From Candidatus Wirthbacteria bacterium (GTDB taxonomy: Bacteria > Patescibacteriota > CG2-30-54-11), in contig CAISZI010000047.1 of assembly GCA_903889905.1 (NCBI GenBank), forward strand, positions 80,096 to 144,095: 64,000 nt of DNA. Reading direction: 5' to 3'. A program made the position numbers and the translations under genes. The notes below the pieces were generated by a model. That model was not told where the DNA came from. It worked only from the letters and a program-made list of their open reading frames with translations, and ran no database searches. Positions within the stretch are counted from its first letter, which is position 1, and each line of letters begins with the position of its first letter. Below are positions 1 to 64,000 of the stretch, piece by piece.

Positions 1-1
1 G

Positions 2-448
2 GACACCCGTGGGGAAGGCATTTTCTGCAGCCGCGTACTCGGTTTCAAACCTTATGCCGGCGACATTGAAATGCGCGATTTCGGCTCCATGGTTACGATG
101 ATTACAGGAAAAGCAGCAGCCTATACCATGGCCAATCTGGAAGAACGCGGCAACCTGTACATTGCACCCATGACCGAAGTTTATGAAGGCATGGTTATCG
201 GCAGCGTCACCAAAGGTACCGACATGCGTGTCAACCCGGTCAAAGGCAAACATCTAACCAATATGCGCATGTCCGTCGCCGAAGAAGCGATTCACCTGTC
301 GCCGCCACTCACCCTCAGCATCGAACGTGGCCTGGAAATCATGGCCGAAGATGAACTGCTCGAAATTACACCAAAAAGTATTCGGTTACGCAAAAAATAC
401 CTGACTGATCTGGAATTCAAAAAAGCCAAACAAGCGGGACAGATCTAA
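2..448 (+). CDS. typA: Translational GTPase TypA/BipA, C-terminal fragment (gene starts upstream of window)
   Basis: Translation (...EVYEGMVIGSVTKGTDMRVNPVKGKHLTNMRMSVAEEAIHLSPP...ITPKSIRLRKKYL) matches the conserved BipA C-terminal domain. Frame is open from base 2; stop at 446-448. Confidence 0.9.
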   Translation, partial: DTRGEGIFCSRVLGFKPYAGDIEMRDFGSMVTMITGKAAAYTMANLEERGNLYIAPMTEVYEGMVIGSVTKGTDMRVNPVKGKHLTNMRMSVAEEAIHLSPPLTLSIERGLEIMAEDELLEITPKSIRLRKKYLTDLEFKKAKQAGQI

Positions 449-464
449 ATTCTCCGATCGTATT

Positions 465-500
465 CCCCTAGGGGCGGGTTCATGAACCGCCCTTTTTTGT
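465..500. terminator. GC-rich palindrome followed by a T6 run; likely bidirectional intrinsic terminator between convergent typA and hydrolase genes
   Basis: CCCCTAGGGG overlapping GGGGCGGGTTCATGAACCGCCC (471-492), then TTTTTTGT. It sits between two convergent stop codons. Confidence 0.6.
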
Positions 501-1151
501 GTTCTCCAAAAACTCCCCAATCGCCGTCACTGTCGCGTCATCATGCAAAATCCGCGTATGCCCATTGACTGCCACCTCGACATTCTTTGCCCCCGCCAGT
601 ATCAGGCTCGATTTGGGAATGATGTGATTGTCGAAACGCGGATACAGGTTCAAAAACAGATGATTTAACCCGCTCGCCTGGTTGAGTTCACTTAAGAGAG
701 CACTACCGGGGACCAGTTCCCGCTGCTTTGGCCCCAGCCACTTTGCCCGATGGGAGCCACCGAACGGTGCCGAGATCGACACCACTTTGTCCACCTTGGC
801 GGCAAACAGCGGATACTTGAACAAGGCGTATTTGATGATCAGGCAACCTTTGCTGTGCCCAAGCAAAATGACCGGACCAGCTACACTCTGCAGACGCACG
901 ACCAGTTCATCGGCGAGCTGCGCCACGGGTTCCGTTCCCACTTGTTGCAGGCCAATAACAATGTGGAATCCCATCCGATGCAACGCATTGCCAATTCTGC
1001 CCAAAAACCAAAACGACTCATGCAGCCCTGGCACCAGCACAATCGTCTCGCGGGTATCTGTGTTCCAAGCAAACGGCGGTCGGCGCTGCCAGAGCGCAGC
1101 GATTTTGAGCCAGAGGATTAACCCATATTCCTTTACCATGTCAACCAGCAA
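480..1151 (-). CDS. alpha/beta-hydrolase fold protein (lipase/esterase-like)
   Basis: GHSKG nucleophile-elbow motif (GxSxG); overall alpha/beta hydrolase-like composition; 223-aa ORF. Confidence 0.6.
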   Translation of the reverse strand: MLVDMVKEYGLILWLKIAALWQRRPPFAWNTDTRETIVLVPGLHESFWFLGRIGNALHRMGFHIVIGLQQVGTEPVAQLADELVVRLQSVAGPVILLGHSKGCLIIKYALFKYPLFAAKVDKVVSISAPFGGSHRAKWLGPKQRELVPGSALLSELNQASGLNHLFLNLYPRFDNHIIPKSSLILAGAKNVEVAVNGHTRILHDDATVTAIGEFLENTKKGGS

Positions 1152-1260
1152 CAGTTCCTCCCCATGTCAAAAAAAGTTAGTTGTCGATTAGATTGTAGCG
1201 ACTTTATTTCCATAAGCAAAGCGTGATAAACTCAACTTAAAAGTATCTTAGTTGACTTGT

Positions 1261-1288
1261 TTGTTTATTGCTTCGGCTTTCGTATAAT
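1261..1288 (+). promoter_or_regulatory. putative sigma70-like promoter for the nitroreductase gene
   Basis: TTGTTT (1261-1266), 16-nt spacer, TATAAT (1283-1288), about 35 nt upstream of the ATG at 1322. Confidence 0.3.
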
Positions 1289-1321
1289 CAATGCCAGTGG
1301 TCTATTAAATAAAGACAACCC

Positions 1322-1870
1322 ATGGTCCAAAACGAAGTGCTGCATGCGATCGAAACCCGACGTTCCGTCCGTGATTTCCAGGATCGTCCCGTGGAAGCAG
1401 AAATCATTCAACAACTGCTGCACGCTGCGGTCATGGCACCTTCGGCACGCAACGTCCAGCCCTGGCATTTTTCGCTTGTCCAGGGACGTGAAAACATCCA
1501 GATTTTTGGCGAAATGGCCTATGCTGACCAACATTTTTTGACCAAGGTCGGGTTTAAAATCGCCTCTGTCAAAAATATTTTTTATAATGCGCCGCTGCTG
1601 ATCGCCATTTCCGGTCCGCGTTCCCATCGCTGGCTCCGCGACGATGCCAATCTGGCTGCAGAAAATATTTTACTCGCTGCACACAGTCTCGGGTTAGGTA
1701 GTTGCTGGATCGGTTATGCCGAAGGTTTGAATCACAACGCCCAGGCCAAAGACAAACTCCAGGTCCCACCGGACTTTGATCTGGTCATTTTTCTGATTCT
1801 GGGTTACCCCAGCCAGCCGCTGTCGCCACCGCCGACGCGTACCCCAAAAATATTGAAATGGATCAAATAG
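1322..1870 (+). CDS. nitroreductase family protein
   Basis: N-terminal RRSVRDF and core motifs APSARNVQPW...SCWIG are typical of the NADH oxidase/flavin nitroreductase fold. Confidence 0.8.
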   Translation: MVQNEVLHAIETRRSVRDFQDRPVEAEIIQQLLHAAVMAPSARNVQPWHFSLVQGRENIQIFGEMAYADQHFLTKVGFKIASVKNIFYNAPLLIAISGPRSHRWLRDDANLAAENILLAAHSLGLGSCWIGYAEGLNHNAQAKDKLQVPPDFDLVIFLILGYPSQPLSPPPTRTPKILKWIK

Positions 1871-1956
1871 TAAACGGAAGCAGATAGCCAGCACTACCTT
1901 TTCCTCATCGGTTTCTGCTAATATCTGGCTGACTCATTCATCAGTATAGGATTACC

Positions 1957-2685
1957 ATGCGCAAATTCCTGCTCGGCGCTTTGATCACGCTCGGATCCAT
2001 CTTGGTCGTTGCCTTGCTGGTCCTGGGTTATCTGGGCTTCATTCCGGGACTTTCCAGTGTGTTTGGTGCTGACAAACCCAGAAATCTGGGCGTTACCTAC
2101 ACCGCCGCGGATTATGACAGCGCCCACCGCAAAAGTGGCATACAGCTAAGTAGCCTGCCTGATACCGGCAAGAGCGAAGGGAGCATTGTCATGACCGGGA
2201 AACAGCCTTTGACCAGTACCTTTAGCTCCGCCGAAATCACCGCCGCGGCCAATGAACGCAAGTGGAAATATTGGCCAATCAGCAAAGTGCAGGTCAAATT
2301 CAACAGTGACGGCAGCATGGAATCCTCAGGTGTCCTCAATATCGGCAAACTGGTTAGCTACGCACAGGCTCTGGGCCTGGCACAGGCAGACATCAAACAG
2401 GCCTTGGACGCGCTCAAAAGCATTCCCACCAATCCCGCCTTTTATGTCAAACTCAAAACTACCGTGACCGACAACAAGGTCAGCATGGATGTGCAGCAGG
2501 CCGAACTGGGCCGACTGTCTCTGACACCAGACATTATCAAAAACGCCCAAGGCAAAGTCATCGATGCCTTTAACGCTTACCTTGCCTCAAGCCCCAACAT
2601 CAGCATCAAATCGCTTTCCTTTGCCGATGGCAAAGTTAATTTCGATGGGACTCTGCCCGCTGCGGAAGCCACAGTGAACCGTTAA
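1957..2685 (+). CDS. membrane-anchored hypothetical protein (single N-terminal TM)
   Basis: Hydrophobic N-terminus LLGALITLGSILVVALLVLGYLGFI followed by a hydrophilic domain; clean ORF with a plausible start. Confidence 0.55.
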   Translation: MRKFLLGALITLGSILVVALLVLGYLGFIPGLSSVFGADKPRNLGVTYTAADYDSAHRKSGIQLSSLPDTGKSEGSIVMTGKQPLTSTFSSAEITAAANERKWKYWPISKVQVKFNSDGSMESSGVLNIGKLVSYAQALGLAQADIKQALDALKSIPTNPAFYVKLKTTVTDNKVSMDVQQAELGRLSLTPDIIKNAQGKVIDAFNAYLASSPNISIKSLSFADGKVNFDGTLPAAEATVNR

Positions 2686-2728
2686 AATGGTATAATAAGA
2701 TTGTCCTCTTCCCACCCAAAACAAAAAA

Positions 2729-3574
2729 ATGCCAAAACCTCACAAAAAAATATTGCTGACGATTATCCCGATAGTCTGGGGAATATTTTTTGTGCCCCTC
2801 GTGGTGCAGAATTTTACCCGGCATGGCGCCATCAGCTACTATCCAACCGTGTCCACCACATTGCAACCGGAACTCGGGGACCACTGGTATGCCTTGAGCA
2901 AGGACGGCAAATCCATTGGTTATATCTTTAACCACCTGGATCTCACCGATAGCGAAAGTACGACGCCGTATTTCAGCAGCGAAGAAAGTTATGTGCAAAC
3001 CGCCATTGCCGGGACGACGATTGACTTGATGATCCTGGAACAAAGCCAGCTTAACCGGAATTTGAGCCCTGCCACCCTGTCTGGAGTAATCGACATCGGC
3101 GATCTCAAGCTGGACATGGTCATGACCAAAACCAATAACGATTACAAACTAACCCTGACCGGACTGGGCGAGACCATCAACAAATCCTGGAGCAGTCTCT
3201 CCACCACCTACACACCGCTCAGCATGTACCTGCAACTCACAGCCACCAAAGCCAAACCACACCAGTCCGGCGCTTTCCCGACGCTGAATGCACTCACTCA
3301 GACTCCTGGTGTGACCATTGCCACATTTGTTGGAACAGAAACACTATCCCAAGGCGAACGACAAATCAAAACCAATCACTTCGCCATCACGAGCCAGGGA
3401 CTGACCTCGCAGGTCTGGCTGGATGAACATGGCACTCTGATCCGCGAGGCAAACAGTGGCTACACATCAGAACTGGTCGATGCCAAAGCGGTCCGCGCCA
3501 TGTATCTGAACCAACATCTCAAACAAAATCAACCGATCCCGACGCCGCTCTCGGCACCACTTAATAACCATTAA
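2729..3574 (+). CDS. membrane-anchored hypothetical protein
   Basis: N-terminal TM (ILLTIIPIVWGIFFVPLVV) then a Thr/Ser-rich soluble domain; positioned immediately upstream of an ABC ATPase. Confidence 0.5.
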   Translation: MPKPHKKILLTIIPIVWGIFFVPLVVQNFTRHGAISYYPTVSTTLQPELGDHWYALSKDGKSIGYIFNHLDLTDSESTTPYFSSEESYVQTAIAGTTIDLMILEQSQLNRNLSPATLSGVIDIGDLKLDMVMTKTNNDYKLTLTGLGETINKSWSSLSTTYTPLSMYLQLTATKAKPHQSGAFPTLNALTQTPGVTIATFVGTETLSQGERQIKTNHFAITSQGLTSQVWLDEHGTLIREANSGYTSELVDAKAVRAMYLNQHLKQNQPIPTPLSAPLNNH

Positions 3575-3585
3575 AAACAAAAAAC

Positions 3586-4335
3586 ATGCTGGAAATCAAC
3601 CACCTGAGTAAACGTTTTGGCAAACTGGAAGCCGTGAATGATGTCCATCTGGATGTCAAAGACGGTGAAATTTTTGGCTTCCTGGGCCCCAATGGCGCTG
3701 GCAAAACGACCACCATCAAATGCATTGCCGGTCTGCAGCATCCCAGCGCCGGCTTCATCCGCATCAATGGCCACGACGTGCACCACGACCCACTGCAGGC
3801 CAAAGCGGCGCTCTCATACATTCCCGACGAACCCTATTTGTACGAAAAATTAAGTGGCCGTGAATACCTGGAACTCGTCGGCCAGCTCCACCTGATGCAA
3901 CACGAGGATATCCAGACGCGCATTGACGAACTTCTCAAATTGTTTGGCATCGAAGAATACCAGGCCGAGCTGACCGAAGGCTATTCGCACGGCACTCGCC
4001 AGAAATTCGTCTTTACCGCTGCGCTGCTGCCACGGCCGGAACTGCTCCTGGTCGACGAACCGCTGGTGGGACTTGACCCCCAGAATGCCCATCTGGTCAA
4101 AGAACTGCTTCGACTCATTGCCCGCGACCACCATGTCACCATTTTCATGTCCACACATACACTTTCTCTGGCGCAGGAAATCTGCGACCGCATCGGTATC
4201 ATCCATCGTGGCCGCCTGGTCGCCCTCGGTACGTTAGCTGACTTGCAGCAACAGGCTTCCACCGTCAACCAGAATCTCGAAACCATGTACCTCAAACTAA
4301 CCGGTGAATCCGCCCATGTCCAACTCTCCTGGTAA
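3586..4335 (+). CDS. ABC transporter ATP-binding protein
   Basis: Walker A GPNGAGKTT, signature YSHGTRQK, Walker B LLLVDEP, plus H-loop. Confidence 0.9.
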   Translation: MLEINHLSKRFGKLEAVNDVHLDVKDGEIFGFLGPNGAGKTTTIKCIAGLQHPSAGFIRINGHDVHHDPLQAKAALSYIPDEPYLYEKLSGREYLELVGQLHLMQHEDIQTRIDELLKLFGIEEYQAELTEGYSHGTRQKFVFTAALLPRPELLLVDEPLVGLDPQNAHLVKELLRLIARDHHVTIFMSTHTLSLAQEICDRIGIIHRGRLVALGTLADLQQQASTVNQNLETMYLKLTGESAHVQLSW

Positions 4336-6022
4336 TTTCGATACTTACCTCCGCTTCCCTTTGAAGTTGCTGGGTCTGCGCTTCAAGTCAATTCCACGCG
4401 GGTTCAAAACGCTTGGCATTGGGCGGCAGGTGTTATTTGTCCCATTTGCCTTTGTTGCTCTGGGATTTGTGGCACTGCTTTATATCATCACGCGGCAGGT
4501 GGTGGTTTTTACTCTCGCGCAAGGCGACGCGGGAACGTCTATTTTGATGAATGGATTGGCAACGGTGATGTCCAGCCTGTTTTTCCTGCTTTTGGTCAGT
4601 ACGTTGATCACCGCGACAACCACCCTGTTTCGAAGCCGAGAAACCATCTGGCTGTTTGGTCAGCCGATCAAACCGATCACAATCTACATTTACAAAGCCA
4701 TGGAAACGTCGCTCTACAGCGCCTGGATCATGTTTGTGCTGGCTATTCCCATCCTCGCTGGACTGGTCATAGGCGTAGGCGCCGGAACGCTGAGTGTGCT
4801 GTGGATGGTTTTGCTCGCATTATTGTTGTTTGCCATCAGTTGTGTGCTGGGCTTATTGCTCGCGTTTGTGCTGGTATGGGCGCTCCCTTGGATTCAGCGC
4901 TACGCCCTGGTGCTGCTCACGGTAGTGTTGGGTATTGGCATCTATTCTTTCCTGCAATCCCGCAACAGCACTTCCACCAATTTACTTCCTGACCTCAACA
5001 GTTTCAGCGCCGTGGAACAATATGTAAACGGCCTGCAAACCTCCTCGCCACTCATGCCCGGCAGCTGGTTTTCGCTGGCCTTCTGGAATTTTGTCCACGG
5101 CAATTTATCCCAAGCCCTGTATTGGGCAGCGCTCATGCTGACCAGCCTGCTCATGGGCATTGAAGTGGTACTGCTGGTTGCAAAAAGCTGGTATATGCGC
5201 CTGTGGTGGTATGCCTGGGGCAATGGCTTTGCCACCAAAAAACGTAAACTCGCCCACATGCTGCACTCACCCGTATTCCCACGCATGGTAACGTTGCTCG
5301 AAAAAGACGCCAAAACATTTGTGCGCGACACCCGCCAGTGGTTACAGAGCCTGTCGCTCCTGGGGCTGCTCTCGGTCTTTGTCCTGCTGCTTAGGCAAGT
5401 GCCCTCGCATTTCAAAGTCATGCAGGCGATGTTTGCCACCATGGTAGCCTATTTGTCATTTGCCACAGTTGGCTATTTTTTTACCACCTTTGCCCTGCGC
5501 TACGTATTCCCAGCCATGAGCCTCGAGGGCCGTTCATTCTGGTCGTTGCTGACGTTACCCATGCGCCGGTCAAAAGTATTGCTGCTCAAGCTGATCCCAC
5601 TGCTTGTGGCCATGCTGGTCGTGGCTTTATTGGGCACAGTATTCATCAACTCGCTGCTCGGGTTACCGCAGGAAATCGCTAAGCTGTCGCTGATCGCAAC
5701 CCTCGGTGTCGTGCTCGTGATCGTTTTCCTCACCTTTGGCGTGGGCACGATTTGGATCAACCTCAAGGAAAACGACCCGGCCAAACTCTCCAGCAGCCTG
5801 CCGGCGATCGTTTGTACCATGGTTGTTTTTGGCTATCTCACCCTGATGGTCGTGGCACTCGCAGTGCCGTTTGACCAGTATTTCAAATCGATTTTCGGCA
5901 GCGGCACCTTTGACCAGAGCCTTGCGAACGCTATTTTGACCGGCATCGTTGGCAGCGCGCTTATCCTCAGCGGAACGCTGTGGCTGCTCACGGCAAAACT
6001 ATTTGAGGGGAAGGATTTCTAG
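4304..6022 (+). CDS. polytopic ABC-transporter-associated permease (572 aa, >=10 predicted TM helices)
   Basis: Overlaps the ATPase stop by 32 nt (translational coupling); repeated hydrophobic helices throughout. Confidence 0.65.
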   Translation: MNPPMSNSPGNFDTYLRFPLKLLGLRFKSIPRGFKTLGIGRQVLFVPFAFVALGFVALLYIITRQVVVFTLAQGDAGTSILMNGLATVMSSLFFLLLVSTLITATTTLFRSRETIWLFGQPIKPITIYIYKAMETSLYSAWIMFVLAIPILAGLVIGVGAGTLSVLWMVLLALLLFAISCVLGLLLAFVLVWALPWIQRYALVLLTVVLGIGIYSFLQSRNSTSTNLLPDLNSFSAVEQYVNGLQTSSPLMPGSWFSLAFWNFVHGNLSQALYWAALMLTSLLMGIEVVLLVAKSWYMRLWWYAWGNGFATKKRKLAHMLHSPVFPRMVTLLEKDAKTFVRDTRQWLQSLSLLGLLSVFVLLLRQVPSHFKVMQAMFATMVAYLSFATVGYFFTTFALRYVFPAMSLEGRSFWSLLTLPMRRSKVLLLKLIPLLVAMLVVALLGTVFINSLLGLPQEIAKLSLIATLGVVLVIVFLTFGVGTIWINLKENDPAKLSSSLPAIVCTMVVFGYLTLMVVALAVPFDQYFKSIFGSGTFDQSLANAILTGIVGSALILSGTLWLLTAKLFEGKDF

Positions 6023-6677
6023 GGCTATCGGTAAATTCACTTATGCGCTCAGACAAATCCCTCAGAAAAACATCGGGTACTAAATGATATTGACTCAAAA
6101 CAAAAAAATACTCTTTAACAATGATTAAATGCGCCAGCTGGATATGCCCATTAATAATTGCCTCTCTTTTAATTTTCTCGTTGCCCAATTCCATAATTTT
6201 GAAGATCTGCCGATACATTTCAGGGCTGACACCCGCAACTAATTGCTCCCATGATTGCTGAACTTTGTGGGTATCACTACCTTCAATCACTGCTGATGGT
6301 AACTCACCGGACTGTTGGCCTAGCTGGACATGATGAAACAAAGCGACTAATTTACTCAGGGCGCAAAATTGCTCAAGCTTGTCGCTGGGATAATATTTGC
6401 TGTCAACTAACGCCTTGAGATAATTCTCGATCAAGACAAAATCGTGATCACTCACGTCCCCCAACCCATGTAAGGCATGATTGGCTGTGGTGATGTCTCC
6501 CGCTTGTAACAACAGTTTGACATGATCATGGTTGACGGACTGCCCTTTTTCAAAGGTTTGATTGTATTTAGTAACTCCAACTGTTTGTACCATTTCAAGC
6601 CAGGCGCTTTCTATGGTTTCTCTTGCTTGATCCAAAATTGGCATGCGCGTCGCTTGCTCAGAAAGATCATCCGCCAT
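5988..6677 (-). CDS. hypothetical protein with His/Asp-rich (HD-like) motifs
   Basis: 229-aa ORF convergent with the permease, with 3' ends overlapping by 35 nt. Motifs VNHDHVKLL, HALHGLGD and DHDF suggest a metal-dependent hydrolase, but the assignment is uncertain. Confidence 0.4.
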   Translation of the reverse strand: MADDLSEQATRMPILDQARETIESAWLEMVQTVGVTKYNQTFEKGQSVNHDHVKLLLQAGDITTANHALHGLGDVSDHDFVLIENYLKALVDSKYYPSDKLEQFCALSKLVALFHHVQLGQQSGELPSAVIEGSDTHKVQQSWEQLVAGVSPEMYRQIFKIMELGNEKIKREAIINGHIQLAHLIIVKEYFFVLSQYHLVPDVFLRDLSERISEFTDSPRNPSPQIVLP

Positions 6678-6711
6678 AAATAAACAACATTTAATAGACT
6701 AAGGACAATAA

Positions 6712-7791
6712 TTATATCACCTTTTTCGGACTGGCCAAGCCAAGTCCCCTATCCAACACGGCAGCAATCATCCCCCCCGCCAGCACCGCCACAAAAGGAT
6801 AAACCGGTAGCAGGTACCACGCCAGCTTGGTCCCGGCCAGTGAAATAATGACGAACGTGCCCAATGTCATTCCCAATAGTACAAACTCCTCAAACCGTCT
6901 GCGTTTGACCCAACGCCACGCGCCAAACGCCAGCGCCGCGACAAACAACCCAATACCGGGAAAAAATTCCGGTTTCATCAGCAACCCCAAATAATACCAC
7001 CCCCCCTCGCGATGGCCCTCTAGCGCCCCACCAAGCCTGGCCAAAAGATGATAACCCAGATACTCGTTCCAAAAGCGGCCGCCATAAAAGATTGTCATCA
7101 ATAAATGCCACGGCAAGACCATGAACCCAAAAAGCCCAAAGGCGGTCAAAACTGACTTGCTGGTGAATTTTATACGTTGGCCCAAAACCCAAACAGCAAA
7201 CAAAAGTGTTGGCAGAAATGCGAGCGGCCCCTTTGTCATAAACGCCAATCCAGTAAGCAGCGCGCCCAGATAAAGCCAGCGCTGTGACTGCAAGGCTTTG
7301 GTCAGGGCAAAAACAGTCAGTGTCATGAGCAGCATTTGCAAGGCATCACTGTCTGCTGACCGTAAGTTGTGTGTGGCAAAAACATTGGCTGGATTGTATT
7401 GCCAGAGTTGGCCGATGCTCAGCATGACAAGTCCCGCAACCGATCCCGAAAGTGGCGAATACCACGCCCGCGCCATGCCGTAAACCAGCAGGACAAGCAA
7501 GAATCCCGCCACGGCAGTTACCAGACGGAGGCTGAAAATTGAGTTGCCAAAAAAGGAAACACTCACCAGTCCGGCGTCATACCACAGTGGCGGCTTTTCC
7601 CAAAACGGCCCATCGTTCAACTTCAAAATCCACGGCGACGAACTCTGCAGCGTTTCCGTAACAACCTGCAAGTTCGTGCCTTCGTCCCATCGTTCCACCG
7701 GATGAAAGCTTAGTCCCCAAAAACACTGGACCGCCGCCATCACCACGAGCGCACCAAATAACAATCTGTGAATATTTTTGGTTGACGACAT
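6712..7791 (-). CDS. GT-C fold glycosyltransferase, family 39/83 (ArnT/PMT-like)
   Basis: Polytopic membrane protein with N-proximal RWDEG...FWEKPPL loop motifs characteristic of ArnT/PMT_2 lipid-linked sugar transferases. Confidence 0.7.
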   Translation of the reverse strand: MSSTKNIHRLLFGALVVMAAVQCFWGLSFHPVERWDEGTNLQVVTETLQSSSPWILKLNDGPFWEKPPLWYDAGLVSVSFFGNSIFSLRLVTAVAGFLLVLLVYGMARAWYSPLSGSVAGLVMLSIGQLWQYNPANVFATHNLRSADSDALQMLLMTLTVFALTKALQSQRWLYLGALLTGLAFMTKGPLAFLPTLLFAVWVLGQRIKFTSKSVLTAFGLFGFMVLPWHLLMTIFYGGRFWNEYLGYHLLARLGGALEGHREGGWYYLGLLMKPEFFPGIGLFVAALAFGAWRWVKRRRFEEFVLLGMTLGTFVIISLAGTKLAWYLLPVYPFVAVLAGGMIAAVLDRGLGLASPKKVI

Positions 7792-7806
7792 TGCATTTCA
7801 TCGTAG

Positions 7807-7863
7807 GGGCGATTCACGAATCGCCCTCCTAATCAAGACAGTGGGCGGTTCGTGAACCGCCCC
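7807..7863. repeat. two adjacent 20-bp GC palindromes of the GGGCGnTTCryGAAnCGCCC family
   Basis: GGGCGATTCACGAATCGCCC (7807-7826) and GGGCGGTTCGTGAACCGCCC (about 7843-7863); same family as 471-492; located between two same-strand genes. Confidence 0.55.
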
Positions 7864-7872
7864 TACAAACAA

Positions 7873-10092
7873 TTAATACACCACCATCGCCACCCCAAAC
7901 CAGCTCCACATGCTCTTGAACTGGGCGGGAGACAAGGTGCGGTAACCCAGCCACGGATCATTGACATATATTTTCGTTGGGTTGGTGGGAGTGCCATCGT
8001 AGCCGGTCACCACCACGCTGTGCATACCACTCACACCGAGCACGGACACCCCATCCTTCGCGGTCCAGTTCATGGGCGTGGGTGTCGAAAAACCATTCTG
8101 GCCCCAGGTTTCAACCGGATTGCCATTTTGCACTTCGGTCAGCAGTGCTGTGAGGTCGGTTCCGGTGATCATTTTGGTCGACCGCAAACTGCCGACATAA
8201 GTCGAAATCGGCTCCCAATATGTCCCGTAACCATTAACAAAACCTTTGTGAGGATCCCCGTTGTTGCCTGAACCCGCGTTGTAAGTGCCGGCATCTCCCA
8301 CACCCGCACGTATTTGAGCATTGGAGACATAGACGCCATGATAAGCGAGCAACATTCGTGCTGCCACCAAATTACAATACCAGGCTCCATCGCCGCTGTG
8401 ATCCTGCAGGTAAAGTGGCACACTTAATTTGACCGAGGGCGGCAGTGTCGTGAAACTCGATTGAAAGGCAGTGGTCATGGGTAAGCCATAGGTACTTATC
8501 ACTCCGGCTGCCAACTGATATGTGTAAGTGGTCAGAAAACTCAAATTGGTTGAAGGACTAAACGTCATCGTGTTTCCGTTCCAGCCAAAATTTCCAGCCA
8601 CCGCGGGTGTCAGGCTAAAACTTCCTTGGGCAGATGCATGCTCCATGGGCTGGTCAAACGTGATGACAAGATTGGGTTGCAATCCCACATTACTCACGCC
8701 GCTGGCTGGATTCTGGCCAACAATTTTCGCGGCGCCAATCGTTGTAAACAGATAATCCACTTCCGCCTCAAGTCGGCCGCCGTGACTGTTTTTGGCGCCT
8801 GACGCAATCGCCAGTTTGTAGTCGGTCGCCTTCTGCCAGGCTTGCGGGGTAAAGGTCAACGTTTTGCCATCAGCCTGCCATTGCCAGGTGCCCTGCGTGG
8901 CCGGGGTAAGGGAGATAGCGGACGTCACACTGGTCTGATCCATGGCATCGTCAAAGACGATCGCAAGTCCGTGATCCGCGTGGATATTATTCCCCTGCGG
9001 CGCAAAGGACTGAATGAACGGGGCCCTTACCGTCGTGAAGTGAACTTCGCTGATCATCGCCGGATCGGTCTGGCTGATGGTTTGGCCGGTGGCGATATCA
9101 TAAATAACATCGGAACGCAAAAGTTTGACATCGTAGACAGTCCCCTGGCTCAGCGGTTTGGCAAATTTCAGTATCAGCGCCAGCGCGTTGGTTGGTTCCA
9201 GGCTGAAGTCGACAGGAGGAACTACCTGCGCCTGCCACGCCACCTGTTTGCCATCTTCGGACGACAGGTTAAAAATCAAACTGGCATTGGTGAGTACATT
9301 GTTGGCATTGTCAGGGAGCGAGGTACTGGCCACGGCAGGAACCGGTACAGCCTTAAAATTCAATTCGAATTCGTTGCCTGGTTTGGGATAAACCGGGTTG
9401 GCAATGTAAGCAAGATAAGACATTACCGACCCGCCCGGCGACAGCGTCTGTTCCGGATAAAATTTCACTTTACGGGCAAGGGGCAGCCAGGAAACGTATT
9501 TTTCATACACGACTTTGCCTGGCAAATCTGGTGCAAAGTTCAAGGCCAGTTTGGAGGTGTCGATCGGTACGTTAAATTCGTAGGTAATGGGCTGGTCGTA
9601 GGATTTGAGTGCGGCACCTTCACGAGGATAAGTCGCGATGATCCCAGGCTTGGGCAATAACAACAAATTATATTCCCAGCCACAGACACCAATCACTGCC
9701 AGATTCAGTGCCAGCAGCCAGTGTTTCCATAATCTGGCAAACAGCGTGGGTTTACTTTTGGCCGGAACTCGCGTGGCGGATGCAACCACGGGTGATTTTA
9801 ATTTGCGGGGTTTTGCTTTAATTTTGCTGGCGTGGAAAGGTTCCACTACCATTTGGGCTTCACTTTCAAACAACTCTTTTTGCCGCGTGCGCTTATGCGG
9901 CGGTGGTGTTTTGACATACAGTGATGATTTTTCCAGGTACTGCTTCCGCCCGCCTTCCTGTTTGTGCTCGGGTCCAGCCGCTTCACCCTCATGGCTGGCA
10001 TCACCGAGCTTTTTTTTCACTCTGTCTGACAGCACCAGCGACAGATGTTGCCTGGGCTTATGCCTGTGTTTGGAAAGTATTTTTTTAGACAT
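7873..10092 (-). CDS. membrane protein with Lys-rich N-terminus, TM helix, Ig-like beta-sandwich region and C-terminal C39-like (papain-fold) peptidase domain
   Basis: C-terminus GDGAWYCNLVAARMLLAYHG...GMHSVVVTGYDG carries the Cys/His arrangement of the Peptidase_C39-like family. A TM helix sits near residue 130 (WLLALNLAVIGVCGW). Confidence 0.6.
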   Translation of the reverse strand: MSKKILSKHRHKPRQHLSLVLSDRVKKKLGDASHEGEAAGPEHKQEGGRKQYLEKSSLYVKTPPPHKRTRQKELFESEAQMVVEPFHASKIKAKPRKLKSPVVASATRVPAKSKPTLFARLWKHWLLALNLAVIGVCGWEYNLLLLPKPGIIATYPREGAALKSYDQPITYEFNVPIDTSKLALNFAPDLPGKVVYEKYVSWLPLARKVKFYPEQTLSPGGSVMSYLAYIANPVYPKPGNEFELNFKAVPVPAVASTSLPDNANNVLTNASLIFNLSSEDGKQVAWQAQVVPPVDFSLEPTNALALILKFAKPLSQGTVYDVKLLRSDVIYDIATGQTISQTDPAMISEVHFTTVRAPFIQSFAPQGNNIHADHGLAIVFDDAMDQTSVTSAISLTPATQGTWQWQADGKTLTFTPQAWQKATDYKLAIASGAKNSHGGRLEAEVDYLFTTIGAAKIVGQNPASGVSNVGLQPNLVITFDQPMEHASAQGSFSLTPAVAGNFGWNGNTMTFSPSTNLSFLTTYTYQLAAGVISTYGLPMTTAFQSSFTTLPPSVKLSVPLYLQDHSGDGAWYCNLVAARMLLAYHGVYVSNAQIRAGVGDAGTYNAGSGNNGDPHKGFVNGYGTYWEPISTYVGSLRSTKMITGTDLTALLTEVQNGNPVETWGQNGFSTPTPMNWTAKDGVSVLGVSGMHSVVVTGYDGTPTNPTKIYVNDPWLGYRTLSPAQFKSMWSWFGVAMVVY

Positions 10093-10242
10093 GTTGATCT
10101 CCTGCCGTTTGCTTTTCAGTTTTTTTAATCTGACGGCGTCGATGTACTGTCCTGCCGGTGCGCAGCAACAGGATCAACAAGTCAAAAGCAAGCAGGCATG
10201 CGAGCACCGCCGCCCAGAACAAAAACTTTTGCTCAAATGTCG

Positions 10243-13125
10243 TTAATTGGAAAATGACCATAAATCATAAACCTCTTTAAGCGTCACGTACACCACCGGA
10301 CCGGCGTCTTCGCTGAACAATGACTGATCGGTCGTGCCCAACACCAGGTCCATTTTGGGCAAATCGGTTTGCTCCCAAATCGGATGGCTCAGAAATACGA
10401 TCACTTTCTGGCTGTCTGCCTCACCGCCAGCGTAATTCTGCTGATAACGCGCAAGCATCTGTTCTGCAGTATACGCATAGGCATCCGCCCCGTTGTTGGG
10501 AATTTCCATAAACGTACCCACCGTCGTGGCTGGTTTGTTCTGGTTGCTGGTGGATGGAAAAAAAGGTTGCGTCGTGGCGGTCAGATCCCAGGGGCTCAAG
10601 ACTTTACCATTCCACATTTTTTTCTCGCGCCCCGACGCATCAAACAAGTAGCCCCGCTCACGGAGGACATTCAGTTGCGCAGTATTGATAAACCAGCCAC
10701 CGGCGCGATAGGCACTCGGTTGCGGCAGGCCATGCGCGTTGAATTCGCTTTCGGCCCAATGCAGCATCTGGTTGAATTCGGTGGCCGAGTAAGCGGTCGT
10801 TTTGGTATCGTAGCCACTATCGAGCGGATTGCTGCTTTTGTAACCCCACCTGGGACCGGACCTGGGCGTCACCCCGGCAGCCTGCACCATATTGTCCTGC
10901 ATGTGGAGATGCAACTCGATTTCATCGCCGTAATTCCCGGACCGATCCGTGACCCACTTGGTTAAATAATCCGCACGGGCTTTAGTCATGACATCAGCGA
11001 GGTATATGCGCGGATTAAAAAAATGCGTCAACGGCAAGTCATGGTGACGCTTCACCTGGGCGGTAATCGCATCCAGATTGGCTTGTGGCACATCCCAGCC
11101 TTCCCAGTCCATAGTCCAGGCGACCAGCACCGGCTCCGAGACCATAATCCTGACAATGCGGCTCAATCTTGTACCATCCTGTTGTTTGGCCGTCACCACC
11201 ACGTCCAGATTGCCCGCGGGCAGTGTACTGGGATCGATATCGGCGCTAAACTCACCAGCGGCACCGGCATCCATCACTCCCGTCATGGTCGTATTGCTGA
11301 CGGCATAGGTAGCTGATTGGGCATGCACTGCCGTGGCGATCAAAATAACCGGTGGCGACGACACGCCCATCGGCGCACGGCGCAAAAACCACAGCCGATT
11401 GACACTCACCTGCAAGCCATTGTCCATTTCATCCCCCAGTTTCGTCTCAAAGTGACTGGCTTCGGTTCCACCGCTTAACAACTCCCGGTCAAGCGCACTA
11501 GCACCACCATAATACAAAAAATAACGATTGTCGGTGGTGCCGGGGTAGATGCGTTCCTGGCTCGCGAAAACAATTTCCGCCTTGTCTGTATTGGCATTCG
11601 CCAGAGAAAAGGGAACAGCTTTGTATTGATTTTTGGCAAAGTAAACCAGCTGCAAATCTTTACCATCTGCCAGACTCTTGGACGCTTTGACCAGTGCGCT
11701 GTGGTCAAAATGAAGCATGAGTCGAGCTTTGGCGTCGATTGGCACAAGCAGATCCTGATCCCGCGCACTAAGTTGCCGTGCGTAGGCAAAATTGCCGTCA
11801 TACCAGGGAACAGTCGCTTGATTGGCCCCGTTGATCGCAGGCAAGGGTTCATAATCTGATCCCACGATCTCACTTTTATCAATGCTGCCACCGATCGTGG
11901 AAGCCTGTCCGTTGTAATTAAAAATAATCCACACCAATCCGGAAAACAACACCGCCCCAATCAGCATGCGTTTGGTAAAACGATAACTGGACTGTGGCAC
12001 GACATGGTCGGCATTGAGACGAAAGATGGAATGGTTGGTTTTCCAGTTGAGCGAAGCGATCACCACGGTTGACACAAACAGCCCGGCAAACCAGACCAGC
12101 ACCACCCACGGCTCCCCAAATTGTGTACCCCAGAGGCGTTGGTAACAAAACAGCAGCAACAGATGCACTACGTACAGGTCAAACGCGTCTTTGCCCAGGT
12201 AGTACACCAGCCGCACTTCGGGCATCCACTTCCGGCCAATTTTAATCGTGTGGTAGAAAACGTAAAGCAAAAAAGAAAATGTCAGGCCAAGCATCAGAAA
12301 ACCCACCGACGGCGGCCACCGTAGCAGCGGGTCCAGCACTTGCAGCGGATAATGGTTGCTCAGATACCAGCACACTGCCGTGGCCACCGCAAAAACAATA
12401 CCGGCGATCAGTGCTGCCATACTTTTGCGCCACTGCGGCCGCTCGTGACTGATGAAGCGGCCAAACCACAACCCGATCAGATAAATCGGAAAGTATTGCA
12501 TGAGCGGAAACCGGTTCAGACCTTGCTCTCCCACCAGCAGTGCCTTGTATTCGTTCCATGGCGAGGCGAGCACAATCGGATAGAGCAGACAGGCGACCAG
12601 ATAAACCAGATATGAAACGACCAGGGTCAGCATCAGGTCGTGGCTGCATTTGTGGTAAAAGCGACGCAAAGGAACGGTGAGCAAGGCAAAGATCACAAAC
12701 GGGATGAGAAATTCACTAAAAGGCGGCAGATTCTGCCACAAAACCAGTTTGGCCCAGGACGAGAGGAAACTCTCCAGTGTCAAATTGGCAGTCGAGACCA
12801 AGAGCGAAGCCGTGCCCACCACATAAAATCCAAAAAGCACAGAAATCGCCCGCCGCATCGATGCCCGCCAAAGCACACCGGTTGTTTTGTGTTCATCCCG
12901 GATCGAGGCATAAAAAGCCGCAGCACCAGCGACAAACAAAAACAGGCTAAAACACAGCAGGTTACCGGTCCGGCCCAAAGCGTTTAAAAACCAGTTGGAA
13001 CCACTGTGAAAAAAATACACCGCATGTGCCAGAATCATCAGCAGCACAGCCGTCCCCCGGATGAAATCCAGCGAGGTTTCACGCGGCGGATGCACTGTTG
13101 GAGGGGAGGATGGCGCTGCGTTCAA
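10243..13125 (-). CDS. polytopic membrane fusion protein: N-terminal acyltransferase-3/DUF1624-like domain plus C-terminal extracytoplasmic carbohydrate-esterase/deacetylase-like domain
   Basis: N-terminus DFIRGTAVLLMILAH is typical of the acyltransferase_3/OpgC family, with about 10 TM helices. The C-terminal half (WTMDWEGWDV...HLHMQD) resembles divergent polysaccharide deacetylase-like folds; this second assignment is inferred. Confidence 0.5.
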   Translation of the reverse strand: MNAAPSSPPTVHPPRETSLDFIRGTAVLLMILAHAVYFFHSGSNWFLNALGRTGNLLCFSLFLFVAGAAAFYASIRDEHKTTGVLWRASMRRAISVLFGFYVVGTASLLVSTANLTLESFLSSWAKLVLWQNLPPFSEFLIPFVIFALLTVPLRRFYHKCSHDLMLTLVVSYLVYLVACLLYPIVLASPWNEYKALLVGEQGLNRFPLMQYFPIYLIGLWFGRFISHERPQWRKSMAALIAGIVFAVATAVCWYLSNHYPLQVLDPLLRWPPSVGFLMLGLTFSFLLYVFYHTIKIGRKWMPEVRLVYYLGKDAFDLYVVHLLLLFCYQRLWGTQFGEPWVVLVWFAGLFVSTVVIASLNWKTNHSIFRLNADHVVPQSSYRFTKRMLIGAVLFSGLVWIIFNYNGQASTIGGSIDKSEIVGSDYEPLPAINGANQATVPWYDGNFAYARQLSARDQDLLVPIDAKARLMLHFDHSALVKASKSLADGKDLQLVYFAKNQYKAVPFSLANANTDKAEIVFASQERIYPGTTDNRYFLYYGGASALDRELLSGGTEASHFETKLGDEMDNGLQVSVNRLWFLRRAPMGVSSPPVILIATAVHAQSATYAVSNTTMTGVMDAGAAGEFSADIDPSTLPAGNLDVVVTAKQQDGTRLSRIVRIMVSEPVLVAWTMDWEGWDVPQANLDAITAQVKRHHDLPLTHFFNPRIYLADVMTKARADYLTKWVTDRSGNYGDEIELHLHMQDNMVQAAGVTPRSGPRWGYKSSNPLDSGYDTKTTAYSATEFNQMLHWAESEFNAHGLPQPSAYRAGGWFINTAQLNVLRERGYLFDASGREKKMWNGKVLSPWDLTATTQPFFPSTSNQNKPATTVGTFMEIPNNGADAYAYTAEQMLARYQQNYAGGEADSQKVIVFLSHPIWEQTDLPKMDLVLGTTDQSLFSEDAGPVVYVTLKEVYDLWSFSN

Positions 13126-13194
13126 TTTGGTTCCCGTTGTTGAGAGTCAAGTTGGGCAAAGTATACCAAAAAGTTACGCCGGGCGTCGAACCGA

Positions 13195-13935
13195 TTATCC
13201 GTTCCAAAGTCTTTTTGACACAAGCCCAAAAGACAAAGTGAGCCGCTGCAGCTGATGCCATGCCTGTAACCCAAACCGTAAATATTGGCGGACCGGTAAG
13301 CTCGATTTACCAGCAGTACGCTCAAAATGCTGCACCGACAGCTCAAACAGTACTTGCTCACGACAGGCCAGCAGGGCCATCGCAATGTTGGGCACCAAGG
13401 TTGTCGTTTCGAACAGCGCTAACTTTTTGACCAGCCAATCCCGGCGTATCAGACGAAACGGACTATTGGTGTCGCGCAAGTACGTTTTAAAACGCCAGAG
13501 GAGTCCCGCACGCAAAATCCAACTCCCCAGTCGTCGCACCCAAGGATCATTCCTCTCTCTCCGTACGCCCAAAACCACTATTGCCGCGTCCCTTTTGTTC
13601 CACAACAAAGCAAAATCCGCCAGATCAAACTGCCGGTCGCCATCCACCTGAAACACCCACTTGCCACGCACCGCCGCATAGCCAACAAGTAGCGCACTGC
13701 CATGCCCGCAGTTGATCAGTTGCCGCAGGACTCTGAGCCAAGGGTAGCGTCCCAAAAGCTGTTGCAAAAGTTGCGTGGTTCCATCCGTGCTGGCGTCATC
13801 GACCATCACCACTTCTAGCGCAGGCACCAGGGGGACAACCTGCTGTTGCAGCTCTTCCAGCAGACTTCTTAGGTTTTGCGCTTCGTTGTAGATCGGGATA
13901 ACAACCGAAAGCTCAGGATTTGACGGTGTAGTCAT
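13195..13935 (-). CDS. family 2 glycosyltransferase (DPM1/GtrB-like)
   Basis: LSVVIPIYNE...VVMVDDASTDGT...QVDGD motifs. Start chosen at MTTPSNPELS (ATG 13933-13935) rather than the longer 13195..14175 ORF, because the upstream part overlaps queH. Confidence 0.75.
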   Translation of the reverse strand: MTTPSNPELSVVIPIYNEAQNLRSLLEELQQQVVPLVPALEVVMVDDASTDGTTQLLQQLLGRYPWLRVLRQLINCGHGSALLVGYAAVRGKWVFQVDGDRQFDLADFALLWNKRDAAIVVLGVRRERNDPWVRRLGSWILRAGLLWRFKTYLRDTNSPFRLIRRDWLVKKLALFETTTLVPNIAMALLACREQVLFELSVQHFERTAGKSSLPVRQYLRFGLQAWHQLQRLTLSFGLVSKRLWNG

Positions 13936-14524
13936 TGCCCTCACGCTGTTGCATGGAATACTGACATCCGCAGTAATCCTGACGATAAAACTGCTCCGTG
14001 GCAATGATGCGCAGCATGCGTTCCTGCCCGCCTTGTTTGCGCCAGTTGAAATCCCAGAACTGAATGCCATGCGTTGCGGCTGCCTGCCTGCCGCAGGCGT
14101 ACACCTGTTGCTGGTTTTTCCAGCGTGAAATGCCCAAACTGGTCGCAAAGACATCATAACCAAAAGTTTTGGCATATTCAGCTGACCGTCTCAGGCGTAA
14201 ATCAAAACAGACAGTGCAGCGTTTGCCACGTTCCGGCTCATGTTCCAACCCGATTGTTGCTTTAACCCATAGCTCAGGCTGGTAATCGGCGTCGATAAAC
14301 TCAAGGTTGCGTTTGATGGCAAAGCGTTTGATCTCGGCTTTCCGGCGCTCGTACTCAGCCAACGGATAAATATTGGGATTGAAGAAAAAAACCGTTGGCT
14401 GAATCCCACTTTCCAGCAGCCACTCCAGCATACCTCCGGCGCAGGGCCCGCAGCAGGTATGCAGCAGTAAATGGGACGTTCCAGCAGGAAGTTGTAATTG
14501 CATAGACGTATTGTAACGAATCAA
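13913..14524 (-). CDS. queH: epoxyqueuosine reductase QueH (DUF208)
   Basis: HTCCGPCAG Fe-S cluster motif and overall DUF208/QueH pattern (FFNPNIYP, CFDLRL, CGC). Confidence 0.8.
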   Translation of the reverse strand: MIRYNTSMQLQLPAGTSHLLLHTCCGPCAGGMLEWLLESGIQPTVFFFNPNIYPLAEYERRKAEIKRFAIKRNLEFIDADYQPELWVKATIGLEHEPERGKRCTVCFDLRLRRSAEYAKTFGYDVFATSLGISRWKNQQQVYACGRQAAATHGIQFWDFNWRKQGGQERMLRIIATEQFYRQDYCGCQYSMQQREGNDYTVKS

Positions 14525-14631
14525 CCGCTAACCTCCAAGCCTTATCTGATCATCATCTGGTTGTGCTGATGGTGTTGAATCCATTATCATAGATGCAAAC
14601 AGTTGCCGATTACTTTTCATGGAGCATAGCG

Positions 14632-15528
14632 ATGCGGAAAAAAATTCTCATTATTCTGGGCGTGCTGATCGGTTTAATTGTGATTATCGTGGCGCTGGCC
14701 TTTTTTCTGACCCAGGGCGCTGTCACTGCCGTAACCGATGAGCTTGCCGCGCTCAAAGCCAAAAATACAGACAATGCCTATGCGCTCACAGATGCCGCCT
14801 TTCAATCAGCCACAGCCAAAACCACCTTTCAGTCTTATCTTGATGCCAACCCGTACCTCACCACCTACCAGAGTTATTCGATTCCGGAACGTTCCACCGA
14901 AAACAACTCTGGCAAGGTCGTCGTTGCACTCAAAGACCAAACCGGAACTGTCATCCGTTATAACTTTTACGTCCAAAAAGACGCCAACACCTGGAAAGTC
15001 CACGCCATCGAAGTCTTCCCCGACGACAAGTCCAAAATACCCGCCGTGGCTCTCCCGTCATTCAAAACCTATGAAATCACTTCCCAGGCCTATACCGATC
15101 AAGGCTACACCCTGACACTGCCCAAATCCTTTACCGTCGAGCACCCTGACAAATACAGCACGACGGCATACGGCACCGGTGCCGAAGACAAGGAAGTCAC
15201 CATCGATATCCAAAAAATCATCCTGATTGATCCTGCCGTCGAATTGGACAAACTCAAAAACCAATTCAAACAGATCGACCCCAACAACAAATTCGGCAAC
15301 GAAACTGACTACACCTATACCTTTGCCGATGGCACCAGCGTCCTCAGCAAAAGTGTGCTGGTCACATTCAAACAGGACAACAAAGACTACAAACAATGGG
15401 TTCTGCTTGTTCCCAATACCAAAACCGGCATCCTCTATTTCTGGACTTATACGACACCAGTCTCTCTGTTTGAGAAATACATCACCCTGGCGCAGGACAT
15501 TGCCAAAGCCTGGGATATCGCCCTATAG
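14632..15528 (+). CDS. membrane-anchored hypothetical protein
   Basis: Start at MRKKILIILGVLIGLIVIIVALAFFL (GGAG RBS 8 nt upstream); the rest is hydrophilic and probably extracytoplasmic. Confidence 0.55.
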   Translation: MRKKILIILGVLIGLIVIIVALAFFLTQGAVTAVTDELAALKAKNTDNAYALTDAAFQSATAKTTFQSYLDANPYLTTYQSYSIPERSTENNSGKVVVALKDQTGTVIRYNFYVQKDANTWKVHAIEVFPDDKSKIPAVALPSFKTYEITSQAYTDQGYTLTLPKSFTVEHPDKYSTTAYGTGAEDKEVTIDIQKIILIDPAVELDKLKNQFKQIDPNNKFGNETDYTYTFADGTSVLSKSVLVTFKQDNKDYKQWVLLVPNTKTGILYFWTYTTPVSLFEKYITLAQDIAKAWDIAL

Positions 15529-15542
15529 GAACGCTCTAAAAG

Positions 15543-15703
15543 GTAATTCTCCAACCGCCCCAATGAAACCCATCCTTGGGGCGGGTTTGTTGAGGGCGGC
15601 TTCGTGGGAAGCTGTGACGACACTGCCGCCAGAATTATTCAACAAACAGTACGATCAGCTCGGGCGCGATTTGAAGACGCCCTCAACAAACCCACCCCAA
15701 GGG
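15543..15703. promoter_or_regulatory. structured intergenic element with nested inverted repeats
   Basis: AACCGCCCCAA / TTGGGGCGGGTT hairpin (15543-15577). A 14-bp long-range inverted repeat GTTTGTTGAGGGCG (15575-15588) pairs with CGCCCTCAACAAAC (15679-15692). CCCCAAGGGG at 15694-15703. Confidence 0.35.
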
Positions 15704-15819
15704 GAGACACCCAAAGGGAGACGCTTCCCATCACCGCCCAATTCCCCTTATAATGCCTTCGTTCAACGGGTTGCCTTTTCCCATCTCCCAACCCAATTAC
15801 TCATTACCAAGCACTGCTT

Positions 15820-16737
15820 ATGAGCGTGATCAAAGTTCAAGACCTGCACAAACACTACGGTGACCTGCAGGCTGTGGATGGCATTTCCTTTGACGTGAAC
15901 GAAGGTGAAATCTTCGGGCTCTTAGGCCCCAACGGCGCCGGCAAAACCACCACCATCGAAATCATCGAAGGCCTGCGCCCCAAAGACAACGGCGTGGTCG
16001 AATTGCTCAACCTGGACGTGGCCAAAAAGCTGCAGGACGTCAAGGAAACGATCGGGGTGCAATTGCAGGCAAGCTCGATGATTGACCTGCTTACTGTGCG
16101 GGAAATTCTTAATCTCTTTTCGTCTTTTTACAAACACCGTGCTGATATCAACAAGCTGATGCATGACATGAATCTCACGGAAAAAGCGAAAACTTTGACC
16201 AAAGAATTAAGCGGCGGCCAAAAACAACGACTGGCGATTGCATTGGCGCTAGTCAACGATCCATTGGTAGTATTCCTCGACGAACCAACTACCGGATTAG
16301 ACCCGCAAGCCAGACGATCCCTGTGGGAAGTCATCCGTTCTATTCAAAAGCAAAAGAAAACGGTATTGCTCACGACGCACTATATGGAAGAAGCCGAAGT
16401 GCTGTGCGATCGCATCGCCATCATGGACCACGGCAAAATCCTGGCCATGGACACGCCGCAAAATCTGATCAACACATATTTCAAAGAAAAAACGATTGAA
16501 ATCGAATTCACGGAACAAATTCCGCAGCTCGACTGGTGTAAACAAATCCCCAAAGTCGAAAGCTGCCATGCCGACGGCCAGTTGCTCACCCTCTACACGA
16601 CGCACTCGCAAACCGTGCTCAGCAAAACGCTGGAACTCGCGGCGGCAGAAAAATGGACCTTCAAAGATGTCCGCATCCGCAGTGCCACGCTCGAAGACGT
16701 TTTCCTCAAACTTACCGGCAGCCGCATTCGCGAATAA
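15820..16737 (+). CDS. ABC transporter ATP-binding protein
   Basis: Walker A GPNGAGKTT, signature LSGGQKQR, Walker B VVFLDEPTTGLD. Confidence 0.9.
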   Translation: MSVIKVQDLHKHYGDLQAVDGISFDVNEGEIFGLLGPNGAGKTTTIEIIEGLRPKDNGVVELLNLDVAKKLQDVKETIGVQLQASSMIDLLTVREILNLFSSFYKHRADINKLMHDMNLTEKAKTLTKELSGGQKQRLAIALALVNDPLVVFLDEPTTGLDPQARRSLWEVIRSIQKQKKTVLLTTHYMEEAEVLCDRIAIMDHGKILAMDTPQNLINTYFKEKTIEIEFTEQIPQLDWCKQIPKVESCHADGQLLTLYTTHSQTVLSKTLELAAAEKWTFKDVRIRSATLEDVFLKLTGSRIRE

Positions 16738-16752
16738 CAGGATCAAGCCAAA

Positions 16753-17832
16753 ATGAACAAAACCCTCAAACTGCTTCAAGCCAATCTGCTGGAACTTACC
16801 CGCAACCGCGCCGCCATTTTCTGGACGATCATGTTCCCGATCATGTTCATCCTCATCTTTGGCTTGATTTACACCAACAACGACACCAGCAAACTCAAAG
16901 TCGGCCTGGTGGTAAACGACCCAAGCCCGGTGACCCAGCAAATCAGCGACAGCGTCGCCAAAATCCCGGTATTTGAAATCAAGTCCGGGACGCAGGCTGA
17001 CCTCGAAGACCAGCTTAAAAACGGCAAATTGAGCGCGGTCATCATCTTTGGCCAAACCTTTAGCCAGGATCTGGCCAAACAAAAAGCGGAAATCATCATC
17101 AAGTACGACCCCGGCAGTCAGACCACGGCACAAATCGCAATCTCGGCCTTGCATGCGGCGACCGAACAAATCAACCAAGGCATCACCCAGGTCAAACAAC
17201 CCGTTACGGTTGTCTCCACTTCGGTGCAAGCCCAAAAAACGCGCCAGATCGACTGGCTCGTTGCCGGCATCCTGGGCATGTCGATCATGCAGCTCGGTTT
17301 GTTTTCCTCGGCCGCGCTGGTCACGCTGCGGGAAAAGAAAATCCTGCGGCGCTTTGCCGTGACACCGGTTAGCCGCATCCATATCGTCATCGCCCAGGTT
17401 CTCTTCCGTCTCTGTTTTGGACTGACCCAAAGTACCGTGCTGCTGATCACGGGACGACTCGTTTACCACGTGCAAATTGACGGCAATATCCTGCTCATGT
17501 ACGGCGTCATCATCCTGGGCCTGATGATGTTCCTCGCCATGGGTTACATCATCGCCTCGCTTGCCAAAAACGAGGAAGTCGTGGAACCGCTGGTTCAAGT
17601 CTTCAGCATGCCGATGATGTTCCTGAGTGGCGTATTCTTCCCCATCGACCTAATGCCCAAATTCATCCAGCCCGTGATCAAAATTCTGCCCCTTTCGTAT
17701 CTCAACAACGCCCTGCGTGCCGTCATCAATAACAACCAAAGCCTCTATGCCATCCGCATGGACATTACGGTTATGGCTATCTGGCTGGTTGTGTCGCTGG
17801 TGGTGGCAGTTAGATTATTCAAATGGGAATAG
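16753..17832 (+). CDS. ABC-2 type transporter permease
   Basis: Six TM helices with a large N-terminal extracytoplasmic loop; typical ABC-2 family layout immediately downstream of the ATPase. Confidence 0.85.
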   Translation: MNKTLKLLQANLLELTRNRAAIFWTIMFPIMFILIFGLIYTNNDTSKLKVGLVVNDPSPVTQQISDSVAKIPVFEIKSGTQADLEDQLKNGKLSAVIIFGQTFSQDLAKQKAEIIIKYDPGSQTTAQIAISALHAATEQINQGITQVKQPVTVVSTSVQAQKTRQIDWLVAGILGMSIMQLGLFSSAALVTLREKKILRRFAVTPVSRIHIVIAQVLFRLCFGLTQSTVLLITGRLVYHVQIDGNILLMYGVIILGLMMFLAMGYIIASLAKNEEVVEPLVQVFSMPMMFLSGVFFPIDLMPKFIQPVIKILPLSYLNNALRAVINNNQSLYAIRMDITVMAIWLVVSLVVAVRLFKWE

Positions 17833-17876
17833 ACGTAAAATTCTAAATACGAATAACTAACATCCAAACTAAACCA

Positions 17877-17906
17877 GGGGCAGGCTTCACGCCTGCCTCT
17901 TTTTGT
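17877..17906 (+). terminator. intrinsic terminator after the ABC-2 permease
   Basis: GGCAGGC-TTCAC-GCCTGCC stem-loop followed by TCTTTTTGT. Confidence 0.7.
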
Positions 17907-18290
17907 GTCTGTCTTTATCTCCTGTTTGGTGATTAGTGCATAGAATTTAGTTATTATTTCCCTCTCTATCTCTCCATCAATTCTTCACACAATGGCGCTA
18001 TAGTAAGGATGTTGAAAGGTACACAAAACAAAAAATCCAAAATAGCTACTTATCCATCAGTAGGAGATAAAAGCAAAATGCAAAACAAAAAACTCAAAAA
18101 ATTCTGGTCGTCCGCCTACAATTTGCAAGTTCCCCTCAACACCCGCGGTCACCCTTAATACCCTGTCCCCTATTTCCGGGGTAGCACCCGAACACCAGCC
18201 CCGGCTGCTACCCCAAACCAAAATCCGACTTCCAGCCCCGGATTTAGACCAAGCCTTACATTTATTCATTAAAACAAATACCCAACACCC

Positions 18291-18488
18291 ATGCCGTACC
18301 GCTTCCAACTTATTAATGAAAGTCAAAATTACTCAATCTCCCATGATTATCTCTATACTGCCTTTGTCAAAAAGCGTTTGTCTCCTACCCTCCAGCCCCG
18401 GGAGACATTAACCTCAAACATTCACGACAGGTCGAGACCCAGCTTAGCTTTTAATTTTGAGGAAAACCCCATTCCGTCACCAGTCTAA
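18291..18488 (+). CDS. small hypothetical protein with QNYSISHDYLY motif (paralog A)
   Basis: Shares a 35-nt block with ORF 18659..18895. Differences in that block are mostly synonymous (see findings). No clear RBS. Confidence 0.3.
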   Translation: MPYRFQLINESQNYSISHDYLYTAFVKKRLSPTLQPRETLTSNIHDRSRPSLAFNFEENPIPSPV

Positions 18489-18658
18489 TCCCACTGGTAC
18501 GGTTGATCTTGAACTTCCGCCTCAAGTTTGCCTGATGCTATTCACGGCAAACTTTTCCTTACCAGCCATTTTGTAAGCCTTACCGCCCCCACATGGTTGA
18601 CCTCTACCGCTATTCAGACTATAATAATATGATAATCAAATTTCTATGAACTGCAGCC

Positions 18659-18895
18659 ATGCACAAGCCCCGTTCTCGACATCTTTACCAAAACTACTCC
18701 GTAGCCCATGATTACCTTTACGTTAATCATGGCAAACCAATCCTTTCGGGCAGCCCGAGAATGATTTTTAAATACGACAAACAGACCATCTTTGGCCCAC
18801 CCAAAAGGCAAAATTCAGCAACCATGACCAGAACCAAAGCAACCGCCGATCCGCCACTTTCACTCTTGGGTAAACTGGGCCAAATGTTATTTTAA
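18659..18895 (+). CDS. small hypothetical protein with QNYSVAHDYLY motif (paralog B)
   Basis: Same conserved motif as 18291..18488, with codon-level conservation. Confidence 0.3.
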   Translation: MHKPRSRHLYQNYSVAHDYLYVNHGKPILSGSPRMIFKYDKQTIFGPPKRQNSATMTRTKATADPPLSLLGKLGQMLF

Positions 18896-18961
18896 GCATT
18901 GCTACTCACCTCGCTGCGTGGTATAGACAACCCATCGGCTATTATGTAGAGGCAGGTAGCG

Positions 18962-19357
18962 ATGGACATCTATTTTACGGGCAAGGGCCAGCAGGTTTTT
19001 GCTGATTTCAAAGGCTTTACCATCCAAACCGACCAGAGCGCCGCTGCTGGGGGAACGGGGATAGCCCCCAATCCATTCCAGCTTTTCCTGGTGTCGATAG
19101 GCACTTGCGCTGGCTACTACGTGCTGCAGTTTTGCCAGGAACGTGGGATCGATGTAAGTGACATTCGCCTGCACGCCGACTTTGAACGGGACAGCATCAC
19201 CAACCTGACCACCAAGATCAGCATCAGCATTCAACTTCCATCTTCTTTTCCTGCCAAATACAAAACTGCATTAGAACGTGCCGCAAACCAGTGCACGGTC
19301 AAAAAGCATCTCGTTCATCCACCCGAAATTCTGATCCAGGCCAAACTCGCCGAATAA
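18962..19357 (+). CDS. OsmC/Ohr family peroxiredoxin-like protein
   Basis: PNPFQLFLVSIGTCAG motif typical of OsmC-like proteins. Confidence 0.8.
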   Translation: MDIYFTGKGQQVFADFKGFTIQTDQSAAAGGTGIAPNPFQLFLVSIGTCAGYYVLQFCQERGIDVSDIRLHADFERDSITNLTTKISISIQLPSSFPAKYKTALERAANQCTVKKHLVHPPEILIQAKLAE

Positions 19358-19363
19358 CCGAAA

Positions 19364-19663
19364 CTATTCCACCGACTGCGCATCCGCTTCGTCCAGACCC
19401 CAAAGGTGCGCGAATTCGTGTTTGGTGATGCGGTAAAGTTCGTCATAAGTCACGCTGTGGATATTGCGCAGATAATAGACAATTTTGGTGGGTACGCCAC
19501 CCCCGCGTGTCGTAGTTGCCAGGACGATATGACGGCCACTTACGGGCGCTGCTTCAGTATCCAGCTCGATCACGTAATTGTCGGCACGCTTAAACCAGGA
19601 TTCCTGCTGCAATGCAGCATAAACCTGATCTAACACCAGCTGAAAATCTTCAAGTCTAACCAT
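19364..19663 (-). CDS. small putative zincin-like metalloprotease (HEXXH)
   Basis: HEFAHLWGLDE motif near the C-terminus. Start chosen at MVRLEDF (ATG 19661-19663); the longer ORF extends to 19798 but would overlap the trpS start. Confidence 0.45.
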   Translation of the reverse strand: MVRLEDFQLVLDQVYAALQQESWFKRADNYVIELDTEAAPVSGRHIVLATTTRGGGVPTKIVYYLRNIHSVTYDELYRITKHEFAHLWGLDEADAQSVE

Positions 19664-19791
19664 CGTTGTCCTTTGATGCGTGACGATTGAATTATAGCAG
19701 AAGCATCGTGCAAGGTTTTCACGCTGCCTTGCTTTAAAATTCCATTTGCGGCAAAATTGCACTCGCTTGTTGCTCCACTTGAAAGCTAACC

Positions 19792-20799
19792 ATGTCATTT
19801 ACCAAACGTTATGTCTCTGGCCTCAATCCCAGCTCCGCCAAAGGATTACACCTGGGCAATTACCTGGGCGCCGTCAAACAGCATGTCGAATTCCAGGACC
19901 AGGGTGAAGGCTTTTTCTTTATTGCCAACCTGCACGCTCTCAATTCCATTTTTGACCGTGCAACCTTTGACACCAATACGCACAACACCTACCTCGATTT
20001 CCTGGCGCTCGGGCTGGATCCGGCGAAATGCACGTTCTATATCGAATCCGACATTCCGGCCATACCCTATCTCCAAACAATTTTGAACAACTGTGTCACG
20101 GTTGGCGAAATGAAGCGTATGCACGCCTACAAAGACAAACTCCAAGGTGACACCGATCCCGACACCATCAACATGGGGCTGTTTAACTACCCGATTTTGA
20201 TGGCCGCCGATATTCTGGTCTTCAACCCCGACAGTGTGCCCGTGGGCAAAGACCAGCAGCAGCATGTTGAAATTTGCCGCGAGATGGCCAAGACGTTCAA
20301 TAACCGCTATGGCAAAACGTTTAAAGAACCCGAAGCGTATATCAAAAAAGAAGCCGCTGCCGTGCTTGGCACCGACGGCGAACGCAAAATGTCCAAAACC
20401 CTGGGCAATGACATCACGATTTTTGCCGACGAAAAAGTAATATACAAACAGGTCATGGGCACGATCACCGACCGCAATCGCATTCACCCCACCGACCCGG
20501 GCGACCCGGCCAAAAACGTGCTGTTCAGTTACATGCGCTTTCTCAATTTCGATGCTGCCAAACTTGCTGACTACGAAGCCAAATATCGCGCCGGCACCAT
20601 CGGCGACGTACAGATCAAAAAAGACTTCTACGAACATTTTCTCAATTATTTTGCTGCCCAGCGACAAAAACGTGCCGAACTGGTTGCCAACCCCGACTAT
20701 GTCACCAAAGTGCGCGCTGAAGCCGCCGCCCAAGCCAACGCCATCGCCAACCAGATGCTGGAACGGGTCAAGCTGGCCGTGGGCATAAAGTCGGCATAA
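19792..20799 (+). CDS. trpS: tryptophanyl-tRNA synthetase
   Basis: HIGH-type motif (GLHLGNY), KMSKT motif, class I Trp/Tyr-RS core, about 335 aa. Confidence 0.95.
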   Translation: MSFTKRYVSGLNPSSAKGLHLGNYLGAVKQHVEFQDQGEGFFFIANLHALNSIFDRATFDTNTHNTYLDFLALGLDPAKCTFYIESDIPAIPYLQTILNNCVTVGEMKRMHAYKDKLQGDTDPDTINMGLFNYPILMAADILVFNPDSVPVGKDQQQHVEICREMAKTFNNRYGKTFKEPEAYIKKEAAAVLGTDGERKMSKTLGNDITIFADEKVIYKQVMGTITDRNRIHPTDPGDPAKNVLFSYMRFLNFDAAKLADYEAKYRAGTIGDVQIKKDFYEHFLNYFAAQRQKRAELVANPDYVTKVRAEAAAQANAIANQMLERVKLAVGIKSA

Positions 20800-20822
20800 A
20801 AACGACCAACTGGCTCAATTTT

Positions 20823-20855
20823 CTCCGTCAAGACTGACGGAGTTTGTTTTTTGTG
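20823..20855 (+). terminator. intrinsic terminator after trpS
   Basis: CTCCGTCA-AGAC-TGACGGAG hairpin followed by TTTGTTTTTTGTG. Confidence 0.65.
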
Positions 20856-20894
20856 TTAAAATTATACCCTTTGCTTATTATTTCCAAGGTGCCT

Positions 20895-23800
20895 ATGCAA
20901 CGGTTACGCTGGTTTGTCCTGATGGTTATCGCCACGCTGTTGACGACGACAATGCCCGCAATGACAGTCAAGGCGGCAACTACCCCTAGCCCGATCAATA
21001 TCATCAAACCACTCCCTATTGCCGACACTCCCCTGACCGGTCTGATCGTCAAACTCAAAGACGGCATCGCTGAAAGCTATCTGCAGAACCTGATTACTCC
21101 CCCCAAAACGACTTTGCCCGTGACGACCGCAAAAAAGACACTTGCAACCACGCAACCCATTATCAAAGTAAGCACTGCAAGTTTGACACGCTTGTACAAC
21201 ATTGGTAGTGATGGAACGAAAAACCCCGCCACAATCAGCCCACCCAGACTTTATCTGATCAACACAGACACCACCACGGCAGACGTTCTTAGCAAAACCC
21301 TGCTCAGTGATGGTAAGGTGGATTATGTCGAAAAAAATCTGACTCGCTCCACCTCTGCCGAGCCCAATGACCCTTATTTTAGCCAGCAGTGGGCTCTCAA
21401 CAATTCCGGTCAAAATTTCGGTACTGCGGGCGCAGACATTCAGGCCATCAATGCCTGGACCCTGCAACCCGCAAAAACGCCTATTACCGTGGCAGTGCTC
21501 GATACCGGCGCTGACCTGGCACACGAAGACCTGGTCGGCAATTTCTGGACTAATAACAAAGAAATTCCCGGCAATGGCATCGATGATGATGGCAATGGCT
21601 ATGTCGACGACACGCTGGGATGGAACTTTGTCAGCAACAACAATCAACCCGTCGACGGCAGTGGCCATGGCACCCACGTCAGCGGCATTATCGCAGCCAC
21701 CCGCGACAACAACAAAGGGATTGCCGGCATTTGTGGCAACGACGCAGCGCTTGGTATCAGTGGCTGCAAACTGATGGAACTCAAGGTGTGTAATGACAAC
21801 AATAGCTGCAATTATTGGGACATCATCCGGGGTATTGTGTATGCCGTCGACAATGGCGCTCAAGTCATCAACCTGAGTTTGGGTTCTACGGCTTACTCAC
21901 AATCTGAACAGGACGCCATTACTTATGCCTGGAACCGTGGGGTTGTGGTGGTCGCCGCAGCAGGCAATAACAGCACGAACACCCGCGTTTATCCGGCGGC
22001 CAATGATCATGTACTGGCGGTCGCCGCAACCGACAATGGCGACAATCCGGCTTATTTTTCCAGTTATGGTGACTGGGTGGATCTGGCGGCGCCTGGGGAT
22101 ACCATCCTCAGCACGACGTTAAATAACGGCTACCGGACCTTGAGCGGGACGTCCATGGCCTCGCCGCATGTGGCGGCGGTTGCTGCCCTGGCCAAAATGC
22201 AGCATCCCTCCTGGACCAATGACCAGATCGCGACTTTGCTGCAATCTTCTGCAACTTCCATCGACAATCACTATATGACCTATGCCGGCCTAATCGGAAC
22301 AGGTCGCGTGAGTGCCTATGCAGCACTGGCCAACGACAACCTCATGACCTCACAATTGCTTACGCCACTTCTCTATGGAACTTACAACGGAGCACAGATA
22401 AATATCGTCGGCAGTGTTACCAACTGGAGTGAGACGGGTACAACCTCTCAGCTGCGGTGGAATCTAGAATTCGCCAGCGCCAACTCTCCGGACACATGGA
22501 CCTTCCTCACTCCACTTGCTGTTCCCCGCTTCTACCCCAACGCCGAGTTGCTCGCGACCTGGGACATCCATACGCTGGTGGACGGCAGGTACTACCTTCG
22601 TTTTACTGCCAACACGTACTCCTCGATGAAACGCCCTTTTCCCGCCGGCGAGCTACTCTATCCCTTTCGCCAATTGGTCAAAATCATCCCCATTAACATT
22701 GATCACACCTCGCCCGTGGTCCAACAACCAGGCTGGCCCCAAAACACCACGGGTAGCAGCATCTTTTCATCGCCACTGATCACTGACCTGGACGTTCCCG
22801 GCACCTCTTTCAATGGCCAGGAAGTCATTGCCGGCGACATTGGCGGCAACCTGTATGTCTGGAATGTCGACGGCTCAATACGCAGTGGTTTTCCCAAAAG
22901 AATCAGCTCGCCCGGTGATGGTATTTATGGCGCGATCAGCGCCGCTGACATTGATGGCGACGGCAAACAGGAACTGTTTGGTACCACGTTTAATGGCAAT
23001 GTCTTTGCCATACGCAATGATAGCTCACCCGTTGCTGGCTGGGAAACTCCCAAACAAATGGCCAGAATGTGGGCCGTTGCACCCATCCTGGCCGACATCA
23101 ACAATGACCACAAGCTCGAAGTCATCGTGGTCGATGGCAATGGCACACTTAATGTCTGGAAAACCGACGGCACTCTACTTTGGACCAGAACACTCGCTGG
23201 TGGAGTCATTCATTCTACCCCAGCTGTGGCAGACATCAACCGTGATGGCAACAAGGAAATAGTCATTGGCACGGCTAACAAACAACTGTTTGTGGTTAGT
23301 GGCGACGGCGTTGTGACTCAAATCGCCACAACCGCCGGCAGTGTTAATGGCGAAATTATTCTGGCTGATCTGGACCAAAACAATTCTGACCTGGAAATCA
23401 TCGTGCCTTCCAACAATTCGTCGACTGATGGCAGCGTGCAGGCCTTTGAACCAAACGGTGCTCTGCGCTGGCAAAACAACATTGCTTCTTCTCTCTACGA
23501 TTTGGCGGTAGGCAAATTGGATTCGTCCAAAACCACTTTAAGCGTCGTCACGGGTGACTTAAACGGCAAAGTTGCTGTTTGGGACGCAGCTGGCATTGGC
23601 GGCAATATCGCCACACTGGACAGCGCCATCAAATCCCAACCACTTGTCGCTGATTTCAATGGTGATGGCCAACAGGAAATTCTCGTCACCAGTTCCACCG
23701 GCAAAGTGTATGTGATGAACAAAACTGGAACCCAATTGCTCGCGCAACCCTACCCATTATCGACAGGTGTCGAAAACGCATCTCCCACGATCGGCAGTGT

Positions 23801-24185
23801 CGATCAAAACGGCAATATTGAAGTCGCTTTTGGCAGTACAGATGGCAAAGTTCAACTGCTAAGTTTCAAAGGCGCACTGACCGCAACGTCGGTTGAATGG
23901 GGAACGTACCATGGGAACAATACCCGTACCGGCGAATACAGTCATCTATCCACCCAGGCTGGCGACGCCACGCTCAATGGCACGATCAGCTCGCTCGATG
24001 CCTATTATGTCTCACAATACCTGGCCGGCTCCATGACACTCTCAGCACAAGCCTACGAAAACGGGGCAAAAATGTGGGCACCTTATGACTCCATCACCAG
24101 CGCCGACACCATGGCCATTTTGTATTGCTCAGCCAGCGGTTTGCCATACCCACGCTGTCTGGGTGGATTTGTGGCGCAAAACTAA
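20895..24185 (+). CDS. secreted subtilisin-like serine protease (peptidase S8) with C-terminal FG-GAP/beta-propeller repeats and a dockerin-like tail
   Basis: Signal peptide (start MQRLRWFVLMVIATLL with AAGGTG RBS). S8 catalytic triad motifs VAVLDTGAD, GHGTHVSG, GTSMASPHVA. At least six DxDGDG/DINxDxxxE FG-GAP-like repeats. C-terminal GDATLNGTISSLDAYYVSQYLAG resembles a dockerin Ca-binding segment. Confidence 0.8.
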   Translation: MQRLRWFVLMVIATLLTTTMPAMTVKAATTPSPINIIKPLPIADTPLTGLIVKLKDGIAESYLQNLITPPKTTLPVTTAKKTLATTQPIIKVSTASLTRLYNIGSDGTKNPATISPPRLYLINTDTTTADVLSKTLLSDGKVDYVEKNLTRSTSAEPNDPYFSQQWALNNSGQNFGTAGADIQAINAWTLQPAKTPITVAVLDTGADLAHEDLVGNFWTNNKEIPGNGIDDDGNGYVDDTLGWNFVSNNNQPVDGSGHGTHVSGIIAATRDNNKGIAGICGNDAALGISGCKLMELKVCNDNNSCNYWDIIRGIVYAVDNGAQVINLSLGSTAYSQSEQDAITYAWNRGVVVVAAAGNNSTNTRVYPAANDHVLAVAATDNGDNPAYFSSYGDWVDLAAPGDTILSTTLNNGYRTLSGTSMASPHVAAVAALAKMQHPSWTNDQIATLLQSSATSIDNHYMTYAGLIGTGRVSAYAALANDNLMTSQLLTPLLYGTYNGAQINIVGSVTNWSETGTTSQLRWNLEFASANSPDTWTFLTPLAVPRFYPNAELLATWDIHTLVDGRYYLRFTANTYSSMKRPFPAGELLYPFRQLVKIIPINIDHTSPVVQQPGWPQNTTGSSIFSSPLITDLDVPGTSFNGQEVIAGDIGGNLYVWNVDGSIRSGFPKRISSPGDGIYGAISAADIDGDGKQELFGTTFNGNVFAIRNDSSPVAGWETPKQMARMWAVAPILADINNDHKLEVIVVDGNGTLNVWKTDGTLLWTRTLAGGVIHSTPAVADINRDGNKEIVIGTANKQLFVVSGDGVVTQIATTAGSVNGEIILADLDQNNSDLEIIVPSNNSSTDGSVQAFEPNGALRWQNNIASSLYDLAVGKLDSSKTTLSVVTGDLNGKVAVWDAAGIGGNIATLDSAIKSQPLVADFNGDGQQEILVTSSTGKVYVMNKTGTQLLAQPYPLSTGVENASPTIGSVDQNGNIEVAFGSTDGKVQLLSFKGALTATSVEWGTYHGNNTRTGEYSHLSTQAGDATLNGTISSLDAYYVSQYLAGSMTLSAQAYENGAKMWAPYDSITSADTMAILYCSASGLPYPRCLGGFVAQN

Positions 24186-24197
24186 TCCGTTTCTACT

Positions 24198-24599
24198 TCA
24201 GGGCTCTCCTTGGCTAACTTTACTGATACAAATTGACTGTTTGCTATCAAATTTATAATACCAGTCACCACCACTGTAATTGGTCAGTGATCTTATTTTG
24301 CCACCCAGAACTTGGCAGGCCAATGGATTGGTGATGAAACAGCCTTGTGCATAGCCTGAATCGTGCGGCCCAAAATCTCCAACATCATAGTAATAGTTCC
24401 GTCTTGTTCCACCCAACAAACTGCAGAACATGGAGTTGGTACTGCCGAGTTTGTTTTGATAAACCCCACCTGCTTCATTAATATTTTTCAGCAGCACGAA
24501 GACACAACCGGCGGCAAGAATCAGCACAACAGCAACTATTATAATGATCTTGATATGGCGCTTTATCCAGAAAATCACCATTTTGATTATGGAAAACAA
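24198..24599 (-). CDS. small Cys-rich type-II membrane-anchored protein, paralog 1 (N-terminally truncated relative to its paralogs)
   Basis: TM IKIIIIVAVVLILAAGCVFVLL, then an ectodomain with CSLLGGT and GCFITNPLACQVLGGKI motifs. The ancestral start ATG is followed by TAA, where the paralogs have TCA. Confidence 0.5.
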   Translation of the reverse strand: MFSIIKMVIFWIKRHIKIIIIVAVVLILAAGCVFVLLKNINEAGGVYQNKLGSTNSMFCSLLGGTRRNYYYDVGDFGPHDSGYAQGCFITNPLACQVLGGKIRSLTNYSGGDWYYKFDSKQSICISKVSQGEP

Positions 24600-24660
24600 A
24601 TGGGCAAAAGTTGGAAATGTTTCTTTGATTTACATTGCAAATCACCTTAAACTTATAAGC

Positions 24661-25086
24661 CTAGAATCTAACTCCATTACAAGAATCTGCCGCATTTTGA
24701 GTCTGACAAATTGGTTTATTTGAAGTGCCTTGGAACTCATCGCCGCACGTTTTTGGTACTAATTTTCCACCTGCTATAAAACAAGTATCAGGTGAAGTAA
24801 CAAAACAAGTACTTTTGAAATTGTTGTATTTGTCTTGAGGTGGCAGCAAGATAGTTCTATATTCGCCACCGATAACAGCGCATGTTAATGAATTATTGAT
24901 TAAACTTGAATTATAAGTAAATATTGAGGAATAATTTCCAAGCGTCGTTGATTCCCCAACCAATCCATAACGAAACAAAAAGTACATGCCTAAAACTAAA
25001 ATTATTACAATCCGATTGATCCGTAACTTTCGCCAATTTACGATGAAAGAATGATAGAAACTCGACATCGTTTCTTTGAATGCCAT
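24661..25086 (-). CDS. small Cys-rich type-II membrane-anchored protein, paralog 2
   Basis: N-terminus MAFKET..., TM helix, ectodomain with CAVIGGEY and CFVTSPDTCFIAGGKL motifs. Confidence 0.55.
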   Translation of the reverse strand: MAFKETMSSFYHSFIVNWRKLRINRIVIILVLGMYFLFRYGLVGESTTLGNYSSIFTYNSSLINNSLTCAVIGGEYRTILLPPQDKYNNFKSTCFVTSPDTCFIAGGKLVPKTCGDEFQGTSNKPICQTQNAADSCNGVRF

Positions 25087-25160
25087 GTTTATTTACCTTT
25101 AAAAAAAATTGGCACGACTTTATAATTCAGTTGCAAATCCGTGTAATTCCCACTCGGCTT
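25087..25160 (-). repeat. duplicated copy of the last ~70 nt (C-terminal SGNYTDLQLNYKVVPIF plus stop) of the 1447-aa gene
   Basis: Near-identical to 25797-25870 (4 substitutions); lies immediately upstream of the paralog 2 start. Confidence 0.6.
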
Positions 25161-25163
25161 CAA

Positions 25164-25604
25164 TTAATAATCGGATAAATTTCTAAAAGTGCAGACCGAT
25201 TGCATGCTGTTAAACTTAATAGATGGTCCATCGACACCTTCAGCTCGTGCTGTTATTGTAATGATTTTCCCTCCAATCATGACACAGGCTAAGGGACTTG
25301 ATATAAAACATCCATGGTCGTGAATGCTAGTATCGACGCCAGGTGTCCACCCGCCGTTAGAGGTATACTCCAAATAACTCCCACCCATAACTCCACAAAG
25401 CAACGCGCTGTGGCTGGCGAGCTTGTTGTGATAAACACCAACTAAAATATTGATATTAAGCAAGACGAAAACACAATATACAGCAATTATCAGCGTTATC
25501 TTGACCCAACGTTTCAACTGGGTAAAACTTAATATAATTTTGGTTAACAGGTTTACAAAAGTCGGAAAGATTTCCTTAACAGACATAGTGTTCCCTAAAA
25601 ACAA
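25164..25604 (-). CDS. small Cys-rich type-II membrane-anchored protein, paralog 3
   Basis: Likely start MSVKEIFPTF (25586). TM ITLIIAVYCVFVLL; ectodomain motifs CGVMGGSY and GCFISSPLACVMIGGKI closely match paralog 1. Confidence 0.55.
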   Translation of the reverse strand: MFLGNTMSVKEIFPTFVNLLTKIILSFTQLKRWVKITLIIAVYCVFVLLNINILVGVYHNKLASHSALLCGVMGGSYLEYTSNGGWTPGVDTSIHDHGCFISSPLACVMIGGKIITITARAEGVDGPSIKFNSMQSVCTFRNLSDY

Positions 25605-25653
25605 TGTTAATTCTACAAGCTAACGGTACCACAAGTATTATAAGTTTATCCCC

Positions 25654-25782
25654 ACAAATTCTTGGTAAGAATCCCCCCCGCAACGAGCAGTATCCTCTTG
25701 GACTTTTTGTAACTTGGCTATCAACGACTTAATTCTGGGAATTGGAACGATAAAACTCGGAAAGGCTTCTTTGATTGACATA
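25654..25782 (-). pseudogene. N-terminal fragment (MSIKEAFPSF..., about 45 codons then stop) of the same small-protein family
   Basis: Conserved N-terminal motif MS(I/V)KE(A/I)FP(S/T)F followed by a premature stop; no TM or Cys-rich domain. Confidence 0.4.
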
Positions 25783-25793
25783 GCTTTTTACCT

Positions 25794-28700
25794 TTAAAAA
25801 ATCGGCACGACCTTATAATTCAGCTGCAAATCCGTGTAATTTCCACTCGGCTGCAGGTTGTTGGATTCAAATTTAAACGTGAGATAGGCAAAATCCTTGC
25901 CCTCGATCTCACCTGAGCTTGCGGTTCCGTTATACAGGACTTCATAAAACTGCTTGAGGTCATCAAACCCAGCCCAGGTATCAGGATTGGCAAAACGATT
26001 ATGGGTACCGGTCCCCAGTGACCCATCACTGGTGTGGTAGCCGACAAACGCCGTATCCTCACCCACGGTTGTGCCCAACGGCGAGGCCCAGGCAACGGGC
26101 GCGGCATTGGTACCGACAGTGCCATTTTTGACAAAATCCACCACCACCGACGAATTGGTCTGCAAAGCCATTTTCTGGCTGGCGCTAATGTAGACGCTAT
26201 AACCCGATTGGGCATTGGAAACAATGCTGACTTTCTCTACCGCGGTTTTGGGTACGTTGGGCAAGACCTGGGTGATGGCCACCAAACCGTTTTGCCCACT
26301 CAAATCGATCTCGCCGCGATTCGTGCCTTCCAATACCAGCGAAAGCGAAGGTTGAATCCAGGTCGTAAGCTGCGCGTTGTTGGAAAAGGGCGTTTCCAGC
26401 TCGTCGGTGTTGCGCGCTTTCACTTTGACCGTATAGGTTTCGCCTCCGCTCAAGCCGCTGAGCAAAATCCCGCCTTCGCTGCCGAAGTCAGCGTAGGACT
26501 TCCAGTCCGCAGCATGCAACGTGGTGGCCAGCGTCAAATTGGCCTGCACATAACGTGTGTCGTGCACAAAATTATCTGAGGATATTGCCACCGCGAGCAG
26601 CACGGAAGCGGGATTGCTGCCATTGTCCAAAATCACATGCATTTTGGTGTAGTCACCATTACTGAGTATGGGTGCTCCCGGCGTGTTGGCGGCCGTATAA
26701 CGACTCAAAACGCTGCTGTATGCGGAATTCCCCGCGCCGTTCTGGGCTCGAATTTTGTAAACATGAAACGTATTGGGCAGCAGGCTGGTGTGGGCAAATG
26801 TGGTCACATTGGCGGCGGGTGCGTTGAGTTGAGTAAACATGCTGCCGTCCGTGGAATGTTGCAAATCGAAACTGTCTTCCTGGGATTGGCCACTGGCGTT
26901 GTCGGTCCAGCTGAGGCTGATCGCCGTTGGCGTGATCGACGTTGCAACCAGCAAACTAGGAGCCGCAGGGCTGTCCTGCATACCAAAAGCTGCGGGAGAA
27001 CTCCAGACCCCGGTATTGCCTTCCGCATCCCAAAAGCGAAGACGATAATAATACGTAACATTGCCATCATTGGTCGTCAGGCTTTGCAAAGGTGTGCTGC
27101 CAAAGCTGCCATAGACCAGATTGGAGTTGCGGCTGCCGATGTTGACGGATGCAATTGCTGTGCCACTTGCGCCACTGTCCCAGTGCGTAATTGAACCAAA
27201 AGAATTGTCGGTTGAAACCTGTATTTCGGCTTTGGTCGCGGTGTCACCACTGTCGGCATCCTGGTAGACTGCGCTAAAAGCGGGTGTGCTGCTGGTCAAA
27301 CTGATCGGGTTGGCACGACCGGTTTGAGCCGAAGTATTGTCGACATAGAGCGTTGTCGGCGCTGCTGGCGCGTTTTGGTAATCCAATGTAATCGAACTCA
27401 ATTGTGGCGAAGGACCCGTAAAATAGGTGCGAAAAGCAAAGGCACCGCTGCCGACTTCACTGACAAAACTGCTCACATTACTGTTCACTGTACTGGCATC
27501 ATTGCCAATCAGGCCATTGGGAGCCACCACCCAGGCGTTGCCTTGATGCATGTACCAGGTGCTGCCACCATCATTGGAAAGTTGGTAAGTCAGCAACCCG
27601 TTATGTCCACCACCGGTTACTTCGTCAAAGCCAACCAGTTTGGTAAAAATGGGTCGATATGTGGCATTGGAAATCGTCGGCACAAATTCGCTGCGACTGA
27701 TGTTTTTGGCATTCACCAACGCAGCAATCTGACCGGAATTAAATGGCGCGTCAGCAATGCGGACTTCGGCGATCACGGCATCGGCTTGATTTTGGTCACT
27801 TATATCCGCGCCCACATGAATCGTACTCCCCAACGATGGCGGATTAAAACCACCGCTGACTGCTCCGGCCACCCCATTGACATAAAGCTGCATGTCACCA
27901 CTCCCCCAATTGGCCACCACCTGGTACCATTTCCCTGGCACCCATACCGACACATCAAACGTGGCGTCATGTACTCCGTCGTTCAAGGTCAACTGTCCCG
28001 CGCTGGATTTGAAGAGTTTGAATTGACCGACGCTCGTGTCAAGTGTGAATAACGCATGTTCAACCCCATCAGTGCCACGCCAAAGTGGTTCCACCCACAA
28101 ACTGAGGCTGCCCGCCGCTGCCTGCACATGACCAGTGGTCAAAAAATGCAACACGTCGTCGCTCCGGGTACTGGTACTGTTGTTGGCCGAACCGGTCCAG
28201 GCGTAACCCGTTCCCAGCGAACCATCACAATAACTGGTGCTGGCCTGGTTGGCCTCAACCTGGAAACCATCAAGATAGAGATGCTGCCCGGCTTTGACCG
28301 CCACCCCAAAATCTTTGACGGCAAGGCTGGCACTCACATTTTCGGCTGCCAATCGCCACCAGCCCCCGCCCAAATTTTGATATATTGTCGTGACCGTCGC
28401 ATTATCATAATAAAGTTCGGCTACACTATTCGTCACTGTTCCACCCAGACTACCTGATGTGGCATTGTAAACAAAGGCCGACAGACTGACCGTGCTGGCG
28501 CCAGGATTCAGAGCCGTCGTATAGGTGCCGTCCGCATACAGATAAGTGTTGTCCAATTTGACCGAATGCGCCCCAAAGCGGGCAAAACTGACACTGCTGT
28601 TGTTACTCGCCGAAAGTCCGGATGACGACCAATGACTGTTGTAGGTGCCCGCCTCAAAGGACGGATTTAATACCAGATTGCTGGTGCCGCGCTCAATCAC

Positions 28701-30137
28701 AAGGCCATCGAGTTTCGTCAGGCTACCAGCAGGAACAGGACCACTGTCATTGTTGTTGCCATCCACACCGCTTAACCCTCGTACCAAACCGGGGTTGCCA
28801 TTCACCGTAATGGTCGCACCATGGCCGCTGCCGTCCTGCGTCAGACTACTCCAGTTGTCGGTGACGGAGCCATCCAGGGGAAGCAGCAAAACGGTATAGT
28901 CGTCGTTACTCCAGGGGGCAAGCGCTGGCGTAAACGCCTGACTGTAACGCACGGTGCTCGAAAGCCGTGCTGCACTGAGATAACCGGCAAACCCGCTGTT
29001 GCTGCCATTCCCCGAAACATACAGCGTGGAAGAACTCGCTGGAATCGGTACCGTGGATGTCGCGGCACCGTCCTGGTTACCATTCAACCAGAGTTTGAGC
29101 TGGTTGGTGGAAGTGTGGCGATCAAAAGTCATGGCCACATGGGCAAACGTGTTTAAACTCAATGTTGCGCTCGACGTCGCAATCACCCAGCTGCTACCAT
29201 TCCAAAGCCCACCGGCAAGCTTACCCGTCGCGTTAATTTTGAGAAAATAATTGCCGTTGCGATGCAATAAATACTGATCTGCGGCCGGCATCATTTTGGG
29301 CGACACCCAGGCTTCCAGCGTCAGGTTGTCAGAGATATTGAACGATGTACTACTTGCAACGGCAAGCGCATCATCCGCGCCATTAAAACTCACCGCCGCA
29401 CTTTGCCCGGCAAATCGCCCGGTACCACTGCTAGCGGTCGGTGTGCTGCCATCGACGGCTGCCAGATCGCGGTGCAAATCCACCCCCAGTAACGTGGTGG
29501 CTGCGCCGACATTCAGTGCGTCTGTCGGAGCGGTTTGGGCGCTCGCCGCAGCATAGCCATGATAAAGATAAAACTGGGTATTGCTGCTACTGCCAGCCAA
29601 AGCAACAGGGAGCTGAAACGTGAGGCGCGTAGCCTTGGAATCATTACATCCACTCGCACCTGCGGCAATCGCCACGTCGACCGGCAATTCCTGATTGGCG
29701 CTACCGTTATAATAAACAAGGTGTGCATCGTAGCAATTGTTTAAAAAATTCCCGAGGTCCGCGCTATTCACTGTCACTGTCGATGGCGTCAATGCATCCA
29801 CCGTGTTACCACCCAAATTTTCTAGTTTCATTATTTCTCGGCTACTGTAGTGGCTATCCCACCAAGGAACTTTAAGCTCAGCCATCCCGCTTTGCACCTG
29901 CACGTGGTCAGCATCAAACTGATAATCCGACCCCATGCCAAAATCCCAAGTCTGACTGCCGGCATAGGCATGCAACCAGTTTTGGTAATACTGGATAACA
30001 AGTGCAGTGGTGACAAAAAAGAAAATCGAAACGGACGCGAGTAGCACCAATAAAGCAAAATACCGCGGTCGGGGGGCGGATGATTGCGGATTGTTTTGCG
30101 TTAATTTTTCGTAAACCGCCTTGATCGAATTCAGCAT
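25794..30137 (-). CDS. large secreted/surface protein (1447 aa) with LamG/ConA-like lectin domains, FN3 domain and C-terminal WxL-like domain
   Basis: N-terminal TM/signal; a LamG-like block (LTLEAWVSP...HVAMTFD); an FN3-like block (PAAPSLLVATSITPTAISLSWTD...YKIRAQNGAGNS). The C-terminal ~110 aa are homologous to the C-terminus of ORF 33443..34597 (AAPVAWA...TWAG...NNLQPSGNY...P). Confidence 0.75.
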   Translation of the reverse strand: MLNSIKAVYEKLTQNNPQSSAPRPRYFALLVLLASVSIFFFVTTALVIQYYQNWLHAYAGSQTWDFGMGSDYQFDADHVQVQSGMAELKVPWWDSHYSSREIMKLENLGGNTVDALTPSTVTVNSADLGNFLNNCYDAHLVYYNGSANQELPVDVAIAAGASGCNDSKATRLTFQLPVALAGSSSNTQFYLYHGYAAASAQTAPTDALNVGAATTLLGVDLHRDLAAVDGSTPTASSGTGRFAGQSAAVSFNGADDALAVASSTSFNISDNLTLEAWVSPKMMPAADQYLLHRNGNYFLKINATGKLAGGLWNGSSWVIATSSATLSLNTFAHVAMTFDRHTSTNQLKLWLNGNQDGAATSTVPIPASSSTLYVSGNGSNSGFAGYLSAARLSSTVRYSQAFTPALAPWSNDDYTVLLLPLDGSVTDNWSSLTQDGSGHGATITVNGNPGLVRGLSGVDGNNNDSGPVPAGSLTKLDGLVIERGTSNLVLNPSFEAGTYNSHWSSSGLSASNNSSVSFARFGAHSVKLDNTYLYADGTYTTALNPGASTVSLSAFVYNATSGSLGGTVTNSVAELYYDNATVTTIYQNLGGGWWRLAAENVSASLAVKDFGVAVKAGQHLYLDGFQVEANQASTSYCDGSLGTGYAWTGSANNSTSTRSDDVLHFLTTGHVQAAAGSLSLWVEPLWRGTDGVEHALFTLDTSVGQFKLFKSSAGQLTLNDGVHDATFDVSVWVPGKWYQVVANWGSGDMQLYVNGVAGAVSGGFNPPSLGSTIHVGADISDQNQADAVIAEVRIADAPFNSGQIAALVNAKNISRSEFVPTISNATYRPIFTKLVGFDEVTGGGHNGLLTYQLSNDGGSTWYMHQGNAWVVAPNGLIGNDASTVNSNVSSFVSEVGSGAFAFRTYFTGPSPQLSSITLDYQNAPAAPTTLYVDNTSAQTGRANPISLTSSTPAFSAVYQDADSGDTATKAEIQVSTDNSFGSITHWDSGASGTAIASVNIGSRNSNLVYGSFGSTPLQSLTTNDGNVTYYYRLRFWDAEGNTGVWSSPAAFGMQDSPAAPSLLVATSITPTAISLSWTDNASGQSQEDSFDLQHSTDGSMFTQLNAPAANVTTFAHTSLLPNTFHVYKIRAQNGAGNSAYSSVLSRYTAANTPGAPILSNGDYTKMHVILDNGSNPASVLLAVAISSDNFVHDTRYVQANLTLATTLHAADWKSYADFGSEGGILLSGLSGGETYTVKVKARNTDELETPFSNNAQLTTWIQPSLSLVLEGTNRGEIDLSGQNGLVAITQVLPNVPKTAVEKVSIVSNAQSGYSVYISASQKMALQTNSSVVVDFVKNGTVGTNAAPVAWASPLGTTVGEDTAFVGYHTSDGSLGTGTHNRFANPDTWAGFDDLKQFYEVLYNGTASSGEIEGKDFAYLTFKFESNNLQPSGNYTDLQLNYKVVPIF

Positions 30138-31108
30138 CAGGGCCCTCCGGCGTGTTGTTGCTCAAACACGGCCCGCGCCTTGGCGTCTTCAAACACCAGC
30201 ATGGCTCCCACCGGACGGCTGGCTTTGCCTACGATCGGCTGAATGCTGAGCCGCACTGCAAACGGCAGGGTTTGCGGCGTGGCAAAATGCACCATCAATT
30301 GACTCACACTGCGACTGCGATAAAGCACACCCAGCAGCAGGCCTTCTCCGACTTCAACGTCCGCGTGACGACTGTCGGTAATCGTCAGTATATCGGTGAT
30401 CACCTGACCTTTGACCTCGACCTCACGCAGGCCTGTCATGGTGGCAGCGGCTTTGGAAAATTCTTCAATCCGTAATTCCATGTCCACAAAGCACACCCCT
30501 GCACTGATGGCGTCAATCAGCGCTTCATCGCCCTCTTCTACGGTCTGCAGTAATTGTTGTGTCAGATACAGCTCGCCAAGTTCCTTTTCCGCCAGCTGGT
30601 AACGGTATCCCAGAAAAAGTGAAAGGGGTGCGAACGCCAGCAGAGAGCCTAAACGCGTCAAAGTGAAATACATTTGCTCCCAGGTGATGACACTCATCCC
30701 GTGCTCGAACCAGACCAGCGCGACCAGCATTAACCCCAGTTCTGCCAGTGACACCTCGAGCCGCAGCGCAAAGCTGCCGAGTAACAGCGCGATCAGCAGC
30801 AGAAAAAAATACGCCGATCCAGTCCCACCGGTTAGTTCCACCCAAAGCAAACTAACCATCCAGATCAACCAGACATTAAGATAACGATAGAGCGTCCGCG
30901 AGAGGATTTCGGCACGCAGTCCGATCATGAGGTTAAACATGACAAACAACCCAATCAGACTGATTATCAAATAGTGCTGCCACCCGCTAGGCAGGAACGC
31001 AAGTGGCAGCACCAGTGATAACAAAAGTATTTGGCCAAGCCCAACCAGCGCGCGACTTCCCAGCGTTTTTGTTTTCCATTGTTGCAGTTGTTGTACATAC
31101 AGCACCAT
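30137..31108 (-). CDS. polytopic membrane protein with C-terminal cytoplasmic PAS-like domain and no output domain
   Basis: About 8 TM helices, then DAISAGVCFVDMELRIEEFSKAAATMTGLREVEVKGQVITDIL (PAS-like). Shares base 30137 with the stop of the 1447-aa gene. Confidence 0.5.
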   Translation of the reverse strand: MVLYVQQLQQWKTKTLGSRALVGLGQILLLSLVLPLAFLPSGWQHYLIISLIGLFVMFNLMIGLRAEILSRTLYRYLNVWLIWMVSLLWVELTGGTGSAYFFLLLIALLLGSFALRLEVSLAELGLMLVALVWFEHGMSVITWEQMYFTLTRLGSLLAFAPLSLFLGYRYQLAEKELGELYLTQQLLQTVEEGDEALIDAISAGVCFVDMELRIEEFSKAAATMTGLREVEVKGQVITDILTITDSRHADVEVGEGLLLGVLYRSRSVSQLMVHFATPQTLPFAVRLSIQPIVGKASRPVGAMLVFEDAKARAVFEQQHAGGP

Positions 31109-31120
31109 GGCTTGGCCTTT

Positions 31121-32404
31121 TTATTTTTTCCGCAGACGAAAATTACTTTTGGCAATTTTAACCGTGGCTGGCGCTGCTTGCTTTTCCCAGGGGAATTTCT
31201 CCCAGTCACTGCGTATCATGGAGACCTCCACCGGATGAGTGAGCGCCTCCCCGCGCTGCATCACGACGTGCTGAAGTGCGGAAACTTGTTGGACGACCGG
31301 TGCCACCTGCTTACGATCACCCGGCCAGGCAACGGGTTCAAAGGTGAATTTAGAATGCTGTTTCGTCATTTTTGTGGCAAACAAATGGGTGCGCTGTTTG
31401 ATGGACTTCAACCAACGGAGAGGAATCCCCCTCTGCCACTGACGGCGTTGTTGTTTTTCTTTTTTGGCGTCATCATCCTTACCCAGCAGCGCCATCAGCC
31501 ACCGGCCCAGGTAAATCAGATTAACCAGCGTTTGCATGGTCATCGAGAGCAGCATCACCAACAGCAAAAACAGTATAAACTTGCCGATACCCGTATTAAA
31601 AAAAGCACTTAACGCGTCTGCCGACAGCATGCCCGGCAAATAGCCATAAGCCCCATCAAGGCTGCTGGCCTGCGTTACCGTTAAAATGGCATCTGTACTT
31701 TTCAAACTACTTACGCCGCTGCGTTTGGCTGTCGCCACAATAAAATATTTGCCAGCGGCAATCCCGCTGACGAAATCATATTGCGCCAAACCATACGAAT
31801 CAGTCGTAGCGGTATAAGTCTGCGTGTCACCCTTGTCGCTGCGCATGCCAAATTCCACGCTGCAACTGAGGCAGGCATAGCCAAGCAAACTGACCGCCTC
31901 ATTGCTTTTGACGCTTTTTTTGCTTAAATCCACCAGCGGCGGCAGCACTAAATTCTTGGTCGCGTCGATCTGATAGGCCGAAGGTTTGAAGACAAATGGC
32001 AGATGCGCGCTTTCCAGGCCTTTGTAACTGCTATAAAGGCTGAAATGCTCTTCCATGTCTTTTTTGCGATCCAGCACAAACGGTAGGTTGAAAGTACCAT
32101 CCGTACCGACTTCCTGCTGGATATAGATGCGTTTCGCTGTTTCGTCGTACAAAATAGCTTTGGCATAAGGCACGGTAAAACCGCTGAACTCCACCTGTAC
32201 AAACAAATCCGTGGGTGTCACCACCTGCGCCGACATCTGCACCTGCGCTTCGTCCGCGCGCAGACTGGCTGTTGGTAAAATCATACCAAACACAAAAAAC
32301 CCAAGCAGAATCAGCTGCCTGGGATGCCGCAGTAACCACAACGGAAGATCGATAAAAAATTTTAGCTCACGCTGACGCGTAGCTCTCCTGCCAGGAGTAC
32401 GCAT
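31121..32404 (-). CDS. hypothetical surface protein with C-proximal TM anchor and basic cytoplasmic tail
   Basis: N-terminal hydrophobic segment, a large extracytoplasmic domain, TM (FILFLLLVMLLSMTMQTLVNLIYL), then a K/R-rich tail. Confidence 0.5.
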   Translation of the reverse strand: MRTPGRRATRQRELKFFIDLPLWLLRHPRQLILLGFFVFGMILPTASLRADEAQVQMSAQVVTPTDLFVQVEFSGFTVPYAKAILYDETAKRIYIQQEVGTDGTFNLPFVLDRKKDMEEHFSLYSSYKGLESAHLPFVFKPSAYQIDATKNLVLPPLVDLSKKSVKSNEAVSLLGYACLSCSVEFGMRSDKGDTQTYTATTDSYGLAQYDFVSGIAAGKYFIVATAKRSGVSSLKSTDAILTVTQASSLDGAYGYLPGMLSADALSAFFNTGIGKFILFLLLVMLLSMTMQTLVNLIYLGRWLMALLGKDDDAKKEKQQRRQWQRGIPLRWLKSIKQRTHLFATKMTKQHSKFTFEPVAWPGDRKQVAPVVQQVSALQHVVMQRGEALTHPVEVSMIRSDWEKFPWEKQAAPATVKIAKSNFRLRKK

Positions 32405-32449
32405 GTCGAGTTTGTCTTTTTGATATTTGTTTTTGACGGACGAACAGGG

Positions 32450-33388
32450 TTATTTTTTGCGGACAACCAGGAAAATGCCGACGCCAATCAGGAGCACGCC
32501 GGCGATCACTACGCTGTAAACCAGGATGTCATTGTTTTTGCTGTTCACCACCGTGGCGGTATTTTTGACCGTCACGCTTTGCGCTGAACTGCTCTGCAGT
32601 GTCGATTTGTCCAAGGGCTGGCTCGCAGTCAGGATTTTATTGTCATGACCATAGGCGAGCGAGACGCGGGCGGTATAGGCTTTGGTTTCAAAATCCAAAG
32701 CGTCGATCGCGATGGTTACCCGGCGATCTTTGCCAGGGAAAACATTGACGCTGTCCACGCTGTAGGTTTCGGCGACCGAGCCGTTCAACATCAAATCGAT
32801 TTTGCCGGAAACCGTGGTGTGCACATTGCCGGGGTTATGTAAAACCAAAGTAATGTCTTTGGTTGTTGGCACAATCTGGCTGAGTTCCATTTTTTCGGTT
32901 GGGCTGCCAATGACCACAGAATAGAGCGTCTGCAGTTGTTGCTTAGTCTGGTTGGAGCCACCGCTCTGCTGGCCGGAAATCGTGGTGATCGCCGTCACAT
33001 AATAACCTTGCGCGGTCGTATTTTTGGGAACTGTCACCGTGACTTTGACATCTTTGGAAGCAGCTTTGGCCAAGGTGAACGCCGCGCTGTCAGTACCAAA
33101 CCAAGCCGCTGGATTGGCGGTCGTGGGAGTGGTGAGTTCGGTTGGTGAACCACTGTCATCGACGGTAAATTCCTTGAACGTGACCGTAAAATCCTTAATC
33201 TCGGCGGTGTTGTTCTGAATTTTCAAAATCAAACTTTTGATATCTCCGGCGTTGGCTGTAACCGTTTCCTTGATGGGATCGATCAAAATCGCTTCCGCTG
33301 CAGCCCTTGCCCCGCTCACGACACTCCCCATGGCCACGAACATCGCCACTGCGGTTAGGCCAAGGCTGAGAGGTTTACTCAATTTCAT
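32450..33388 (-). CDS. DUF916-like (CscA-like) cell-surface protein: signal peptide, beta-rich ectodomain, C-terminal TM anchor plus RKK
   Basis: Signal peptide MKLSKPLSLGLTAVAMFVAMGSVVSGARA; C-terminal VYSVVIAGVLLIGVGIFLVVRKK. This topology matches the DUF916 partner proteins of WxL clusters. The DUF916 assignment itself is inferred. Confidence 0.5.
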   Translation of the reverse strand: MKLSKPLSLGLTAVAMFVAMGSVVSGARAAAEAILIDPIKETVTANAGDIKSLILKIQNNTAEIKDFTVTFKEFTVDDSGSPTELTTPTTANPAAWFGTDSAAFTLAKAASKDVKVTVTVPKNTTAQGYYVTAITTISGQQSGGSNQTKQQLQTLYSVVIGSPTEKMELSQIVPTTKDITLVLHNPGNVHTTVSGKIDLMLNGSVAETYSVDSVNVFPGKDRRVTIAIDALDFETKAYTARVSLAYGHDNKILTASQPLDKSTLQSSSAQSVTVKNTATVVNSKNNDILVYSVVIAGVLLIGVGIFLVVRKK

Positions 33389-33442
33389 TTTTGTCTCCAG
33401 GTAGGTGAGATTTGTTTTGGGTGCTGCAGTGCGTCGCCAGGA

Positions 33443-34597
33443 CTAAAAGATTGGCTTGGCGATAAAGGTAATTGTATTGGCATAGTTACCCGAAGGCTGC
33501 AGGTTGTTCGTTTCCAGTTTGAATGTTACATCAGCGCGATCTTGACCGTCAACATCACTCTGTGTGGCATGACCATGATAAAGCACTTCAGATGAAGTAG
33601 CCGTGAGTCCTGCCCAGGTATCCGCATCGGTAAAACGGTCAGCCGTGCCCACACCCAATGTCGCGTCGCTGGTGTGGTAACCAAGGAACCCGGTATCCAC
33701 CCCGATCGTTGTCCCGGCAGGAATCGCCCAGGCAACAGGAGCGGCATTGGTGCCAACCAGAGTGTTTTTGATCGGGTCAATATCAATTGTCGCGTCAGCA
33801 CTGTGCTGCATGTTGTGATCCTGTTTGACGTAAACCGTGAAACCCTGCTTGGCGTCAGTATTGACCTTGAGGCGCATAACAGCGGTTTTGGCAACACCAG
33901 GGGTCACTTCGCGCCATTCAATGAAGTTGGGGCCAATAGTGCCACCCGCAGGAGCGGTCTGCCCAGCCACGGAAAAAGTCATCTGGGGTTTCTGTGAACC
34001 ATAAATGTCAACATGTTCGATGGTGGCGACCAGAATATCAATCGTATCAATGGTGGCACTAGTGCCATCCTGGGAGGTCACATCAACATTCCAAATATCC
34101 GCCGTGCCGGTTGCGGCGACTTTGGCCGGGTTCAAGATCTGATGCGTGCCACCCGCATTGGTTCCAATCTCAATCGTGATAGCTGACGCTGCAATCACCG
34201 TATCTGTGTCATTATTGGTCAGGGTGATGCTGCCGCTTGTGCCAGAAACAATATCCACGCCCCAGGCTGAATCCGCGCCGGTGCCTGGAGTTGCTGCCAG
34301 AGTTTGTGCCGTGACACCGAGTTTCAGACTGATGTCGCCAAACACCAATCCAGCAGGAATGCTGAATTTGGTGGCTTCCGGTGTAATCACCAATTTCCCG
34401 TTTACCGGGATTGTCTGTACCGTCGTGAATTTTAGTGTCCAGTCTGACGCTGTCGACGGATTGGAATCACTGAGCTCGAGGGAAGCCGCGTTGAACTGAT
34501 ACTGCACCGCGTGGGCAATGTTGGTAAATGGGATCATTGCCAGCACGAGGGTGCAGGTCATGGCCCAAGATAGCCATTTTTTGTTTTGCAGGTTCAT
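33443..34597 (-). CDS. secreted protein (384 aa) with C-terminal WxL-like domain
   Basis: Signal peptide. C-terminal ~110 aa are homologous to the 1447-aa protein C-terminus and end GNYANTITFIAKPIF, comparable to the WxL pattern G.Y....W.L...P. Confidence 0.6.
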   Translation of the reverse strand: MNLQNKKWLSWAMTCTLVLAMIPFTNIAHAVQYQFNAASLELSDSNPSTASDWTLKFTTVQTIPVNGKLVITPEATKFSIPAGLVFGDISLKLGVTAQTLAATPGTGADSAWGVDIVSGTSGSITLTNNDTDTVIAASAITIEIGTNAGGTHQILNPAKVAATGTADIWNVDVTSQDGTSATIDTIDILVATIEHVDIYGSQKPQMTFSVAGQTAPAGGTIGPNFIEWREVTPGVAKTAVMRLKVNTDAKQGFTVYVKQDHNMQHSADATIDIDPIKNTLVGTNAAPVAWAIPAGTTIGVDTGFLGYHTSDATLGVGTADRFTDADTWAGLTATSSEVLYHGHATQSDVDGQDRADVTFKLETNNLQPSGNYANTITFIAKPIF

Positions 34598-34820
34598 TTA
34601 ATTTCTCCTTTTTTGTAGGTCTTTTTACAGTTATGTTTTTAAAAATGTATATAAAAATTTGGCTATCAACCGTTGATTTAGTTTACCCAAATCAAATTAT
34701 TATACGCCTTATTCAGGAAATCTGTCTAGTATGCTAACAATACTGCCACTGGTAAGCAAGTTTTGTTATAATGATCGCGCTTTATCAACCATCCATTTTC
34801 TCATGCACGGGACGATGCTT

Positions 34821-35816
34821 ATGAACTGGAACCTGCTTGCGTTGGTGGCCGTCACTTTTGTCGGGACGCTGGTGTTGACACCGGTGGCCGGAGCAATCGC
34901 CAACCGCCTCAACATTGTCGATCGACCCGGAGGGCGGCATCAGCATGCCCGCGTGATACCAAAACTCGGCGGACTCTCCATCTACATAAGCCTGTCTGTG
35001 GTGGCGCTGCTGTCGCTGGGCCGTTCAACCAGACTGCTCGAGATCCTGGGCGTTGGTTTTATTTTTCTGCTGATCGGCATCATTGACGACGCGTTCCATC
35101 TCACACCCTGGACCAAACTGTTTGGCCAGCTTGCCGGCGCAATCGTGCTGGTTATGTGTGGCGTCACCATCAGTTCTTTTGGCAACCCACTGACAACCCA
35201 ACTTTATTCCCTGGGTGGGTTGGCGATGCTGGTGACTGTCCTCTGGATTGTCTCAACCGTCAATATCGTCAATCTTACCGACGGAATTGATGGACTGGTC
35301 AGCGGACTCACCATTATCAGCGGGATTGTTCTGGCAATCTTGAGTTTCAAAACCGGCCATCCCAATACCGGCAAACTGACCTTGATTTTTGTGGGCGCCG
35401 TGGCGGGTTTCTGGGTTTATAACTTTTATCCGGCCAAAATTTTTCTCGGGGATAGTGGCAGTATGCTGATCGGTTTTATGCTGGCAGTGCTGGGGTTCCA
35501 AGGTGGTGCCAAAATCGCCACCGCTTTCCTGGTACTGGGCGTTCCCATTCTGGACGCAGGTTTGATTGTTGCCTATCGTTTCCTCTCGCACCGCCCGATC
35601 TATCAGGGCGACCGCAACCATTTGCATTTTCGGCTGCTCGATAGCGGCATGAGTCAAATCAAAGTTTGCCTGCTACTCTATGGCGTGAGTGCCATCTTAG
35701 GCGCGATTGCACTGCTGGTACCAGGCAAACAAAAAATGCTCACCCTGGCATTGTTTGCCATCACATTTGTGATTGGGTGGGCACTTTTGTGGCGTTACGA
35801 AAAGCGCCTGAAGTAA
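34821..35816 (+). CDS. polyprenyl-phosphate N-acetylhexosamine-1-phosphate transferase (WecA/TagO/MraY family, GT4)
   Basis: Motifs IDDAFHLTP, NIVNLTDGIDGLVSG and FLGDSGS are typical of the MraY/WecA family. Start chosen at MNWNLLALV. Confidence 0.75.
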   Translation: MNWNLLALVAVTFVGTLVLTPVAGAIANRLNIVDRPGGRHQHARVIPKLGGLSIYISLSVVALLSLGRSTRLLEILGVGFIFLLIGIIDDAFHLTPWTKLFGQLAGAIVLVMCGVTISSFGNPLTTQLYSLGGLAMLVTVLWIVSTVNIVNLTDGIDGLVSGLTIISGIVLAILSFKTGHPNTGKLTLIFVGAVAGFWVYNFYPAKIFLGDSGSMLIGFMLAVLGFQGGAKIATAFLVLGVPILDAGLIVAYRFLSHRPIYQGDRNHLHFRLLDSGMSQIKVCLLLYGVSAILGAIALLVPGKQKMLTLALFAITFVIGWALLWRYEKRLK

Positions 35817-35834
35817 TTGACGGGCCAATAACGC

Positions 35835-37235
35835 TTAAACATTGGCAGCAGCTGGTTGGGCAGGCGCGGCAATGGACAGTGGCGGCGCAGCAACCGGGGA
35901 TGATTTGGGCATCGCCTTGGAAGCATCAATACCTTTGACTGTGGGCACGCTGGCGCTGGTGTCCGCGTCGCTTTGGACTTTTTCGGTTTCCTGCATCAGC
36001 TTGCCAATGCGATCAATAATCTGTTCTGGCGTAAGCGGTTCGGGTGGTGTCGCTGACGGCTTGGTTTCCTTGGCTGGCGCGGTGATCTGGAAGCTCGCAT
36101 TCGTAAGATGTTCACGGATTTTGGTGAGCACTGATTGGGAGGCTTCATCCAGGCTAAGGCCCGTTAAAGTGAACCCGGCGGCTGGATCATGTCCGCCACC
36201 ACCAAAGAGAGCGGCGATCTTGGAGGCACTGAATTTGGGGGAAGTACGGATGCTGCCGCGCACCTGTTTCTGGCCGTCTTCGTAGAGTACCATGGCGACT
36301 TTGGTGTCAGGGACATGGGCAATCAAATCATTGAGTGCGACCGAGGCGTCGTCTTCATCGGCCTTGGTTTCTTTGAAATCCTGCTGGCTGACTGTAGCCC
36401 AGACAATGCCATGTTCGCTGTCCTGCTTAATCTTGGAGAGAATGCGGCCCCACAATTTGAGCGTCGCCACGGATTTGCGGCGATAGATATTTTCGATCAC
36501 CAGCTGCAGGTCACCACCGGCTTCCATGAGGCGCGCGGCTGTGGCAAAGGAATCGGCTGTGGTCGAAATATGCTGAAAACTGCCCGTGTCAGTGACAATG
36601 GCTGTCAGCAGCGCAGTTGCCGTGGAGGCTTCGAGGGCATATTGCAAATATTTGGCAAACTGGTAAACGATTTCACCCGTGGAAGGCGATTTGCTATCCA
36701 CCAGATTGAGCTTGCCCGGTACGGAGTTGCTGACGTGGTGGTCAATATTGAGAATGTCCGTGGATTCAAAAAACTGCTGGTTTTTGGCATACAAATCGCC
36801 AAGCAGGGATAAATCCGGGGTGTCGAGCATGATGATCAGGTCGTAATTTGGTTTACCATAATCCAGCGACACTTCCTCAAAATCGAACTCGCCGCTAACA
36901 GGGGTAACGACCAGGTTAAGCACGTCGTCAATGATGTTGTAGCTGACCTTGTCCACGGTCGTTTTTTGACAATTGATGCGGACAATCAGATCGAGTGAAT
37001 CAAACTTGGGCTTGATGCCCACGCTGCCGCCAATAAAATCAAACTTGGCCGGGACGGGATCGCTGCAGAACATATCAAGCTGTTTGCCGCGGCTTTGCAG
37101 GATATTGCGCAAGGCCACCATGCTGCCGATCGCATCGCCATCCGGGCGACGGTGGGTGATCATCAGGATTTTTGCTTTGGTATTAATGAGCTCATCCACA
37201 CTCTTGAATTCGGCAGACGTCAGACTGGAAGCCAT
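35835..37235 (-). CDS. DHH/DHHA1 family phosphoesterase (NrnA-like) with low-complexity C-terminal tail
   Basis: Motifs ITHRRPDGDAIGS, DHH (NIDHHVSN) and GGGGH (DHHA1). Start at MASSLTSAEF with AGGGGG RBS. Confidence 0.8.
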   Translation of the reverse strand: MASSLTSAEFKSVDELINTKAKILMITHRRPDGDAIGSMVALRNILQSRGKQLDMFCSDPVPAKFDFIGGSVGIKPKFDSLDLIVRINCQKTTVDKVSYNIIDDVLNLVVTPVSGEFDFEEVSLDYGKPNYDLIIMLDTPDLSLLGDLYAKNQQFFESTDILNIDHHVSNSVPGKLNLVDSKSPSTGEIVYQFAKYLQYALEASTATALLTAIVTDTGSFQHISTTADSFATAARLMEAGGDLQLVIENIYRRKSVATLKLWGRILSKIKQDSEHGIVWATVSQQDFKETKADEDDASVALNDLIAHVPDTKVAMVLYEDGQKQVRGSIRTSPKFSASKIAALFGGGGHDPAAGFTLTGLSLDEASQSVLTKIREHLTNASFQITAPAKETKPSATPPEPLTPEQIIDRIGKLMQETEKVQSDADTSASVPTVKGIDASKAMPKSSPVAAPPLSIAAPAQPAAANV

Positions 37236-37317
37236 AAAACCCCCTGTATCATTAGACCGGATGAAATAGTACCGACAGATCGGGCCCGCTGCGCCGCGGG
37301 CCCGACCAGCCTGAAAT

Positions 37318-40300
37318 TTACTTGACGGAAGATTTTCGTTTTTTGAGGACGAGGAACAAGCCATAGGCAGCAATCACGGCAAGCACGATCAGGATGACCA
37401 CGCTGAGGTTGGTACCCGTACCAGCCAGGACTGAGACAAAGGGAGCGGTCGTGGTGGCGCTCAGGACCTGAGGTACCGTCACCATGACGGTCGCAGAAGC
37501 ACTCGCCGTCCAGCTGCCAGAAGTCGCCGTGGCAATGTTGGTGTAGTAACCAGCCAGGTTGGCTGACTTGGTCTGATAGGTGACAATGATGTTGTGACCA
37601 GCGGCAAGGTTGAGGCCTGACCAGGTGATGCTACTGGCGGTTGTGTTGACCTGGGGCTCAGCAGCGGTACCGGCGACGTTGGCAGAACCGGCAACATAGG
37701 CAAATCCAGGTGGAAGAATATCTTGCAGAGTGAAAGTAATTGCGGCATTACCATTATTGCTGACAGAAACCGTATAGCTGACATTGTTGCCATGGACAAC
37801 GGTTGTCACATTGGCGGCTTTACTGATCAAGAGCGGATTGGGTGTCGGTTGCGTCGGTGGTGTCACAACGGTCACGGTCGCATGGGCTGTATCGAAGGGA
37901 CTCCCCTGAATGTCGGTGAGCGAAGCCAGGTTGGTATAGGAACCGGCTGCCGCGGGAGCCAAAGTTGTGTATGTAACAATGGCAGTGGTATTGGCGGCCA
38001 GATTAACTCCTTGCCAGACCAGGTAAACTCTACCATTAACGGTTGACTGCTGGGGAACGGCGGCTTGTCCGTTGATCTGCGCCTGACCGGCATAAGTGAA
38101 GCCAGCGGGCAAAAGATCAGTGATGAACAGATTGGTGGCATTTTGGGCAGTGGAATTTTTGAGCGTCAAGGTGTAAGTGATGACCCGGTTGGTGTCGCTA
38201 TCCGTGCTGTTAACCTGGGTTGGGCTGGCCACTTTGGTCAGGGACAGGTTAATCAGTTTGACGGTCGTGGTGTCACCATAAGTGTTGGTCATGGTGAGAT
38301 CACCATTGGCTGGCCAGGTGCTGAAGTCTTTGACAGTAACTTCGAAGCGACGGGTAACCGTGGCATTGGCGGCAAGGTCGGCAGCGGCCCAGCTGATCTT
38401 TTCGATCACACCATCTTGATTGACATCGGTCGTTGTGAAGGCAGGATCGGTGGTGACGACTTTGCTAAAGTTGCCGGCATAACGCGTCAGATTGGAGACA
38501 TCATCGGTAAAGACAAAGCCAGGAGCAACGTTGCTGCTGTGATTGATGGCAGTCAGGGTATAGACGAGCTGATCACCGGCGCGCAGGGCGCGATTCACGG
38601 CTCCCCCATCAACGAATGAGACAGCTTTATGCAATTCAATGGAACCAACTGGAACCTGGGTCTGGTTTCCAAAAACGTTGCTCATGATGAAGTTGCCGGT
38701 GGTGGGCAGCGGATTTTTGACCTGGACCTGGAAGGTGCGAGACGCTGAACTTCCGGCATTGATTGTGCCGATCGTGGGCCAGACCACGGAATTATTGACC
38801 AGAGTACCACCGTCGGAAGCGGTTTTGAAGTCGGCATAGGTCAGCACATTGCTGATCTCATCCATGAATTTGTAATTGACGGCTGTGCCATCACCTGAGT
38901 TGCTGACTTTAAGGGTGTAGGTAACGATATCGCCAGCCTGGGCTGTGCTCGATTGGGCATCTTTGTTCTGTGTGGTGTTGAAAGCGGATTTGGACAGGAC
39001 CAGATTGCTCAGCGGGACATGGATGGTGATGGTTGTTTCACCATGATATTCCTGATTCTGAAAGGTGAAGGAAGCGACGTTTTTGACCAGATCGCCTTCT
39101 TTGAACCCATCGGCTTTGAGCACGGCATCCAGCGTAAAGACTTCGGCATTGTTTTCGGAGGTGCCGGCTTTGACGGTGATTTGCTGAGTCTGATAGTCAG
39201 TGCCAATGTATTTGGTACCATTATTGTCAGCATCCTGATTGAGTACGCCGATTGAAGCATACTGGGTGGCGTCAAGCACATCATTGACTGTAAGCGACAA
39301 GTCGCCGTTGCCCTCGTTCCAGACCAGGACTTTGTATTCAACCGTAGCGCCGGGGATGGCATTGACTTTGTCAAAGAAATTTTTGCCATCGAGGCTGACG
39401 TATTTCTTGATCGCGGGTTTGGGTGACAGGACAACGTTGACTTTGACGATGTTGCTGGGGACATTATTGGCCCAAACCTGGTTGGTGAGGCTCATGGAAT
39501 TGCCGGGGAACGGCGATTTGACCACCGCCTGAATGGTGAAGGATTCAGTCTGACCGACATCGAGGTTGGTGAGGGTCATGTTGTCCCAGCTGCCCACAAA
39601 CGCTTTGCCATCGGCATCGCTGTCGGCGTTATTCACGCCAATGTTGGTGAAGTAGGTGTCGCGGCCCTGCAGGGTGTCGGTGACGTTAACGGAAGGAATG
39701 GCGACATAACCATTGTTGATAACTTCAATTTTGTACTGGAGTTGATCGCCAGGAGCGGCAGTTACATTGTCCACCACCCAACCGGAATTGGTAGTGAGAT
39801 TGCGGACATATTTGGTGACCTGCAGGCTGGGGGTCAGGCTGACTTTGACCACGGCTTTGTCTTCGGCCAGCACATTGAGGGTACGGGTCTGCAAAGCGCG
39901 GGCAATGTTTTCGTTGCTGGTTTCGTTTTGATAGAAACTGGGACGGATCTGTGCTTCGATCAAGTAGGTGCAACCCGTGCACATATTGGCAGGATTGGTG
40001 GCGTCAGAACTACCGGCTGGCACAAGAAGCCCCTGAACAAGCGCGATGGTGCTGTCATGATAGGTGGAAGCAAAGTAGGTGGCAGTCAGCACGTCGCCAG
40101 TATTGGTGTGTTTGTAGACTTTGAGCTGATCATAGATGCGTTGGGGTGAGGTGAAGTCAACCACGTCGGACAGGTTCACGGTTTCGCCCAGCTGGCCGGG
40201 ATTGGAAACCACGACGCGATAGGTGACCCAGGTGTCGTTGGACGTGTGATCCAGAAGCAAAGTTTTGGTCCAGGCATTGCCGGAAGCAATCTTGCCTTCT

Positions 40301-43300
40301 TTGACATCTTTGGTGATCTGGACGTTGGCCGCTTTGACAGCATTGACGTTCACGATCGCGGTCGACGTATCCTGGAGTTCGGCACCGATCAAGACTTGGG
40401 CCGTATTGGTGAACTGCGTGTCAGTTTTGACCGAGGGTGCTTTGGCGCCAATGGAAATGATGATTGATCCACCTTTGACCAATTTGAAGCCGTCATTGTT
40501 GTTGGGCCAGACATAGGTGGTGCTGTTGTAGGAACTGTTGTAACTGCTTACCGGGGTCATCAATAACTGGCTGGTGACATTGCCGCTGCCGTCTTTGATG
40601 GTGATTTCGGCGCGTTTCACTACTTGTGAGTTACCAATCTGTTCCATCATTGCGGTGAAGCCAGGTGGCAGGACATCTTTGACAAAGACGTTGGTCTCGT
40701 CGCGTCCGCCATTGTTATTCACTTTGATTGTCCAATCGGTTTCGCTCAAACTTTCAACGGTCTGGTTGCTGGGCGATTTGAGGATGCTGAGGGAAGTGGT
40801 GGGTAGCGGTTCTACCATAACCGTGGCTTCGGCAATATTGCTTTGTCCGCCAATGAATTTGGCCTGGGCACGATTGATGTAGGACGTTGCGACGGTTGGA
40901 TTGACGTTAACGAGGGCGTTGAAGACGATCTGGATCTGCTGGGACTGATTGGGTGCCAGGTTGATGGCATGGCCATAATTGTCCTTGGTCCACCAGAGTT
41001 CAACGGTCTTGGCGGGATCAAGTGCGGTGCAGCTGTATGACTGGTTGACTTTGTCCCAGGCGCAGGGGCCGGTAGGGTGTTGCTGCGTGATGCCAGAGGT
41101 AACACCTGCATAGGTAAACAAGGGGCCACTCGCGTCCTGTGGCAAGAAGTCGACGATGGCGACGTTATTGGCTGTGTGATTACCGTAGTTGGTGGCGGTG
41201 ATGGTGAATTTGATCTGTTGACCAAAACTGGTGGTCTGGGAATCAACAACTTTGGTAACCCGCACATCAGGTGAAACAATTTTGACCGTGATGGTATCGC
41301 CATAAGTGTTGGTCATAGTGTTGTCATGGTTGGTCTGGATATCGCCAGCTTTGACATAAAAGATGTAGCTGATCGTCTGACCGGGAGCAATATCAGGATT
41401 GTTGCCTTTGACCAGGGTGAGCTCCGAGCCGCTGCCCTGGATTACGCCTTCGCCCAGTTTGACGTTTTCGCTTTCGGTCCAGGGGCTGTTCACGTCATCC
41501 ATGACCTGGGAAATATTGTCGCTGAAGATAAAGCCGTGCATGGGTGCGCTGCCGGTATTGGTGGCGGTCAAGGTGTACTTGATCCAGTCGCCGGGATTGG
41601 CGGGGTTGGTTTCAGGATCCATTTCACGATCGGGTGTTTCGATCCAGGCATATTTGTGGAGCACAATATTGGGATTGGCGTTGATATTGAGCACCGCACT
41701 GGATTGTTTGACTTTGCTGCCATAGGCGACCTGGGCCATGTTGTTGACAATGGTCGTGCCGGACTGGAGCATATCGGCTTTGACTTTGGCCGTCAGGGTA
41801 TAAGTAATGCTGGAACCAGGCGCAAAGTTCACGTTACCCGTGCTGCTCAAAACAATCGGATTCGGGATTGGCTGGGTGTAGGTGTGGGTGTAGTTATTGG
41901 GACCGCTTACGGTGATGGAATCAAACACCGAGACATCGGGGTTGCCATTGATGGACATGAGGTCGGTAACAGCGCCCGTTTCGGGTGCGGTGCCAGAGTT
42001 ACCCACCTTGATCTGGTAGTAAGCGGTGTCGCCAGCTGAGACGAGAGCGCTGCCGCTATTCGTGCTCCAGCTCGGGCTGCTGCTGACGAATTTATTGATC
42101 CACATGTCAGAATCGACAACGATGTCACTGTCCACGGCGTGGTTGTTGGCGGGATTGACATCACGGGGAGAGGCATTGATGACATCGGCCAGATTGTCGA
42201 TGGAAGTTCCGGCCGTGACAGAAGATTTGAGTTTGATCGTGACTTGTGCAGTTGCGGTCTGGCCCAAAGGCAGATCAAAGGCTGACCAGAGGATCTGGCC
42301 GTTGGTATTGCTGACTACAGGATAAGAATGCGTCCCCAATGTAATGCTGGTAGCAGTCGCTGTATCCAGAAGGGAAGCGGCAGGAAGTGTGTCGGTCAGG
42401 ACAACGCCCAGGGCGGTCGTGGTACCATTGGAACCATCGTTGGTGATCGCAAGGGTATAAGTCGTGCTCGCGCCGGGAAGCAATGTCGTGACGCCGTCGT
42501 CTTTGGTGACTTTGACGTCCACGCGGGGCGAACTGACATAAACCACGGCGCTGGAGGAGCCAATCAATTTATCGTTGATCGATGCCGTAGCGGTATTGGT
42601 GTAACCAGTCGTCAAACTTTCGGCAATCGCGGCAGGAACATTAACCGGATAATTAATCGTCAGGGATGAACCAGCGGGCAGAAAGGAAGGAGTGCCGCAA
42701 GTCCAGGTGACGCTCTGGCCGCTCACGTTGGTGGCGCAGATCACGGTGGTGCTGCCGACTTTGGCAACGGTGCTGCCATCCACATAACTAAAGACATGGC
42801 CATTGCTGTCCTGGGGCAGGTTGTCGGTGACGATAACCTTGTCGCCGGCAACGTTGCTGGTGCTGTTGTTGGTCACGGTCACAGAGTAGTTCAAGACTTT
42901 GGCGTGGACGGTATCGGTATCCATCTGATAGCTGCTCGTTCCCTCTACAAGCTTGTTGATCTTGCCGGAAAGGCGAGTACCCACGTCAACCCAGGCACAG
43001 CTGACACCAGGGATCGCGTGAACATCACTGCCGTCTATAACCACCGTCGAGGCACAGTTCTGAAGACCATGACTGCCCGTTCCTGGTGGCTGGCTGGCGC
43101 TTACCTTGGTGCCGAAATAAAAAGTTACATTATGCCCGCTGAAATTGCTCGGTTGCACTACCCATTCCACCGTCGTGTCATGTTTAACCGTTTCCGCTAA
43201 ACTCACACCCGATGTCACAATTTGTCCCAAACCGCCATAGCTTGTGTTGGCTGGTAAAAGATCCGAAATCAATAAGCCGCCGAGTCCGACGGAACCTATT

Positions 43301-46300
43301 TCGGTAACACTAATCTTCCAGATCGCGTTATCACCAGGCATGACCAACGGATTAACTGCTGTTTTGGTAATCACGATATCCCGTACCGGGACATTAACGG
43401 TCTTGCCCTGAAACGAATTGGTCATCACATAGTTTGACGTACAATTCAGGCCGGCGCCAACCCCAGTGCTGATGGAACAAACTGGCCAGGTATCGGATGT
43501 GTTGATCACGACCACGAAGGATTCGGTAATCGTCTGTCCGGCGGGTATGGTTTTGGTTCCCCAACTGATCGTATTGCCATTAACGGTGCCATTATCCGAA
43601 ATTGACAATATGTGCGCGAATTGGAGAACACCGCCAATGTCGTCACTGAAGACAAAATTGGGATAATCTGCTTTACCTGTGGTCTCGGTGACGGTTAAGG
43701 TGTACTGCACCGGATAATAGGGATAAAGCGGATGATCTGCGCCGGCGATAATGGTTGAATTGGGCAGTGTTGCCGTTTTGTTAAAGCTGAGGTTGGGAAC
43801 GAAGTGGCTGACATAAACCACAGCGCTGGCTGAACCAACGGATTTGGTGACAGTGGAAGTACTGATCGTTGCCGTGGCGGTATTGGTGTAGCCAACTGTC
43901 AGGTTATTGGCAATCGCGGCAGGCACGCTGACCTGATAATTAATCGTCAGGGTAGCTCCAGCGGGCAGAAAAGAAGGAGTTCCGCAAGTCCAGGTGACGC
44001 TCTGGCCGCTCACGTTGGTGGCGCAGATCACGGTGGTGCTGCCGACTTTGGCAACGGTGCTGCCATCCACATAACTGAAGACCTGGCCATTGCTGTCCTG
44101 GGGCAGGTTGTCGGTGACGATAACTTTGTCGCCGGCAACGTTGCTGCTGCTGTTGTTGGTCACGGTCACGGCATAGTTCAACACTTTGGCGTGGACAGTG
44201 TCCATTTCTATCTGATCACTGCTCTGGCCTTCAACTTGCTTGGTTATGTTTCCTGTCAATCTGGTGCCAACGCCCACTTTGGCGCAGCTTTGGTTGGAGG
44301 TATAGCCATCGTCCGCAACCACGGCGCAGTTCTGGAGGCCGTTCGTCTGCACCACGGGAGGCTGACTGGCATTCACTTTGGTGGCAAAGAAGAAACTAAC
44401 GCTCTGCCCGCTGTAGGTGCTCGGCGCAACCGTCCAGGTGACGGTGTTGTGGGCGGCATCCAGGGATTCACTCAGTGAAATATTGGGTGTCACAATCTGA
44501 CCGAGCATGGCATAAGTCGTGCCAACGGGGAAAGTATCTTTGATCTGCGCGCCGCCCATGCCCATATTTCCGATTTCTGTGGCGGTGATTTTCCAGATGG
44601 CGTTGTCGCCAGACAGGACCGTGGGGTTGACCACGGTTTTGACAATGACCAGGTCACGCAGTGGCACATTGACTGTGACACCGTGGAAATTATTGGTCAT
44701 GACAAAACTGGAGGTGCAGCTCGTGCCGCAACCAACCCAGGTATTGGAAGGATTGACAACGACTTTGAATGTTTCGGTCATGGTCTGACCAGCCGTAATC
44801 GTGCCGCTGCCCCAGCTGATTGTGGTTCCAGCCACAGTGCCGGTCGGTGAAATGGCGGTTACGTTGGCGTATTTGAGGATATTGCTGATGTCATCGCTAA
44901 AGTCAAAGTTGGAATAATCCGCCTTACCTGTGGTTTCGCTCACGGTCAAGGTATAGAGCACGGTGTCGCCGGGGTAAGCGGGATGCAAGGCATCGGGTGT
45001 ACCGGTTTTGCCACCCGCAAATTGCGCTGTTTTGTTAAAGCTGAGGCTGGGGACGTAGTGATTGACATAAACATTGGCCGAATCCGTGGCGGTTTTGGTG
45101 ATGGAAGCGTAGCTGCCAGTGGCGGTCACAATGTTGTAAATGTCGGCGGTGACATTGAGTTTGACTTTGGTATAAGACTTGAAAGCACCATTGGTCAGAT
45201 TAAAAGTCGGAGCACTGTCAAGGTTGCCCAACTGGTCGTCAATAACGGAAACATTTGTCAGGGGTACGTTCCCGTTATTGGTAACTGTGTAACAATAGGT
45301 GACGGCTGTGCCGGAATCCACATGAACTTGTTTGACGAGTTGGCCATTTGCATCCAGTGGGCAGGAGGAAACACTACCCACGGCCACAGTTTTGACCACT
45401 GTGATCGAGGGTGCCGGGGAAACGGTGACACAGACAAAGGCTTTGTCAGTCGCCGACAAATTGCGGGCATTGCTTGTGCCAGGAATGGTAAAGGTGGTGG
45501 TGGCGGTGACAACGTTTTTGATCACCTGAGGACTCACGTTCATGGTCTGCGATTTGCTCAAGGGCTGGCTGGCACCTGCGGCAAGGGAGGCGATGGTGCC
45601 GATATTGCCCAGTTTGTCATCGTTCACCAGGACGTTGGTCAGGGTGACGTTGCCAGGATTGGTGACCTGATAGCAGTAAGTGACGGTTGAACCTTGAATG
45701 ATATTAAACGGATTATTGACGTCAGTCGCTATGCCAGGGCACTGGCCATTGTTGGAAACGGTTTTGACGATCGAAAGCTGAGGATTATCAACAATGATAC
45801 TGGCCGAAGCAGTCACTGTGCCATTGTTGTCGGCAACAGCAGTCGCGGTATTGGTGTAGGAATCGTTGTGCGTTGCGCCGGCGGTGCTTGCATTACCGGT
45901 TACGGTCACGGTACGGCTGCTATTGGGATTAACGTCGCCGAAGTTGCAGCTGATCGCATTACCCGTGCCCGAACAGGCGCCAGAATAGTTTGTGTTCGTA
46001 AACTGGCTGGGAATCGTGTCGGTCAAAACCACGTTATGGGCCAACCCCAGACCATTATTGGTGAGGGTGATTGTAAACTGGATGGCGTCGTTCAAGAAAA
46101 CTTCAGGAGTCGAAGTCGTTTTGGTAATGGCGAGAATAGGAATCAAGACGTGAACATTGGCGGTAGCTTGAATTTCACTGACCTGGTCAGCATGGGTTCT
46201 GGCAACGTTGGTGGAATCCTGTGCAACGCTGGCTTTACCTGTAACCGTGATGGTATGGCTGGTTCCGGCATTCATACTACCAAAATTGCAAATCACTGAA

Positions 46301-48588
46301 TTTCCGGTGACGGAGCACCCAGTGCCAGTCACAGCCACATTGCTGATCTGGCTGGGCACATCATCATTCAAGACAACATTGTTGGCAGTTACGGTACTGG
46401 TATTGTTAACCGTAATGTTCCAACTGACATTGTCTTTAAAAGTAACCGTTTGGTTGGCGGGTGTTTTGGTAATGCTGAGTGTAGGCAGTACCGGAGTATT
46501 TTTGACCAGAAGAATCAAGGTCTGGGTCTGACCGTTGGCAATTGTCACGCTTGGAATACATCCCCCTGTAGTCCCACAAATACCGGTGATATCGCTGTAG
46601 TTGGCTGCGAGTCCACCCATGTTTTGATAAGTATAAGTACCCAGTGCCACGTTAGCGGCAGTGCCTTTACCATTGACAATGGAAACTGGGGATGAAAGCC
46701 CATTCACGTTCACACTCAAATTGCTAGCCGTGTAAAAGGTATCCCCCTGACTGATCATGTTGTCGTTGTTATCGTCCTGATAGACTTCCACTTTCACGTT
46801 GCCCACCTGGGGAGGTGCGGCATTCACGGTAATATTGGCAGTATCGCTAACTGGTGAAGTCTCGGTGGCTGTAGCAGTTGCGGTATTGGTTGCATTCCCT
46901 GCGGTGTTTGCGGTTCCACTCACAGTGATGGTTTTGGTCTGACCGGCGGTCAGTGTCCCGACCGGAATCGAAATATTGTTATTTGAACCACTATAGTCGC
47001 CGCTGTAGGAAACAGCATTGACAAAGTTGGGTACACTGTCGGTCAAGGTCACATTGGTCAAGGTTCCGGTGCCGGCATTTTTGACGGTGACTGTCCAGGG
47101 ATCAACCGTCTGTCCAACAGTTTTCGTCTGGTTCTTGGCATCGCCGACGCTGTCATTCTTGGTCACAACCAGATTGAACGTTGGTGCTGGGTTGACGCTA
47201 ATGTTAGCCGAATCGCTGACTGGCGAAGTCTCGGTGGCTGTAGCTGTTGCGGTATTGGTTGCATTCCCTGCGGTGTTTGCGGTTCCACTCACGGTGATGG
47301 TTTTGGTCTGACCGGCTGTCAGTGTCCCGACCGGAATCGAAATATTGTTATTTGAACCACTGTAATCGCCGCTGTAGGAAACAGCATTGACAAGGTTGGG
47401 TACGCTGTCGGTCAAGGTCACATTGGTCAAGGTTCCGGTGCCGGCATTTTTGACGGTGACTGTCCAAGGATCAACCGTCTGTCCAACGGTTTTCGTCTGG
47501 TTCTTGGCATCGCCGACGCTGTCGTTCTTGGTTATGGACAAAGAATAAGTCGGTGCAGCCACCACATTCACAATGCCCGTATCGGTATAATACTTCGTTC
47601 CGCCAACCGTTTCTGTGGTCGGGCCGCCCGGGATGTTGTCGATGTTGTAGCAAGTCACGCCGGCTTTATTATTCAGGGTTCCGGTAGCACCAGCGGCAAT
47701 GGTCATGTCAAAATTCTGGTTAACAGTAGCTCCCGGAGCGATATTGCCAATTGTACGAGTTGTGGAACCTTCGACAAACTTGCCGGTCTCGGGCCAGTCG
47801 ACCAATGTGCAGGTGTAAGCGCTGCCCTGTGCTCCGGTCGTATTGTTGGTAATGGAAACGGGGAAACGCACCACATCGCCGGCAGTAATCGTGCCGGTGC
47901 CGTCTTTGTCAGTCAGCAGTGTACCGTCGCCCTTGTTGATGGTCAGATTGGCGGCAAAAAACTGGTATTGTTCACCATCCGTATTGGCGTGTTGATTGGT
48001 GTAACCAGTATAAGAATAGGTCCATTTGGAATAATTACGCAAAATCGTGCCACTAGCCAGATTGGCATTAGGCTGAAAGGTCATACGGACACTCAACACC
48101 TGATTCTTGGCAAGATTTATTGAACCCGATGCTGGCCAGGTTGCCATTGTTCCGGAAAAAGCCCCAGTTCCCATATTTTCAGATCCTGCCGGGCAACGTT
48201 GTGCATACAATACATTATTGCTGTCATAAACATTTTCCAAACTGCCATAGTCGCAACGCAATACTTCCAAAGCCTGGATATTGCGTGCGCCAGTGTTCAA
48301 CGATGCAGTGCCTGCTAGCGCAGTTGCAAGTCCAGTATCAGTCAAATCAACCAAACCTGAGACGCTAGTTAATTCCATACTGGCCGAACTGGGCGAGATC
48401 GCATAATAAGTCGCGGTATTGGCAGCATTGTTGTCCCGTTCCCATTTGGTAGTTTGCACAGCTGCGCTAACCGGGGAAGCGCTGATGTTGATAAAGGGCA
48501 CAATTTGATTGAGAATAACTGCCAACGACAAAACCACGCCCAGTTTTTTGCGTGGATTATGTACGAATCGGCTGAATATGTTAGTCAT
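37318..48588 (-). CDS. giant (about 3756 aa) cell-surface adhesin-like protein with DUF11-type conserved repeat domains and C-terminal LAXTG-type sorting signal
   Basis: Signal peptide (start MTNIFSRF with GGAGG RBS). Dozens of DUF11/TIGR01451-like repeats (TKxVxxxTAxxGDTVTYTITVTNxG...). C-terminus ...VLAGTGTN-LSVVILIVLAVIAAYGLFLV-LKKRKSSVK is a LAXTG motif plus hydrophobic stretch plus basic tail. Confidence 0.85.
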   Translation of the reverse strand: MTNIFSRFVHNPRKKLGVVLSLAVILNQIVPFINISASPVSAAVQTTKWERDNNAANTATYYAISPSSASMELTSVSGLVDLTDTGLATALAGTASLNTGARNIQALEVLRCDYGSLENVYDSNNVLYAQRCPAGSENMGTGAFSGTMATWPASGSINLAKNQVLSVRMTFQPNANLASGTILRNYSKWTYSYTGYTNQHANTDGEQYQFFAANLTINKGDGTLLTDKDGTGTITAGDVVRFPVSITNNTTGAQGSAYTCTLVDWPETGKFVEGSTTRTIGNIAPGATVNQNFDMTIAAGATGTLNNKAGVTCYNIDNIPGGPTTETVGGTKYYTDTGIVNVVAAPTYSLSITKNDSVGDAKNQTKTVGQTVDPWTVTVKNAGTGTLTNVTLTDSVPNLVNAVSYSGDYSGSNNNISIPVGTLTAGQTKTITVSGTANTAGNATNTATATATETSPVSDSANISVNPAPTFNLVVTKNDSVGDAKNQTKTVGQTVDPWTVTVKNAGTGTLTNVTLTDSVPNFVNAVSYSGDYSGSNNNISIPVGTLTAGQTKTITVSGTANTAGNATNTATATATETSPVSDTANITVNAAPPQVGNVKVEVYQDDNNDNMISQGDTFYTASNLSVNVNGLSSPVSIVNGKGTAANVALGTYTYQNMGGLAANYSDITGICGTTGGCIPSVTIANGQTQTLILLVKNTPVLPTLSITKTPANQTVTFKDNVSWNITVNNTSTVTANNVVLNDDVPSQISNVAVTGTGCSVTGNSVICNFGSMNAGTSHTITVTGKASVAQDSTNVARTHADQVSEIQATANVHVLIPILAITKTTSTPEVFLNDAIQFTITLTNNGLGLAHNVVLTDTIPSQFTNTNYSGACSGTGNAISCNFGDVNPNSSRTVTVTGNASTAGATHNDSYTNTATAVADNNGTVTASASIIVDNPQLSIVKTVSNNGQCPGIATDVNNPFNIIQGSTVTYCYQVTNPGNVTLTNVLVNDDKLGNIGTIASLAAGASQPLSKSQTMNVSPQVIKNVVTATTTFTIPGTSNARNLSATDKAFVCVTVSPAPSITVVKTVAVGSVSSCPLDANGQLVKQVHVDSGTAVTYCYTVTNNGNVPLTNVSVIDDQLGNLDSAPTFNLTNGAFKSYTKVKLNVTADIYNIVTATGSYASITKTATDSANVYVNHYVPSLSFNKTAQFAGGKTGTPDALHPAYPGDTVLYTLTVSETTGKADYSNFDFSDDISNILKYANVTAISPTGTVAGTTISWGSGTITAGQTMTETFKVVVNPSNTWVGCGTSCTSSFVMTNNFHGVTVNVPLRDLVIVKTVVNPTVLSGDNAIWKITATEIGNMGMGGAQIKDTFPVGTTYAMLGQIVTPNISLSESLDAAHNTVTWTVAPSTYSGQSVSFFFATKVNASQPPVVQTNGLQNCAVVADDGYTSNQSCAKVGVGTRLTGNITKQVEGQSSDQIEMDTVHAKVLNYAVTVTNNSSSNVAGDKVIVTDNLPQDSNGQVFSYVDGSTVAKVGSTTVICATNVSGQSVTWTCGTPSFLPAGATLTINYQVSVPAAIANNLTVGYTNTATATISTSTVTKSVGSASAVVYVSHFVPNLSFNKTATLPNSTIIAGADHPLYPYYPVQYTLTVTETTGKADYPNFVFSDDIGGVLQFAHILSISDNGTVNGNTISWGTKTIPAGQTITESFVVVINTSDTWPVCSISTGVGAGLNCTSNYVMTNSFQGKTVNVPVRDIVITKTAVNPLVMPGDNAIWKISVTEIGSVGLGGLLISDLLPANTSYGGLGQIVTSGVSLAETVKHDTTVEWVVQPSNFSGHNVTFYFGTKVSASQPPGTGSHGLQNCASTVVIDGSDVHAIPGVSCAWVDVGTRLSGKINKLVEGTSSYQMDTDTVHAKVLNYSVTVTNNSTSNVAGDKVIVTDNLPQDSNGHVFSYVDGSTVAKVGSTTVICATNVSGQSVTWTCGTPSFLPAGSSLTINYPVNVPAAIAESLTTGYTNTATASINDKLIGSSSAVVYVSSPRVDVKVTKDDGVTTLLPGASTTYTLAITNDGSNGTTTALGVVLTDTLPAASLLDTATATSITLGTHSYPVVSNTNGQILWSAFDLPLGQTATAQVTIKLKSSVTAGTSIDNLADVINASPRDVNPANNHAVDSDIVVDSDMWINKFVSSSPSWSTNSGSALVSAGDTAYYQIKVGNSGTAPETGAVTDLMSINGNPDVSVFDSITVSGPNNYTHTYTQPIPNPIVLSSTGNVNFAPGSSITYTLTAKVKADMLQSGTTIVNNMAQVAYGSKVKQSSAVLNINANPNIVLHKYAWIETPDREMDPETNPANPGDWIKYTLTATNTGSAPMHGFIFSDNISQVMDDVNSPWTESENVKLGEGVIQGSGSELTLVKGNNPDIAPGQTISYIFYVKAGDIQTNHDNTMTNTYGDTITVKIVSPDVRVTKVVDSQTTSFGQQIKFTITATNYGNHTANNVAIVDFLPQDASGPLFTYAGVTSGITQQHPTGPCAWDKVNQSYSCTALDPAKTVELWWTKDNYGHAINLAPNQSQQIQIVFNALVNVNPTVATSYINRAQAKFIGGQSNIAEATVMVEPLPTTSLSILKSPSNQTVESLSETDWTIKVNNNGGRDETNVFVKDVLPPGFTAMMEQIGNSQVVKRAEITIKDGSGNVTSQLLMTPVSSYNSSYNSTTYVWPNNNDGFKLVKGGSIIISIGAKAPSVKTDTQFTNTAQVLIGAELQDTSTAIVNVNAVKAANVQITKDVKEGKIASGNAWTKTLLLDHTSNDTWVTYRVVVSNPGQLGETVNLSDVVDFTSPQRIYDQLKVYKHTNTGDVLTATYFASTYHDSTIALVQGLLVPAGSSDATNPANMCTGCTYLIEAQIRPSFYQNETSNENIARALQTRTLNVLAEDKAVVKVSLTPSLQVTKYVRNLTTNSGWVVDNVTAAPGDQLQYKIEVINNGYVAIPSVNVTDTLQGRDTYFTNIGVNNADSDADGKAFVGSWDNMTLTNLDVGQTESFTIQAVVKSPFPGNSMSLTNQVWANNVPSNIVKVNVVLSPKPAIKKYVSLDGKNFFDKVNAIPGATVEYKVLVWNEGNGDLSLTVNDVLDATQYASIGVLNQDADNNGTKYIGTDYQTQQITVKAGTSENNAEVFTLDAVLKADGFKEGDLVKNVASFTFQNQEYHGETTITIHVPLSNLVLSKSAFNTTQNKDAQSSTAQAGDIVTYTLKVSNSGDGTAVNYKFMDEISNVLTYADFKTASDGGTLVNNSVVWPTIGTINAGSSASRTFQVQVKNPLPTTGNFIMSNVFGNQTQVPVGSIELHKAVSFVDGGAVNRALRAGDQLVYTLTAINHSSNVAPGFVFTDDVSNLTRYAGNFSKVVTTDPAFTTTDVNQDGVIEKISWAAADLAANATVTRRFEVTVKDFSTWPANGDLTMTNTYGDTTTVKLINLSLTKVASPTQVNSTDSDTNRVITYTLTLKNSTAQNATNLFITDLLPAGFTYAGQAQINGQAAVPQQSTVNGRVYLVWQGVNLAANTTAIVTYTTLAPAAAGSYTNLASLTDIQGSPFDTAHATVTVVTPPTQPTPNPLLISKAANVTTVVHGNNVSYTVSVSNNGNAAITFTLQDILPPGFAYVAGSANVAGTAAEPQVNTTASSITWSGLNLAAGHNIIVTYQTKSANLAGYYTNIATATSGSWTASASATVMVTVPQVLSATTTAPFVSVLAGTGTNLSVVILIVLAVIAAYGLFLVLKKRKSSVK
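42350..44930 (-). repeat. about 1.29-kb coding repeat unit present twice inside the giant gene (cores about 42600-42960 and about 43890-44250 are nearly identical)
   Basis: Long identical DNA stretches seen directly, e.g. aatcgcggcagg...ccgcaagtccaggtgacgctctggccgctcacgttggtggcgcagatcacggtggtgctgccgactttggcaacggtgctgccatccacataact in both copies. Confidence 0.7.
46842..47579 (-). repeat. tandem direct repeat, 2 x about 369 bp (123 aa), about 97% identical, inside the giant gene
   Basis: Copy A about 46842-47210; copy B about 47211-47579. Encodes duplicated TFNLVVTKNDSVGDAKNQTKTVGQTVDPWTVTVKNAGTGTLTNVTLTDSVPN... modules. Confidence 0.8.
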
Positions 48589-48648
48589 GCAACCTCCCTG
48601 ATAAAGCAGATAAAATCTAGGTAAAAAAGTAGAAAACAACTTTCAGGT

Positions 48649-48672
48649 GCATCAATATGCACCAAGGTTATT
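48649..48672. promoter_or_regulatory. perfect palindrome GGTGCAT-N4-ATGCACC upstream of the giant gene (operator-like)
   Basis: GGTGCATCAATATGCACC lies about 60 nt upstream of the giant-gene start codon in an AT-rich spacer. Confidence 0.4.
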
Positions 48673-48691
48673 TGTTTTTATTTAAGACTAT

Positions 48692-48720
48692 ATTTTAACT
48701 TATTTATACTATTAAATCAA
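48692..48720 (-). promoter_or_regulatory. sigma70-like promoter for the giant gene
   Basis: Minus-strand TTGATT, 17-nt spacer, TAAAAT in the AT-rich 48640-48750 spacer. Confidence 0.35.
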
Positions 48721-48749
48721 ACAACTAATATAATTATTTAAACTATCTG

Positions 48750-51700
48750 TTATCCATTTGGCCTCTGTCCATCACCTGCTGAACGAATAACGGGAGCCGG
48801 TGGCGGCTGACCATCTCCAGGTGGGCGAATATCGGGAGGTGGCAGCTGACCATCGCCAGGTGGGCGAATCACCGGAGAACTACCGCCAACAGGCGTAGAC
48901 GGATGGTTAACAATGCTCTCAAACGGCGCAACTGACTGCAAAGTCTTGGGATCCTGGATATACCACGCCGCTTTGTCCGCTTTCCAGACTAACTGAAATT
49001 GCCACCGGGCACCGTCACGTACTGGAGAAAATTCGCGACCGGCACCCAGTGCAGTTGGCATGCCAAAACTAGGATTGTTAGCATCCTCGCGTAGCAAAAG
49101 CGTTGCTCCATCCTTGATATTACCCGTTCCAGAGTCAATGAATTCTGGCGGAACCGTGGTACGATCCGGGATACCCGAAAGTCGTCCGCCATTGACATCA
49201 AGCGACGCAACCGTCTGGCCGGCGTAGCCACCTTTGAGAATCGCTTCACCCAAATGGTGATTGTATCCCATGTCTACAGGTTTATGTGTGACAGGACTTT
49301 CCATCAGTTTAAAGAAGGCCACTTTCTCGTTTTCCACGAATTGGCCAGCATTCGCACATTTGTTGGCTGCAATTTCTAACACTGTTTCTACCTTACCATT
49401 CTGGCCAACTTTGGCTAGGACAGTAATGACATCGCCTTCCTTCCAGTTGGCATCTGACACAGAGAGACCACCTGCCTGGTCATAGGTAGCATTGTTGGCC
49501 ATCATCCCATGACGCGGAATCTCAAACCCGGGATAATGCTTTGAAAATTCACCAACAGTTAATGTTTCAAAGGAAAATTTAGTGTCCCCAGCATCGTCAA
49601 AGCGACCATTGCCATTCGTGTCCACTGCATAGAATTGTTTACCAGCGATCATCTCAAGCTTCTTAAAATTCCCATTGGCAATGGCTTCAATCATACCTGG
49701 CGCTTTGACACCCGCCGCCGCGCGGAACAACTCTGCCATATAAGCCCAGTCCTGACGGTCTCCAGCACTTGCCTGTGCAATGGTTTCAGGGGTACTGGCA
49801 TGATTCGCCGTAAATGTTCCCGGAGCTGTCTGCCCTTTGGGAAGGTTGCTCAAAACGGCTGTAGCTGCGGCTTTTTCCAGGATTGCTGGATGGTTTGCCG
49901 CTACGGCACTGATATCAACAGACTTTGTTGCAGCAGGTGCTGCCACGACAAGGGGTTCAACTCCCCTACCCACGTCAGCTTTCACAGATACACCCGTCAC
50001 CTCCACTAAATTGCTATTTAATATTATGGGGTCATTGGAAGAATTAAGACTTCGAGAAGGATCTCCAATATCATTGTGAGAAATCGTCAACGCACCGAAT
50101 TGCAATTCAATATTGCCATTGGGATAGATATGGATACAGGTAGGATCGAGGACAAACTTGTCACCCGGATAGACATTGCCTTCGACACGCTGGAACTGCG
50201 TGGTTAATGCGGCGGTCAAGGTATTGACATTCATGTCCTTGAATTCAGGAATATTTTTGACCAGGTCTTTGGCAATGTTGGAGGATTCAGACCAAAAGCT
50301 GTCACCCGGGTGCGCCGTAGATTCAAATGTCTGGAGACTAGACTTGTTCCCAGATGTAATTTGCACTCTTAATGAGTTATCAGCAATTGCCTGACTTAAC
50401 TGGGTATCATTTATCCCGGTACCGTTCGTATGTTTGACCATCACGGTGACTTTGGCAAAATCCACGATGACATGGCCGTCATTACCAACGGTGACGGCAT
50501 CATTAGCAATACTTAAACCAACCTTATCCCCAGCATTAACCGTAATTTTTTGATCAGTAGCCAATCTGACAAGCATGTTCGTCAATTCATCAAGCTGAGC
50601 TATTCGAAGATTCAATTTAGGAAGATCAGGGGTAGATTCATCAAGGAGCTTAGTAATGACATCTCTGATAGTCAGGGTCGCATCACCAGAAGCAGTTGTA
50701 TTGATCTCAATATAACTAAAAATTTTGTCAGGCGGCTGTTGCCCTGCCTGTTCGAAATGGTCAACCTTGATCGGAGAATTCAGCTTGCCGCCGCTGCTGC
50801 TGCGCGCGCGACTGGCCAAATCAGATATTGCTGTGTCGGTTATCGTCGCATGCTGAGCCACTGACTGCTCCACAACCACAGTTCCACTAGGATGGGTTGA
50901 GGTGCTGGCCTGCGCGGTTGCGATCAGGTGTTCGGCTCCGGCGACTACTTTGCCGGCGACAAAATTGGCGCCCATAGCGATTTCGGTCCTGATTCCCTGC
51001 ACCAGCGGTGTATTCATCACCAGGCTTCCGACGGTACGGCTGGCCGCAGTGGCGATACCGGTAATCCCGGCTTTAATCAGGACGTTTTGGAGTATGGACG
51101 AATTCATGCGCTTTTTGGCCTCACTGACATTGTCCTGTGCCGCTGGCATGGCCTCGGCAATTAAATCTCTGGCCGCCACGATAGCCTTGGCCTGATCAAC
51201 GGCTGAATCGCCTCGACGTAATTGATTGATCAATAAATTGCCAAAAAAGGATGCTTTGTCTTCAATGCCCATAATTTGGGCTTCGGCCACAAGTTGAGCC
51301 AATTTTAGCGGGGTTGTTCCGTCATTGTGATCCAAAGCACCGAAACGTTCATCCAAACGGCCGGCAAAAGCCATCTGTTCAATTTGCATGGCCTCTACGC
51401 CACCGGCATTCCCGGCAGTTCCGATCGACGCCACTGCGCGGGCTCCTGAGACCACTCCCCCCACTGCTCCCAGCGCAAAAGAACCGGACATGACAAGGTT
51501 TGATCCTCTCAGCCATTTTTCACTTTTAACGAATTCCATCACCTGTTTGACGCCATCGCTGCTGACAACTCTTTGGGCGATCGCCGCAACTTTGGCCACC
51601 AAGTCCTCTGGTTGAGAATCCTTTTTGTTGTCGGTGACTGCATGCCGCAACATTGTCAACATGACTGCTTCGGCACGCGCCCGGACCATTTTATCTACGT

Positions 51701-53162
51701 TCAGATTAGCGCCCTGCAACTTATCTGACATGCCGTTCATGATATCGGTCAATGCCGTGTTGTAAGCGATAATCAATCGCGGCAGCTGCTCGGCATTATC
51801 CAACCCAGCCCGTAAGTCATGGATGGCCGGCTGCAGTTTACGTTCGATGATTTTGTCGATCATCTTGGCGGCAGCGGCATTGGGGTCACGTTCAAAAGCG
51901 TCATGGGCCTCAGCAGCTTTGTTACGGTCAAGGTTGGTCGCCACGGCCAGCTGCGTGGACACGGTTTCAATACCGATCTTGCGACCGCTAAAGCTGACAC
52001 TTCGTGATGTCCCCATGACCGACGAGACACCGAAATTGAAATTCCGTAAATTCTGTTGAAAACGATCCTTGCTGAACATACCTCTCGGATCAAAGGCATT
52101 TTTGGTGCTGAAATCCGCGGGCACATAAGCCATGACATCTTTATTCGCAAAAAAGCCGGTCAAAGACCCGCCGTGCTGTAAATGCTGTTTCAAATCGGCA
52201 TGTGTTTCCACCATAGCCAGCAGCATCCCCACAAAGTCCAATCCGCCCATTTCCACGGTACGTTTATTGACCGTCATCTCGGCCATGTCAGCCTGACGCC
52301 CCATGATACGGCTGGCAAATTGCACCAGGCGGCTTTTGGGTTGATTACTCTCCACAAGCTCATCGTTGACCAAGGACTTCAGTTCGGCTTGCCATTTGCT
52401 GACCTGTTGCTGGGTGCGAACAGCGGCATCTGCGGCTATGGCCATTTCGACTTGATGTTTGGTGCCGGAATACGACACCATCCGGTCGTAGCGAAGCACA
52501 TCAAGCTTTCCCGCCAGGGTTGTCGCCTGAGGACGGTTTTGCTCGGCGAGTTGCTCTACCACTCTGGCAACATGTTTGCCCGTTTCGCCGATTTCGATTT
52601 CCTGTGCAGCATTTCTGGCACGTTCATCCAGGCGATCATAGGCTTCAAACCTGCGTCGTTCGGAACGAGGCCTCTTACTTTCGTGTGGAGCCTGATTTCC
52701 GTCCAGACCATCGGTATCAGCCGTGAGTGCTGTGTCGTTGATCATGATGTCCCGGCTGCGAATCTGGATACCTTGACGAGGATTTGGATCCAAATTGACA
52801 ACAAAAGTTGTCTCAACTTTAAAATTCCGTTCATGCCTGCTTTGCAAATAAGCAACCAACGCCAAAACTAGGGTTGTCTGGATCTCCTGTTCGGTTCCAG
52901 CTCTGTTCTGCCCGTGGACTTGATCCATGATTGCCTGCGTCAAGACCTCGGCAACGCGTTGCGGGCCGGCTTTTTCACGCAACCTATAGGGTACCTGCAT
53001 TTTTTGAGGTTCATATTCGAATATTTGCTTCCCAATAGATTCATCCCGCCTGCTTCCGCCCCCGACACCTGTGTACATTACCGGTAGGCTTCCCCTGCCG
53101 CGAATTTCGGGAAACACCATAGCCGAGGCGTCATATCTTGAAAGTGTCATATTTCCCACCAT
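48750..53162 (-). CDS. very large (1470 aa) orphan hypothetical protein without N-terminal signal peptide; Gly/Ala-rich amphipathic segments and C-terminal IRPPGDGQ(P)PP repeats
   Basis: Long uninterrupted ORF with no recognisable catalytic motif. Three tandem PPGDGQ repeats at the extreme C-terminus. Central G/A-rich hydrophobic stretches (GSFALGAVGGVVSGARAVASIGTAGNAGG; ITGIATAASRTVGSLV). Confidence 0.7.
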   Translation of the reverse strand: MVGNMTLSRYDASAMVFPEIRGRGSLPVMYTGVGGGSRRDESIGKQIFEYEPQKMQVPYRLREKAGPQRVAEVLTQAIMDQVHGQNRAGTEQEIQTTLVLALVAYLQSRHERNFKVETTFVVNLDPNPRQGIQIRSRDIMINDTALTADTDGLDGNQAPHESKRPRSERRRFEAYDRLDERARNAAQEIEIGETGKHVARVVEQLAEQNRPQATTLAGKLDVLRYDRMVSYSGTKHQVEMAIAADAAVRTQQQVSKWQAELKSLVNDELVESNQPKSRLVQFASRIMGRQADMAEMTVNKRTVEMGGLDFVGMLLAMVETHADLKQHLQHGGSLTGFFANKDVMAYVPADFSTKNAFDPRGMFSKDRFQQNLRNFNFGVSSVMGTSRSVSFSGRKIGIETVSTQLAVATNLDRNKAAEAHDAFERDPNAAAAKMIDKIIERKLQPAIHDLRAGLDNAEQLPRLIIAYNTALTDIMNGMSDKLQGANLNVDKMVRARAEAVMLTMLRHAVTDNKKDSQPEDLVAKVAAIAQRVVSSDGVKQVMEFVKSEKWLRGSNLVMSGSFALGAVGGVVSGARAVASIGTAGNAGGVEAMQIEQMAFAGRLDERFGALDHNDGTTPLKLAQLVAEAQIMGIEDKASFFGNLLINQLRRGDSAVDQAKAIVAARDLIAEAMPAAQDNVSEAKKRMNSSILQNVLIKAGITGIATAASRTVGSLVMNTPLVQGIRTEIAMGANFVAGKVVAGAEHLIATAQASTSTHPSGTVVVEQSVAQHATITDTAISDLASRARSSSGGKLNSPIKVDHFEQAGQQPPDKIFSYIEINTTASGDATLTIRDVITKLLDESTPDLPKLNLRIAQLDELTNMLVRLATDQKITVNAGDKVGLSIANDAVTVGNDGHVIVDFAKVTVMVKHTNGTGINDTQLSQAIADNSLRVQITSGNKSSLQTFESTAHPGDSFWSESSNIAKDLVKNIPEFKDMNVNTLTAALTTQFQRVEGNVYPGDKFVLDPTCIHIYPNGNIELQFGALTISHNDIGDPSRSLNSSNDPIILNSNLVEVTGVSVKADVGRGVEPLVVAAPAATKSVDISAVAANHPAILEKAAATAVLSNLPKGQTAPGTFTANHASTPETIAQASAGDRQDWAYMAELFRAAAGVKAPGMIEAIANGNFKKLEMIAGKQFYAVDTNGNGRFDDAGDTKFSFETLTVGEFSKHYPGFEIPRHGMMANNATYDQAGGLSVSDANWKEGDVITVLAKVGQNGKVETVLEIAANKCANAGQFVENEKVAFFKLMESPVTHKPVDMGYNHHLGEAILKGGYAGQTVASLDVNGGRLSGIPDRTTVPPEFIDSGTGNIKDGATLLLREDANNPSFGMPTALGAGREFSPVRDGARWQFQLVWKADKAAWYIQDPKTLQSVAPFESIVNHPSTPVGGSSPVIRPPGDGQLPPPDIRPPGDGQPPPAPVIRSAGDGQRPNG

Positions 53163-53416
53163 AAAAAAAACTAGCTTAAAGTTCTGTTTTTGTTACTTTT
53201 TTGCTAGTTCTGCTTTTTGGTGGAGACGTATTTTGGTGCTTAGCCAACTCCGATTTGGTTCGGTGGCCAAGGTGATATTATCACTTTTATTCTCAATACT
53301 GTCAATAGTCTAAGACCTTCGCGTTGCTTTTTCAAGGCCCAGTTGATCGTTGCTTTACTTATATCAAATTCATACACAGATTGCAACAGTTGCCAATTCC
53401 TCAACCACTACACCCT

Positions 53417-53459
53417 CTTTCTTCCCCTCTCCTAGTTTAGGAGAGGGCAGGGTGAGGTA
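53417..53459 (+). repeat. 43-bp direct repeat copy 1 (contains hairpin CCCCTCTCCTA-GTT-TAGGAGAGGG)
   Basis: ctttcttcccctctcctagtttaggagagggcagggtgaggta; nearly identical second copy at 54377-54419. Confidence 0.7.
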
Positions 53460-53529
53460 AGCCCCCTCCCCTTCCCATCAAAAAAAAAGTCCCCCCACGG
53501 GACTTTAACGCAAAATCCAGTAAAGCCTG

Positions 53530-53592
53530 AGGAAACAGACGGGAGAAAAGAAACGGAGTGACAGGCAGGCTCAGGGAAGCCTCTGTCACTCC
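53530..53592 (-). terminator. putative intrinsic terminator(s) downstream of the secreted-protein gene
   Basis: 10-bp stem GGAGTGACAG...CTGTCACTCC followed on the minus strand by GTTTCTTTTCTCCC. A second 9-bp hairpin CACCTTTCT...AGAAAGGTG overlaps the stop codon. Confidence 0.45.
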
Positions 53593-53604
53593 ATAAACAC
53601 CTTT

Positions 53605-54140
53605 CTACCGCCACATAGCGGGCAGAAAGGTGTGACGGTCTGCTGCAGCGGGCAGTGAAAACTGCACGCTGTCTACCAGCTGACCATCAAGCTGGTAGAG
53701 CGCCAGGGTCAAGGTCAAACCCTGGCGCCAACTCCCCACTGCGAGAGCGTAGTGATCCTGGGGGAAAATCACTACGGACTGGGTGTACACGGCCCCGGAT
53801 GGGGTCGGTACGAATTGCTCCCAGTCGCTCTGGTCTGCGCCCGTGAGGGCTACCAGACCAGTCTCTGTCATTCTACCCCAACACCGTGGAGTGGTGTTGG
53901 GGCAACCGAACAAGGAAGCGGTGATGGTGTAAACCACCCCGCTCCGTATTTCGGTAGCGTATTGCCCATCGGGGGCCAATACGCCGAATGAAACTCCGCC
54001 GGTCGGGACCAAGGGTCCCTGGCTGGCGGAATTATTTTGCACCGGTCCCTGCACCAGTGCAAAAGCTGGGGTCACCCCCACCAGCAGGGTTGCCGTCGCG
54101 ACTATGGCCGCGACGGCACGAAAAAACTTTCCAAACATTT
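53605..54140 (-). CDS. small secreted hypothetical protein (about 178 aa)
   Basis: Start MFGKFFRAVAAIVATATLLVGVTPAFA (signal peptide) with GGAGGTG RBS. The ORF track's longer N-terminal extension has no RBS. Confidence 0.6.
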
Positions 54141-54376
54141 TAGCACCTCCTAGTGCTAAGGGGTTTGAGGTCCCCCTGCCACCCGTGGAACGCCCGCTAA
54201 CCAGGCTCCTTTTGTATTGCAACCCGACGAATTAATCTCGTTGCAAAACAAACCAGAAAGCCAGGAGCTTTCTAGTCCCTACCGCGCACGGTAGGATTGC
54301 TCACCCAACGGCACGGGTCGGCAGAAAAGAGAGAAGAGCACCTCCCCAACCCCTCCTAATCTAGGTGGGGCAATGC

Positions 54377-54419
54377 ATTTCTTCCCCTCTCCTAAGTTAG
54401 GAGAGGGCAGGGTGAGGTA
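54377..54419 (+). repeat. 43-bp direct repeat copy 2
   Basis: atttcttcccctctcctaagttaggagagggcagggtgaggta; with copy 1 it brackets the secreted-protein gene (about 960-bp spacing). Confidence 0.7.
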
Positions 54420-54757
54420 TTTCCCCCCTTTCTGCCGCCCGCGACATTCGGCACCCGGCGCCGGACTATTCATGGCGGCATCTGATATTGTGTCTGTTTC
54501 CTCAGGCCATGAGCACCACCCATTCCACGTTAGCTGGCCGCCGCAATGGCGGCTGCTCACTGGAAGCGGTGACTCAAAGCCCAAGGGCTCTGAGATTTTT
54601 AAGGTACGCCGCTTCGATTGAAGCGGCAAAGGAAAGCCTTGGCATTGGACAAGACCTTCCGCTGCCACTTCGCAATTGGTTTTAGATTCTATTATAACAT
54701 TGTCCTGAGTTTTTTAGGCTCTCGACATGGTTATCTGGTCGAATTTCCCAACAATTC

Positions 54758-55165
54758 CTATTCTTGCTTATTCACCGCAACAAATTCCGCTGGACTCAAA
54801 ATGCGGGTCTGCTTCCATTTGTGGATTGGTAACAGATGCTTTTTATCTCCAGTAATCAACCATGAGGCTCCACATGTTTCGCACAATGCCAGCAAATAGG
54901 CATCCGCCGGATCAGGATCAAAAACTACGGTTCGCTTTACGTTGTAAACACTTTCCTGGCCAACCCACTGCTTAAAAAACAAAATCGTGTCATCGTCAGC
55001 GGCAAATTTGGTGCGCAATTTACGGATAACTTCAATGATCAACTCTTCCGAAAAGCACCACTCCAGTCCGGCGTCCAAAATTGAGTTAATGGCCTCAAGT
55101 GGCGTACCACCAAACAGCAATGCCGACAGGAGGACATTCGTGTCCACCACCACTTTGTCAGGCAT
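54758..55165 (-). CDS. PIN-domain protein (VapC-like toxin)
   Basis: N-terminal VVDTNVLLSAL (PIN D-box) and later acidic residues. Start could be 55165 (MPDK) or 55180 (MKWSKMPDK). Overlaps the upstream small gene. Confidence 0.7.
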   Translation of the reverse strand: MPDKVVVDTNVLLSALLFGGTPLEAINSILDAGLEWCFSEELIIEVIRKLRTKFAADDDTILFFKQWVGQESVYNVKRTVVFDPDPADAYLLALCETCGASWLITGDKKHLLPIHKWKQTRILSPAEFVAVNKQE

Positions 55166-55439
55166 TTTTGACCATTTCATATAATTCGTCTTCGCTCAAT
55201 TTCGACTTTAACTGCCCCTGCGCCTGGAGCCACTTTTGCCCCAAAGCTTTGCTGGCACGCCGCAGGTCTTTCAATCCCTGTTTGCGGGCCAAGGTGTCGG
55301 TTTTGTTGGTAATCAATAATTTTTCTGACAAAACAACCTTGACGATTTCGGCCTGACTTAAGAGCGGATAGCGCTGCGACTTCAGCGTGGCCAGTGCTTC
55401 CCTGACTTCGGCGGTTAAGGTGATACGCAACTGCTGCAT
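55158..55439 (-). CDS. putative antitoxin partner of the PIN protein
   Basis: 93-aa basic/helical protein immediately upstream, overlapping the PIN start by about 8 nt (classic TA arrangement). Confidence 0.5.
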   Translation of the reverse strand: MQQLRITLTAEVREALATLKSQRYPLLSQAEIVKVVLSEKLLITNKTDTLARKQGLKDLRRASKALGQKWLQAQGQLKSKLSEDELYEMVKNA

Positions 55440-55666
55440 GTTTACTCCTTTGACACTAAATACATCTAACTGTAATTATAAGACAATAAATATCATTGTC
55501 AATTGAAAACCACCTGCTGCAACCTTCCTTTTTCCCTCGCCAACGCCTATAATCAGCACGACTGCAAACCCGAACCAAGATAAAATCTGCCAAGTTAAAA
55601 AACTCGCGTCTCCGTTGGCTTCACGATCGTTTGGATATTCAGATTTAGTTATTAGAATTTAATCGT

Positions 55667-56362
55667 TTGATCTCCATCATCATCCCAACTTATAACGAAA
55701 ATGACCACCTGGCGGCCTTTGTGCAGCATCTGTTTGAGACTCTGGGCCGCTACCATATCCCGTCGGAAGTGATTATTGTGGACGATAACTCACCCGATGG
55801 CAGCGGCGAAACTGCCTACTATCTGCGCAAGCACTTTCCCAACCTGCGCACCCTGCACCGCGAACACCGCCATGGCTCCTCCACCGCGATTCTGGCCGGC
55901 ATCCGCGCCGCCAAAGGCACAGTCATCGGCATCATGTCCGCCAAAATGGGCTATCCCCCCGCTATGATCCCGCAACTTCTCAAACCCATCCAGGCTGGCA
56001 ATATGGATATTACGGTCGCGAGCCGGTTTGTGCCGGAATCCGCACTGCCGGGCTATCCTTTCTGGGACAAATGGCGGGCACGCTGTCAGGCCTGGCTGCT
56101 GCGCCCCGTCACGGCTGTGCGCGACCCCATGAGCAATGGTTTCTTTTTCCGCCGCACGGTGCTGGACAAAACTGTTTTGCGGGGCAATTTTCCCAGGATT
56201 CTTCCTGAACTTCTGGTCAAGGGCCATTTTCGGGCTGTCCAGGAGATTCCATTTCATTATCATTATTACCCCAAAACTCATCCCGATTCCGGATTCCTCT
56301 TGCCATCACCTGGCTTTGTGTGGCATCTTATTCAATTGTATAAGGCCCATTTTTGGTCATAA
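55667..56362 (+). CDS. family 2 glycosyltransferase (dolichyl/polyprenyl-phosphate mannose or glucose synthase-like); apparent TTG start
   Basis: ISIIIPTYNE...VIIVDDNSPDGS... motifs are typical of DPM1-like GT2 enzymes. Confidence 0.7.
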   Translation: MISIIIPTYNENDHLAAFVQHLFETLGRYHIPSEVIIVDDNSPDGSGETAYYLRKHFPNLRTLHREHRHGSSTAILAGIRAAKGTVIGIMSAKMGYPPAMIPQLLKPIQAGNMDITVASRFVPESALPGYPFWDKWRARCQAWLLRPVTAVRDPMSNGFFFRRTVLDKTVLRGNFPRILPELLVKGHFRAVQEIPFHYHYYPKTHPDSGFLLPSPGFVWHLIQLYKAHFWS

Positions 56363-56374
56363 AAAAGGAAAGTC

Positions 56375-57796
56375 ATGGAGATTACCCAAAAGAGCATTGG
56401 CCAGGGTAAAGTTGAACTTACTATTTCAATCCCTGTTGCCGATGTTGCCAAGGCCGAAGAAACCGCTTTCCGCAAGCTTCAACTCAACCTCAAAGTCAAA
56501 GGTTTTCGTAAAGGCAAAGTGCCTGACAGCATTGCACGCGAACAGGTCACGCTGGCCGACATCCGCTCCAAAGCCATCGAAGACAACCTTGGCAAATGGT
56601 ACATCGAAGCCATCGACAAACAGGGCCTCAAAGTCATTACCAACCCCGAACTGCAAATCACCGAAGCCGCCGAAGACAAGCCTTTGGTCTTCACCGCCAT
56701 CATCTCGGTTTATCCTGAAGTTACCATTGGCGACTACAAAGCGATCAAGGTCAAACACAGAGCAGTCAAAGTCGAAGCAGCTGACCTGACCACAGCACTC
56801 GACAATCTGCGCCAGGAACAGGTCCGTTATGAGGATAAAGACAAAGCCGTTGCCGATGGCGATGTGGCTGTCATGGACATTGGTGCCAAACTGGACGGCG
56901 AAGTGGTCAAAGCGTTTACCCGCTCTGGCTACGAACTCTATATTGGTGATGGCTATTTTGCACCCGGATTTGACGACCAGATCAAAGGGCTCAGCAAAGG
57001 TGACGACAAAACGTTCACCCTGCACATGCCAGCCGATTACCCCCTCGAACGCTTCCGCGACAAAGACCTCGTCTTTACCGTCAAAATGCTGGGCACCAAA
57101 GTACGTGTCATGCCTGAGCTGAATGATGAATTTGCCCAGAAACTCCAGGCCAAGGACGTCGCCGACCTGCAGGAAAAAGTCAAAGAATCCCTGGTCAAAA
57201 TGCGCACCGAACAAACCGAACGTGATTTCCAGACCGAAGTGTTGGAAGCAACCGCCAAGCTGGCCGGCGAATTTGAAGTGCCGCACGTGCTGATCGAAGA
57301 AGAAGTGCACAAAATGGAACATGAATTCGAATGGAGACTCAAACAGCAAGGTTTTTCGCTCTCTCAGTTCCTGGAAACCAAAAAGCAAAGCATGGAAGAT
57401 TTGCACAAAGAATGGCATCCCCACGCCGAAAAAGTCTCCCGCCAGGACATGATCATCGATCAAATCTCGGTGATTGAAAAAATTCAGGCAAGCGAAGCAG
57501 AAGTCCAGAACGAAATCGTCGCCTGGCTCCAACCCTATCGCGACAACCAGGGCAAGTTGACCCAAAAAGGCAAAGACAGCCTGCGCAGCCTGATGAGTGA
57601 AAATGGCCAGCTTTACATGCGCCAGCTCATCCGCCGCGAAAAAACGCGTCGCCTGCTGTATGAAATCGCCACCCAAAACGCCGCCCCCAAAACAACGGAC
57701 AAAAAAGCAGAACCGGTATCCGAGACGACTGCCGAAATTGCCAAACCCAAAGCACCCCACAAGTCGACCAAAGCCGACAAAAAAGATAATTCTTAA
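56375..57796 (+). CDS. tig: trigger factor
   Basis: N-terminal ribosome-binding signature (GFRKGKVP), central PPIase-like region and C-terminal arm; 473 aa. Confidence 0.9.
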   Translation: MEITQKSIGQGKVELTISIPVADVAKAEETAFRKLQLNLKVKGFRKGKVPDSIAREQVTLADIRSKAIEDNLGKWYIEAIDKQGLKVITNPELQITEAAEDKPLVFTAIISVYPEVTIGDYKAIKVKHRAVKVEAADLTTALDNLRQEQVRYEDKDKAVADGDVAVMDIGAKLDGEVVKAFTRSGYELYIGDGYFAPGFDDQIKGLSKGDDKTFTLHMPADYPLERFRDKDLVFTVKMLGTKVRVMPELNDEFAQKLQAKDVADLQEKVKESLVKMRTEQTERDFQTEVLEATAKLAGEFEVPHVLIEEEVHKMEHEFEWRLKQQGFSLSQFLETKKQSMEDLHKEWHPHAEKVSRQDMIIDQISVIEKIQASEAEVQNEIVAWLQPYRDNQGKLTQKGKDSLRSLMSENGQLYMRQLIRREKTRRLLYEIATQNAAPKTTDKKAEPVSETTAEIAKPKAPHKSTKADKKDNS

Positions 57797-57828
57797 CGCC
57801 TTCCAAACCATAAACAAAGATTCACGCT

Positions 57829-58503
57829 ATGTATTCATGGCGCGAAGAACAGCTCCGCAAACAACGCCGCCTGCGCATTCTCCTCATCATAGGACTCTGC
57901 CTGCTTGTGCTCGGGAGCGGAGCAACTTTCCTGATGCTACGACGCGGCTTGCCCCAGCAAAAAACTAGCGCCGCCAGCAAAAACACCCCTTTGCAAAACA
58001 CACCGACCGCGGCGTTGGTGAACAAACTTTCCTTTGAAGCGGATCTCGACATCCCTGTGTTGGACGAACTGCTGCACCGCCCCGACGTGCTCAACGTGGC
58101 TGACCAGTTGATTTTATCAACCAGGGAATCTGACCGTTACCTTGGGCTGCTGATTTACAGCCAGGTGCCGGAACTCTCCAAAACGACACTTTCCAGCAAC
58201 CGGCTGGAAAAAATCGCCAGTAAACTCCAGGACGCTTCCCCCAGCATCCGTATGTATGCCGCGGGCAGCCTGGTCCAGAACCACAACATGACCGGCGTCC
58301 CGATCCTGATCGACAATCTCACCAGCGAACTGGCACTTACCTACATGGAACCACCGGTCAGCCAGGGAGAATATGCGCAACAAATTCTGTCTAATTATCT
58401 GACCGCAAGCATCAATTTCGATCCTGTCCACCGTATTGACACCCAAAACGCCTGGCTCAAATGGTGGCAAGAAAATCGCGTCCATTATATGCCAACGCTA
58501 TGA
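57829..58503 (+). CDS. membrane-anchored protein with HEAT/PBS-lyase-like repeats
   Basis: N-terminal TM (LRILLIIGLCLLVLGSGATFLML). Repeated ...A..L....D..VR..A..SL... helical repeats. Confidence 0.5.
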   Translation: MYSWREEQLRKQRRLRILLIIGLCLLVLGSGATFLMLRRGLPQQKTSAASKNTPLQNTPTAALVNKLSFEADLDIPVLDELLHRPDVLNVADQLILSTRESDRYLGLLIYSQVPELSKTTLSSNRLEKIASKLQDASPSIRMYAAGSLVQNHNMTGVPILIDNLTSELALTYMEPPVSQGEYAQQILSNYLTASINFDPVHRIDTQNAWLKWWQENRVHYMPTL

Positions 58504-59588
58504 AACCAGCCCCTAAAATTTTAATCAGCCTGGGCCTGACGCTGCTGCTAGTGGCGTCGGCGGGAACGTCTTCCAAAGCCAATACCACGCTTTCCTTTGC
58601 GGATGCCAAAAACTGTGAGCAGCAGTTCACGATTGGCGTGGTACTGGCGTTTAGCGATGACGGCAGTGCCGCCAAAGCCACGGAGCTCACCACCAACTGG
58701 CAAAAAGAAATCAATAGCTACTGGAACTCCAGCCCCCACATCATTTTGGGTGGACCATGCGCCGTGTATTATCATTTTCAACTCACCACCCTGCCCCAAG
58801 CTGAGGACTGCACCAAATCGCTCAAAACCGGCCACTGTATCACGGTCGTGAGTTCTGCCCTCAACCGCCGCGGCAAAATCGGCGATGTGCTCAAAGCCAA
58901 TCCGCAGGGCAAATCCTGGAGCTATGGCGAATGGACAACCTCCTTAAGTGGCGTGCAGGTCGCCTACCTCGCCGGTCATTTGCTTGGACTCGGCAATGAT
59001 TTCAGTTTCGCGGATGTCAACAAAGACAACATCCTCGAATTTGAGCTCAAAAATCCCGCTCAAACCAATCCCTTCAGCCTCATGGGCAAACCTTTTCCCG
59101 CCAATGTCAACGCCGCAGCCTTACCCGAACATGACGCCCAGATCGCCGCGCTTTACAATTTAACCTGCCCCGCGGCCTGTTTTTGTGGCAACAGCAAAGT
59201 GGACGTCGGTCAAGGTGAAATGTGCGACTCCAAAGCCACCCCCACCGGTTGCAAAGCCGAAGAAACCTGTGACCAGAGTTGCCAGTGCCAGTCCACGCCG
59301 GCACGCTGCGGAGACGGCAAGATCAACCCCGGCGAACAATGTGACCCGCAAGCCTCACCCAAGGGATGCACCCAAAATCAGGTCTGTTCGCCCGCCTGCC
59401 TTTGTATCGACTTGCCTGCCAATCTTCAAACGCAGACGACAACACCGGTATCCTCCCCCACGACACAAGTCGATCTAACGCTGGGCAAACCACACAGTGG
59501 CGATGGTATTTGCGAAGTCGGCGAGACCTGCACCAGTGCTTACGATGATTGCAAAGCAGTTCTAAACTGCCCGCCACGAATTCAATAA
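58500..59588 (+). CDS. secreted protein with C-terminal Cys-rich CxxxGE-CD repeats (Myxococcus-type cysteine-rich repeat-like)
   Basis: Signal peptide. Repeats CGNSKVDVGQGEMCD, CGDGKINPGEQCD and GDGICEVGETC resemble the TIGR02232-type Cys-rich repeat. ATG at 58500 overlaps the previous stop (ATGA). Confidence 0.6.
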   Translation: MKPAPKILISLGLTLLLVASAGTSSKANTTLSFADAKNCEQQFTIGVVLAFSDDGSAAKATELTTNWQKEINSYWNSSPHIILGGPCAVYYHFQLTTLPQAEDCTKSLKTGHCITVVSSALNRRGKIGDVLKANPQGKSWSYGEWTTSLSGVQVAYLAGHLLGLGNDFSFADVNKDNILEFELKNPAQTNPFSLMGKPFPANVNAAALPEHDAQIAALYNLTCPAACFCGNSKVDVGQGEMCDSKATPTGCKAEETCDQSCQCQSTPARCGDGKINPGEQCDPQASPKGCTQNQVCSPACLCIDLPANLQTQTTTPVSSPTTQVDLTLGKPHSGDGICEVGETCTSAYDDCKAVLNCPPRIQ

Positions 59589-59657
59589 AGAGCACCCACC
59601 AAACCCGCGTTTTAGTGGTATATTTTAAGTGTTATTTCTAACCCCCAAGTCAACCCT

Positions 59658-62600
59658 TTGCGCAAGCTATTTGTTTTGCTTTTTTGCCTGGTGGTATCGG
59701 TGACGACGGCGGTGGTCGTTGTGCCTGTGCTTGTGTCCGAAACGGCTAATCCCAAGACCAAAACCAAAGCCACCAGTAATACCAACACCCCGGCCGGCAT
59801 TACCTCGATCACGGTCCCGACGCGCAATGCCAACGAAATCAACCTGCCGATTCCGATCAACTACCGCTATGATGCGCAGGCCAGTCAAAAATACGCCCTC
59901 GGCGGCGCCAGCAGCCCGCACAACATGAATAACGGCACTTTTGTACTGCCGCCACCTGACAGCCAGATGGTGGGTGGCCCGCCCGTAGGTGGCACCACCT
60001 GGGGCTGGACCATTCCCGACAATTATGCCGACTATGGCACGCGCACCGTCATGTTGGATTACAACAATCACCAGTGCTCCAAATCAGGCACGCCCTATGC
60101 TGTTGACCTCTCGGTTTTTAACTCGCCCAATGACTTTATCCCGGTCTATTCGACCCTGAACGGCACCGTCATCGAAGCCCTGGGCTCAGATCCAGCCACA
60201 CAGATCAAGGCCCCCGACTGCACTGCCGGCAGCAGTAAAAACTGCGACGGCTACGGCAACTTTGTCCGCATCCGTAACACGCGCTGGGCCTCGGTCAATG
60301 CGGTGAAATTATTTACCGATACCAATGTTTGTCCGGTCGGCAAAAGACTTCCAACCTATGATTCAGTCAAAGATCAACGCTGCATGACTGGTTTGTATAC
60401 TGACGATAACTGCCCGATTAAATGCATTGAGAACCCTGCACCTCTGACAAAAACTTGCCCAGGTGTTGCTACAAACGACGTCAGCGGATGTCTACCAAAA
60501 GGTTGTCCTGCCAACTCCGAGCCTTATCTTGATGAAGACTCTCTGAATCATTTTTGCACGACCACATGGACAACACCACTACCTCCAATCCCAGCTGTGC
60601 CAACCACCACCTGCACTTTAATGTATTGTTACGAAACCAAGTACAACCCCACCTATTCCAACCAATACACCTCCTGCATGACAGGCATGCAACCGGGAGA
60701 ATTCCGCAACCAGGTAATCAGTGACAAATGCGGTTATGACAGCCAGGGTGCCGCCATCCCGGCCAAGTCCGGCAAGCCAGACCCCACCTGCAATGGTATC
60801 AAAGGTGACAAACAGTACGTCGACATGGCCAACGTCCACATTGCCAACTACGATGTGGTAATCGCGCACCTCACGTCCGGTTCCATGACTGGTTTAACCG
60901 CGGATGCTAAAACTTTCGTCCCTGGCGTTTTTACGCCTGGTTACGGTGATCAGCTCAAGGTCAAAGACATCACCAACTGGAGCCAAATTGGGACAATGGG
61001 CGCAAGCGGTTATTACTGGGACGGTGGCAAAAATCAATATGTCAGCAACACCCAAACCCCCATGGTGCATTACGAAGTCTGGCGCAACAACGCCTGCGAC
61101 GCCAAACTCAGTTCCCCAACCACCAACATGGTGGTGGTTAATCCGGCCACTTTCATTGGCCAAAAAACCTCCTCCTTGGTGCACCAGAATTCCCCACCCG
61201 ACCTGACCCTTGGCTATGACAACAAAGACGCGGCCAAATATCCTACCTGTTCTGACTGGATGACCGCGATCAAGACAAAAGTGCAACAACAAACACCGCA
61301 AATCATTCAATGCCGACATGCCGCGCTGCTATTTCGAGCCATCATCCTGACCCGCGATCTGGCTGCCTACCCGTCCAGCATCAACAAGCAATATGATCCG
61401 CAACTGTACTTTGAACTGGAAACCAAAACAGATGCCAATACCCTTGGAACCGGCACTTTCATCCTTGGTAATCCAGACTTCGGCAAATCGATGCCTGCTT
61501 CGCACAACATGTGGATCACAGTCGAAGGCGACAACAAATTTGGTCCATTTGATGGTGGAGCAGGCCCGGTCGACCTTGTCGGTGGCAAAAAGAACCTACT
61601 CATGAGCTTCGGCATTGATGGCGCCCAAACCCTTCCCGACGGCAAAATAGATTTTATTGACTGCCCTTCTGAAATGCAAACCGTAACCTTTGGCAATATT
61701 CCCACTTACAAAATGGAAGACATTTCAACGCTCAAAACCAACTTTGCCTTCATGCCTGACCTCTGCCTGGGCAAAGACAATGTCGATGCTAATCCCTATG
61801 GCCGCCAGGTGATCCCCAGTGAACAGGAAACCGGCAAAACCGGTGCCGATGCCATCTGCACCCAACCGTCCACTGCCAGTACCTGCCCAGCCGGCCCCAC
61901 CGTGAGCGCCTTTGTCTCGGACAACAACGCCTGCGGACAAACACTCGACCTGCTTCCCTATATGCAGGGAACCTCTGGATTACAAATAACCATGGCGGAC
62001 AAAGAAGTCTTGAGCTACACCCAAGCCACGCCACTGAATGCCAAAAATCGGTTCTTTATGGTCAAAAATACGATTGGTGATAACTTTGAAGAATTCACCT
62101 ACGACAACGACTGGATTTATCACGTACGGGACACCACAGCGACCGAAGGTTTCAATGGTCCTCCGATAAAATGTATCGATGTTGCACATGCCGGTCAGGA
62201 TGCCATTTTTGACAGCATCACGGGTCAATTTGGCAATGGGTGCAGTGCCTTCAACAGTAACTCTGCACTTGAGGGATCGCCATTTCGCCCCCGCAACATG
62301 CAGGTTTGTTCCACCAGCGCAGAAATGGCCAACACCATCATTGGCTTTGGCAAAGACAGTTGCACCTGTTGTGAAACCAAATACAGTGGCGCCAACACCA
62401 ATCAAATCAAGCTGGTGGACAAGGGCACACTCAAGCTCTCTGCTGGCAGCTCATACAGTGATGTCATTGAAGTCGCCAACATCAAAGGCGCCGGTTCCGG
62501 CGAAACCTTCTTTTACCAAAAAAATGTCGGTTTGATTGGTTATGGTACCGGCAATACGGTTGACCCGACCCAAATCGTCCCCCCAACGCAACTGACTTGC

Positions 62601-62690
62601 GTCAACTTCGTCACCAGTACCACCAAGGGCAGTGTTCCTAACGTAGTCGACAAATGCATTGGCAAGCCAGCTGGCAATCCGTTACGCTAA
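59658..62690 (+). CDS. large (1010 aa) secreted Cys-rich hypothetical protein
   Basis: Signal/TM N-terminus, Lys/Thr-rich linker, many paired Cys; no confident catalytic motif. Confidence 0.65.
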   Translation: MRKLFVLLFCLVVSVTTAVVVVPVLVSETANPKTKTKATSNTNTPAGITSITVPTRNANEINLPIPINYRYDAQASQKYALGGASSPHNMNNGTFVLPPPDSQMVGGPPVGGTTWGWTIPDNYADYGTRTVMLDYNNHQCSKSGTPYAVDLSVFNSPNDFIPVYSTLNGTVIEALGSDPATQIKAPDCTAGSSKNCDGYGNFVRIRNTRWASVNAVKLFTDTNVCPVGKRLPTYDSVKDQRCMTGLYTDDNCPIKCIENPAPLTKTCPGVATNDVSGCLPKGCPANSEPYLDEDSLNHFCTTTWTTPLPPIPAVPTTTCTLMYCYETKYNPTYSNQYTSCMTGMQPGEFRNQVISDKCGYDSQGAAIPAKSGKPDPTCNGIKGDKQYVDMANVHIANYDVVIAHLTSGSMTGLTADAKTFVPGVFTPGYGDQLKVKDITNWSQIGTMGASGYYWDGGKNQYVSNTQTPMVHYEVWRNNACDAKLSSPTTNMVVVNPATFIGQKTSSLVHQNSPPDLTLGYDNKDAAKYPTCSDWMTAIKTKVQQQTPQIIQCRHAALLFRAIILTRDLAAYPSSINKQYDPQLYFELETKTDANTLGTGTFILGNPDFGKSMPASHNMWITVEGDNKFGPFDGGAGPVDLVGGKKNLLMSFGIDGAQTLPDGKIDFIDCPSEMQTVTFGNIPTYKMEDISTLKTNFAFMPDLCLGKDNVDANPYGRQVIPSEQETGKTGADAICTQPSTASTCPAGPTVSAFVSDNNACGQTLDLLPYMQGTSGLQITMADKEVLSYTQATPLNAKNRFFMVKNTIGDNFEEFTYDNDWIYHVRDTTATEGFNGPPIKCIDVAHAGQDAIFDSITGQFGNGCSAFNSNSALEGSPFRPRNMQVCSTSAEMANTIIGFGKDSCTCCETKYSGANTNQIKLVDKGTLKLSAGSSYSDVIEVANIKGAGSGETFFYQKNVGLIGYGTGNTVDPTQIVPPTQLTCVNFVTSTTKGSVPNVVDKCIGKPAGNPLR

Positions 62691-63076
62691 AAAACACCAA
62701 CTCCCGCCCAGCACTTCTCCTCTGGAACTGGGCCCGCAGGAAGCGGGTTTTTGGCAAAACTGACACTGATTGATGCAACAACGATAAGTCCTCCTGGGCG
62801 CGATTCGGGCATAGCCCAAGCGAGCCGCGCCGGGCAGTTGAAAATAAAACAACTAGATTGCCCCACTGTGTAGGACGAAGGCTACGTCGAAGATTCCTCG
62901 CAATGACGGGATTACCAACTTGCTTAATTCACCTTTATTCAGTATTATTAACGCCGTTCATCTATTTATCTTGCACCCTCGCGGATTGCGGACGGAGTGG
63001 TCTCGGTCATTAGATCGAGGATACGTCGGCAAGTTGAACCGAGGGGAAGCATTAACTCAATTGGAGGTTTTGTTAT

Positions 63077-64000
63077 GTCTGAAATCATCCCAACACCAGG
63101 AGCCACGGAACCCACTTCCACCGCTCCTGTTTCTGTGTCCGCCCCTGCCGCGACAGTTGCCGCAAAACCCGCCGAGCCCAAAACTCCCCGGGACGCCAGC
63201 ATTGAAGCGCAACTCAAGCTCATGCTCAGCTACGGCGTGCACTTTGGCCACCAGACCAGCCGCTGGAACCCCAAAATGAAAAAGTACATTTTCACCACCC
63301 GCAATGGCATCCACATTATTGACCTGCTGCAGACCGTTGACCTCCTGGCCGAGTCCAAAAGCAAAGTGCGTGAAATTGCCGCCCGCGGTGGCAAAGTTTT
63401 GTTTGTCTGTACCAAACGCCAGGGCCAGCAGAAAACCATGGAAACTGCCCAATCCTGTGGTATGCCCTTCATTGTCAGCCGCTGGGTCGGTGGCATGTTC
63501 ACCAACTTTCGCGTCATCAGCAAACAGATCAAGGAATACATCGAAATCAAGGCCAAAAGTGACAGCGGCGAACTCGATGTCATGCTCAAAAAAGAACGCA
63601 GCGTACTCAACAAAAAACTGGAACGCATGAATGACCTCTATCAGGGTTTGACCGAAGTCACTCGTCTCCCCGACATGATTTTTATCATTGACCCCCATCG
63701 TGAACGCATTGCCATCAAAGAAGCCACGACCCTGCACGTCCCGATCATGGCTTCGGTTGACACCAACTGCAATCCTGATGAAATCACCTTCCCCATCCCG
63801 GCCAACGACGACGCCATCCGTTCCATTAACTTTGTGCTGGACGAAGTTGGCGCTGCCATCAACGAAGGCCGTGCGGAATTCATTGCCAAGGGTGCCAAAG
63901 CGGCAGCCGCAGCGGCTGCTGCCAAACCCGAAACCGTGGTCGAAGAAATCAAGGTCAACCTCAACGATGTCACCGAAGTCGCCGTACTTGAACAACAGGA
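63077..64000 (+). CDS. rpsB: 30S ribosomal protein S2 with about 45-aa Ala/Pro/Thr-rich N-terminal extension and Ala-rich C-terminal extension (runs off the window end)
   Basis: Manual translation of the frame starting at ATG 63077 (strong GGAGG RBS): ...LKLMLSYGVHFGHQTSRWNPKMKKYIFTTRNGIHIIDL...KVLFVCTK...RWVGGMFTN matches the S2 core. This frame is missing from the supplied ORF track because it has no stop in the window. Confidence 0.9.

Follow-up and report, generated by a model that had tools for sequence, protein, structure and literature searches.

An AT-rich array of small Cys-rich predicted membrane proteins behind a conserved surface-protein operon in Candidatus Wirthbacteria

It is a general phenomenon that small secreted or membrane proteins form lineage-specific tandem families, which evolve by birth and death. 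Membrane proteins are also found in toxin biology, where some immunity proteins against membrane-acting toxins are of this kind. In the orphan cdiA-CT/cdiI modules, a CT-coding fragment without a start codon, running from the conserved pre-toxin motif, stands before an immunity gene, and such modules are thought to have been displaced by incoming pairs (PMC9086364). The locus described here has features of both kinds and lies in a stretch of 64,000 nucleotides, called the window, from a Candidatus Wirthbacteria bacterium (assembly GCA_903889905.1, contig CAISZI010000047.1, positions 80,096 to 144,095). A sequence-only reading of the window had likened the locus to the toxin-CT/immunity orphan arrays of polymorphic toxin loci.

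Three paralogous ORFs, named P1, P2 and P3, and one remnant make up an AT-rich array on the minus strand at 24198-25793 (see the table). The three paralogs are present as had been claimed and form one family by alignment. The GC content of the array is 38.3%, in line with the earlier figure of about 38%, but the flanking genes, put at about 55%, have 52.3% and 53.0%. Nowhere else in the window does the GC content drop so low (minimum 0.333, mean 0.512, sd 0.04), and the lowest GC within the array is that of P2 (35%; GC3 30%). Other family-bearing sequences are AT-rich as well, with 40% GC in L004 and 33% in the tail of the metagenome contig L001. P3, which could also start from a TTG at 25604 to give 146 aa, is identical in sequence to database protein P0001, and the shorter form of P1 is database protein P0012; P2 is not in public protein collections and is not called as a gene there. 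To judge from their sequence, the array genes are real and protein-coding. In 2000 dinucleotide shuffles, three ORFs of at least 127 aa on one strand never occurred, and identity between the paralogs falls from the second codon position to the first and then to the third, which is a coding signature.

Table. Features of the array and its neighbors in the window
Feature	Position	Strand	Description	Basis
Subtilase gene	20844..24185	+	convergent S8 subtilase / FG-GAP / dockerin gene bounding the array	ORF, Pfam
P1	24198..24599	-	133 aa from TTG; 127 aa from ATG at 24581	ORF
Ancestral P1 start	24630..24635	-	ATG and immediate TAA	AAGGTGA RBS; in-frame IKETFPTF
P2	24661..25086	-	141 aa, intact in the window	ORF
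Junction repeat copy A'	25049..25163	-	encodes LKPSGNYTDLQLNYKVVPIF, then spacer and RBS, P2 head	
P3	25164..25586	-	140 aa from ATG	ORF, family alignment, hydropathy, AlphaFold2
Remnant cassette	25638..25781	-	47 codons	ORF; head match to family
Junction repeat copy A	25745..25856	-	last 20 big-gene codons (LQPSGNYTDLQLNYKVVPIF, stop), spacer with AAAGG RBS, first ~12 remnant codons	
Big gene	25794..30137	-	1447-aa surface protein, predicted membrane-anchored	ORF, Pfam, full-length orthologs
First operon gene	33443..34597	-	384-aa protein with signal peptide	C-terminal ~160 aa shared with big protein

The family is marked by four invariant Cys residues and two invariant C-x3-GG motifs, and the four Cys and both GG pairs are invariant also in a foreign member, P0013. 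P1 and P3 share 42-45% of their amino acids, while P3 and P0013 are 26-30% identical overall and agree in 8 of 10 residues of the conserved N-terminus, or head, MS[IV]KE.FP[ST]F. Each protein has one strong hydrophobic 19-mer (mean Kyte-Doolittle 2.1-3.4) behind an N-flank of 17-32 residues with a net charge of +2 to +4 and no short signal-peptide n-region, and all the conserved Cys lie C-terminal of the TM helix. A bitopic type II (N-in/C-out) membrane protein is predicted on every one of these features; hydropathy, flank charge and alignment in this way bear out the earlier description of an N-in TM helix and an ectodomain with two GG motifs. The ectodomain (~90 aa) is internally duplicated (hhalign probability 87.5%, E 3.6e-6) and consists of two homologous C-x3-GG...C modules of ~37 aa. 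AlphaFold2 models, which were built on a 4-sequence alignment and have moderate confidence (pLDDT 72), place residues 3-42 in one helix and contain a repeated helix-GG-hairpin unit. Each module is modeled as a short helix with a Cys, the GG pair and a beta-hairpin ending in the second Cys, and a disulfide most likely closes it. From a short cytoplasmic head (MS-x-KE-x-FP-[ST]-F), the predicted product of an intact cassette passes the membrane once by a signal-anchor helix and exposes its ectodomain.

About 15 billion proteins were searched for relatives of the family, and one outside member was found. With HMMER, a profile of the family was run exhaustively against 1.84 billion representatives and returned only P1, P3 and the foreign P0013, and two word-indexed searches of 5.8 billion clusters had the same outcome. 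The family proteins had no match in Pfam, PHROGs, PADLOC, NCBIfam or PDB, and the Pfam, PADLOC and NCBIfam results agree with the earlier statement that there is no recognisable homology to toxin/immunity families. The family thus appears to be nearly an orphan, restricted to its lineage. Proteins that are small, membrane-anchored and lineage-restricted, encoded at a synteny break in DNA with a GC content 14 points below that of the host, could be what is left of a phage or mobile element, with moron-like or superinfection-exclusion-type small membrane proteins at an intergenic site. However, what PHROGs returned was TM-helix noise only, searches of IMG/VR and INPHARED by protein pattern or DNA gave no relatives, and BFVD gave no structural match. 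There is also no tRNA in the window, and neither flanking inverted repeats of more than 20 nt nor phage-like ORFs are found around the array, so this origin is considered very unlikely.

A 5-gene operon, with upstream genes that are conserved in relatives, has the big gene next to the array as its last conserved gene; judged by the big gene, the lineage is closest to Candidatus Wirthbacteria MAGs. The product of the big gene contains two Laminin_G_3 domains, an Ig-like domain and an fn3 domain (all named by Pfam), followed by a conserved C-terminal domain of ~160 aa that has no Pfam, NCBIfam, PADLOC or PDB-sequence match. The domain, which ends with NNLQPSGNY...PIF and a stop, recurs in the 384-aa protein of the first operon gene, where the last residues before the stop are NNLQPSGNYANTITFIAKPIF. 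Searches of the operon genes beside the big gene brought up a PAS domain, an Ig-like domain and unknown proteins, and no secretion-related match. Full-length orthologs of the big protein, encoded at three MAG/metagenome loci (L003/L007 and L005), are 43-45% identical to it. Against two orthologs with 44-46% identity overall, the C-terminal tip reaches 60-65% over the last 20 aa and 52-57% over the last 60 aa, with the alignment running to the final residue. At these loci, a convergent HExxH gene directly follows the big gene and overlaps or abuts its stop codon. Small genes and an AT-rich block are lacking there, the genes farther downstream differ from those in the window, and hmmsearch --max found no family member at any of the three. 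In the window, only 12 nt separate the subtilase-gene stop from the P1 stop; the subtilase gene is not syntenic with relatives, and the array site is a synteny break.

The end of the big gene is present twice. Copy A' starts directly after the P3 stop codon, in frame with P3, and its own stop codon has been destroyed by a TT insertion. Positions 25103-25162 and 25796-25855 are 92% identical, and a gapped alignment extends the repeat to ~113 nt, across the spacer and the RBS and about 12 codons into the small gene that follows. The copy of the big-gene 3' end noticed earlier between paralogs 2 and 3 is therefore real, but its length of 70 nt was an underestimate. P2 alone carries A-like sequence upstream. 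Within the 20 codons, five of the six differences between A and A' are synonymous, and the sixth (Q/K) falls at a residue that is H in the orthologs. The two copies differ at 4 of 18 third positions, in contrast to the paralogs, which have ~60% nucleotide identity and a near-random third-position identity of 0.31-0.41. Had A' been neutral since an in-situ duplication, the probability that all four internal differences are synonymous would be 0.016-0.085. The mostly synonymous differences, six in all, fit an A' that evolved as the working end of a big-gene allele.

From 26195/25840 down to 24997, two independent ENA metagenome contigs (L001 and L002) match the window at 100% identity. Since they reproduce the duplicated fragment exactly, misassembly of this record, a possibility that had been raised against the fragment, does not account for it. 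Inside P2, at 24997/24996, both contigs part from the window and also from one another, leaving P2 truncated after codon 30. This structural variation in two other assemblies suggests that the locus varies between populations; a second allele was not recovered from the JGI metagenomes and viral contigs that were scanned. The small genes have no counterpart in L003, L005 and L007. The tails of L001 and L002 might come from mobile-element insertion or assembly-graph branching instead of cassette exchange. The breakpoints of the remnant and of both contig variants all lie just after the conserved head (codons 26-30), and the L001 tail opens a new short ORF, MSKYSKEV..., which resembles a cassette head.

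If the locus were a polymorphic-toxin-like system, the big protein would carry an exchangeable effector at its tip, with the small proteins as cognate immunity proteins or partners, and A'-P2-P1 would be displaced orphan modules. The start-less 3' fragment ahead of a small gene, as in orphan cdiA-CT/cdiI modules, and the difference between populations would both be expected of such a system. However, the tip, which had been suggested to be polymorphic, is the best-conserved part of the protein in its orthologs and lies in a domain common to a second secreted operon protein, and A' holds 19-20 codons of this conserved tip with no variable CT domain. With no match to a toxin, immunity or defence family and no small partner gene downstream of the orthologs, a toxin/immunity locus was rejected and is regarded as extremely improbable, and the earlier likeness to orphan toxin arrays is not upheld.

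The account given most weight, with about an even chance of being right, is that of a lineage-specific cassette array under birth-and-death evolution, enlarged by recombination anchored in the big-gene 3' end. The 113-nt junction repeat supports the earlier proposal of recombination between this 3' end and the downstream small-gene cassettes. The array would be an AT-rich accessory islet between the conserved surface-protein operon and the convergent protease gene, in which the paralogs are old, to judge from their saturated third positions, and the extra copy of the big-gene 3' end is young. We infer that a segment comprising the end of the big gene, the ancestor of the remnant and P3, most likely from a related strain with different cassettes, entered by recombination a locus in which the end of the big gene was followed by P2 and P1. 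On its left side it would have been integrated through homology within the big gene and on its right side joined illegitimately, by homology-facilitated illegitimate recombination or an equivalent unequal exchange, and the resident junction A' would have been pushed downstream together with P2 and P1.

A plain in-situ tandem duplication would have made the two blocks, A with its cassettes and A' with its cassettes, in one illegitimate event within a single lineage, the duplicated stretch reaching from 60 nt within the big gene to just past a small-gene stop. The direct-repeat geometry, with 693 nt between A and A', is the one that a tandem duplication leaves, and P1 pairs with P3 and the remnant head with the P2 position, as if a two-gene unit had been duplicated once. 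Yet the gap between the third positions of A and A' and those of the saturated paralog pairs excludes a common origin of the two in one event unless a separate conversion process is added, in which gene conversion with a selected A preserved the similarity of A' and the small genes diverged fast. The synonymous-only differences, with the probabilities given above, are also unexpected for a neutral A'. Such a duplication is unlikely, though it deserves serious consideration.

On the account of an array enlarged by recombination, cassette decay would have followed, in the form of an internally deleted remnant, the loss of the P1 start codon and a truncated P2 in other populations. The remnant keeps the head MSIKEAFPSF... 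without TM helix or ectodomain. Its first 26 residues match the family (p 0.0005-0.002 against P1, P3 and P0013; 0.03 against P2), which confirms it as the fourth copy that had been proposed, and the tail beyond has no secure match (p 0.04-0.4). P1 has an intact TM helix and ectodomain with the conserved head cut off. Upstream of it are a strong AAGGTGA RBS, an ATG (24633-24635) and a TAA (24630-24632), followed in frame by ATC AAA GAA ACA TTT CCA ACT TTT, or IKETFPTF, which fits the family profile. By this match to the family N-terminus, the ancestral start was lost through a change of Ser (TCN) to TAA in the second codon, as had been noted, and no RBS precedes the internal starts. P1 is probably a young pseudogene or encodes an N-terminally truncated product.

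With two of the four copies damaged and P2 uncalled publicly, the array may be largely decaying instead of functional. Taken to its end, this would make the ORFs relics in non-functional DNA, no longer expressed or selected, and the remnant, the ATG-TAA of P1, the truncation of P2 in other populations, its absence from public annotation and the very low GC all point that way. Against it, DNA of 38% GC still has three open reading frames of 127-141 codons, as in none of the 2000 shuffles, and the Cys and GG pairs are invariant as far as P0013, the head of which still agrees with P3; the chance that the array is made of relics only is slim.

For an array built by birth and death, expression would most likely be by read-through from the operon, because the cassettes are on the big-gene strand, no terminator-like site was found within the array on the minus strand, and an RBS lies 12-15 nt past the big-gene stop codon. 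The weakest step of the account is the role of the proteins, which may be variable surface-exposed accessory proteins of the cell envelope. The LamG surface protein of the same operon is a possible partner by its position, but its orthologs do without small genes. The site could further be a cassette-exchange site for non-toxin surface proteins, at which strains of a CPR-related bacterium swap and stack highly divergent small Cys-rich proteins, and the big-gene 3' end, the RBS spacer and the conserved 30-nt 5' head of the cassette would then form a portable handle for exchange. The breakpoints at the head end and the head-like ORF in L001 hint at such a site, and it is given a small chance.

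The locus adds a well-delimited new protein family without detectable relatives. Its members unite two C-x3-GG...C modules with a signal anchor and a conserved head, and the lineage they come from is poorly known. The locus also illustrates, cleanly and on a small scale, how accessory genes gather behind a conserved operon by recombination anchored in its last gene. A note of caution is that a 3' fragment plus a small gene does not always mean toxin and immunity; in this case a polymorphic tip was testable and failed. Exchange of cassettes between strains, if it proves true, would make the locus a marker for surface variation at strain level in uncultured bacteria. If the exchange-site reading is true, the diversification logic of polymorphic toxin/immunity systems would operate in a new family with a new two-module disulfide fold.

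Among known proteins, DUF333 (PF03891), a group of small lipoproteins such as E. coli YoaF, bears a sub-threshold resemblance to the family. Both are small, extracytoplasmic and Cys-containing, and module 2 shares with DUF333 the motif NP-x-x-(x-x)-C-x3-GG-(K/T)-[IL], followed by a beta-strand, a Gly turn and a second Cys. Compared by hhalign with a DUF333 profile of 7 sequences (YoaF and plasmid homologs), the family scored 16.2 (P 0.013, probability 3.3%); for module 2 alone, P was 0.0047 and the probability 7.4%. The alignment puts module 2 exactly on the DUF333 motif, and the real score is above those of all 30 column-shuffled controls (maximum 11.1); the Pfam model of DUF333 matched neither the full proteins (E<=1) nor the ectodomains (E<=10). 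The lipoproteins of DUF333 carry a single module and a conserved E-E-W motif, whereas the array proteins have a signal anchor and two modules and lack EEW.

The orphan cdiA-CT/cdiI and Rhs-CT/immunity modules resemble the array in having a start-less 3' fragment of a large gene before a small gene. In both, the likely origin is a resident junction displaced by DNA that recombined in the conserved upstream gene, and copy number and content vary between populations. The fragment in the array differs in being 20 codons of a conserved structural tip instead of a variable toxin domain that starts at a VENN- or PT-type motif. With the lineage-specific tandem families, the array shares tandem paralogs that diverged long ago, pseudogenised members, an atypical base composition and confinement to one lineage. 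Unlike these families in general, it is tied physically, and probably also in transcription, to a conserved operon at the 3' end, and it has brought a copy of the junction with it.

The array downstream of the gene for the 1447-aa LamG surface protein (the big gene) is made up of recombining cassettes and carries a new protein family that is almost an orphan. Three small Cys-rich membrane proteins (P1, P2 and P3) share it with the remnant of a fourth copy and with A', a second copy of the junction repeat A at the big-gene 3' end. The sequence-only reading had observed this locus accurately, and the locus is real: genes, family, decay, second junction copy and GC trough were all recovered. The array has 38.3% GC compared to 52.3% and 53.0% in the flanking genes, so the reported 38% stands but the 55% given for the flanks was too high. 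No other GC trough in the 64-kb window is as deep or as wide. Neither Rfam nor tRNA scans matched anything in the window.

Features of the cassette array and its two neighbours, in window coordinates
Feature	Position	Strand	Type
Big gene, 1447 aa	30137-25794	-	ORF
Remnant, 47 codons	25781-25638	-	ORF
Paralog P3	25586-25164	-	ORF
A', second copy of big-gene 3' end	from 25163	-	repeat
Paralog P2, 141 codons, intact family member	25086-24661	-	ORF
ATG-TAA pair before P1	24635-24630	-	sequence
Paralog P1	24599/24581-24198	-	ORF, alternative starts
S8/FG-GAP/dockerin protease gene	stop 12 nt beyond P1 stop; gap 24186-24197	convergent	

None of 2000 dinucleotide-preserving shuffles of the block gave three same-strand open frames of 127 codons or more. 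When all pairs, with P0013 (the sole foreign family member) among them, were codon-aligned along their proteins, identity was highest at codon position 2, then 1, then 3. Third-position identity among family pairs (0.31-0.41) is near random, and together these patterns indicate an old constraint at the protein level. The description of three intact paralogs holds for the three open frames with their invariant Cys and Gly-Gly residues, but P1 sits behind an ATG-TAA pair. This minimal start-stop ORF is preceded by a strong AAGGTGA ribosome-binding site (24630-24650, minus strand), which could still load ribosomes, and these might restart weakly at either P1 start, the TTG at 24599 or the ATG at 24581. 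The fourth copy does survive as an N-terminal remnant, with the family head kept and the transmembrane (TM) helix absent; family similarity ends after codon 26. A head joined to a C-terminus by internal deletion was considered, but the tail is ambiguous: it can be paired with P3 motif 1 or with GGDWYYKF in P1 (p ~0.04-0.06), and this limits the claim to the head and the missing helix. A minor rival holds that the locus is in non-functional decay; the remnant and the start of P1 speak for this reading, the three open frames and the invariant residues against it, and we give it little credence.

Family members begin with the head MS-x-KE-x-FP-[ST]-F, followed by a basic stretch and a single helix of strong hydrophobicity (mean Kyte-Doolittle 2.1-3.4; net charge of the N-flank +2 to +4). 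A cleaved Sec signal would have a shorter N-region than the 17-32 residues here, so the helix is likely a signal anchor with the N-terminus inside and the C-terminus outside. Every conserved Cys lies in the C-terminal domain of about 90 aa, and all four, like both Gly-Gly pairs, are invariant across the family. Within this domain a ~37-aa module, [ST]-x-[NS]-x-x-x-C-x3-GG ... C, is duplicated, as shown by aligning the two halves as profiles; the hhalign probability, 87.5%, is somewhat flattering because the module boundaries were picked from the motif. The AlphaFold2 model (pLDDT 72, moderate, from a 4-sequence alignment) has a long helix and then a unit repeated twice, each unit consisting of a short helix with a Cys, the GG and a beta-hairpin. 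Each module probably has one disulfide, in P3 C64-C93 and C101-C132.

Module 2 (ITNPLACQVLGGKI...) is reminiscent of the DUF333 motif. Against a profile built from E. coli YoaF and six plasmid-borne DUF333 proteins, hhalign sets module 2 on NPAS-x-Y-C-x3-GG (score 16.2, P 0.013, probability 3%), and module 2 alone gave P 0.0047 and probability 7% against this small profile. All 30 column-shuffled controls scored 11.1 or less. As judged from these alignments, the likeness is one of motif and not of membership; for DUF333 itself we found no solved structure, and it has no known function.

The family is extremely rare. P3, P1 and P0013 were all that came back when 5.8 billion clusters were searched by word index, first with P3 and later with the four-member profile, and when HMMER was run exhaustively with a profile on 1.84 billion representatives of ~15 billion proteins. 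The ~15-billion-protein collections contain P1 and P3 of the same 160-kb contig but not P2, which gene callers apparently skipped (GC 35%, GC3 30%). Looked up as exact sequences, P1, P2, the remnant and the big protein gave no record. P0013 has 151 aa, is 26-28% identical to P3 (alignment and BLASTP) and carries the head MSGKEIFPTF and the same motifs. Its ENA host contig, L004, is 622 nt long with 40% GC. Upstream of P0013 (L004:1-121) lies a truncated frame ending ...RWTRICQLVILVLGGGLISFWLNLVNATN at a stop, which resembles the basic stretch and TM helix; the similarity, which is not statistically significant, hints at an adjoining decayed cassette that would make this locus an array too. The claim that the small family lacks recognisable homology to known toxin or immunity families was borne out: Pfam (full proteins and ectodomains), PHROGs, PADLOC, NCBIfam and the PDB sequence profile gave no family match beyond the TM helix. 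Helicobacter Cys-rich Sel1-repeat proteins (PDB, E 0.07-1.5) were rejected, as the matches lack significance and the fold predicted here combines helix and hairpin rather than being alpha/alpha.

The copied big-gene 3' fragment between P2 and P3 is present as claimed, at a length of ~113 nt (25856-25745 vs 25163-25049), not 70. It spans the last 20 big-gene codons, a spacer with an AAAGG ribosome-binding site and ~12 codons of the next cassette head. The coding part reads LQPSGNYTDLQLNYKVVPIF and a stop in A and LKPSGNYTDLQLNYKVVPIF in A', where a TT insertion in a T-run abolishes the stop. An assembly artefact is excluded by L001 and L002, independent contigs from other ENA assemblies, which are identical to window positions 26195-24997 and 25840-24997, respectively, with zero mismatches. 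Of 18 third positions only 4 distinguish A from A', and the paralogs are saturated, so the junction copy is much younger than the gene family. Five of the six coding differences are synonymous, and the sixth (Q/K) is at a residue that is H in the orthologs. Had A' been neutral since an in-situ duplication, the probability that all four internal differences are synonymous would lie between 0.016, counting all changes, and 0.085, counting transitions only. The pattern, in a small sample, is suggestive of A and A' both having evolved as working gene ends, for which it would be expected. It weighs against a neutral A'; a duplication that took place wholly in situ, with gene conversion afterwards, is a serious rival, if on balance an unlikely one.

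No A-like sequence, such as an older decayed copy would leave, was found upstream of P3, P1 or P0013 (p 0.12-0.93). An origin of A' from the similar 3' end of a 384-aa operon gene was rejected, with only 11-12 nt matches in common. A' begins right after the P3 stop (25164-25166 / 25163 onward, minus strand) and in the P3 frame, so that read-through of the P3 TAA would add LKPSGNYTDLQLNYKVVPIFFKGK; this is probably a coincidence, as one such copy in three would be in frame by chance.

The locus varies between populations, as L001 and L002 differ structurally from the window inside P2. Both part from it at exactly 24997/24996, after P2 codon 30, both then read TTAAGACA and differ mutually beyond that (L001:1200-1352; L002:845-862), and in both P2 is truncated five codons past the breakpoint. 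The L001 tail (153 nt, 33% GC) has a 21-codon ORF, MSKYSKEVSAIL..., followed by a further ORF, MDYKKVKTDTVAVTRDIRRFD..., and has no match in the window, phages or IMG/VR. Together with the loss in the remnant after codon 26, three independent lesions thus start just behind the conserved head. These could reflect cassette exchange, deletion or insertion of a mobile element, and for the two contigs also an IS end or assembly-graph branching. Phage and viral sequence searches gave no further alleles, nor did JGI metagenomes, by family pattern or by junction-repeat DNA. An origin of the array from a phage or mobile element is a minor rival and improbable.

Established, then, are a family that is old, constrained and restricted to this lineage, a single additional junction copy of young age, the decay of some gene copies and structural variants in other samples. 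In the history we favor, a resident big gene-A'-P2-P1 arrangement would have received a segment carrying big-gene end A, the ancestor of the remnant and P3. The left side would have been guided by homology in the big gene and the right side closed by an illegitimate join. Homology-facilitated illegitimate recombination is a pattern known from naturally transformable bacteria. Unequal exchange between alleles would have an equal outcome. The cassettes would be transcribed by read-through from the big-gene operon, since the array has no minus-strand terminator-like site and a ribosome-binding site lies 12-15 nt behind the big-gene stop. Their products may be surface-exposed, disulfide-stabilised accessory proteins.

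Taxonomically, the big gene and its operon point to Wirthbacteria-like MAGs, where they find their best matches (43-45% identity). Full-length orthologs of the big protein are found on a JGI metagenome contig (L003, 44%), a near-identical MAG contig (L007) and in Candidatus Wirthbacteria CG2_30_54_11 (L005, 45%), with a partial one in a MAG labelled Saccharibacteria (L006). Directly after the big gene, L003/L007 and L005 have a convergent 214-219-aa HExxH gene, which the big-gene stop overlaps (L003:7987-7990; L005:6121-6124), then DUF4416 and an MFS/spermine-synthase gene, with no GC trough and no small-family member. None of these downstream genes is in the window, which places the array at a synteny break.

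Elsewhere in the window, two more giant ORFs lie upstream on the same (minus) strand (37318-48639, 3773 aa; 48750-53162, 1470 aa, the latter without a Pfam match), bordered by AT-rich dips at 48.4-49.0 kb and 53.0-53.4 kb. Positions 17800-18950 are ORF-poor, with 40-45% GC, strongly negative GC skew (to -0.43) and no Rfam or tRNA match. A ~32-nt core occurs there twice, at 18324-18355 and 18689-18720, with 78% identity between the copies; two short ORFs have QNYS[IV][SA]HDYLY in common.

The array had also been likened to the CT/immunity arrays of polymorphic toxins, a likeness that fails its defining tests. A polymorphic tip was looked for in the big protein, and its tail is the best-conserved region: alignments with the orthologs reach the last residue, identity per 100 aa climbs from ~0.35-0.45 to 0.5-0.6, with 60-65% over the final 20 aa. 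The terminal domain of ~160 aa (25797-26273, minus strand) is conserved in Wirthbacteria-like orthologs and recurs in the 384-aa signal-peptide protein (33443-34597, minus strand) encoded by the first gene of the big-gene operon. The latter ends NNLQPSGNYANTITFIAKPIF at its stop, and both proteins end ...TFK.E.NNLQPSGNY...P-I-F. With no Pfam or PDB family match, the domain is undescribed and possibly has a role in anchoring or assembly. A conserved tip, a terminal domain shared with an operon neighbor and relatives' big genes without a small-family member downstream make a toxin/immunity array very improbable. Published orphan modules consist of start-less CT fragments that begin at the pre-toxin motif and are toxic when expressed, followed by immunity genes (PMC9086364), and the array has only their geometry in common. 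The array belongs with the tandem families of small envelope proteins that are restricted to one lineage.

Follow-up and report, generated by a model that had tools for sequence, protein, structure and literature searches.

A five-gene operon and its surroundings

Five close-set open reading frames on the minus strand fill positions 25794-34597 of the window (the whole stretch of 64,000 nucleotides analysed here), at the coordinates that the original prediction gave for them. From the 5' end of the operon, its features and the evidence for each are as follows:

34699..34728, minus strand: candidate operon promoter, TAGACA-18-TATAAT, agreeing at 11/12 consensus positions, the best in 24000-35000 (a consensus match only)
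33443..34597, minus strand: predicted 384-aa shaft pilin of the Pam family (AF2 model, HMM family, NF058581 via homologues)
32450..33388, minus strand: 312-aa membrane-anchored WxLIP/PapD-like chaperone (AF2 model, Foldseek, profile against PDB, hhalign)
31121..32404, minus strand: 427-aa candidate pilus anchor or terminator, with a presumed PamR-like role (hydropathy, synteny)
30137..31108, minus strand: 323-aa polytopic membrane protein with a PAS domain (Pfam PAS, TM segments)
25794..30137, minus strand: 1447-aa large adhesin subunit (Pfam domains, BLASTP, Pam C-terminal domain HMM)

From the pilin gene onward the gaps between genes are 54, 45 and 12 nt, and the stop codon of the PAS gene overlaps the start codon of the 1447-aa gene in the sequence TGATG, which points to translational coupling. 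The candidate promoter lies ~100 nt 5' of the pilin ATG, in an intergenic region common with a divergent Glycos_transf_4 gene (34731-35816, plus strand). This gene and a DHH/DHHA1 gene (35835-37373, minus strand) intervene between the operon and a 3773-aa DUF11-repeat adhesin with a C-terminal LAGTG + TM + KKRK signal (37318-48639, minus strand), so this giant adhesin with its sorting signal is not immediately upstream, as had been claimed. None of the five operon proteins matched an usher family in Pfam or NCBIfam, and 25794-34597 encodes no LPXTG protein, the analogous place being taken by the TM-anchored 427-aa protein.

The full five-gene synteny was found again in a second MAG (locus L005), which carries a full-length homologue of the 1447-aa protein (43% identity), a homologue of the 427-aa protein (42%, with a further syntenic homologue in L001 at 49%) and, in the same operon position, a homologue of the PAS protein (30% identity, E 4e-39).

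Two subunits with a common C-terminal module

The 384-aa protein comprises a signal peptide (residues 1-30, 34508-34597), an N-terminal beta-sandwich (residues ~31-199, 34001-34507), a linker with the putative donor strand QKPQMTFSVAG (residues ~200-224, 33926-34000) and a putative C-terminal acceptor domain (residues 225-384, 33446-33925) that ends freely in ...KPIF. Its AF2 model (pLDDT 83.5) consists of two beta domains with a connecting strand between them, the strands lying at 35-193, the linker strand at 206-214 and the C-terminal domain at 225-382. An HMM search recovered 2405 homologous clusters of two-domain proteins of ~350-400 aa; the pilins lack a sortase signal and conserve the free C-terminus, and the linker residue F208 is among roughly 12 near-invariant positions across 90 diverse sequences. 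The closest relatives of the source organism are MAGs labelled Wirthbacteria, Saccharibacteria or 'bacterium'.

The much larger 1447-aa protein begins with a signal anchor (residues 30-48) and carries the LamG and FN3 domains that had been predicted for it, as well as an Ig domain. Pfam places two Laminin_G_3 domains (E 2.3e-26 and 3.9e-12) at residues 252-397 (28947-29384) and ~669-805 (27723-28133), Ig_Rha78A_N at residues 940-1053 (26979-27320, E 1.5e-9) and fn3 at residues 1059-1144 (26706-26963, E 1.1e-11). The protein closes with a pilin-type linker, QPSLSLVLEG, and a Pam-type C-terminal domain (residues ~1266-1447, 25797-26342) that ends in ...VPIF.

The C-terminal modules of the two proteins share 48% identity over 158 aa (BLASTP, E 5e-46), so the homology seen in the original prediction stands. 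The length of ~110 aa proposed there does not, because the family HMM stretches the module to ~182 aa, linker strand included (residues 1266-1447 of the 1447-aa protein, E 2.9e-33). An HMM scan of all window ORFs found the Pam C-terminal domain in no others, and elsewhere the domain is borne by further large proteins, among them P0040 (1429 aa) and P0089 (2681 aa).

The window pilin matches the NCBIfam family NF058581 (CPR_Pam_pilin_C) weakly, at 15.6 bits and E 0.013 over profile positions 11-148 of 148, far under the curated cut-off of 55 bits, and the 1447-aa protein had no direct match to that family in the NCBIfam search. I sampled 90 full-length homologues, each at E<=1e-34 to the window-family profile, and 54 of them match NF058581. 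One (P0143) lies above the cut-off at 59 bits and can also be aligned with the window pilin across the N-terminal domain and linker (BLASTP 2e-5). At the level of sequence, the 384-aa protein is tied to bona fide Pam pilins through such intermediates.

The same module had been read as a divergent WxL-like domain, a reading that the searches did not sustain. No window protein matched Pfam WxL at E<=1, a scan of 90 family members at E<=10 did not list WxL among its families, and the top 50 Foldseek matches for the pilin model include no WxL chain. Comparison by hhalign with ten WxL domains gave 3.5% probability (P 0.012) and aligned only the final 23 columns, the last beta-hairpin, and HMM-sequence searches between WxL and the module were not significant in either direction. 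The proximal motif reads W-A-[IS], and Phe or Asn stands in place of the distal Trp. A distal motif, Y-x-x-T-[IL]-T-[FYW], nevertheless falls in register with the second WxL motif in that hhalign alignment (P 0.012), and Tyr replaces the Trp in some annotated WxL proteins too (Ecr_s, Bcer_s). A WxL locus should encode two or more proteins that end in a WxL domain (PF13731, with two Trp-x-Leu motifs); no such protein was found in this operon, and the module is instead the CPR Pam-pilin C-terminal domain.

What was found was neither a T9SS-type C-terminal domain nor a complete lack of WxL/DUF916 similarity. It is very improbable that the module is a mere sorting, secretion or wall-anchoring tag (like a T9SS C-terminal domain, an S-layer anchor or a sortase signal) on two otherwise unrelated surface proteins, with the adjoining membrane proteins unrelated to it. 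A tag would suit its strictly C-terminal position behind very different N-terminal regions, in proteins of 384, 1447, 1429 and 2681 aa, and also the solitary pilin paralogues that lack an adjoining partner gene in loci L002, L004 and L017. However, the module matches no sorting-domain family in Pfam or NCBIfam, is followed by no TM segment or LPXTG-like motif, and is, with ~160-180 aa of Ig-like beta structure, a member of a family for which pilus structures have been solved. Furthermore, a gene for a PapD/WxLIP-like partner stands directly 3' of the pilin gene in six independent loci.

The chaperone-like partner and the other membrane proteins

In the window this partner is the 312-aa protein, in which a signal peptide is followed by two beta domains, a C-terminal TM helix and a final RKK. 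Its first Ig-like domain (residues 34-160, 32909-33289) includes a long conserved hairpin (residues 129-160, TKQQLQTLYSVVIG), and its second (residues 168-259, 32612-32887) is followed by a conserved VTVKNTATVV segment and then the TM helix (residues 286-308, 32465-32533; 286-311 in the model). The pLDDT of its AF2 model is 72.4 overall and 80-90 in the domains.

The partner had been called DUF916-like and TM-anchored, and its remote homology to WxLIP (DUF916 + DUF3324 + TM) is genuine, with no direct Pfam match at E<=1. Supporting this, E. faecium WxLIP supplies the top three Foldseek matches of the model in the PDB (9i1y and 9i25, E 5e-10 to 9e-10), and a search of 177,635 PDB sequences with the chaperone family profile returned only EfmWxLIP1, over both domains (E 3.4e-5). 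Alignment by hhalign with seven Firmicute WxLIPs gave 98.2% probability (E 3.9e-14), and 95.5% (E 1.4e-8) once the signal peptide and TM helix were removed; by domain, the first reached 95.7% and the second alone only P 0.054. The partners of related pilins match PF06030 just under threshold, at 2.2e-5 to 0.024.

The next Foldseek matches are the chaperones CfaA, EcpB, FimC, CsuC, PapD, YadV and Caf1M, chaperone-subunit complexes included, with E-values of 1e-8 to 3e-6 and target-normalised TM-scores of 0.5-0.63. The 312-aa protein thus has the PapD-like two-domain fold of the chaperones of chaperone-usher pili (Pap, Fim, CFA/I, Csu, Caf1), and the window subunits, like those of these pili, would have incomplete Ig-like domains, with assembly presumed to proceed by donor-strand complementation and exchange. 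Unlike those pili, the window system has neither outer membrane nor usher, its chaperone is tethered to the membrane, and its putative donor strand links two domains inside the subunit instead of extending the N-terminus. Sequence similarity between the chaperones is not significant (EcpB, E 0.23).

The 427-aa protein is the second TM-anchored ectodomain protein that had been proposed. It has an N-terminal hydrophobic segment or signal peptide, an ectodomain of ~215 aa, a TM helix identified by hydropathy (residues 276-294, 31523-31579) and a basic, non-conserved cytoplasmic tail. The mature N-terminus forms a conserved strand, DEAQVQMSAQVVTPT (residues ~51-63, 32216-32254), which is kept in all three homologues and has an M-[ST]-[FA]-x-V pattern like that of the pilin linker. 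Neither Pfam, NCBIfam nor hhalign found relatives of this protein or any FnIII/RbmA-like signal. The small 323-aa protein, the sole polytopic membrane protein of the operon, joins TM helices to a cytoplasmic PAS domain (residues 195-308, 30185-30526, Pfam E 4.4e-7) and has no output domain, so a PAS-only membrane protein does lie embedded in the operon.

Pam pili, WxL clusters and a model of assembly

Firmicute WxL/Csc clusters encode a small and a large WxL protein, a WxLIP made of DUF916 (PF06030), DUF3324 (PF11797) and a TM helix, and a small LPXTG protein, and in this system a strand of the partner completes the beta-sandwich of the subunit (Hassan & Williamson, PMC9772566, PMC10599100; PDB 9i1y, 9i25). 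The homology of the window partner to WxLIP spans both Ig-like domains, and the two also share the C-terminal TM helix and basic tail. The csc-like order and architecture of the original prediction also hold: a small and a large subunit have a common C-terminal domain, the large one carrying lectin-type or host-binding modules, and the order small, partner, large recurs in Enterococcus and Bacillus plasmid WxL clusters (L009, L014, L015). On the other hand, the C-terminal domain of the window subunits is not recognisable as WxL and lacks the distal Trp, the small subunit carries an additional beta-sandwich at its N-terminus, a TM protein takes the place of the LPXTG protein as candidate anchor, and the host is not a Firmicute.

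These likenesses raise the alternative of a WxL/Csc-type complex, whose subunits would not polymerise and would be held by their C-terminal domain to the membrane-anchored WxLIP-like protein and/or, non-covalently, to the wall, displaying lectin and FN3 domains at the surface. Published WxL work proposes peptidoglycan binding rather than polymerisation (Hassan & Williamson, PMC9772566, PMC10599100), and the 9i25 crystal structure, in which WxLIP is stably bound to a long WxL protein, would fit such a complex, as would the genuine WxLIP homology of the partner, the shared gene order and the distal motif in register. I nevertheless consider it unlikely, with no Pfam WxL match for the window proteins, no WxL among the families listed for 90 relatives, and the profile-profile likeness confined to one hairpin and not significant. 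Moreover, the C-terminal domain belongs to the family that cryo-EM has shown to polymerise, a conserved linker with a putative donor strand precedes it in both subunits, the operon has no LPXTG CscD-like protein, and that WxL binds peptidoglycan is itself for the most part an inference.

The other relatives are the Pam pili, proposed host-contact filaments of epibiotic ultra-small bacteria that were identified only in 2026, described from Candidatus Mycosynbacter amalyticus and solved by cryo-EM in that year (NCBIfam NF058581, NF058579; Troman et al., bioRxiv 10.64898/2026.03.03.709456). They comprise the pilins PamA and PamB, the chaperones PamC and PamD, which are PapD/FimC-like with a C-terminal TM helix, a tip protein, PamT, that is a C-terminal domain only with no linker, PamE, and an anchor and terminator, PamR, with an N-terminal donor strand, two FnIII-like domains and a C-terminal TM helix (bioRxiv 10.64898/2026.03.03.709456). 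The window operon resembles them in a pilin family that overlaps CPR_Pam_pilin_C, in a PapD-like chaperone with a C-terminal TM helix, in presumably Sec-exported components encoded in one operon with neither usher nor sortase, and in a membrane-anchored protein with an N-terminal strand, the 427-aa protein, as candidate terminator.

It is nonetheless minimal, with one shaft pilin and one chaperone where Pam has PamA, PamB and PamE with PamC and PamD. Unlike Pam, it fuses LamG lectin, Ig and FN3 domains to the pilin linker and C-terminal domain in its 1447-aa subunit and includes a PAS membrane protein, conserved in L005; its 427-aa candidate anchor has no detectable RbmA/FnIII signature, its pilin scores well under the NCBIfam cut-off (15.6 versus 55 bits), and no ATP synthase genes were found near it. 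Pam pilins are reported mainly from Saccharimonadia and Microgenomatia (bioRxiv 10.64898/2026.03.03.709456), whereas the nearest genomic relatives of the window are labelled Wirthbacteria, 'Saccharibacteria' or unclassified. Related loci have the order PamT-like gene, pilin, ~310-320-aa partner, with the PamT-like genes in L006 and L007; the window lacks such a gene, and the identity of its tip subunit is therefore uncertain.

The observed homologies, domain architectures, synteny and strand motifs are probably best explained by a Pam-type pilus, a thin adhesive surface filament that a monoderm, CPR-like bacterium would build without an usher, through chaperone-assisted donor-strand exchange. 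Since the shared domain is the Pam-pilin C-terminal domain, donor-strand polymerisation, and not merely non-covalent peptidoglycan binding, is the likely mechanism. The steps of such an assembly are modelled on the PamA/PamB cryo-EM structures and on chaperone-usher biology, the source of the proposed strand exchange, of the order of the subunits and of the parts given to the anchor and PAS proteins, with donor strands assigned by sequence pattern. All ectodomain proteins would, by homology, be exported by Sec, the pilin and the 1447-aa subunit each ending in an incomplete Ig-like domain. Into this domain the membrane-anchored 312-aa chaperone would insert a stabilising beta-strand, which probably belongs to the long conserved hairpin. 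The chaperone strand would then give way to the linker strand (QKPQMTFSV for the pilin, QPSLSLVLE for the 1447-aa protein) supplied by the following subunit, so that the subunits become chained head to tail. The 384-aa protein would form the shaft, and the 1447-aa protein, with its two LamG lectin, Ig and FN3 domains, would act as the adhesin, located at the tip or interspersed. More speculatively, the 427-aa protein may cap the proximal end through its QVQMSAQVV strand and tether the fibre to the membrane, and the PAS membrane protein may regulate assembly or couple it to the state of the cell.

A Pam-type pilus at this locus would mean that the Pam system also occurs as a compact set of five genes, in a lineage with nearest relatives that bear Wirthbacteria or unclassified labels, and that large lectin/FN3 adhesins can carry the pilin module, which gives a direct clue to the binding targets of these cells. 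The homology between the chaperone and WxLIP joins two systems so far described separately, and the WxLIP link is not mentioned in the Pam paper (bioRxiv 10.64898/2026.03.03.709456). I tentatively raise the possibility, which I would not favour at this point, that WxLIP and PamC/D are orthologous chaperones and the WxL and Pam C-terminal domains divergent forms of one strand-accepting domain. The window operon would then be an architectural intermediate, with the small and large subunits of WxL clusters and a Pam-type pilin, and WxL proteins, long treated as peptidoglycan-binding modules, would be subunits of pili or fibres. In Enterococcus, Listeria and lactobacilli, virulence and adhesion have been connected with WxL clusters, and the homology makes WxL polymerisation by donor-strand exchange a concrete, testable question.

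The 384-aa pilin and the shared C-terminal module

The operon (25794-34597, minus strand) comprises five ORFs of 384, 312, 427, 323 and 1447 aa, with intergenic spacings of 54, 45 and 12 nt and a TGATG stop/start overlap at the last junction. A candidate promoter, the best such site of the region, precedes the first gene by about 100 nt:

34728-34699, sigma-70-like, TAGACA-18-TATAAT

As originally predicted, the 384-aa and 1447-aa proteins have homologous C-terminal ends (BLASTP 48% identity over 158 aa, E 5e-46), and a family HMM lengthens the shared module to residues ~1266-1447 of the 1447-aa protein, linker strand included. The 384-aa protein matches NCBIfam NF058581 ("CPR_Pam_pilin_C") weakly (E 0.013, 15.6 bits against a cut-off of 55), with nearly the whole profile covered. 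The pilins PamA and PamB were identified by cryo-EM in filaments of the CPR bacterium Ca. Mycosynbacter amalyticus; in each, a linker strand joins an N-terminal beta-sandwich to a truncated C-terminal Ig-like domain, which takes up the linker of the next subunit. Their operon also encodes the membrane-anchored PapD/FimC-like chaperones PamC/D, the tip protein PamT, which has no part other than the C-terminal domain, and PamR, a terminator with a TM anchor (bioRxiv 10.64898/2026.03.03.709456).

In the AF2 model of the 384-aa protein (pLDDT 83.5), strand 206-214 connects two beta domains. Searching 1.84 billion representative proteins with the pilin profile returned 2405 clusters at E<=1e-3, most of them full-length matches of ~350-400 aa. 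NF058581 was matched by 54 of 90 aligned full-length family members and the PamT model by one. One of the 54, P0143, scores above the NF058581 cut-off (59 bits) and aligns with the N-terminal domain and linker of the window pilin. The layout of the model, the NF058581 matches and the bridge formed by P0143 thus place the 384-aa protein in the Pam pilin family, as a divergent member. In a diverse pilin alignment, F208 of the linker is one of ~12 near-invariant positions, in agreement with the report that conservation in Pam pilins is highest in the donated strand and at the site that binds it (bioRxiv 10.64898/2026.03.03.709456).

Pilin profiles gave only chance-level matches to PDB sequences (NK receptor 2B4, 0.06; Caf1, 0.03). 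When the full pilin model was run against the PDB with Foldseek, the matches were all generic, to two-domain Ig proteins and at low TM-scores (integrins, CfaE/CfaB, BcpA), so that this model comparison cannot discriminate the candidate families. A T9SS-type or other sorting C-terminal domain was rejected, with zero matches.

The original prediction took the shared module for a WxL domain, an identity that I could not uphold. The comparison set 90 Pam-type C-terminal domains against ten real WxL domains, the latter as small, large and pooled profiles. The hhalign result was not significant (3.5% probability, P 0.012) and covered only the last 23 columns, where "V.ykieI..lQeAG.Yt.tltYI" stands against "tYtstltW"; in controls, unrelated pairs gave P 0.08-0.6 and small against large WxL 96.3%. 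HMM-sequence searches in both directions were likewise not significant, their best alignments again falling on the terminal hairpin, in register. WxL matches were absent from the 90 family members, and the top 50 structures matched to the pilin model by Foldseek include no WxL chain. The proposed parallel to the distal WxL motif is visible, and some annotated WxL proteins carry Tyr in place of the distal Trp, but homology is not demonstrable, because only the last hairpin aligns and the searches are not significant.

Several relatives carry pilin domains in other settings. The 3077-aa homologue P0027 contains nine tandem Pam-pilin N-terminal domains, so this domain also serves as a repeat module outside pilins. 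In P0018 and P0021 the N-terminal domain is kept and the C-terminal domain is replaced by a dockerin. Dockerin type I also occurs on an S8 subtilase/FG-GAP protein in the window (20844-24185, plus strand) and on an FN3 protein adjoining a relative's Pam locus (L007:4670-6940), a hint that an attachment layer resembling cohesin-dockerin accompanies Pam-type pilins. Solitary pilin paralogues without an adjacent chaperone gene were found at L002, L004 and L017, and the two MAGs with two loci each carry two pilin loci (L001 and L003; L002 and L005). One chaperone may serve several pilin variants within a genome. The labels of the related MAGs in the genome collection are Ca. Wirthbacteria CG2_30_54_11, "uncultured Ca. 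Saccharibacteria" and "bacterium USDE_metabat.163".

The 312-aa partner and the WxLIP family

Pfam and NCBIfam scans of the five operon proteins found no WxL, DUF916 or DUF3324 at E<=1. Close homologues of the 312-aa protein are few. Its AF2 model, whose quality is limited by word-indexed homologue searches that returned five sequences only, has an overall pLDDT of 72.4 (80-90 in domains) and shows a pair of Ig-like domains and a C-terminal helix, as well as a long hairpin whose tip is disordered. Foldseek against the PDB put the crystal structures of Enterococcus faecium WxLIP first, 9i1y and 9i25 (E 5e-10 to 9e-10; 9i25 is a complex with a long WxL protein), ahead of essentially every chaperone-usher chaperone (CfaA, EcpB, FimC, CsuC, PapD, Caf1M, YadV). 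Three Pam loci at greater distance each have, next after the pilin, a gene for a protein of 308-322 aa that resembles the 312-aa protein (tblastn 5e-18 to 3e-7) and whose match to Pfam PF06030 (WxLIP_PGBD/DUF916) falls narrowly short of the threshold (2.2e-5 to 0.024). Run against all PDB sequences, the chaperone-family profile found only EfmWxLIP1 (3.4e-5, both domains spanned), the next being EcpB at 0.23. For profile-profile comparison, Firmicute WxLIPs were taken from seven plasmid WxL clusters located by tblastn with the printed EfmWxLIP1 fragment.

Table. hhalign comparison of the chaperone family with Firmicute WxLIPs
Full length (277 columns): 98.2%, E 3.9e-14
Chaperone ectodomain only (signal peptide and TM helix removed): 95.5%, E 1.4e-8
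Chaperone domain 1 alone: 95.7%, E 1e-8
Window chaperone clade only (5 sequences): 89.5%, E 2e-6
Chaperone domain 2 alone: 1.0%, P 0.054, in register

Foldseek, the profile search of the PDB and hhalign therefore bear out the proposed DUF916-like partner as a remote WxLIP homologue. CPR genomes had already been listed with DUF916 matches (TM7x_00820 and a Kazan protein; Table S5, PMC10599100); WxL and DUF916 go unmentioned in the Pam preprint (bioRxiv 10.64898/2026.03.03.709456).

The main rival reading is a non-polymeric WxL-type surface complex. The overall architecture and the DUF916-like partner of the original prediction both stand and are shared with such complexes. The WxL identity of the C-terminal domain and the proposed peptidoglycan-binding mechanism are not supported, and I consider this reading unlikely.

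Between domain 2 and the TM helix of the 312-aa protein (32450-33388, minus strand) lies VTVKNTATVV (residues 272-281), a segment modelled with low pLDDT. Its sequence hardly varies within the window chaperone clade, but the remoter partners in L006-L008 lack it; it could serve as a second strand donor or have a regulatory role.

Surroundings of the operon

The giant adhesin, of 3773 aa, had been placed immediately upstream of the operon, but between the two stand a DHH/DHHA1 gene and, divergently transcribed, a Glycos_transf_4 gene. The neighbouring features are:

24198-24599, 24661-25086 and 25164-25604, minus strand: small ORFs of a low-GC island
34731-35816, plus strand: Glycos_transf_4 (MraY/WecA-like) gene, divergent from the pilin promoter region
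37318-48639, minus strand: 3773-aa protein with 12 DUF11 repeats, DUF7507 and DUF7927, and a C-terminal LAGTG, TM and KKRK sorting-like signal
48750-53162, minus strand: 1470-aa protein, next after the 3773-aa protein, with zero Pfam matches
6712-7791 (minus), 13195-14175 (minus) and 55667-56362 (plus): other glycosyltransferase genes, PMT_2 and GT2

A sortase pilus was rejected: the pilins have neither LPXTG nor a TM tail, and the window ORFs that were scanned yielded no sortase. Pilin glycosylation is conceivable, since PamA is reported to carry a Ser-linked glycan (bioRxiv 10.64898/2026.03.03.709456) and the window holds glycosyltransferase genes. The same preprint reports that pam operons are often accompanied by ATP synthase genes; none were found among the scanned window ORFs. 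The window gave zero rRNA, tRNA or Rfam matches. The low-GC island (24000-26000; GC 0.40 against ~0.52 elsewhere) lies directly downstream of the operon and could be foreign or fast-evolving DNA; the two of its three ORFs that were scanned had no family match.

The remaining subunits and a model of assembly

Hydropathy places a TM anchor in both the 312-aa and the 427-aa protein. The latter has syntenic homologues in two relatives' loci (L001, L005), and its family matched none of the chaperone, WxLIP, pilin or WxL profiles. Its mature N-terminus, (D/E)EA(Q/K)V(Q/K)MSA(Q/E)(V/I)V-x-PT, is conserved and shares an alternating hydrophobic pattern with the pilin linker QKPQMTFSV and the large-subunit QPSLSLVLE. 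Judged from sequence, this N-terminal strand and the TM helix would fit a PamR-like terminator and anchor. Three Firmicute plasmid WxL clusters (L009, L010, L014) each encode a ~108-aa LPXTG protein, whose position corresponds to that of the TM-anchored 427-aa protein in the window and of PamR in Pam operons, and which may be the wall-anchored terminator of a WxL fibre.

Pfam finds the predicted PAS domain in the 323-aa membrane protein embedded in the operon, which keeps the same operon position in L005, and in the 1447-aa protein two Laminin_G_3 domains (the predicted LamG), one fn3, also predicted, and one Ig_Rha78A_N. HMM searches found no window ORF with a Pam C-terminal domain besides the 384-aa and 1447-aa proteins, and no PamT-like gene.

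With the homologies, architectures, motifs and synteny observed here, this is probably a compact Pam-type pilus operon, for which I infer strand exchange, a subunit order and roles for the anchor and PAS proteins. Subunits would be exported by Sec, each with an incomplete C-terminal Ig-like domain complemented by the membrane-tethered WxLIP/PapD-like chaperone until the linker strand of the next subunit is exchanged in, leading to polymerisation. The 384-aa protein would form the shaft, the 1447-aa lectin/FN3 protein the adhesin and the 427-aa protein the proximal cap and anchor. The system would thus be a variant of the recently described Pam pilus; its broader interest lies in the homology between the Pam-type chaperone and WxLIP, which points to a relationship between the Pam pili of CPR bacteria and the WxL/Csc clusters of Firmicutes.

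Follow-up and report, generated by a model that had tools for sequence, protein, structure and literature searches.

In fibrillar adhesins of the DUF11/CLIPPER kind, a signal peptide is canonically followed by a unique N-terminal domain, a long stalk of Ig domains, and a C-terminal anchor, and DUF11, DUF7507, DUF7927, DUF7933, and DUF7619 are all listed among the CnaA-like isopeptide families (PMC12617251). Sortases are encoded by more than half of CPR genomes (PMC6744442), and a Microgenomates genome has been described in which a sortase is encoded along with large secreted proteins that have no known function and reach 2228 amino acids (PMC7143001). Class E sortases and their substrates were described from Actinobacteria, and the feature that defines the class E enzyme is a conserved Tyr in the beta3/beta4 loop (PMC5148588). 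The gene considered here, which lies in a 64-kb stretch of DNA that was analyzed as a whole (the window), encodes a protein that is compared below with these systems.

The gene occupies positions 37318 to 48588 on the minus strand, stop codon included, and encodes 3756 amino acids. The uninterrupted open reading frame spans 37318 to 48639, and the ATG at 48588, which gives the 3756-amino-acid product, is preceded at a distance of five bases by a Shine-Dalgarno sequence, GGGAGG (48598 to 48593, by direct reading of the sequence). The AT-rich intergenic region upstream (48640 to 48749, minus strand) contains sigma-70-like hexamers and a 5'-UTR hairpin (48646 to 48663). Seven promoter-like sites were counted upstream of the gene versus 1.2 expected in shuffles, all of them consensus matches only. 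Twelve nucleotides past the stop codon is a GC-rich palindrome of 13 plus 13 nucleotides (37280 to 37305, minus strand), which is terminator-like but lacks a clean T-run. The intact minus-strand reading frame, the ATG behind GGGAGG, and the hairpin 3' of the stop bear out the gene as it was initially annotated. This is a real gene for a secreted surface protein. A Sec-type signal peptide was recognized by inspection at amino acids 1 to 42 (48463 to 48588, minus strand), with an RKK n-region and an 18-residue hydrophobic core, LGVVLSLAVILNQIVPFI; cleavage, also judged by inspection, is likely after SPVSA and before the next A. The mature protein is approximately 3683 amino acids and 385 kDa, with a pI of 4.9, and is rich in Thr, Val, Asn, and Ser.

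The signal peptide is followed by a nonrepeat N-terminal domain of about 300 amino acids (amino acids 43 to 347; 47548 to 48462, minus strand), the presumed ligand-binding tip. This domain had no Pfam match and no PDB sequence match, and the N-terminal 370 amino acids had no homolog among 5.8 billion proteins. A single-sequence AlphaFold2 model of the domain was all-beta but unreliable (pLDDT 42). Judged by its position alone, the domain presumably binds a target, either another cell or a surface. It is a candidate for the part of the protein that recognizes what the organism attaches to.

The remainder of the protein is mostly a stalk of Ig domains. Pfam DUF11 (PF01345) matched in 15 stretches (E 8e-142) and NCBIfam TIGR01451 in 14 stretches (1.5e-89), in agreement with the initial annotation of a DUF11-repeat surface protein. 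DUF7507 (six stretches, 2e-30), DUF7927 (four stretches, 4e-20), DUF7933, and DUF7619 were also matched in the stalk, as was TIGR04226, the model for an "isopeptide-forming domain-containing fimbrial protein" (four stretches, 116.7 bits). In total there are about 24 CnaA-type Ig domains, nearly all with the Lys/Asp/Asn isopeptide signature. Two of them form a tandem directly after the tip. The next approximately 107 amino acids (594 to 700; 46489 to 46809, minus strand) are a beta-rich spacer that is not DUF11-like; an HMM derived from the repeats of this protein left it unmatched, and its Pfam matches were sub-threshold only. About 22 further domains of the DUF11, DUF7507, DUF7927, DUF7933, and DUF7619 families fill amino acids 701 to 3710 (37459 to 46488, minus strand).

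Of the 27 candidate strand-A lysines, 22 showed a K...D...N signature in a motif scan. The stalk Ig domains are probably self-locking, because most keep the Lys/Asp/Asn signature; the bonds predicted from the motifs and the fold are autocatalytic Lys-Asn isopeptide bonds. For example, two adjacent domains of the DUF7927/TIGR04226 type (amino acids 3192 to 3315 and 3316 to 3446; 38251 to 39015, minus strand) have three further paralogs in the protein (44656 to 45060, 43381 to 43806, and 41275 to 41676, minus strand), and K, D, and N are invariant across the five copies. The candidate triad in the first of the adjacent pair is K3200, D3243, and N3304. An AlphaFold2 model of that domain (amino acids 3192 to 3315) had a pLDDT of 91.3, and its top PDB match in Foldseek was 9IFR, a CLIPPER domain of known crystal structure (E 3.9e-4, TM 0.56), with AgI/II C-domains and pilin domains ranking next. 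A weak sequence match to an isopeptide domain of 4OFQ covered the candidate Lys and Asp. When the pair of isopeptide domains was the homology query, one short fragment was found.

Two internal repeats stand out within the gene. The first is the tandem of two 123-amino-acid DUF11 domains behind the tip (amino acids 348 to 470 and 471 to 593), encoded by 369-bp units at 47547 to 47179 and 47178 to 46810 (46810 to 47547, minus strand). The initial annotation had placed this tandem at 46842 to 47579 with about 97% identity. The tandem exists, but the in-frame units share 90.8% DNA identity, differing at 34 of 369 positions, whereas the coordinates first proposed give 89%. Identity reaches 96 to 97% only in a core of about 300 bp; BLAST aligned the units at 94% over 350 bp, and no exact run exceeds 62 bp. 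At the protein level 114 of 123 residues are identical, and within the core (codons 6 to 112) 11 of the 12 differences are synonymous and 1 is nonsynonymous. The duplication of this single domain is fairly recent.

The second repeat had been described as a unit of about 1.29 kb present twice at 42.35 to 44.93 kb. A duplication is indeed present, but its span is 42533 to 45072, and the two units (42533 to 43818 and 43808 to 45072) are only 68.7% identical in DNA and 64.5% in protein, with one near-identical patch of about 270 bp. The duplicated module comprises three domains (42535 to 45060, minus strand), copy A being amino acids 1177 to 1594 (45060 to 43807) and copy B amino acids 1595 to 2018 (43806 to 42535). 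Outside the patch, synonymous sites are near saturation. Inside it (copy A, amino acids 1464 to 1553, 43930 to 44199; copy B, 1287 bp away, 42643 to 42912; both minus strand), identity is 91 to 98% in DNA and 90 to 97% in amino acids, exact runs extend to 95 bp at most, and only 9 of 84 codons for identical residues differ, versus about 55 to 70% in the flanks. The patch looks like the product of intragenic gene conversion between the module copies, and this trace of past recombination fits the earlier suggestion that the repeats are recombination substrates. The three-domain module is old, its copies are still exchanging sequence by gene conversion, and the stalk grew by internal duplication. 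The repeats are a small but clean example of domains that were duplicated and then underwent gene conversion within one gene.

Exact matches of at least 40 bp occur in the gene at only two repeat offsets, those of the 369-bp tandem and the 1.29-kb unit, and neither repeat was picked up by Tandem Repeats Finder at a maximum period of 500. With longest exact runs of 62 and 95 bp, the repeats are not near-identical on a kilobase scale and do not contain several-hundred-base-pair stretches of identity, as had been proposed. Purifying selection is visible in the repeats. A diversity-generating retroelement was considered and rejected, because the copies differ mainly by C/T transitions in third codon positions and not by adenine-specific changes, and because the window yielded no reverse transcriptase.

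The protein ends in PFVSVLAGTGTN-LSVVILIVLAVIAAYGLFLV-LKKRKSSVK, immediately before the stop codon. The elements of this tail are the pentapeptide LAGTG (amino acids 3721 to 3725; 37414 to 37428), a hydrophobic helix (amino acids 3728 to 3748; 37345 to 37407), and the positive tail KKRKSSVK (37321 to 37344), all on the minus strand. In isolation the tail scored 17.8 to 18.9 bits against TIGR01167, the LPXTG anchor model (cutoff 15.9), although TIGR01167 was absent from the listing of the whole-protein scan. Against Pfam PF00746 (Gram_pos_anchor) it scored 17 to 18 bits, under the cutoff of 20. TIGR01167 was the sole C-terminal sorting model to match the isolated tail; PEP-CTERM, PGF-CTERM, and GlyGly-CTERM sorting were rejected because none of these models matched.

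The only collinear homolog found, P0007, is 33 to 42% identical to the protein, and 42% identical across the last approximately 320 amino acids. Its C terminus, APFVSVLSTTGND (APFVSVL-STTG-ND), followed by a helix and KRRKFE, aligns with ours column by column, LSTTG opposite LAGTG, and APFVSVL-xxTG is among the best-conserved segments of the two proteins. More distant relatives have LATTG, LSATG, LAKTG, [AS]P[KAN]TG, or L[VT]SAG, with a helix and basic residues after the motif, and in many relatives xxxTG lies at an equal distance from the helix. The claim of a tripartite LPXTG-type sorting signal, with LAGTG, a helix of about 20 residues, and a KKRK tail, is supported: the isolated tail exceeds the TIGR01167 cutoff and the arrangement is conserved in P0007. 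That the lineage conserves a signal resembling LPXTG, in which Ala or Ser replaces Pro, supports cell-wall-anchoring, monoderm-type surface biology there, and the Gram-positive-type envelope read from the signal in the initial annotation is likewise a prediction.

The same comparison bears on the proposal that LAGTG is a class E sortase signal. The expected Ala is present at position 2, but it is not conserved. The alanine is not fixed because P0007 reads LSTTG, and relatives have A, S, P, V, or T at this position. The class E label is a guess because it rests on one residue, the Ala at position 2. Neither a sortase (PF04203) nor a TLxTC motif was found within the 64-kb window. Candidatus Wirthbacteria is the sole taxon label among relatives, a weak hint at that group or another CPR-like one. 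One reading, tentative and to our minds doubtful, is that the conserved L[AS]xTG reflects a nonactinobacterial sortase specificity, class-E-like or of a new class, in a deep, rarely sampled lineage related to Wirthbacteria or the CPR, and that the orphan N-terminal domain is a new attachment module that possibly binds host cells.

An identical protein, P0006, is recorded as a singleton from one contig of 160,035 bp, and the proteins of the source lineage are all singletons in a collection of 15 billion proteins. No relatives of the adhesin were found in the genome collection or in the metagenome collection, and a metagenome scan with the ortholog alignment found nothing. With the C-terminal 460 amino acids as the query, a word-index search returned only generic DUF11 proteins, at no more than 32% identity, as its candidate list was saturated by low-complexity words. 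Elsewhere in the window, the TrpRS gene was at best 42 to 43% identical to genes from CPR, Myxococcota, and unclassified genomes alike, and none of 80 loci around TrpRS relatives was syntenic with the window. The 64 kb contain no tRNA or Rfam element. A neighboring surface protein (32450 to 33388) ends in a helix and RKK with no sorting motif. A WxL/csc-type cluster, considered for the neighboring surface genes, was rejected as lacking Pfam support.

The explanation that we favor, with a probability of about 0.7 for the whole, is that the gene is monocistronic and that its product is a Sec-secreted, sortase-anchored fibrillar surface protein with an isopeptide Ig stalk and an N-terminal tip. 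The exported protein would be held in the membrane by the C-terminal helix and KKRK tail until a sortase-family transpeptidase cut between the T and G of LAGTG and joined the threonine to peptidoglycan. The approximately 24 tandem CnaA-type Ig domains, most of them presumably with Lys-Asn isopeptide bonds, would form a protease- and force-resistant stalk, perhaps roughly 100 nm long, that would present the orphan 300-amino-acid beta-rich domain to its target. It is also conceivable that the C-terminal helix is simply a membrane tether, that there is no sortase processing, and that LAGTG is incidental. The lack of a sortase in the 64-kb window, the sub-cutoff PF00746 score, and the motif-free helix and RKK of the neighboring surface protein would all fit such a tether. 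However, the motif lies among the best-conserved parts of an ortholog otherwise only 33 to 42% identical, many relatives have xxxTG at the same distance from the helix, and the isolated tail exceeds the TIGR01167 cutoff, and we regard simple tethering as unlikely.

Other alternatives concern what the Ig array does and whether it was assembled correctly. DUF11 arrays are known in archaeal envelope proteins and porins (PMC12617251), and the tip has no recognizable adhesin fold, so the protein might instead be part of a cell envelope or S-layer-like sheath in which the DUF11 array itself is functional. The canonical fibrillar-adhesin arrangement of the protein and the fact that the gene is single-copy in the window, where no partner lattice genes were identified, make a sheath quite unlikely. 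A sortase-polymerized pilin of the RrgB/SpaA type, assembled by a class C sortase, is brought to mind by the four stretches matching the TIGR04226 fimbrial model, but is highly improbable: no [YFW]PK (e.g., YPK) or PK[NDGST] motif occurs anywhere in the protein, its 3756 amino acids are several times the size of a pilin, and neither a sortase nor other pilin genes are adjacent. The initial annotation also warned that the repeats risk assembly collapse, and they could in principle be artefacts, either a false duplication or the remnant of a collapsed larger array. The sequence comes from one contig of metagenomic origin, there is no second strain to compare it with, and the genome and metagenome collections offer no relative. 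Yet a false duplication would be identical, and the tandem copies differ at 34 of 369 positions, with core changes that are almost all synonymous and in third positions. The reading frame is kept throughout. The risk of collapse is low because exact runs are at most 95 bp, below typical read length, and we consider an artefact very unlikely.

The sortase-anchored fibrillar protein that we favor is an unexceptional example of a type of fibrillar adhesin that is already known, not a discovery. It adds one very large, well-delimited CLIPPER fibrillar protein from a lineage of which hardly any relatives have been sequenced; current understanding is unchanged, and the value of the result is in annotation.

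The closest likeness is to the DUF11/CLIPPER fibrillar adhesins (PMC12617251; 9IFR), which share with this protein their Pfam families, the Lys-Asp-Asn signature, and the sequence of signal peptide, tip, tandem Ig stalk, and sorting signal, and which include the best fold match to the modeled domain. In contrast to them, the protein described here has a tip without detectable relatives and a sorting motif of L[AS]xTG rather than LPXTG, and it comes from a rare, uncultured lineage. Monoderm LPXTG proteins (TIGR01167/PF00746), such as the TIGR01451 repeat proteins of B. anthracis and the streptococcal AgI/II proteins with their C-domains (4OFQ), have the same tripartite signal, and the likeness to 4OFQ extends to weak sequence similarity with an isopeptide domain of that structure, taking in the candidate Lys and Asp. 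Here, however, Ala replaces Pro, PF00746 scores below its cutoff, and the 64-kb window holds no cognate sortase. The Streptomyces chaplins ChpA-C, which carry LAXTG and are anchored by SrtE1/SrtE2 (PMC5148588), have the Ala at motif position 2 in common with this protein, whereas its nearest homolog has Ser, and the only taxon hint is Wirthbacteria rather than Actinobacteria. As for the sortase-linked surface proteins of CPR/Patescibacteria, short relatives carry [AS]P[KAN]TG or L[AS]xTG ahead of a C-terminal helix, an arrangement also seen in this much larger protein.

The minus strand contains a single unbroken open reading frame from 37318 to 48639, and starting it at the ATG at 48588, which has a GGGAGG ribosome-binding site five bases before it, yields the 3756-aa adhesin at 37318 to 48588, as initially annotated. 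The DUF11 content was also confirmed: DUF11 matched in Pfam with an E value of 8e-142 over 15 stretches, along with DUF7507 (6 stretches), DUF7927 (4 stretches), and weaker matches to DUF7619 and DUF7933. NCBIfam models TIGR01451 and TIGR04226 ("isopeptide-forming domain-containing fimbrial protein") matched 14 and 4 stretches, respectively. An HMM trained in successive rounds on the internal repeats delineated 24 domains (aa 368 to 3668), leaving uncovered a nonrepeat N-terminal region of ca. 350 aa and a gap of ca. 160 aa (aa 555 to 717). The predicted mature protein, of ca. 385 kDa, is acidic, with abundant Thr, Val, Asn, and Ser.

A 2025 survey assigned these same families to the CnaA-like domains that form intramolecular isopeptide bonds and carry Lys/Asp/Asn triads, renamed DUF11 and DUF7507 as CLIPPER and CLIPPER_2, and reported a CLIPPER crystal structure, 9IFR (PMC12617251). 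Lys, Asp, and Asn are invariant across the five DUF7927-type copies in the adhesin, and a motif scan of 27 candidate strand-A lysines found a triad-like K...D...N signature at 22 of them. For aa 3192 to 3315, AlphaFold2 gave a confident model (pLDDT 91.3) with the five internal paralogs as the alignment; in the PDB this model matched 9IFR best, and AgI/II C-domains and pilin domains came next. Weak sequence similarity to 4OFQ spans the candidate Lys and Asp. The N-terminal region at aa 43 to 347 had no relatives in Pfam, the PDB, or sequence databases, and its single-sequence model was unreliable (pLDDT 42).

The protein ends in APFVSVLAGTGTN, then LSVVILIVLAVIAAYGLFLVL, then KKRKSSVK and the stop codon, with the LAGTG pentapeptide at aa 3721 to 3725. 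This is the C terminus first reported, and its reading as a sorting signal was upheld. The isolated tail scored 17.8 to 18.9 bits against TIGR01167 (LPXTG_anchor; cutoff, 15.9). No other C-terminal sorting model matched the isolated tail; Pfam Gram_pos_anchor gave 17 to 18 bits, under its cutoff of 20, and TIGR01167 was absent when the whole protein was scanned. The C-terminal 1,200 aa, searched exhaustively with HMMER against 1.84 billion representative proteins, recovered the adhesin itself (P0006), a singleton encoded on a single 160-kb contig present in NCBI and ENA. The best nonself match, P0007, a 1,323-aa fragment from a JGI metagenome, is collinear with the adhesin from ca. aa 2732 to the end, at 33 to 42% identity. 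The tails align column by column (APFVSVLAGTGTN...AAY...VLKKRK versus APFVSVLSTTGND...AAY...VLKRRK), and the sorting signal ranks among the most conserved stretches, which favors a functional role. More distant relatives have LATTG, LSATG, LAKTG, [AS]P[KAN]TG, or L[VT]SAG near the C terminus, in each case ahead of a helix and basic residues. The sole taxon-labelled relative, HDS11524.1 (Candidatus Wirthbacteria bacterium), is 35% identical, which weakly hints at kinship with Wirthbacteria or the CPR; CG2_30_54_11 is the one genome of that phylum named in the taxonomy. No second strain for comparing gene length was found in genome and metagenome collections.

We interpret the protein, from its sequence, as a fibrillar surface protein that is built from isopeptide domains and carries an LPXTG-type anchor. 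It would be exported by Sec, and the helix and basic residues at its C terminus would retain it in the membrane until a sortase cut LAGT|G and handed the protein to peptidoglycan; the Gram-positive-type envelope first suggested is hypothetical. The ca. 24 Ig domains, whose fold and triads are apparent in the sequence and model, would form a rigid stalk with putative isopeptide bonds, and the orphan N-terminal domain would be the binding end. No ORF in the window has a sortase domain or TLxTC motif. Sortases are common in CPR bacteria (PMC6744442; PMC7143001); a sortase substrate in this group would be unsurprising. A plain membrane tether, in which the C-terminal helix stays unprocessed, is unlikely, and an envelope or S-layer-like sheath protein is quite unlikely. 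The protein lacks a pilin motif and no sortase adjoins the gene; a sortase-polymerized pilin is therefore extremely improbable and was rejected.

That the internal repeats are an assembly artefact is very improbable, and this explanation was rejected because of the synonymous pattern of differences between tandem copies. The two in-frame 369-bp units (minus strand; aa 348 to 470, 47547 to 47179, and aa 471 to 593, 47178 to 46810) share 90.8% DNA identity and 114 of 123 residues; BLAST gave 94% across 350 bp, with ca. 96 to 97% in the core. Eleven of the 12 differences in core codons 6 to 112 are synonymous, which indicates that the duplication is real and not very recent, with purifying selection acting on each copy. 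The 1.29-kb unit is a three-domain module (minus strand; aa 1177 to 1594, 45060 to 43807, and aa 1595 to 2018, 43806 to 42535) whose copies share 64.5% protein identity and ca. 69% DNA identity, with synonymous sites almost saturated. The sole exception is a patch of ca. 90 codons (43930 to 44199 versus 42643 to 42912) with 90 to 97% protein identity, in which codons differ at 9 of 84 identical residues. Such a patch in an otherwise diverged module is the apparent signature of recent intragenic gene conversion and directly supports the proposal that the repeats recombine. The repeats initially annotated are thus real, but the earlier account overstated their near-identity and their coordinates. 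The suggested risk of assembly collapse is low because exact runs do not exceed 62 bp in the tandem or 95 bp in the module.

Upstream of the adhesin ATG, 110 bp of AT-rich intergenic DNA contain several promoter-like hexamers, which are consensus matches. Between these and the ribosome-binding site, in the 5' untranslated region, lies a perfect palindrome (GGTGCAT-CAAT-ATGCACC; 7-bp stem; 48646 to 48663) that could be a regulatory hairpin or operator. A GC-rich palindrome (13+13 nt) lies twelve bases 3' of the stop codon. The downstream DHH/DHHA1 ORF was listed with a TTG start at 37373, overlapping the adhesin 3' end. Its start is most likely ATG 37234, which is preceded by a GGGGG site and lies 3' of the terminator-like hairpin; with this start the genes do not overlap, and the adhesin gene looks monocistronic.

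Directly upstream of the adhesin gene, also on the minus strand, is a 1,470-aa ORF (48750 to 53162) that matches nothing in Pfam or NCBIfam and lacks an obvious signal peptide; its proline-rich C-terminal IRPPGDGQ.PPP repeat derives from a 39-bp tandem repeat (48784 to 48877). A 140-aa PIN_3 protein (54758 to 55180, minus) and a 93-aa ORF (55158 to 55439, same strand) that overlaps its start may be a toxin-antitoxin pair. A 1,447-aa Laminin_G_3/fn3 protein and a 384-aa secreted protein (25794 to 30137 and 33443 to 34597, both minus) have in common a 158-aa C-terminal domain without a Pfam family (48% identical; E value, 5e-46; ending ...NNLQPSGNY...PIF). Between them are an Ig-like secreted protein of 312 aa whose C terminus is a helix plus RKK, an orphan of 427 aa, and a PAS protein; from sequence, the 25794 to 34597 genes look like a surface-protein cluster. 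Three paralogous small ORFs (133, 141, and 146 aa; 24198 to 25604, minus) lie in a 1.6-kb island of ca. 40% GC, whereas the window has ca. 51%; each carries a membrane helix at its N terminus together with conserved motifs that contain Cys, and none of the three had a Pfam match. A secreted 1,113-aa subtilase (Peptidase_S8; 20844 to 24185, plus) directly downstream of the TrpRS gene has fused FG-GAP/beta-propeller repeats and a weak dockerin-like match. TrpRS is at most 42 to 43% identical to its best matches, a mixture of unclassified, Myxococcota, and CPR genomes, and in a 15-billion-protein collection the window proteins are all singletons. No tRNA or Rfam element lies in the window. GC and AT skews reverse with the direction of the genes, and the coding strand is C-rich and A-rich throughout; this reflects Thr/Asn/Ser-rich proteins and is no replication signal.

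The points of chief interest are L[AS]xTG sortase specificity in this lineage and the orphan tip domain. The adhesin has the same Pfam families and Lys/Asp/Asn triads as known DUF11/CLIPPER proteins. Class E sortases and their LAXTG substrates were defined from Actinobacteria, with a beta3/beta4-loop Tyr as the proposed determinant (PMC5148588). The adhesin shares Ala at motif position 2 with these substrates, whereas P0007 has Ser; the class E assignment initially made from this one residue is therefore not justified.
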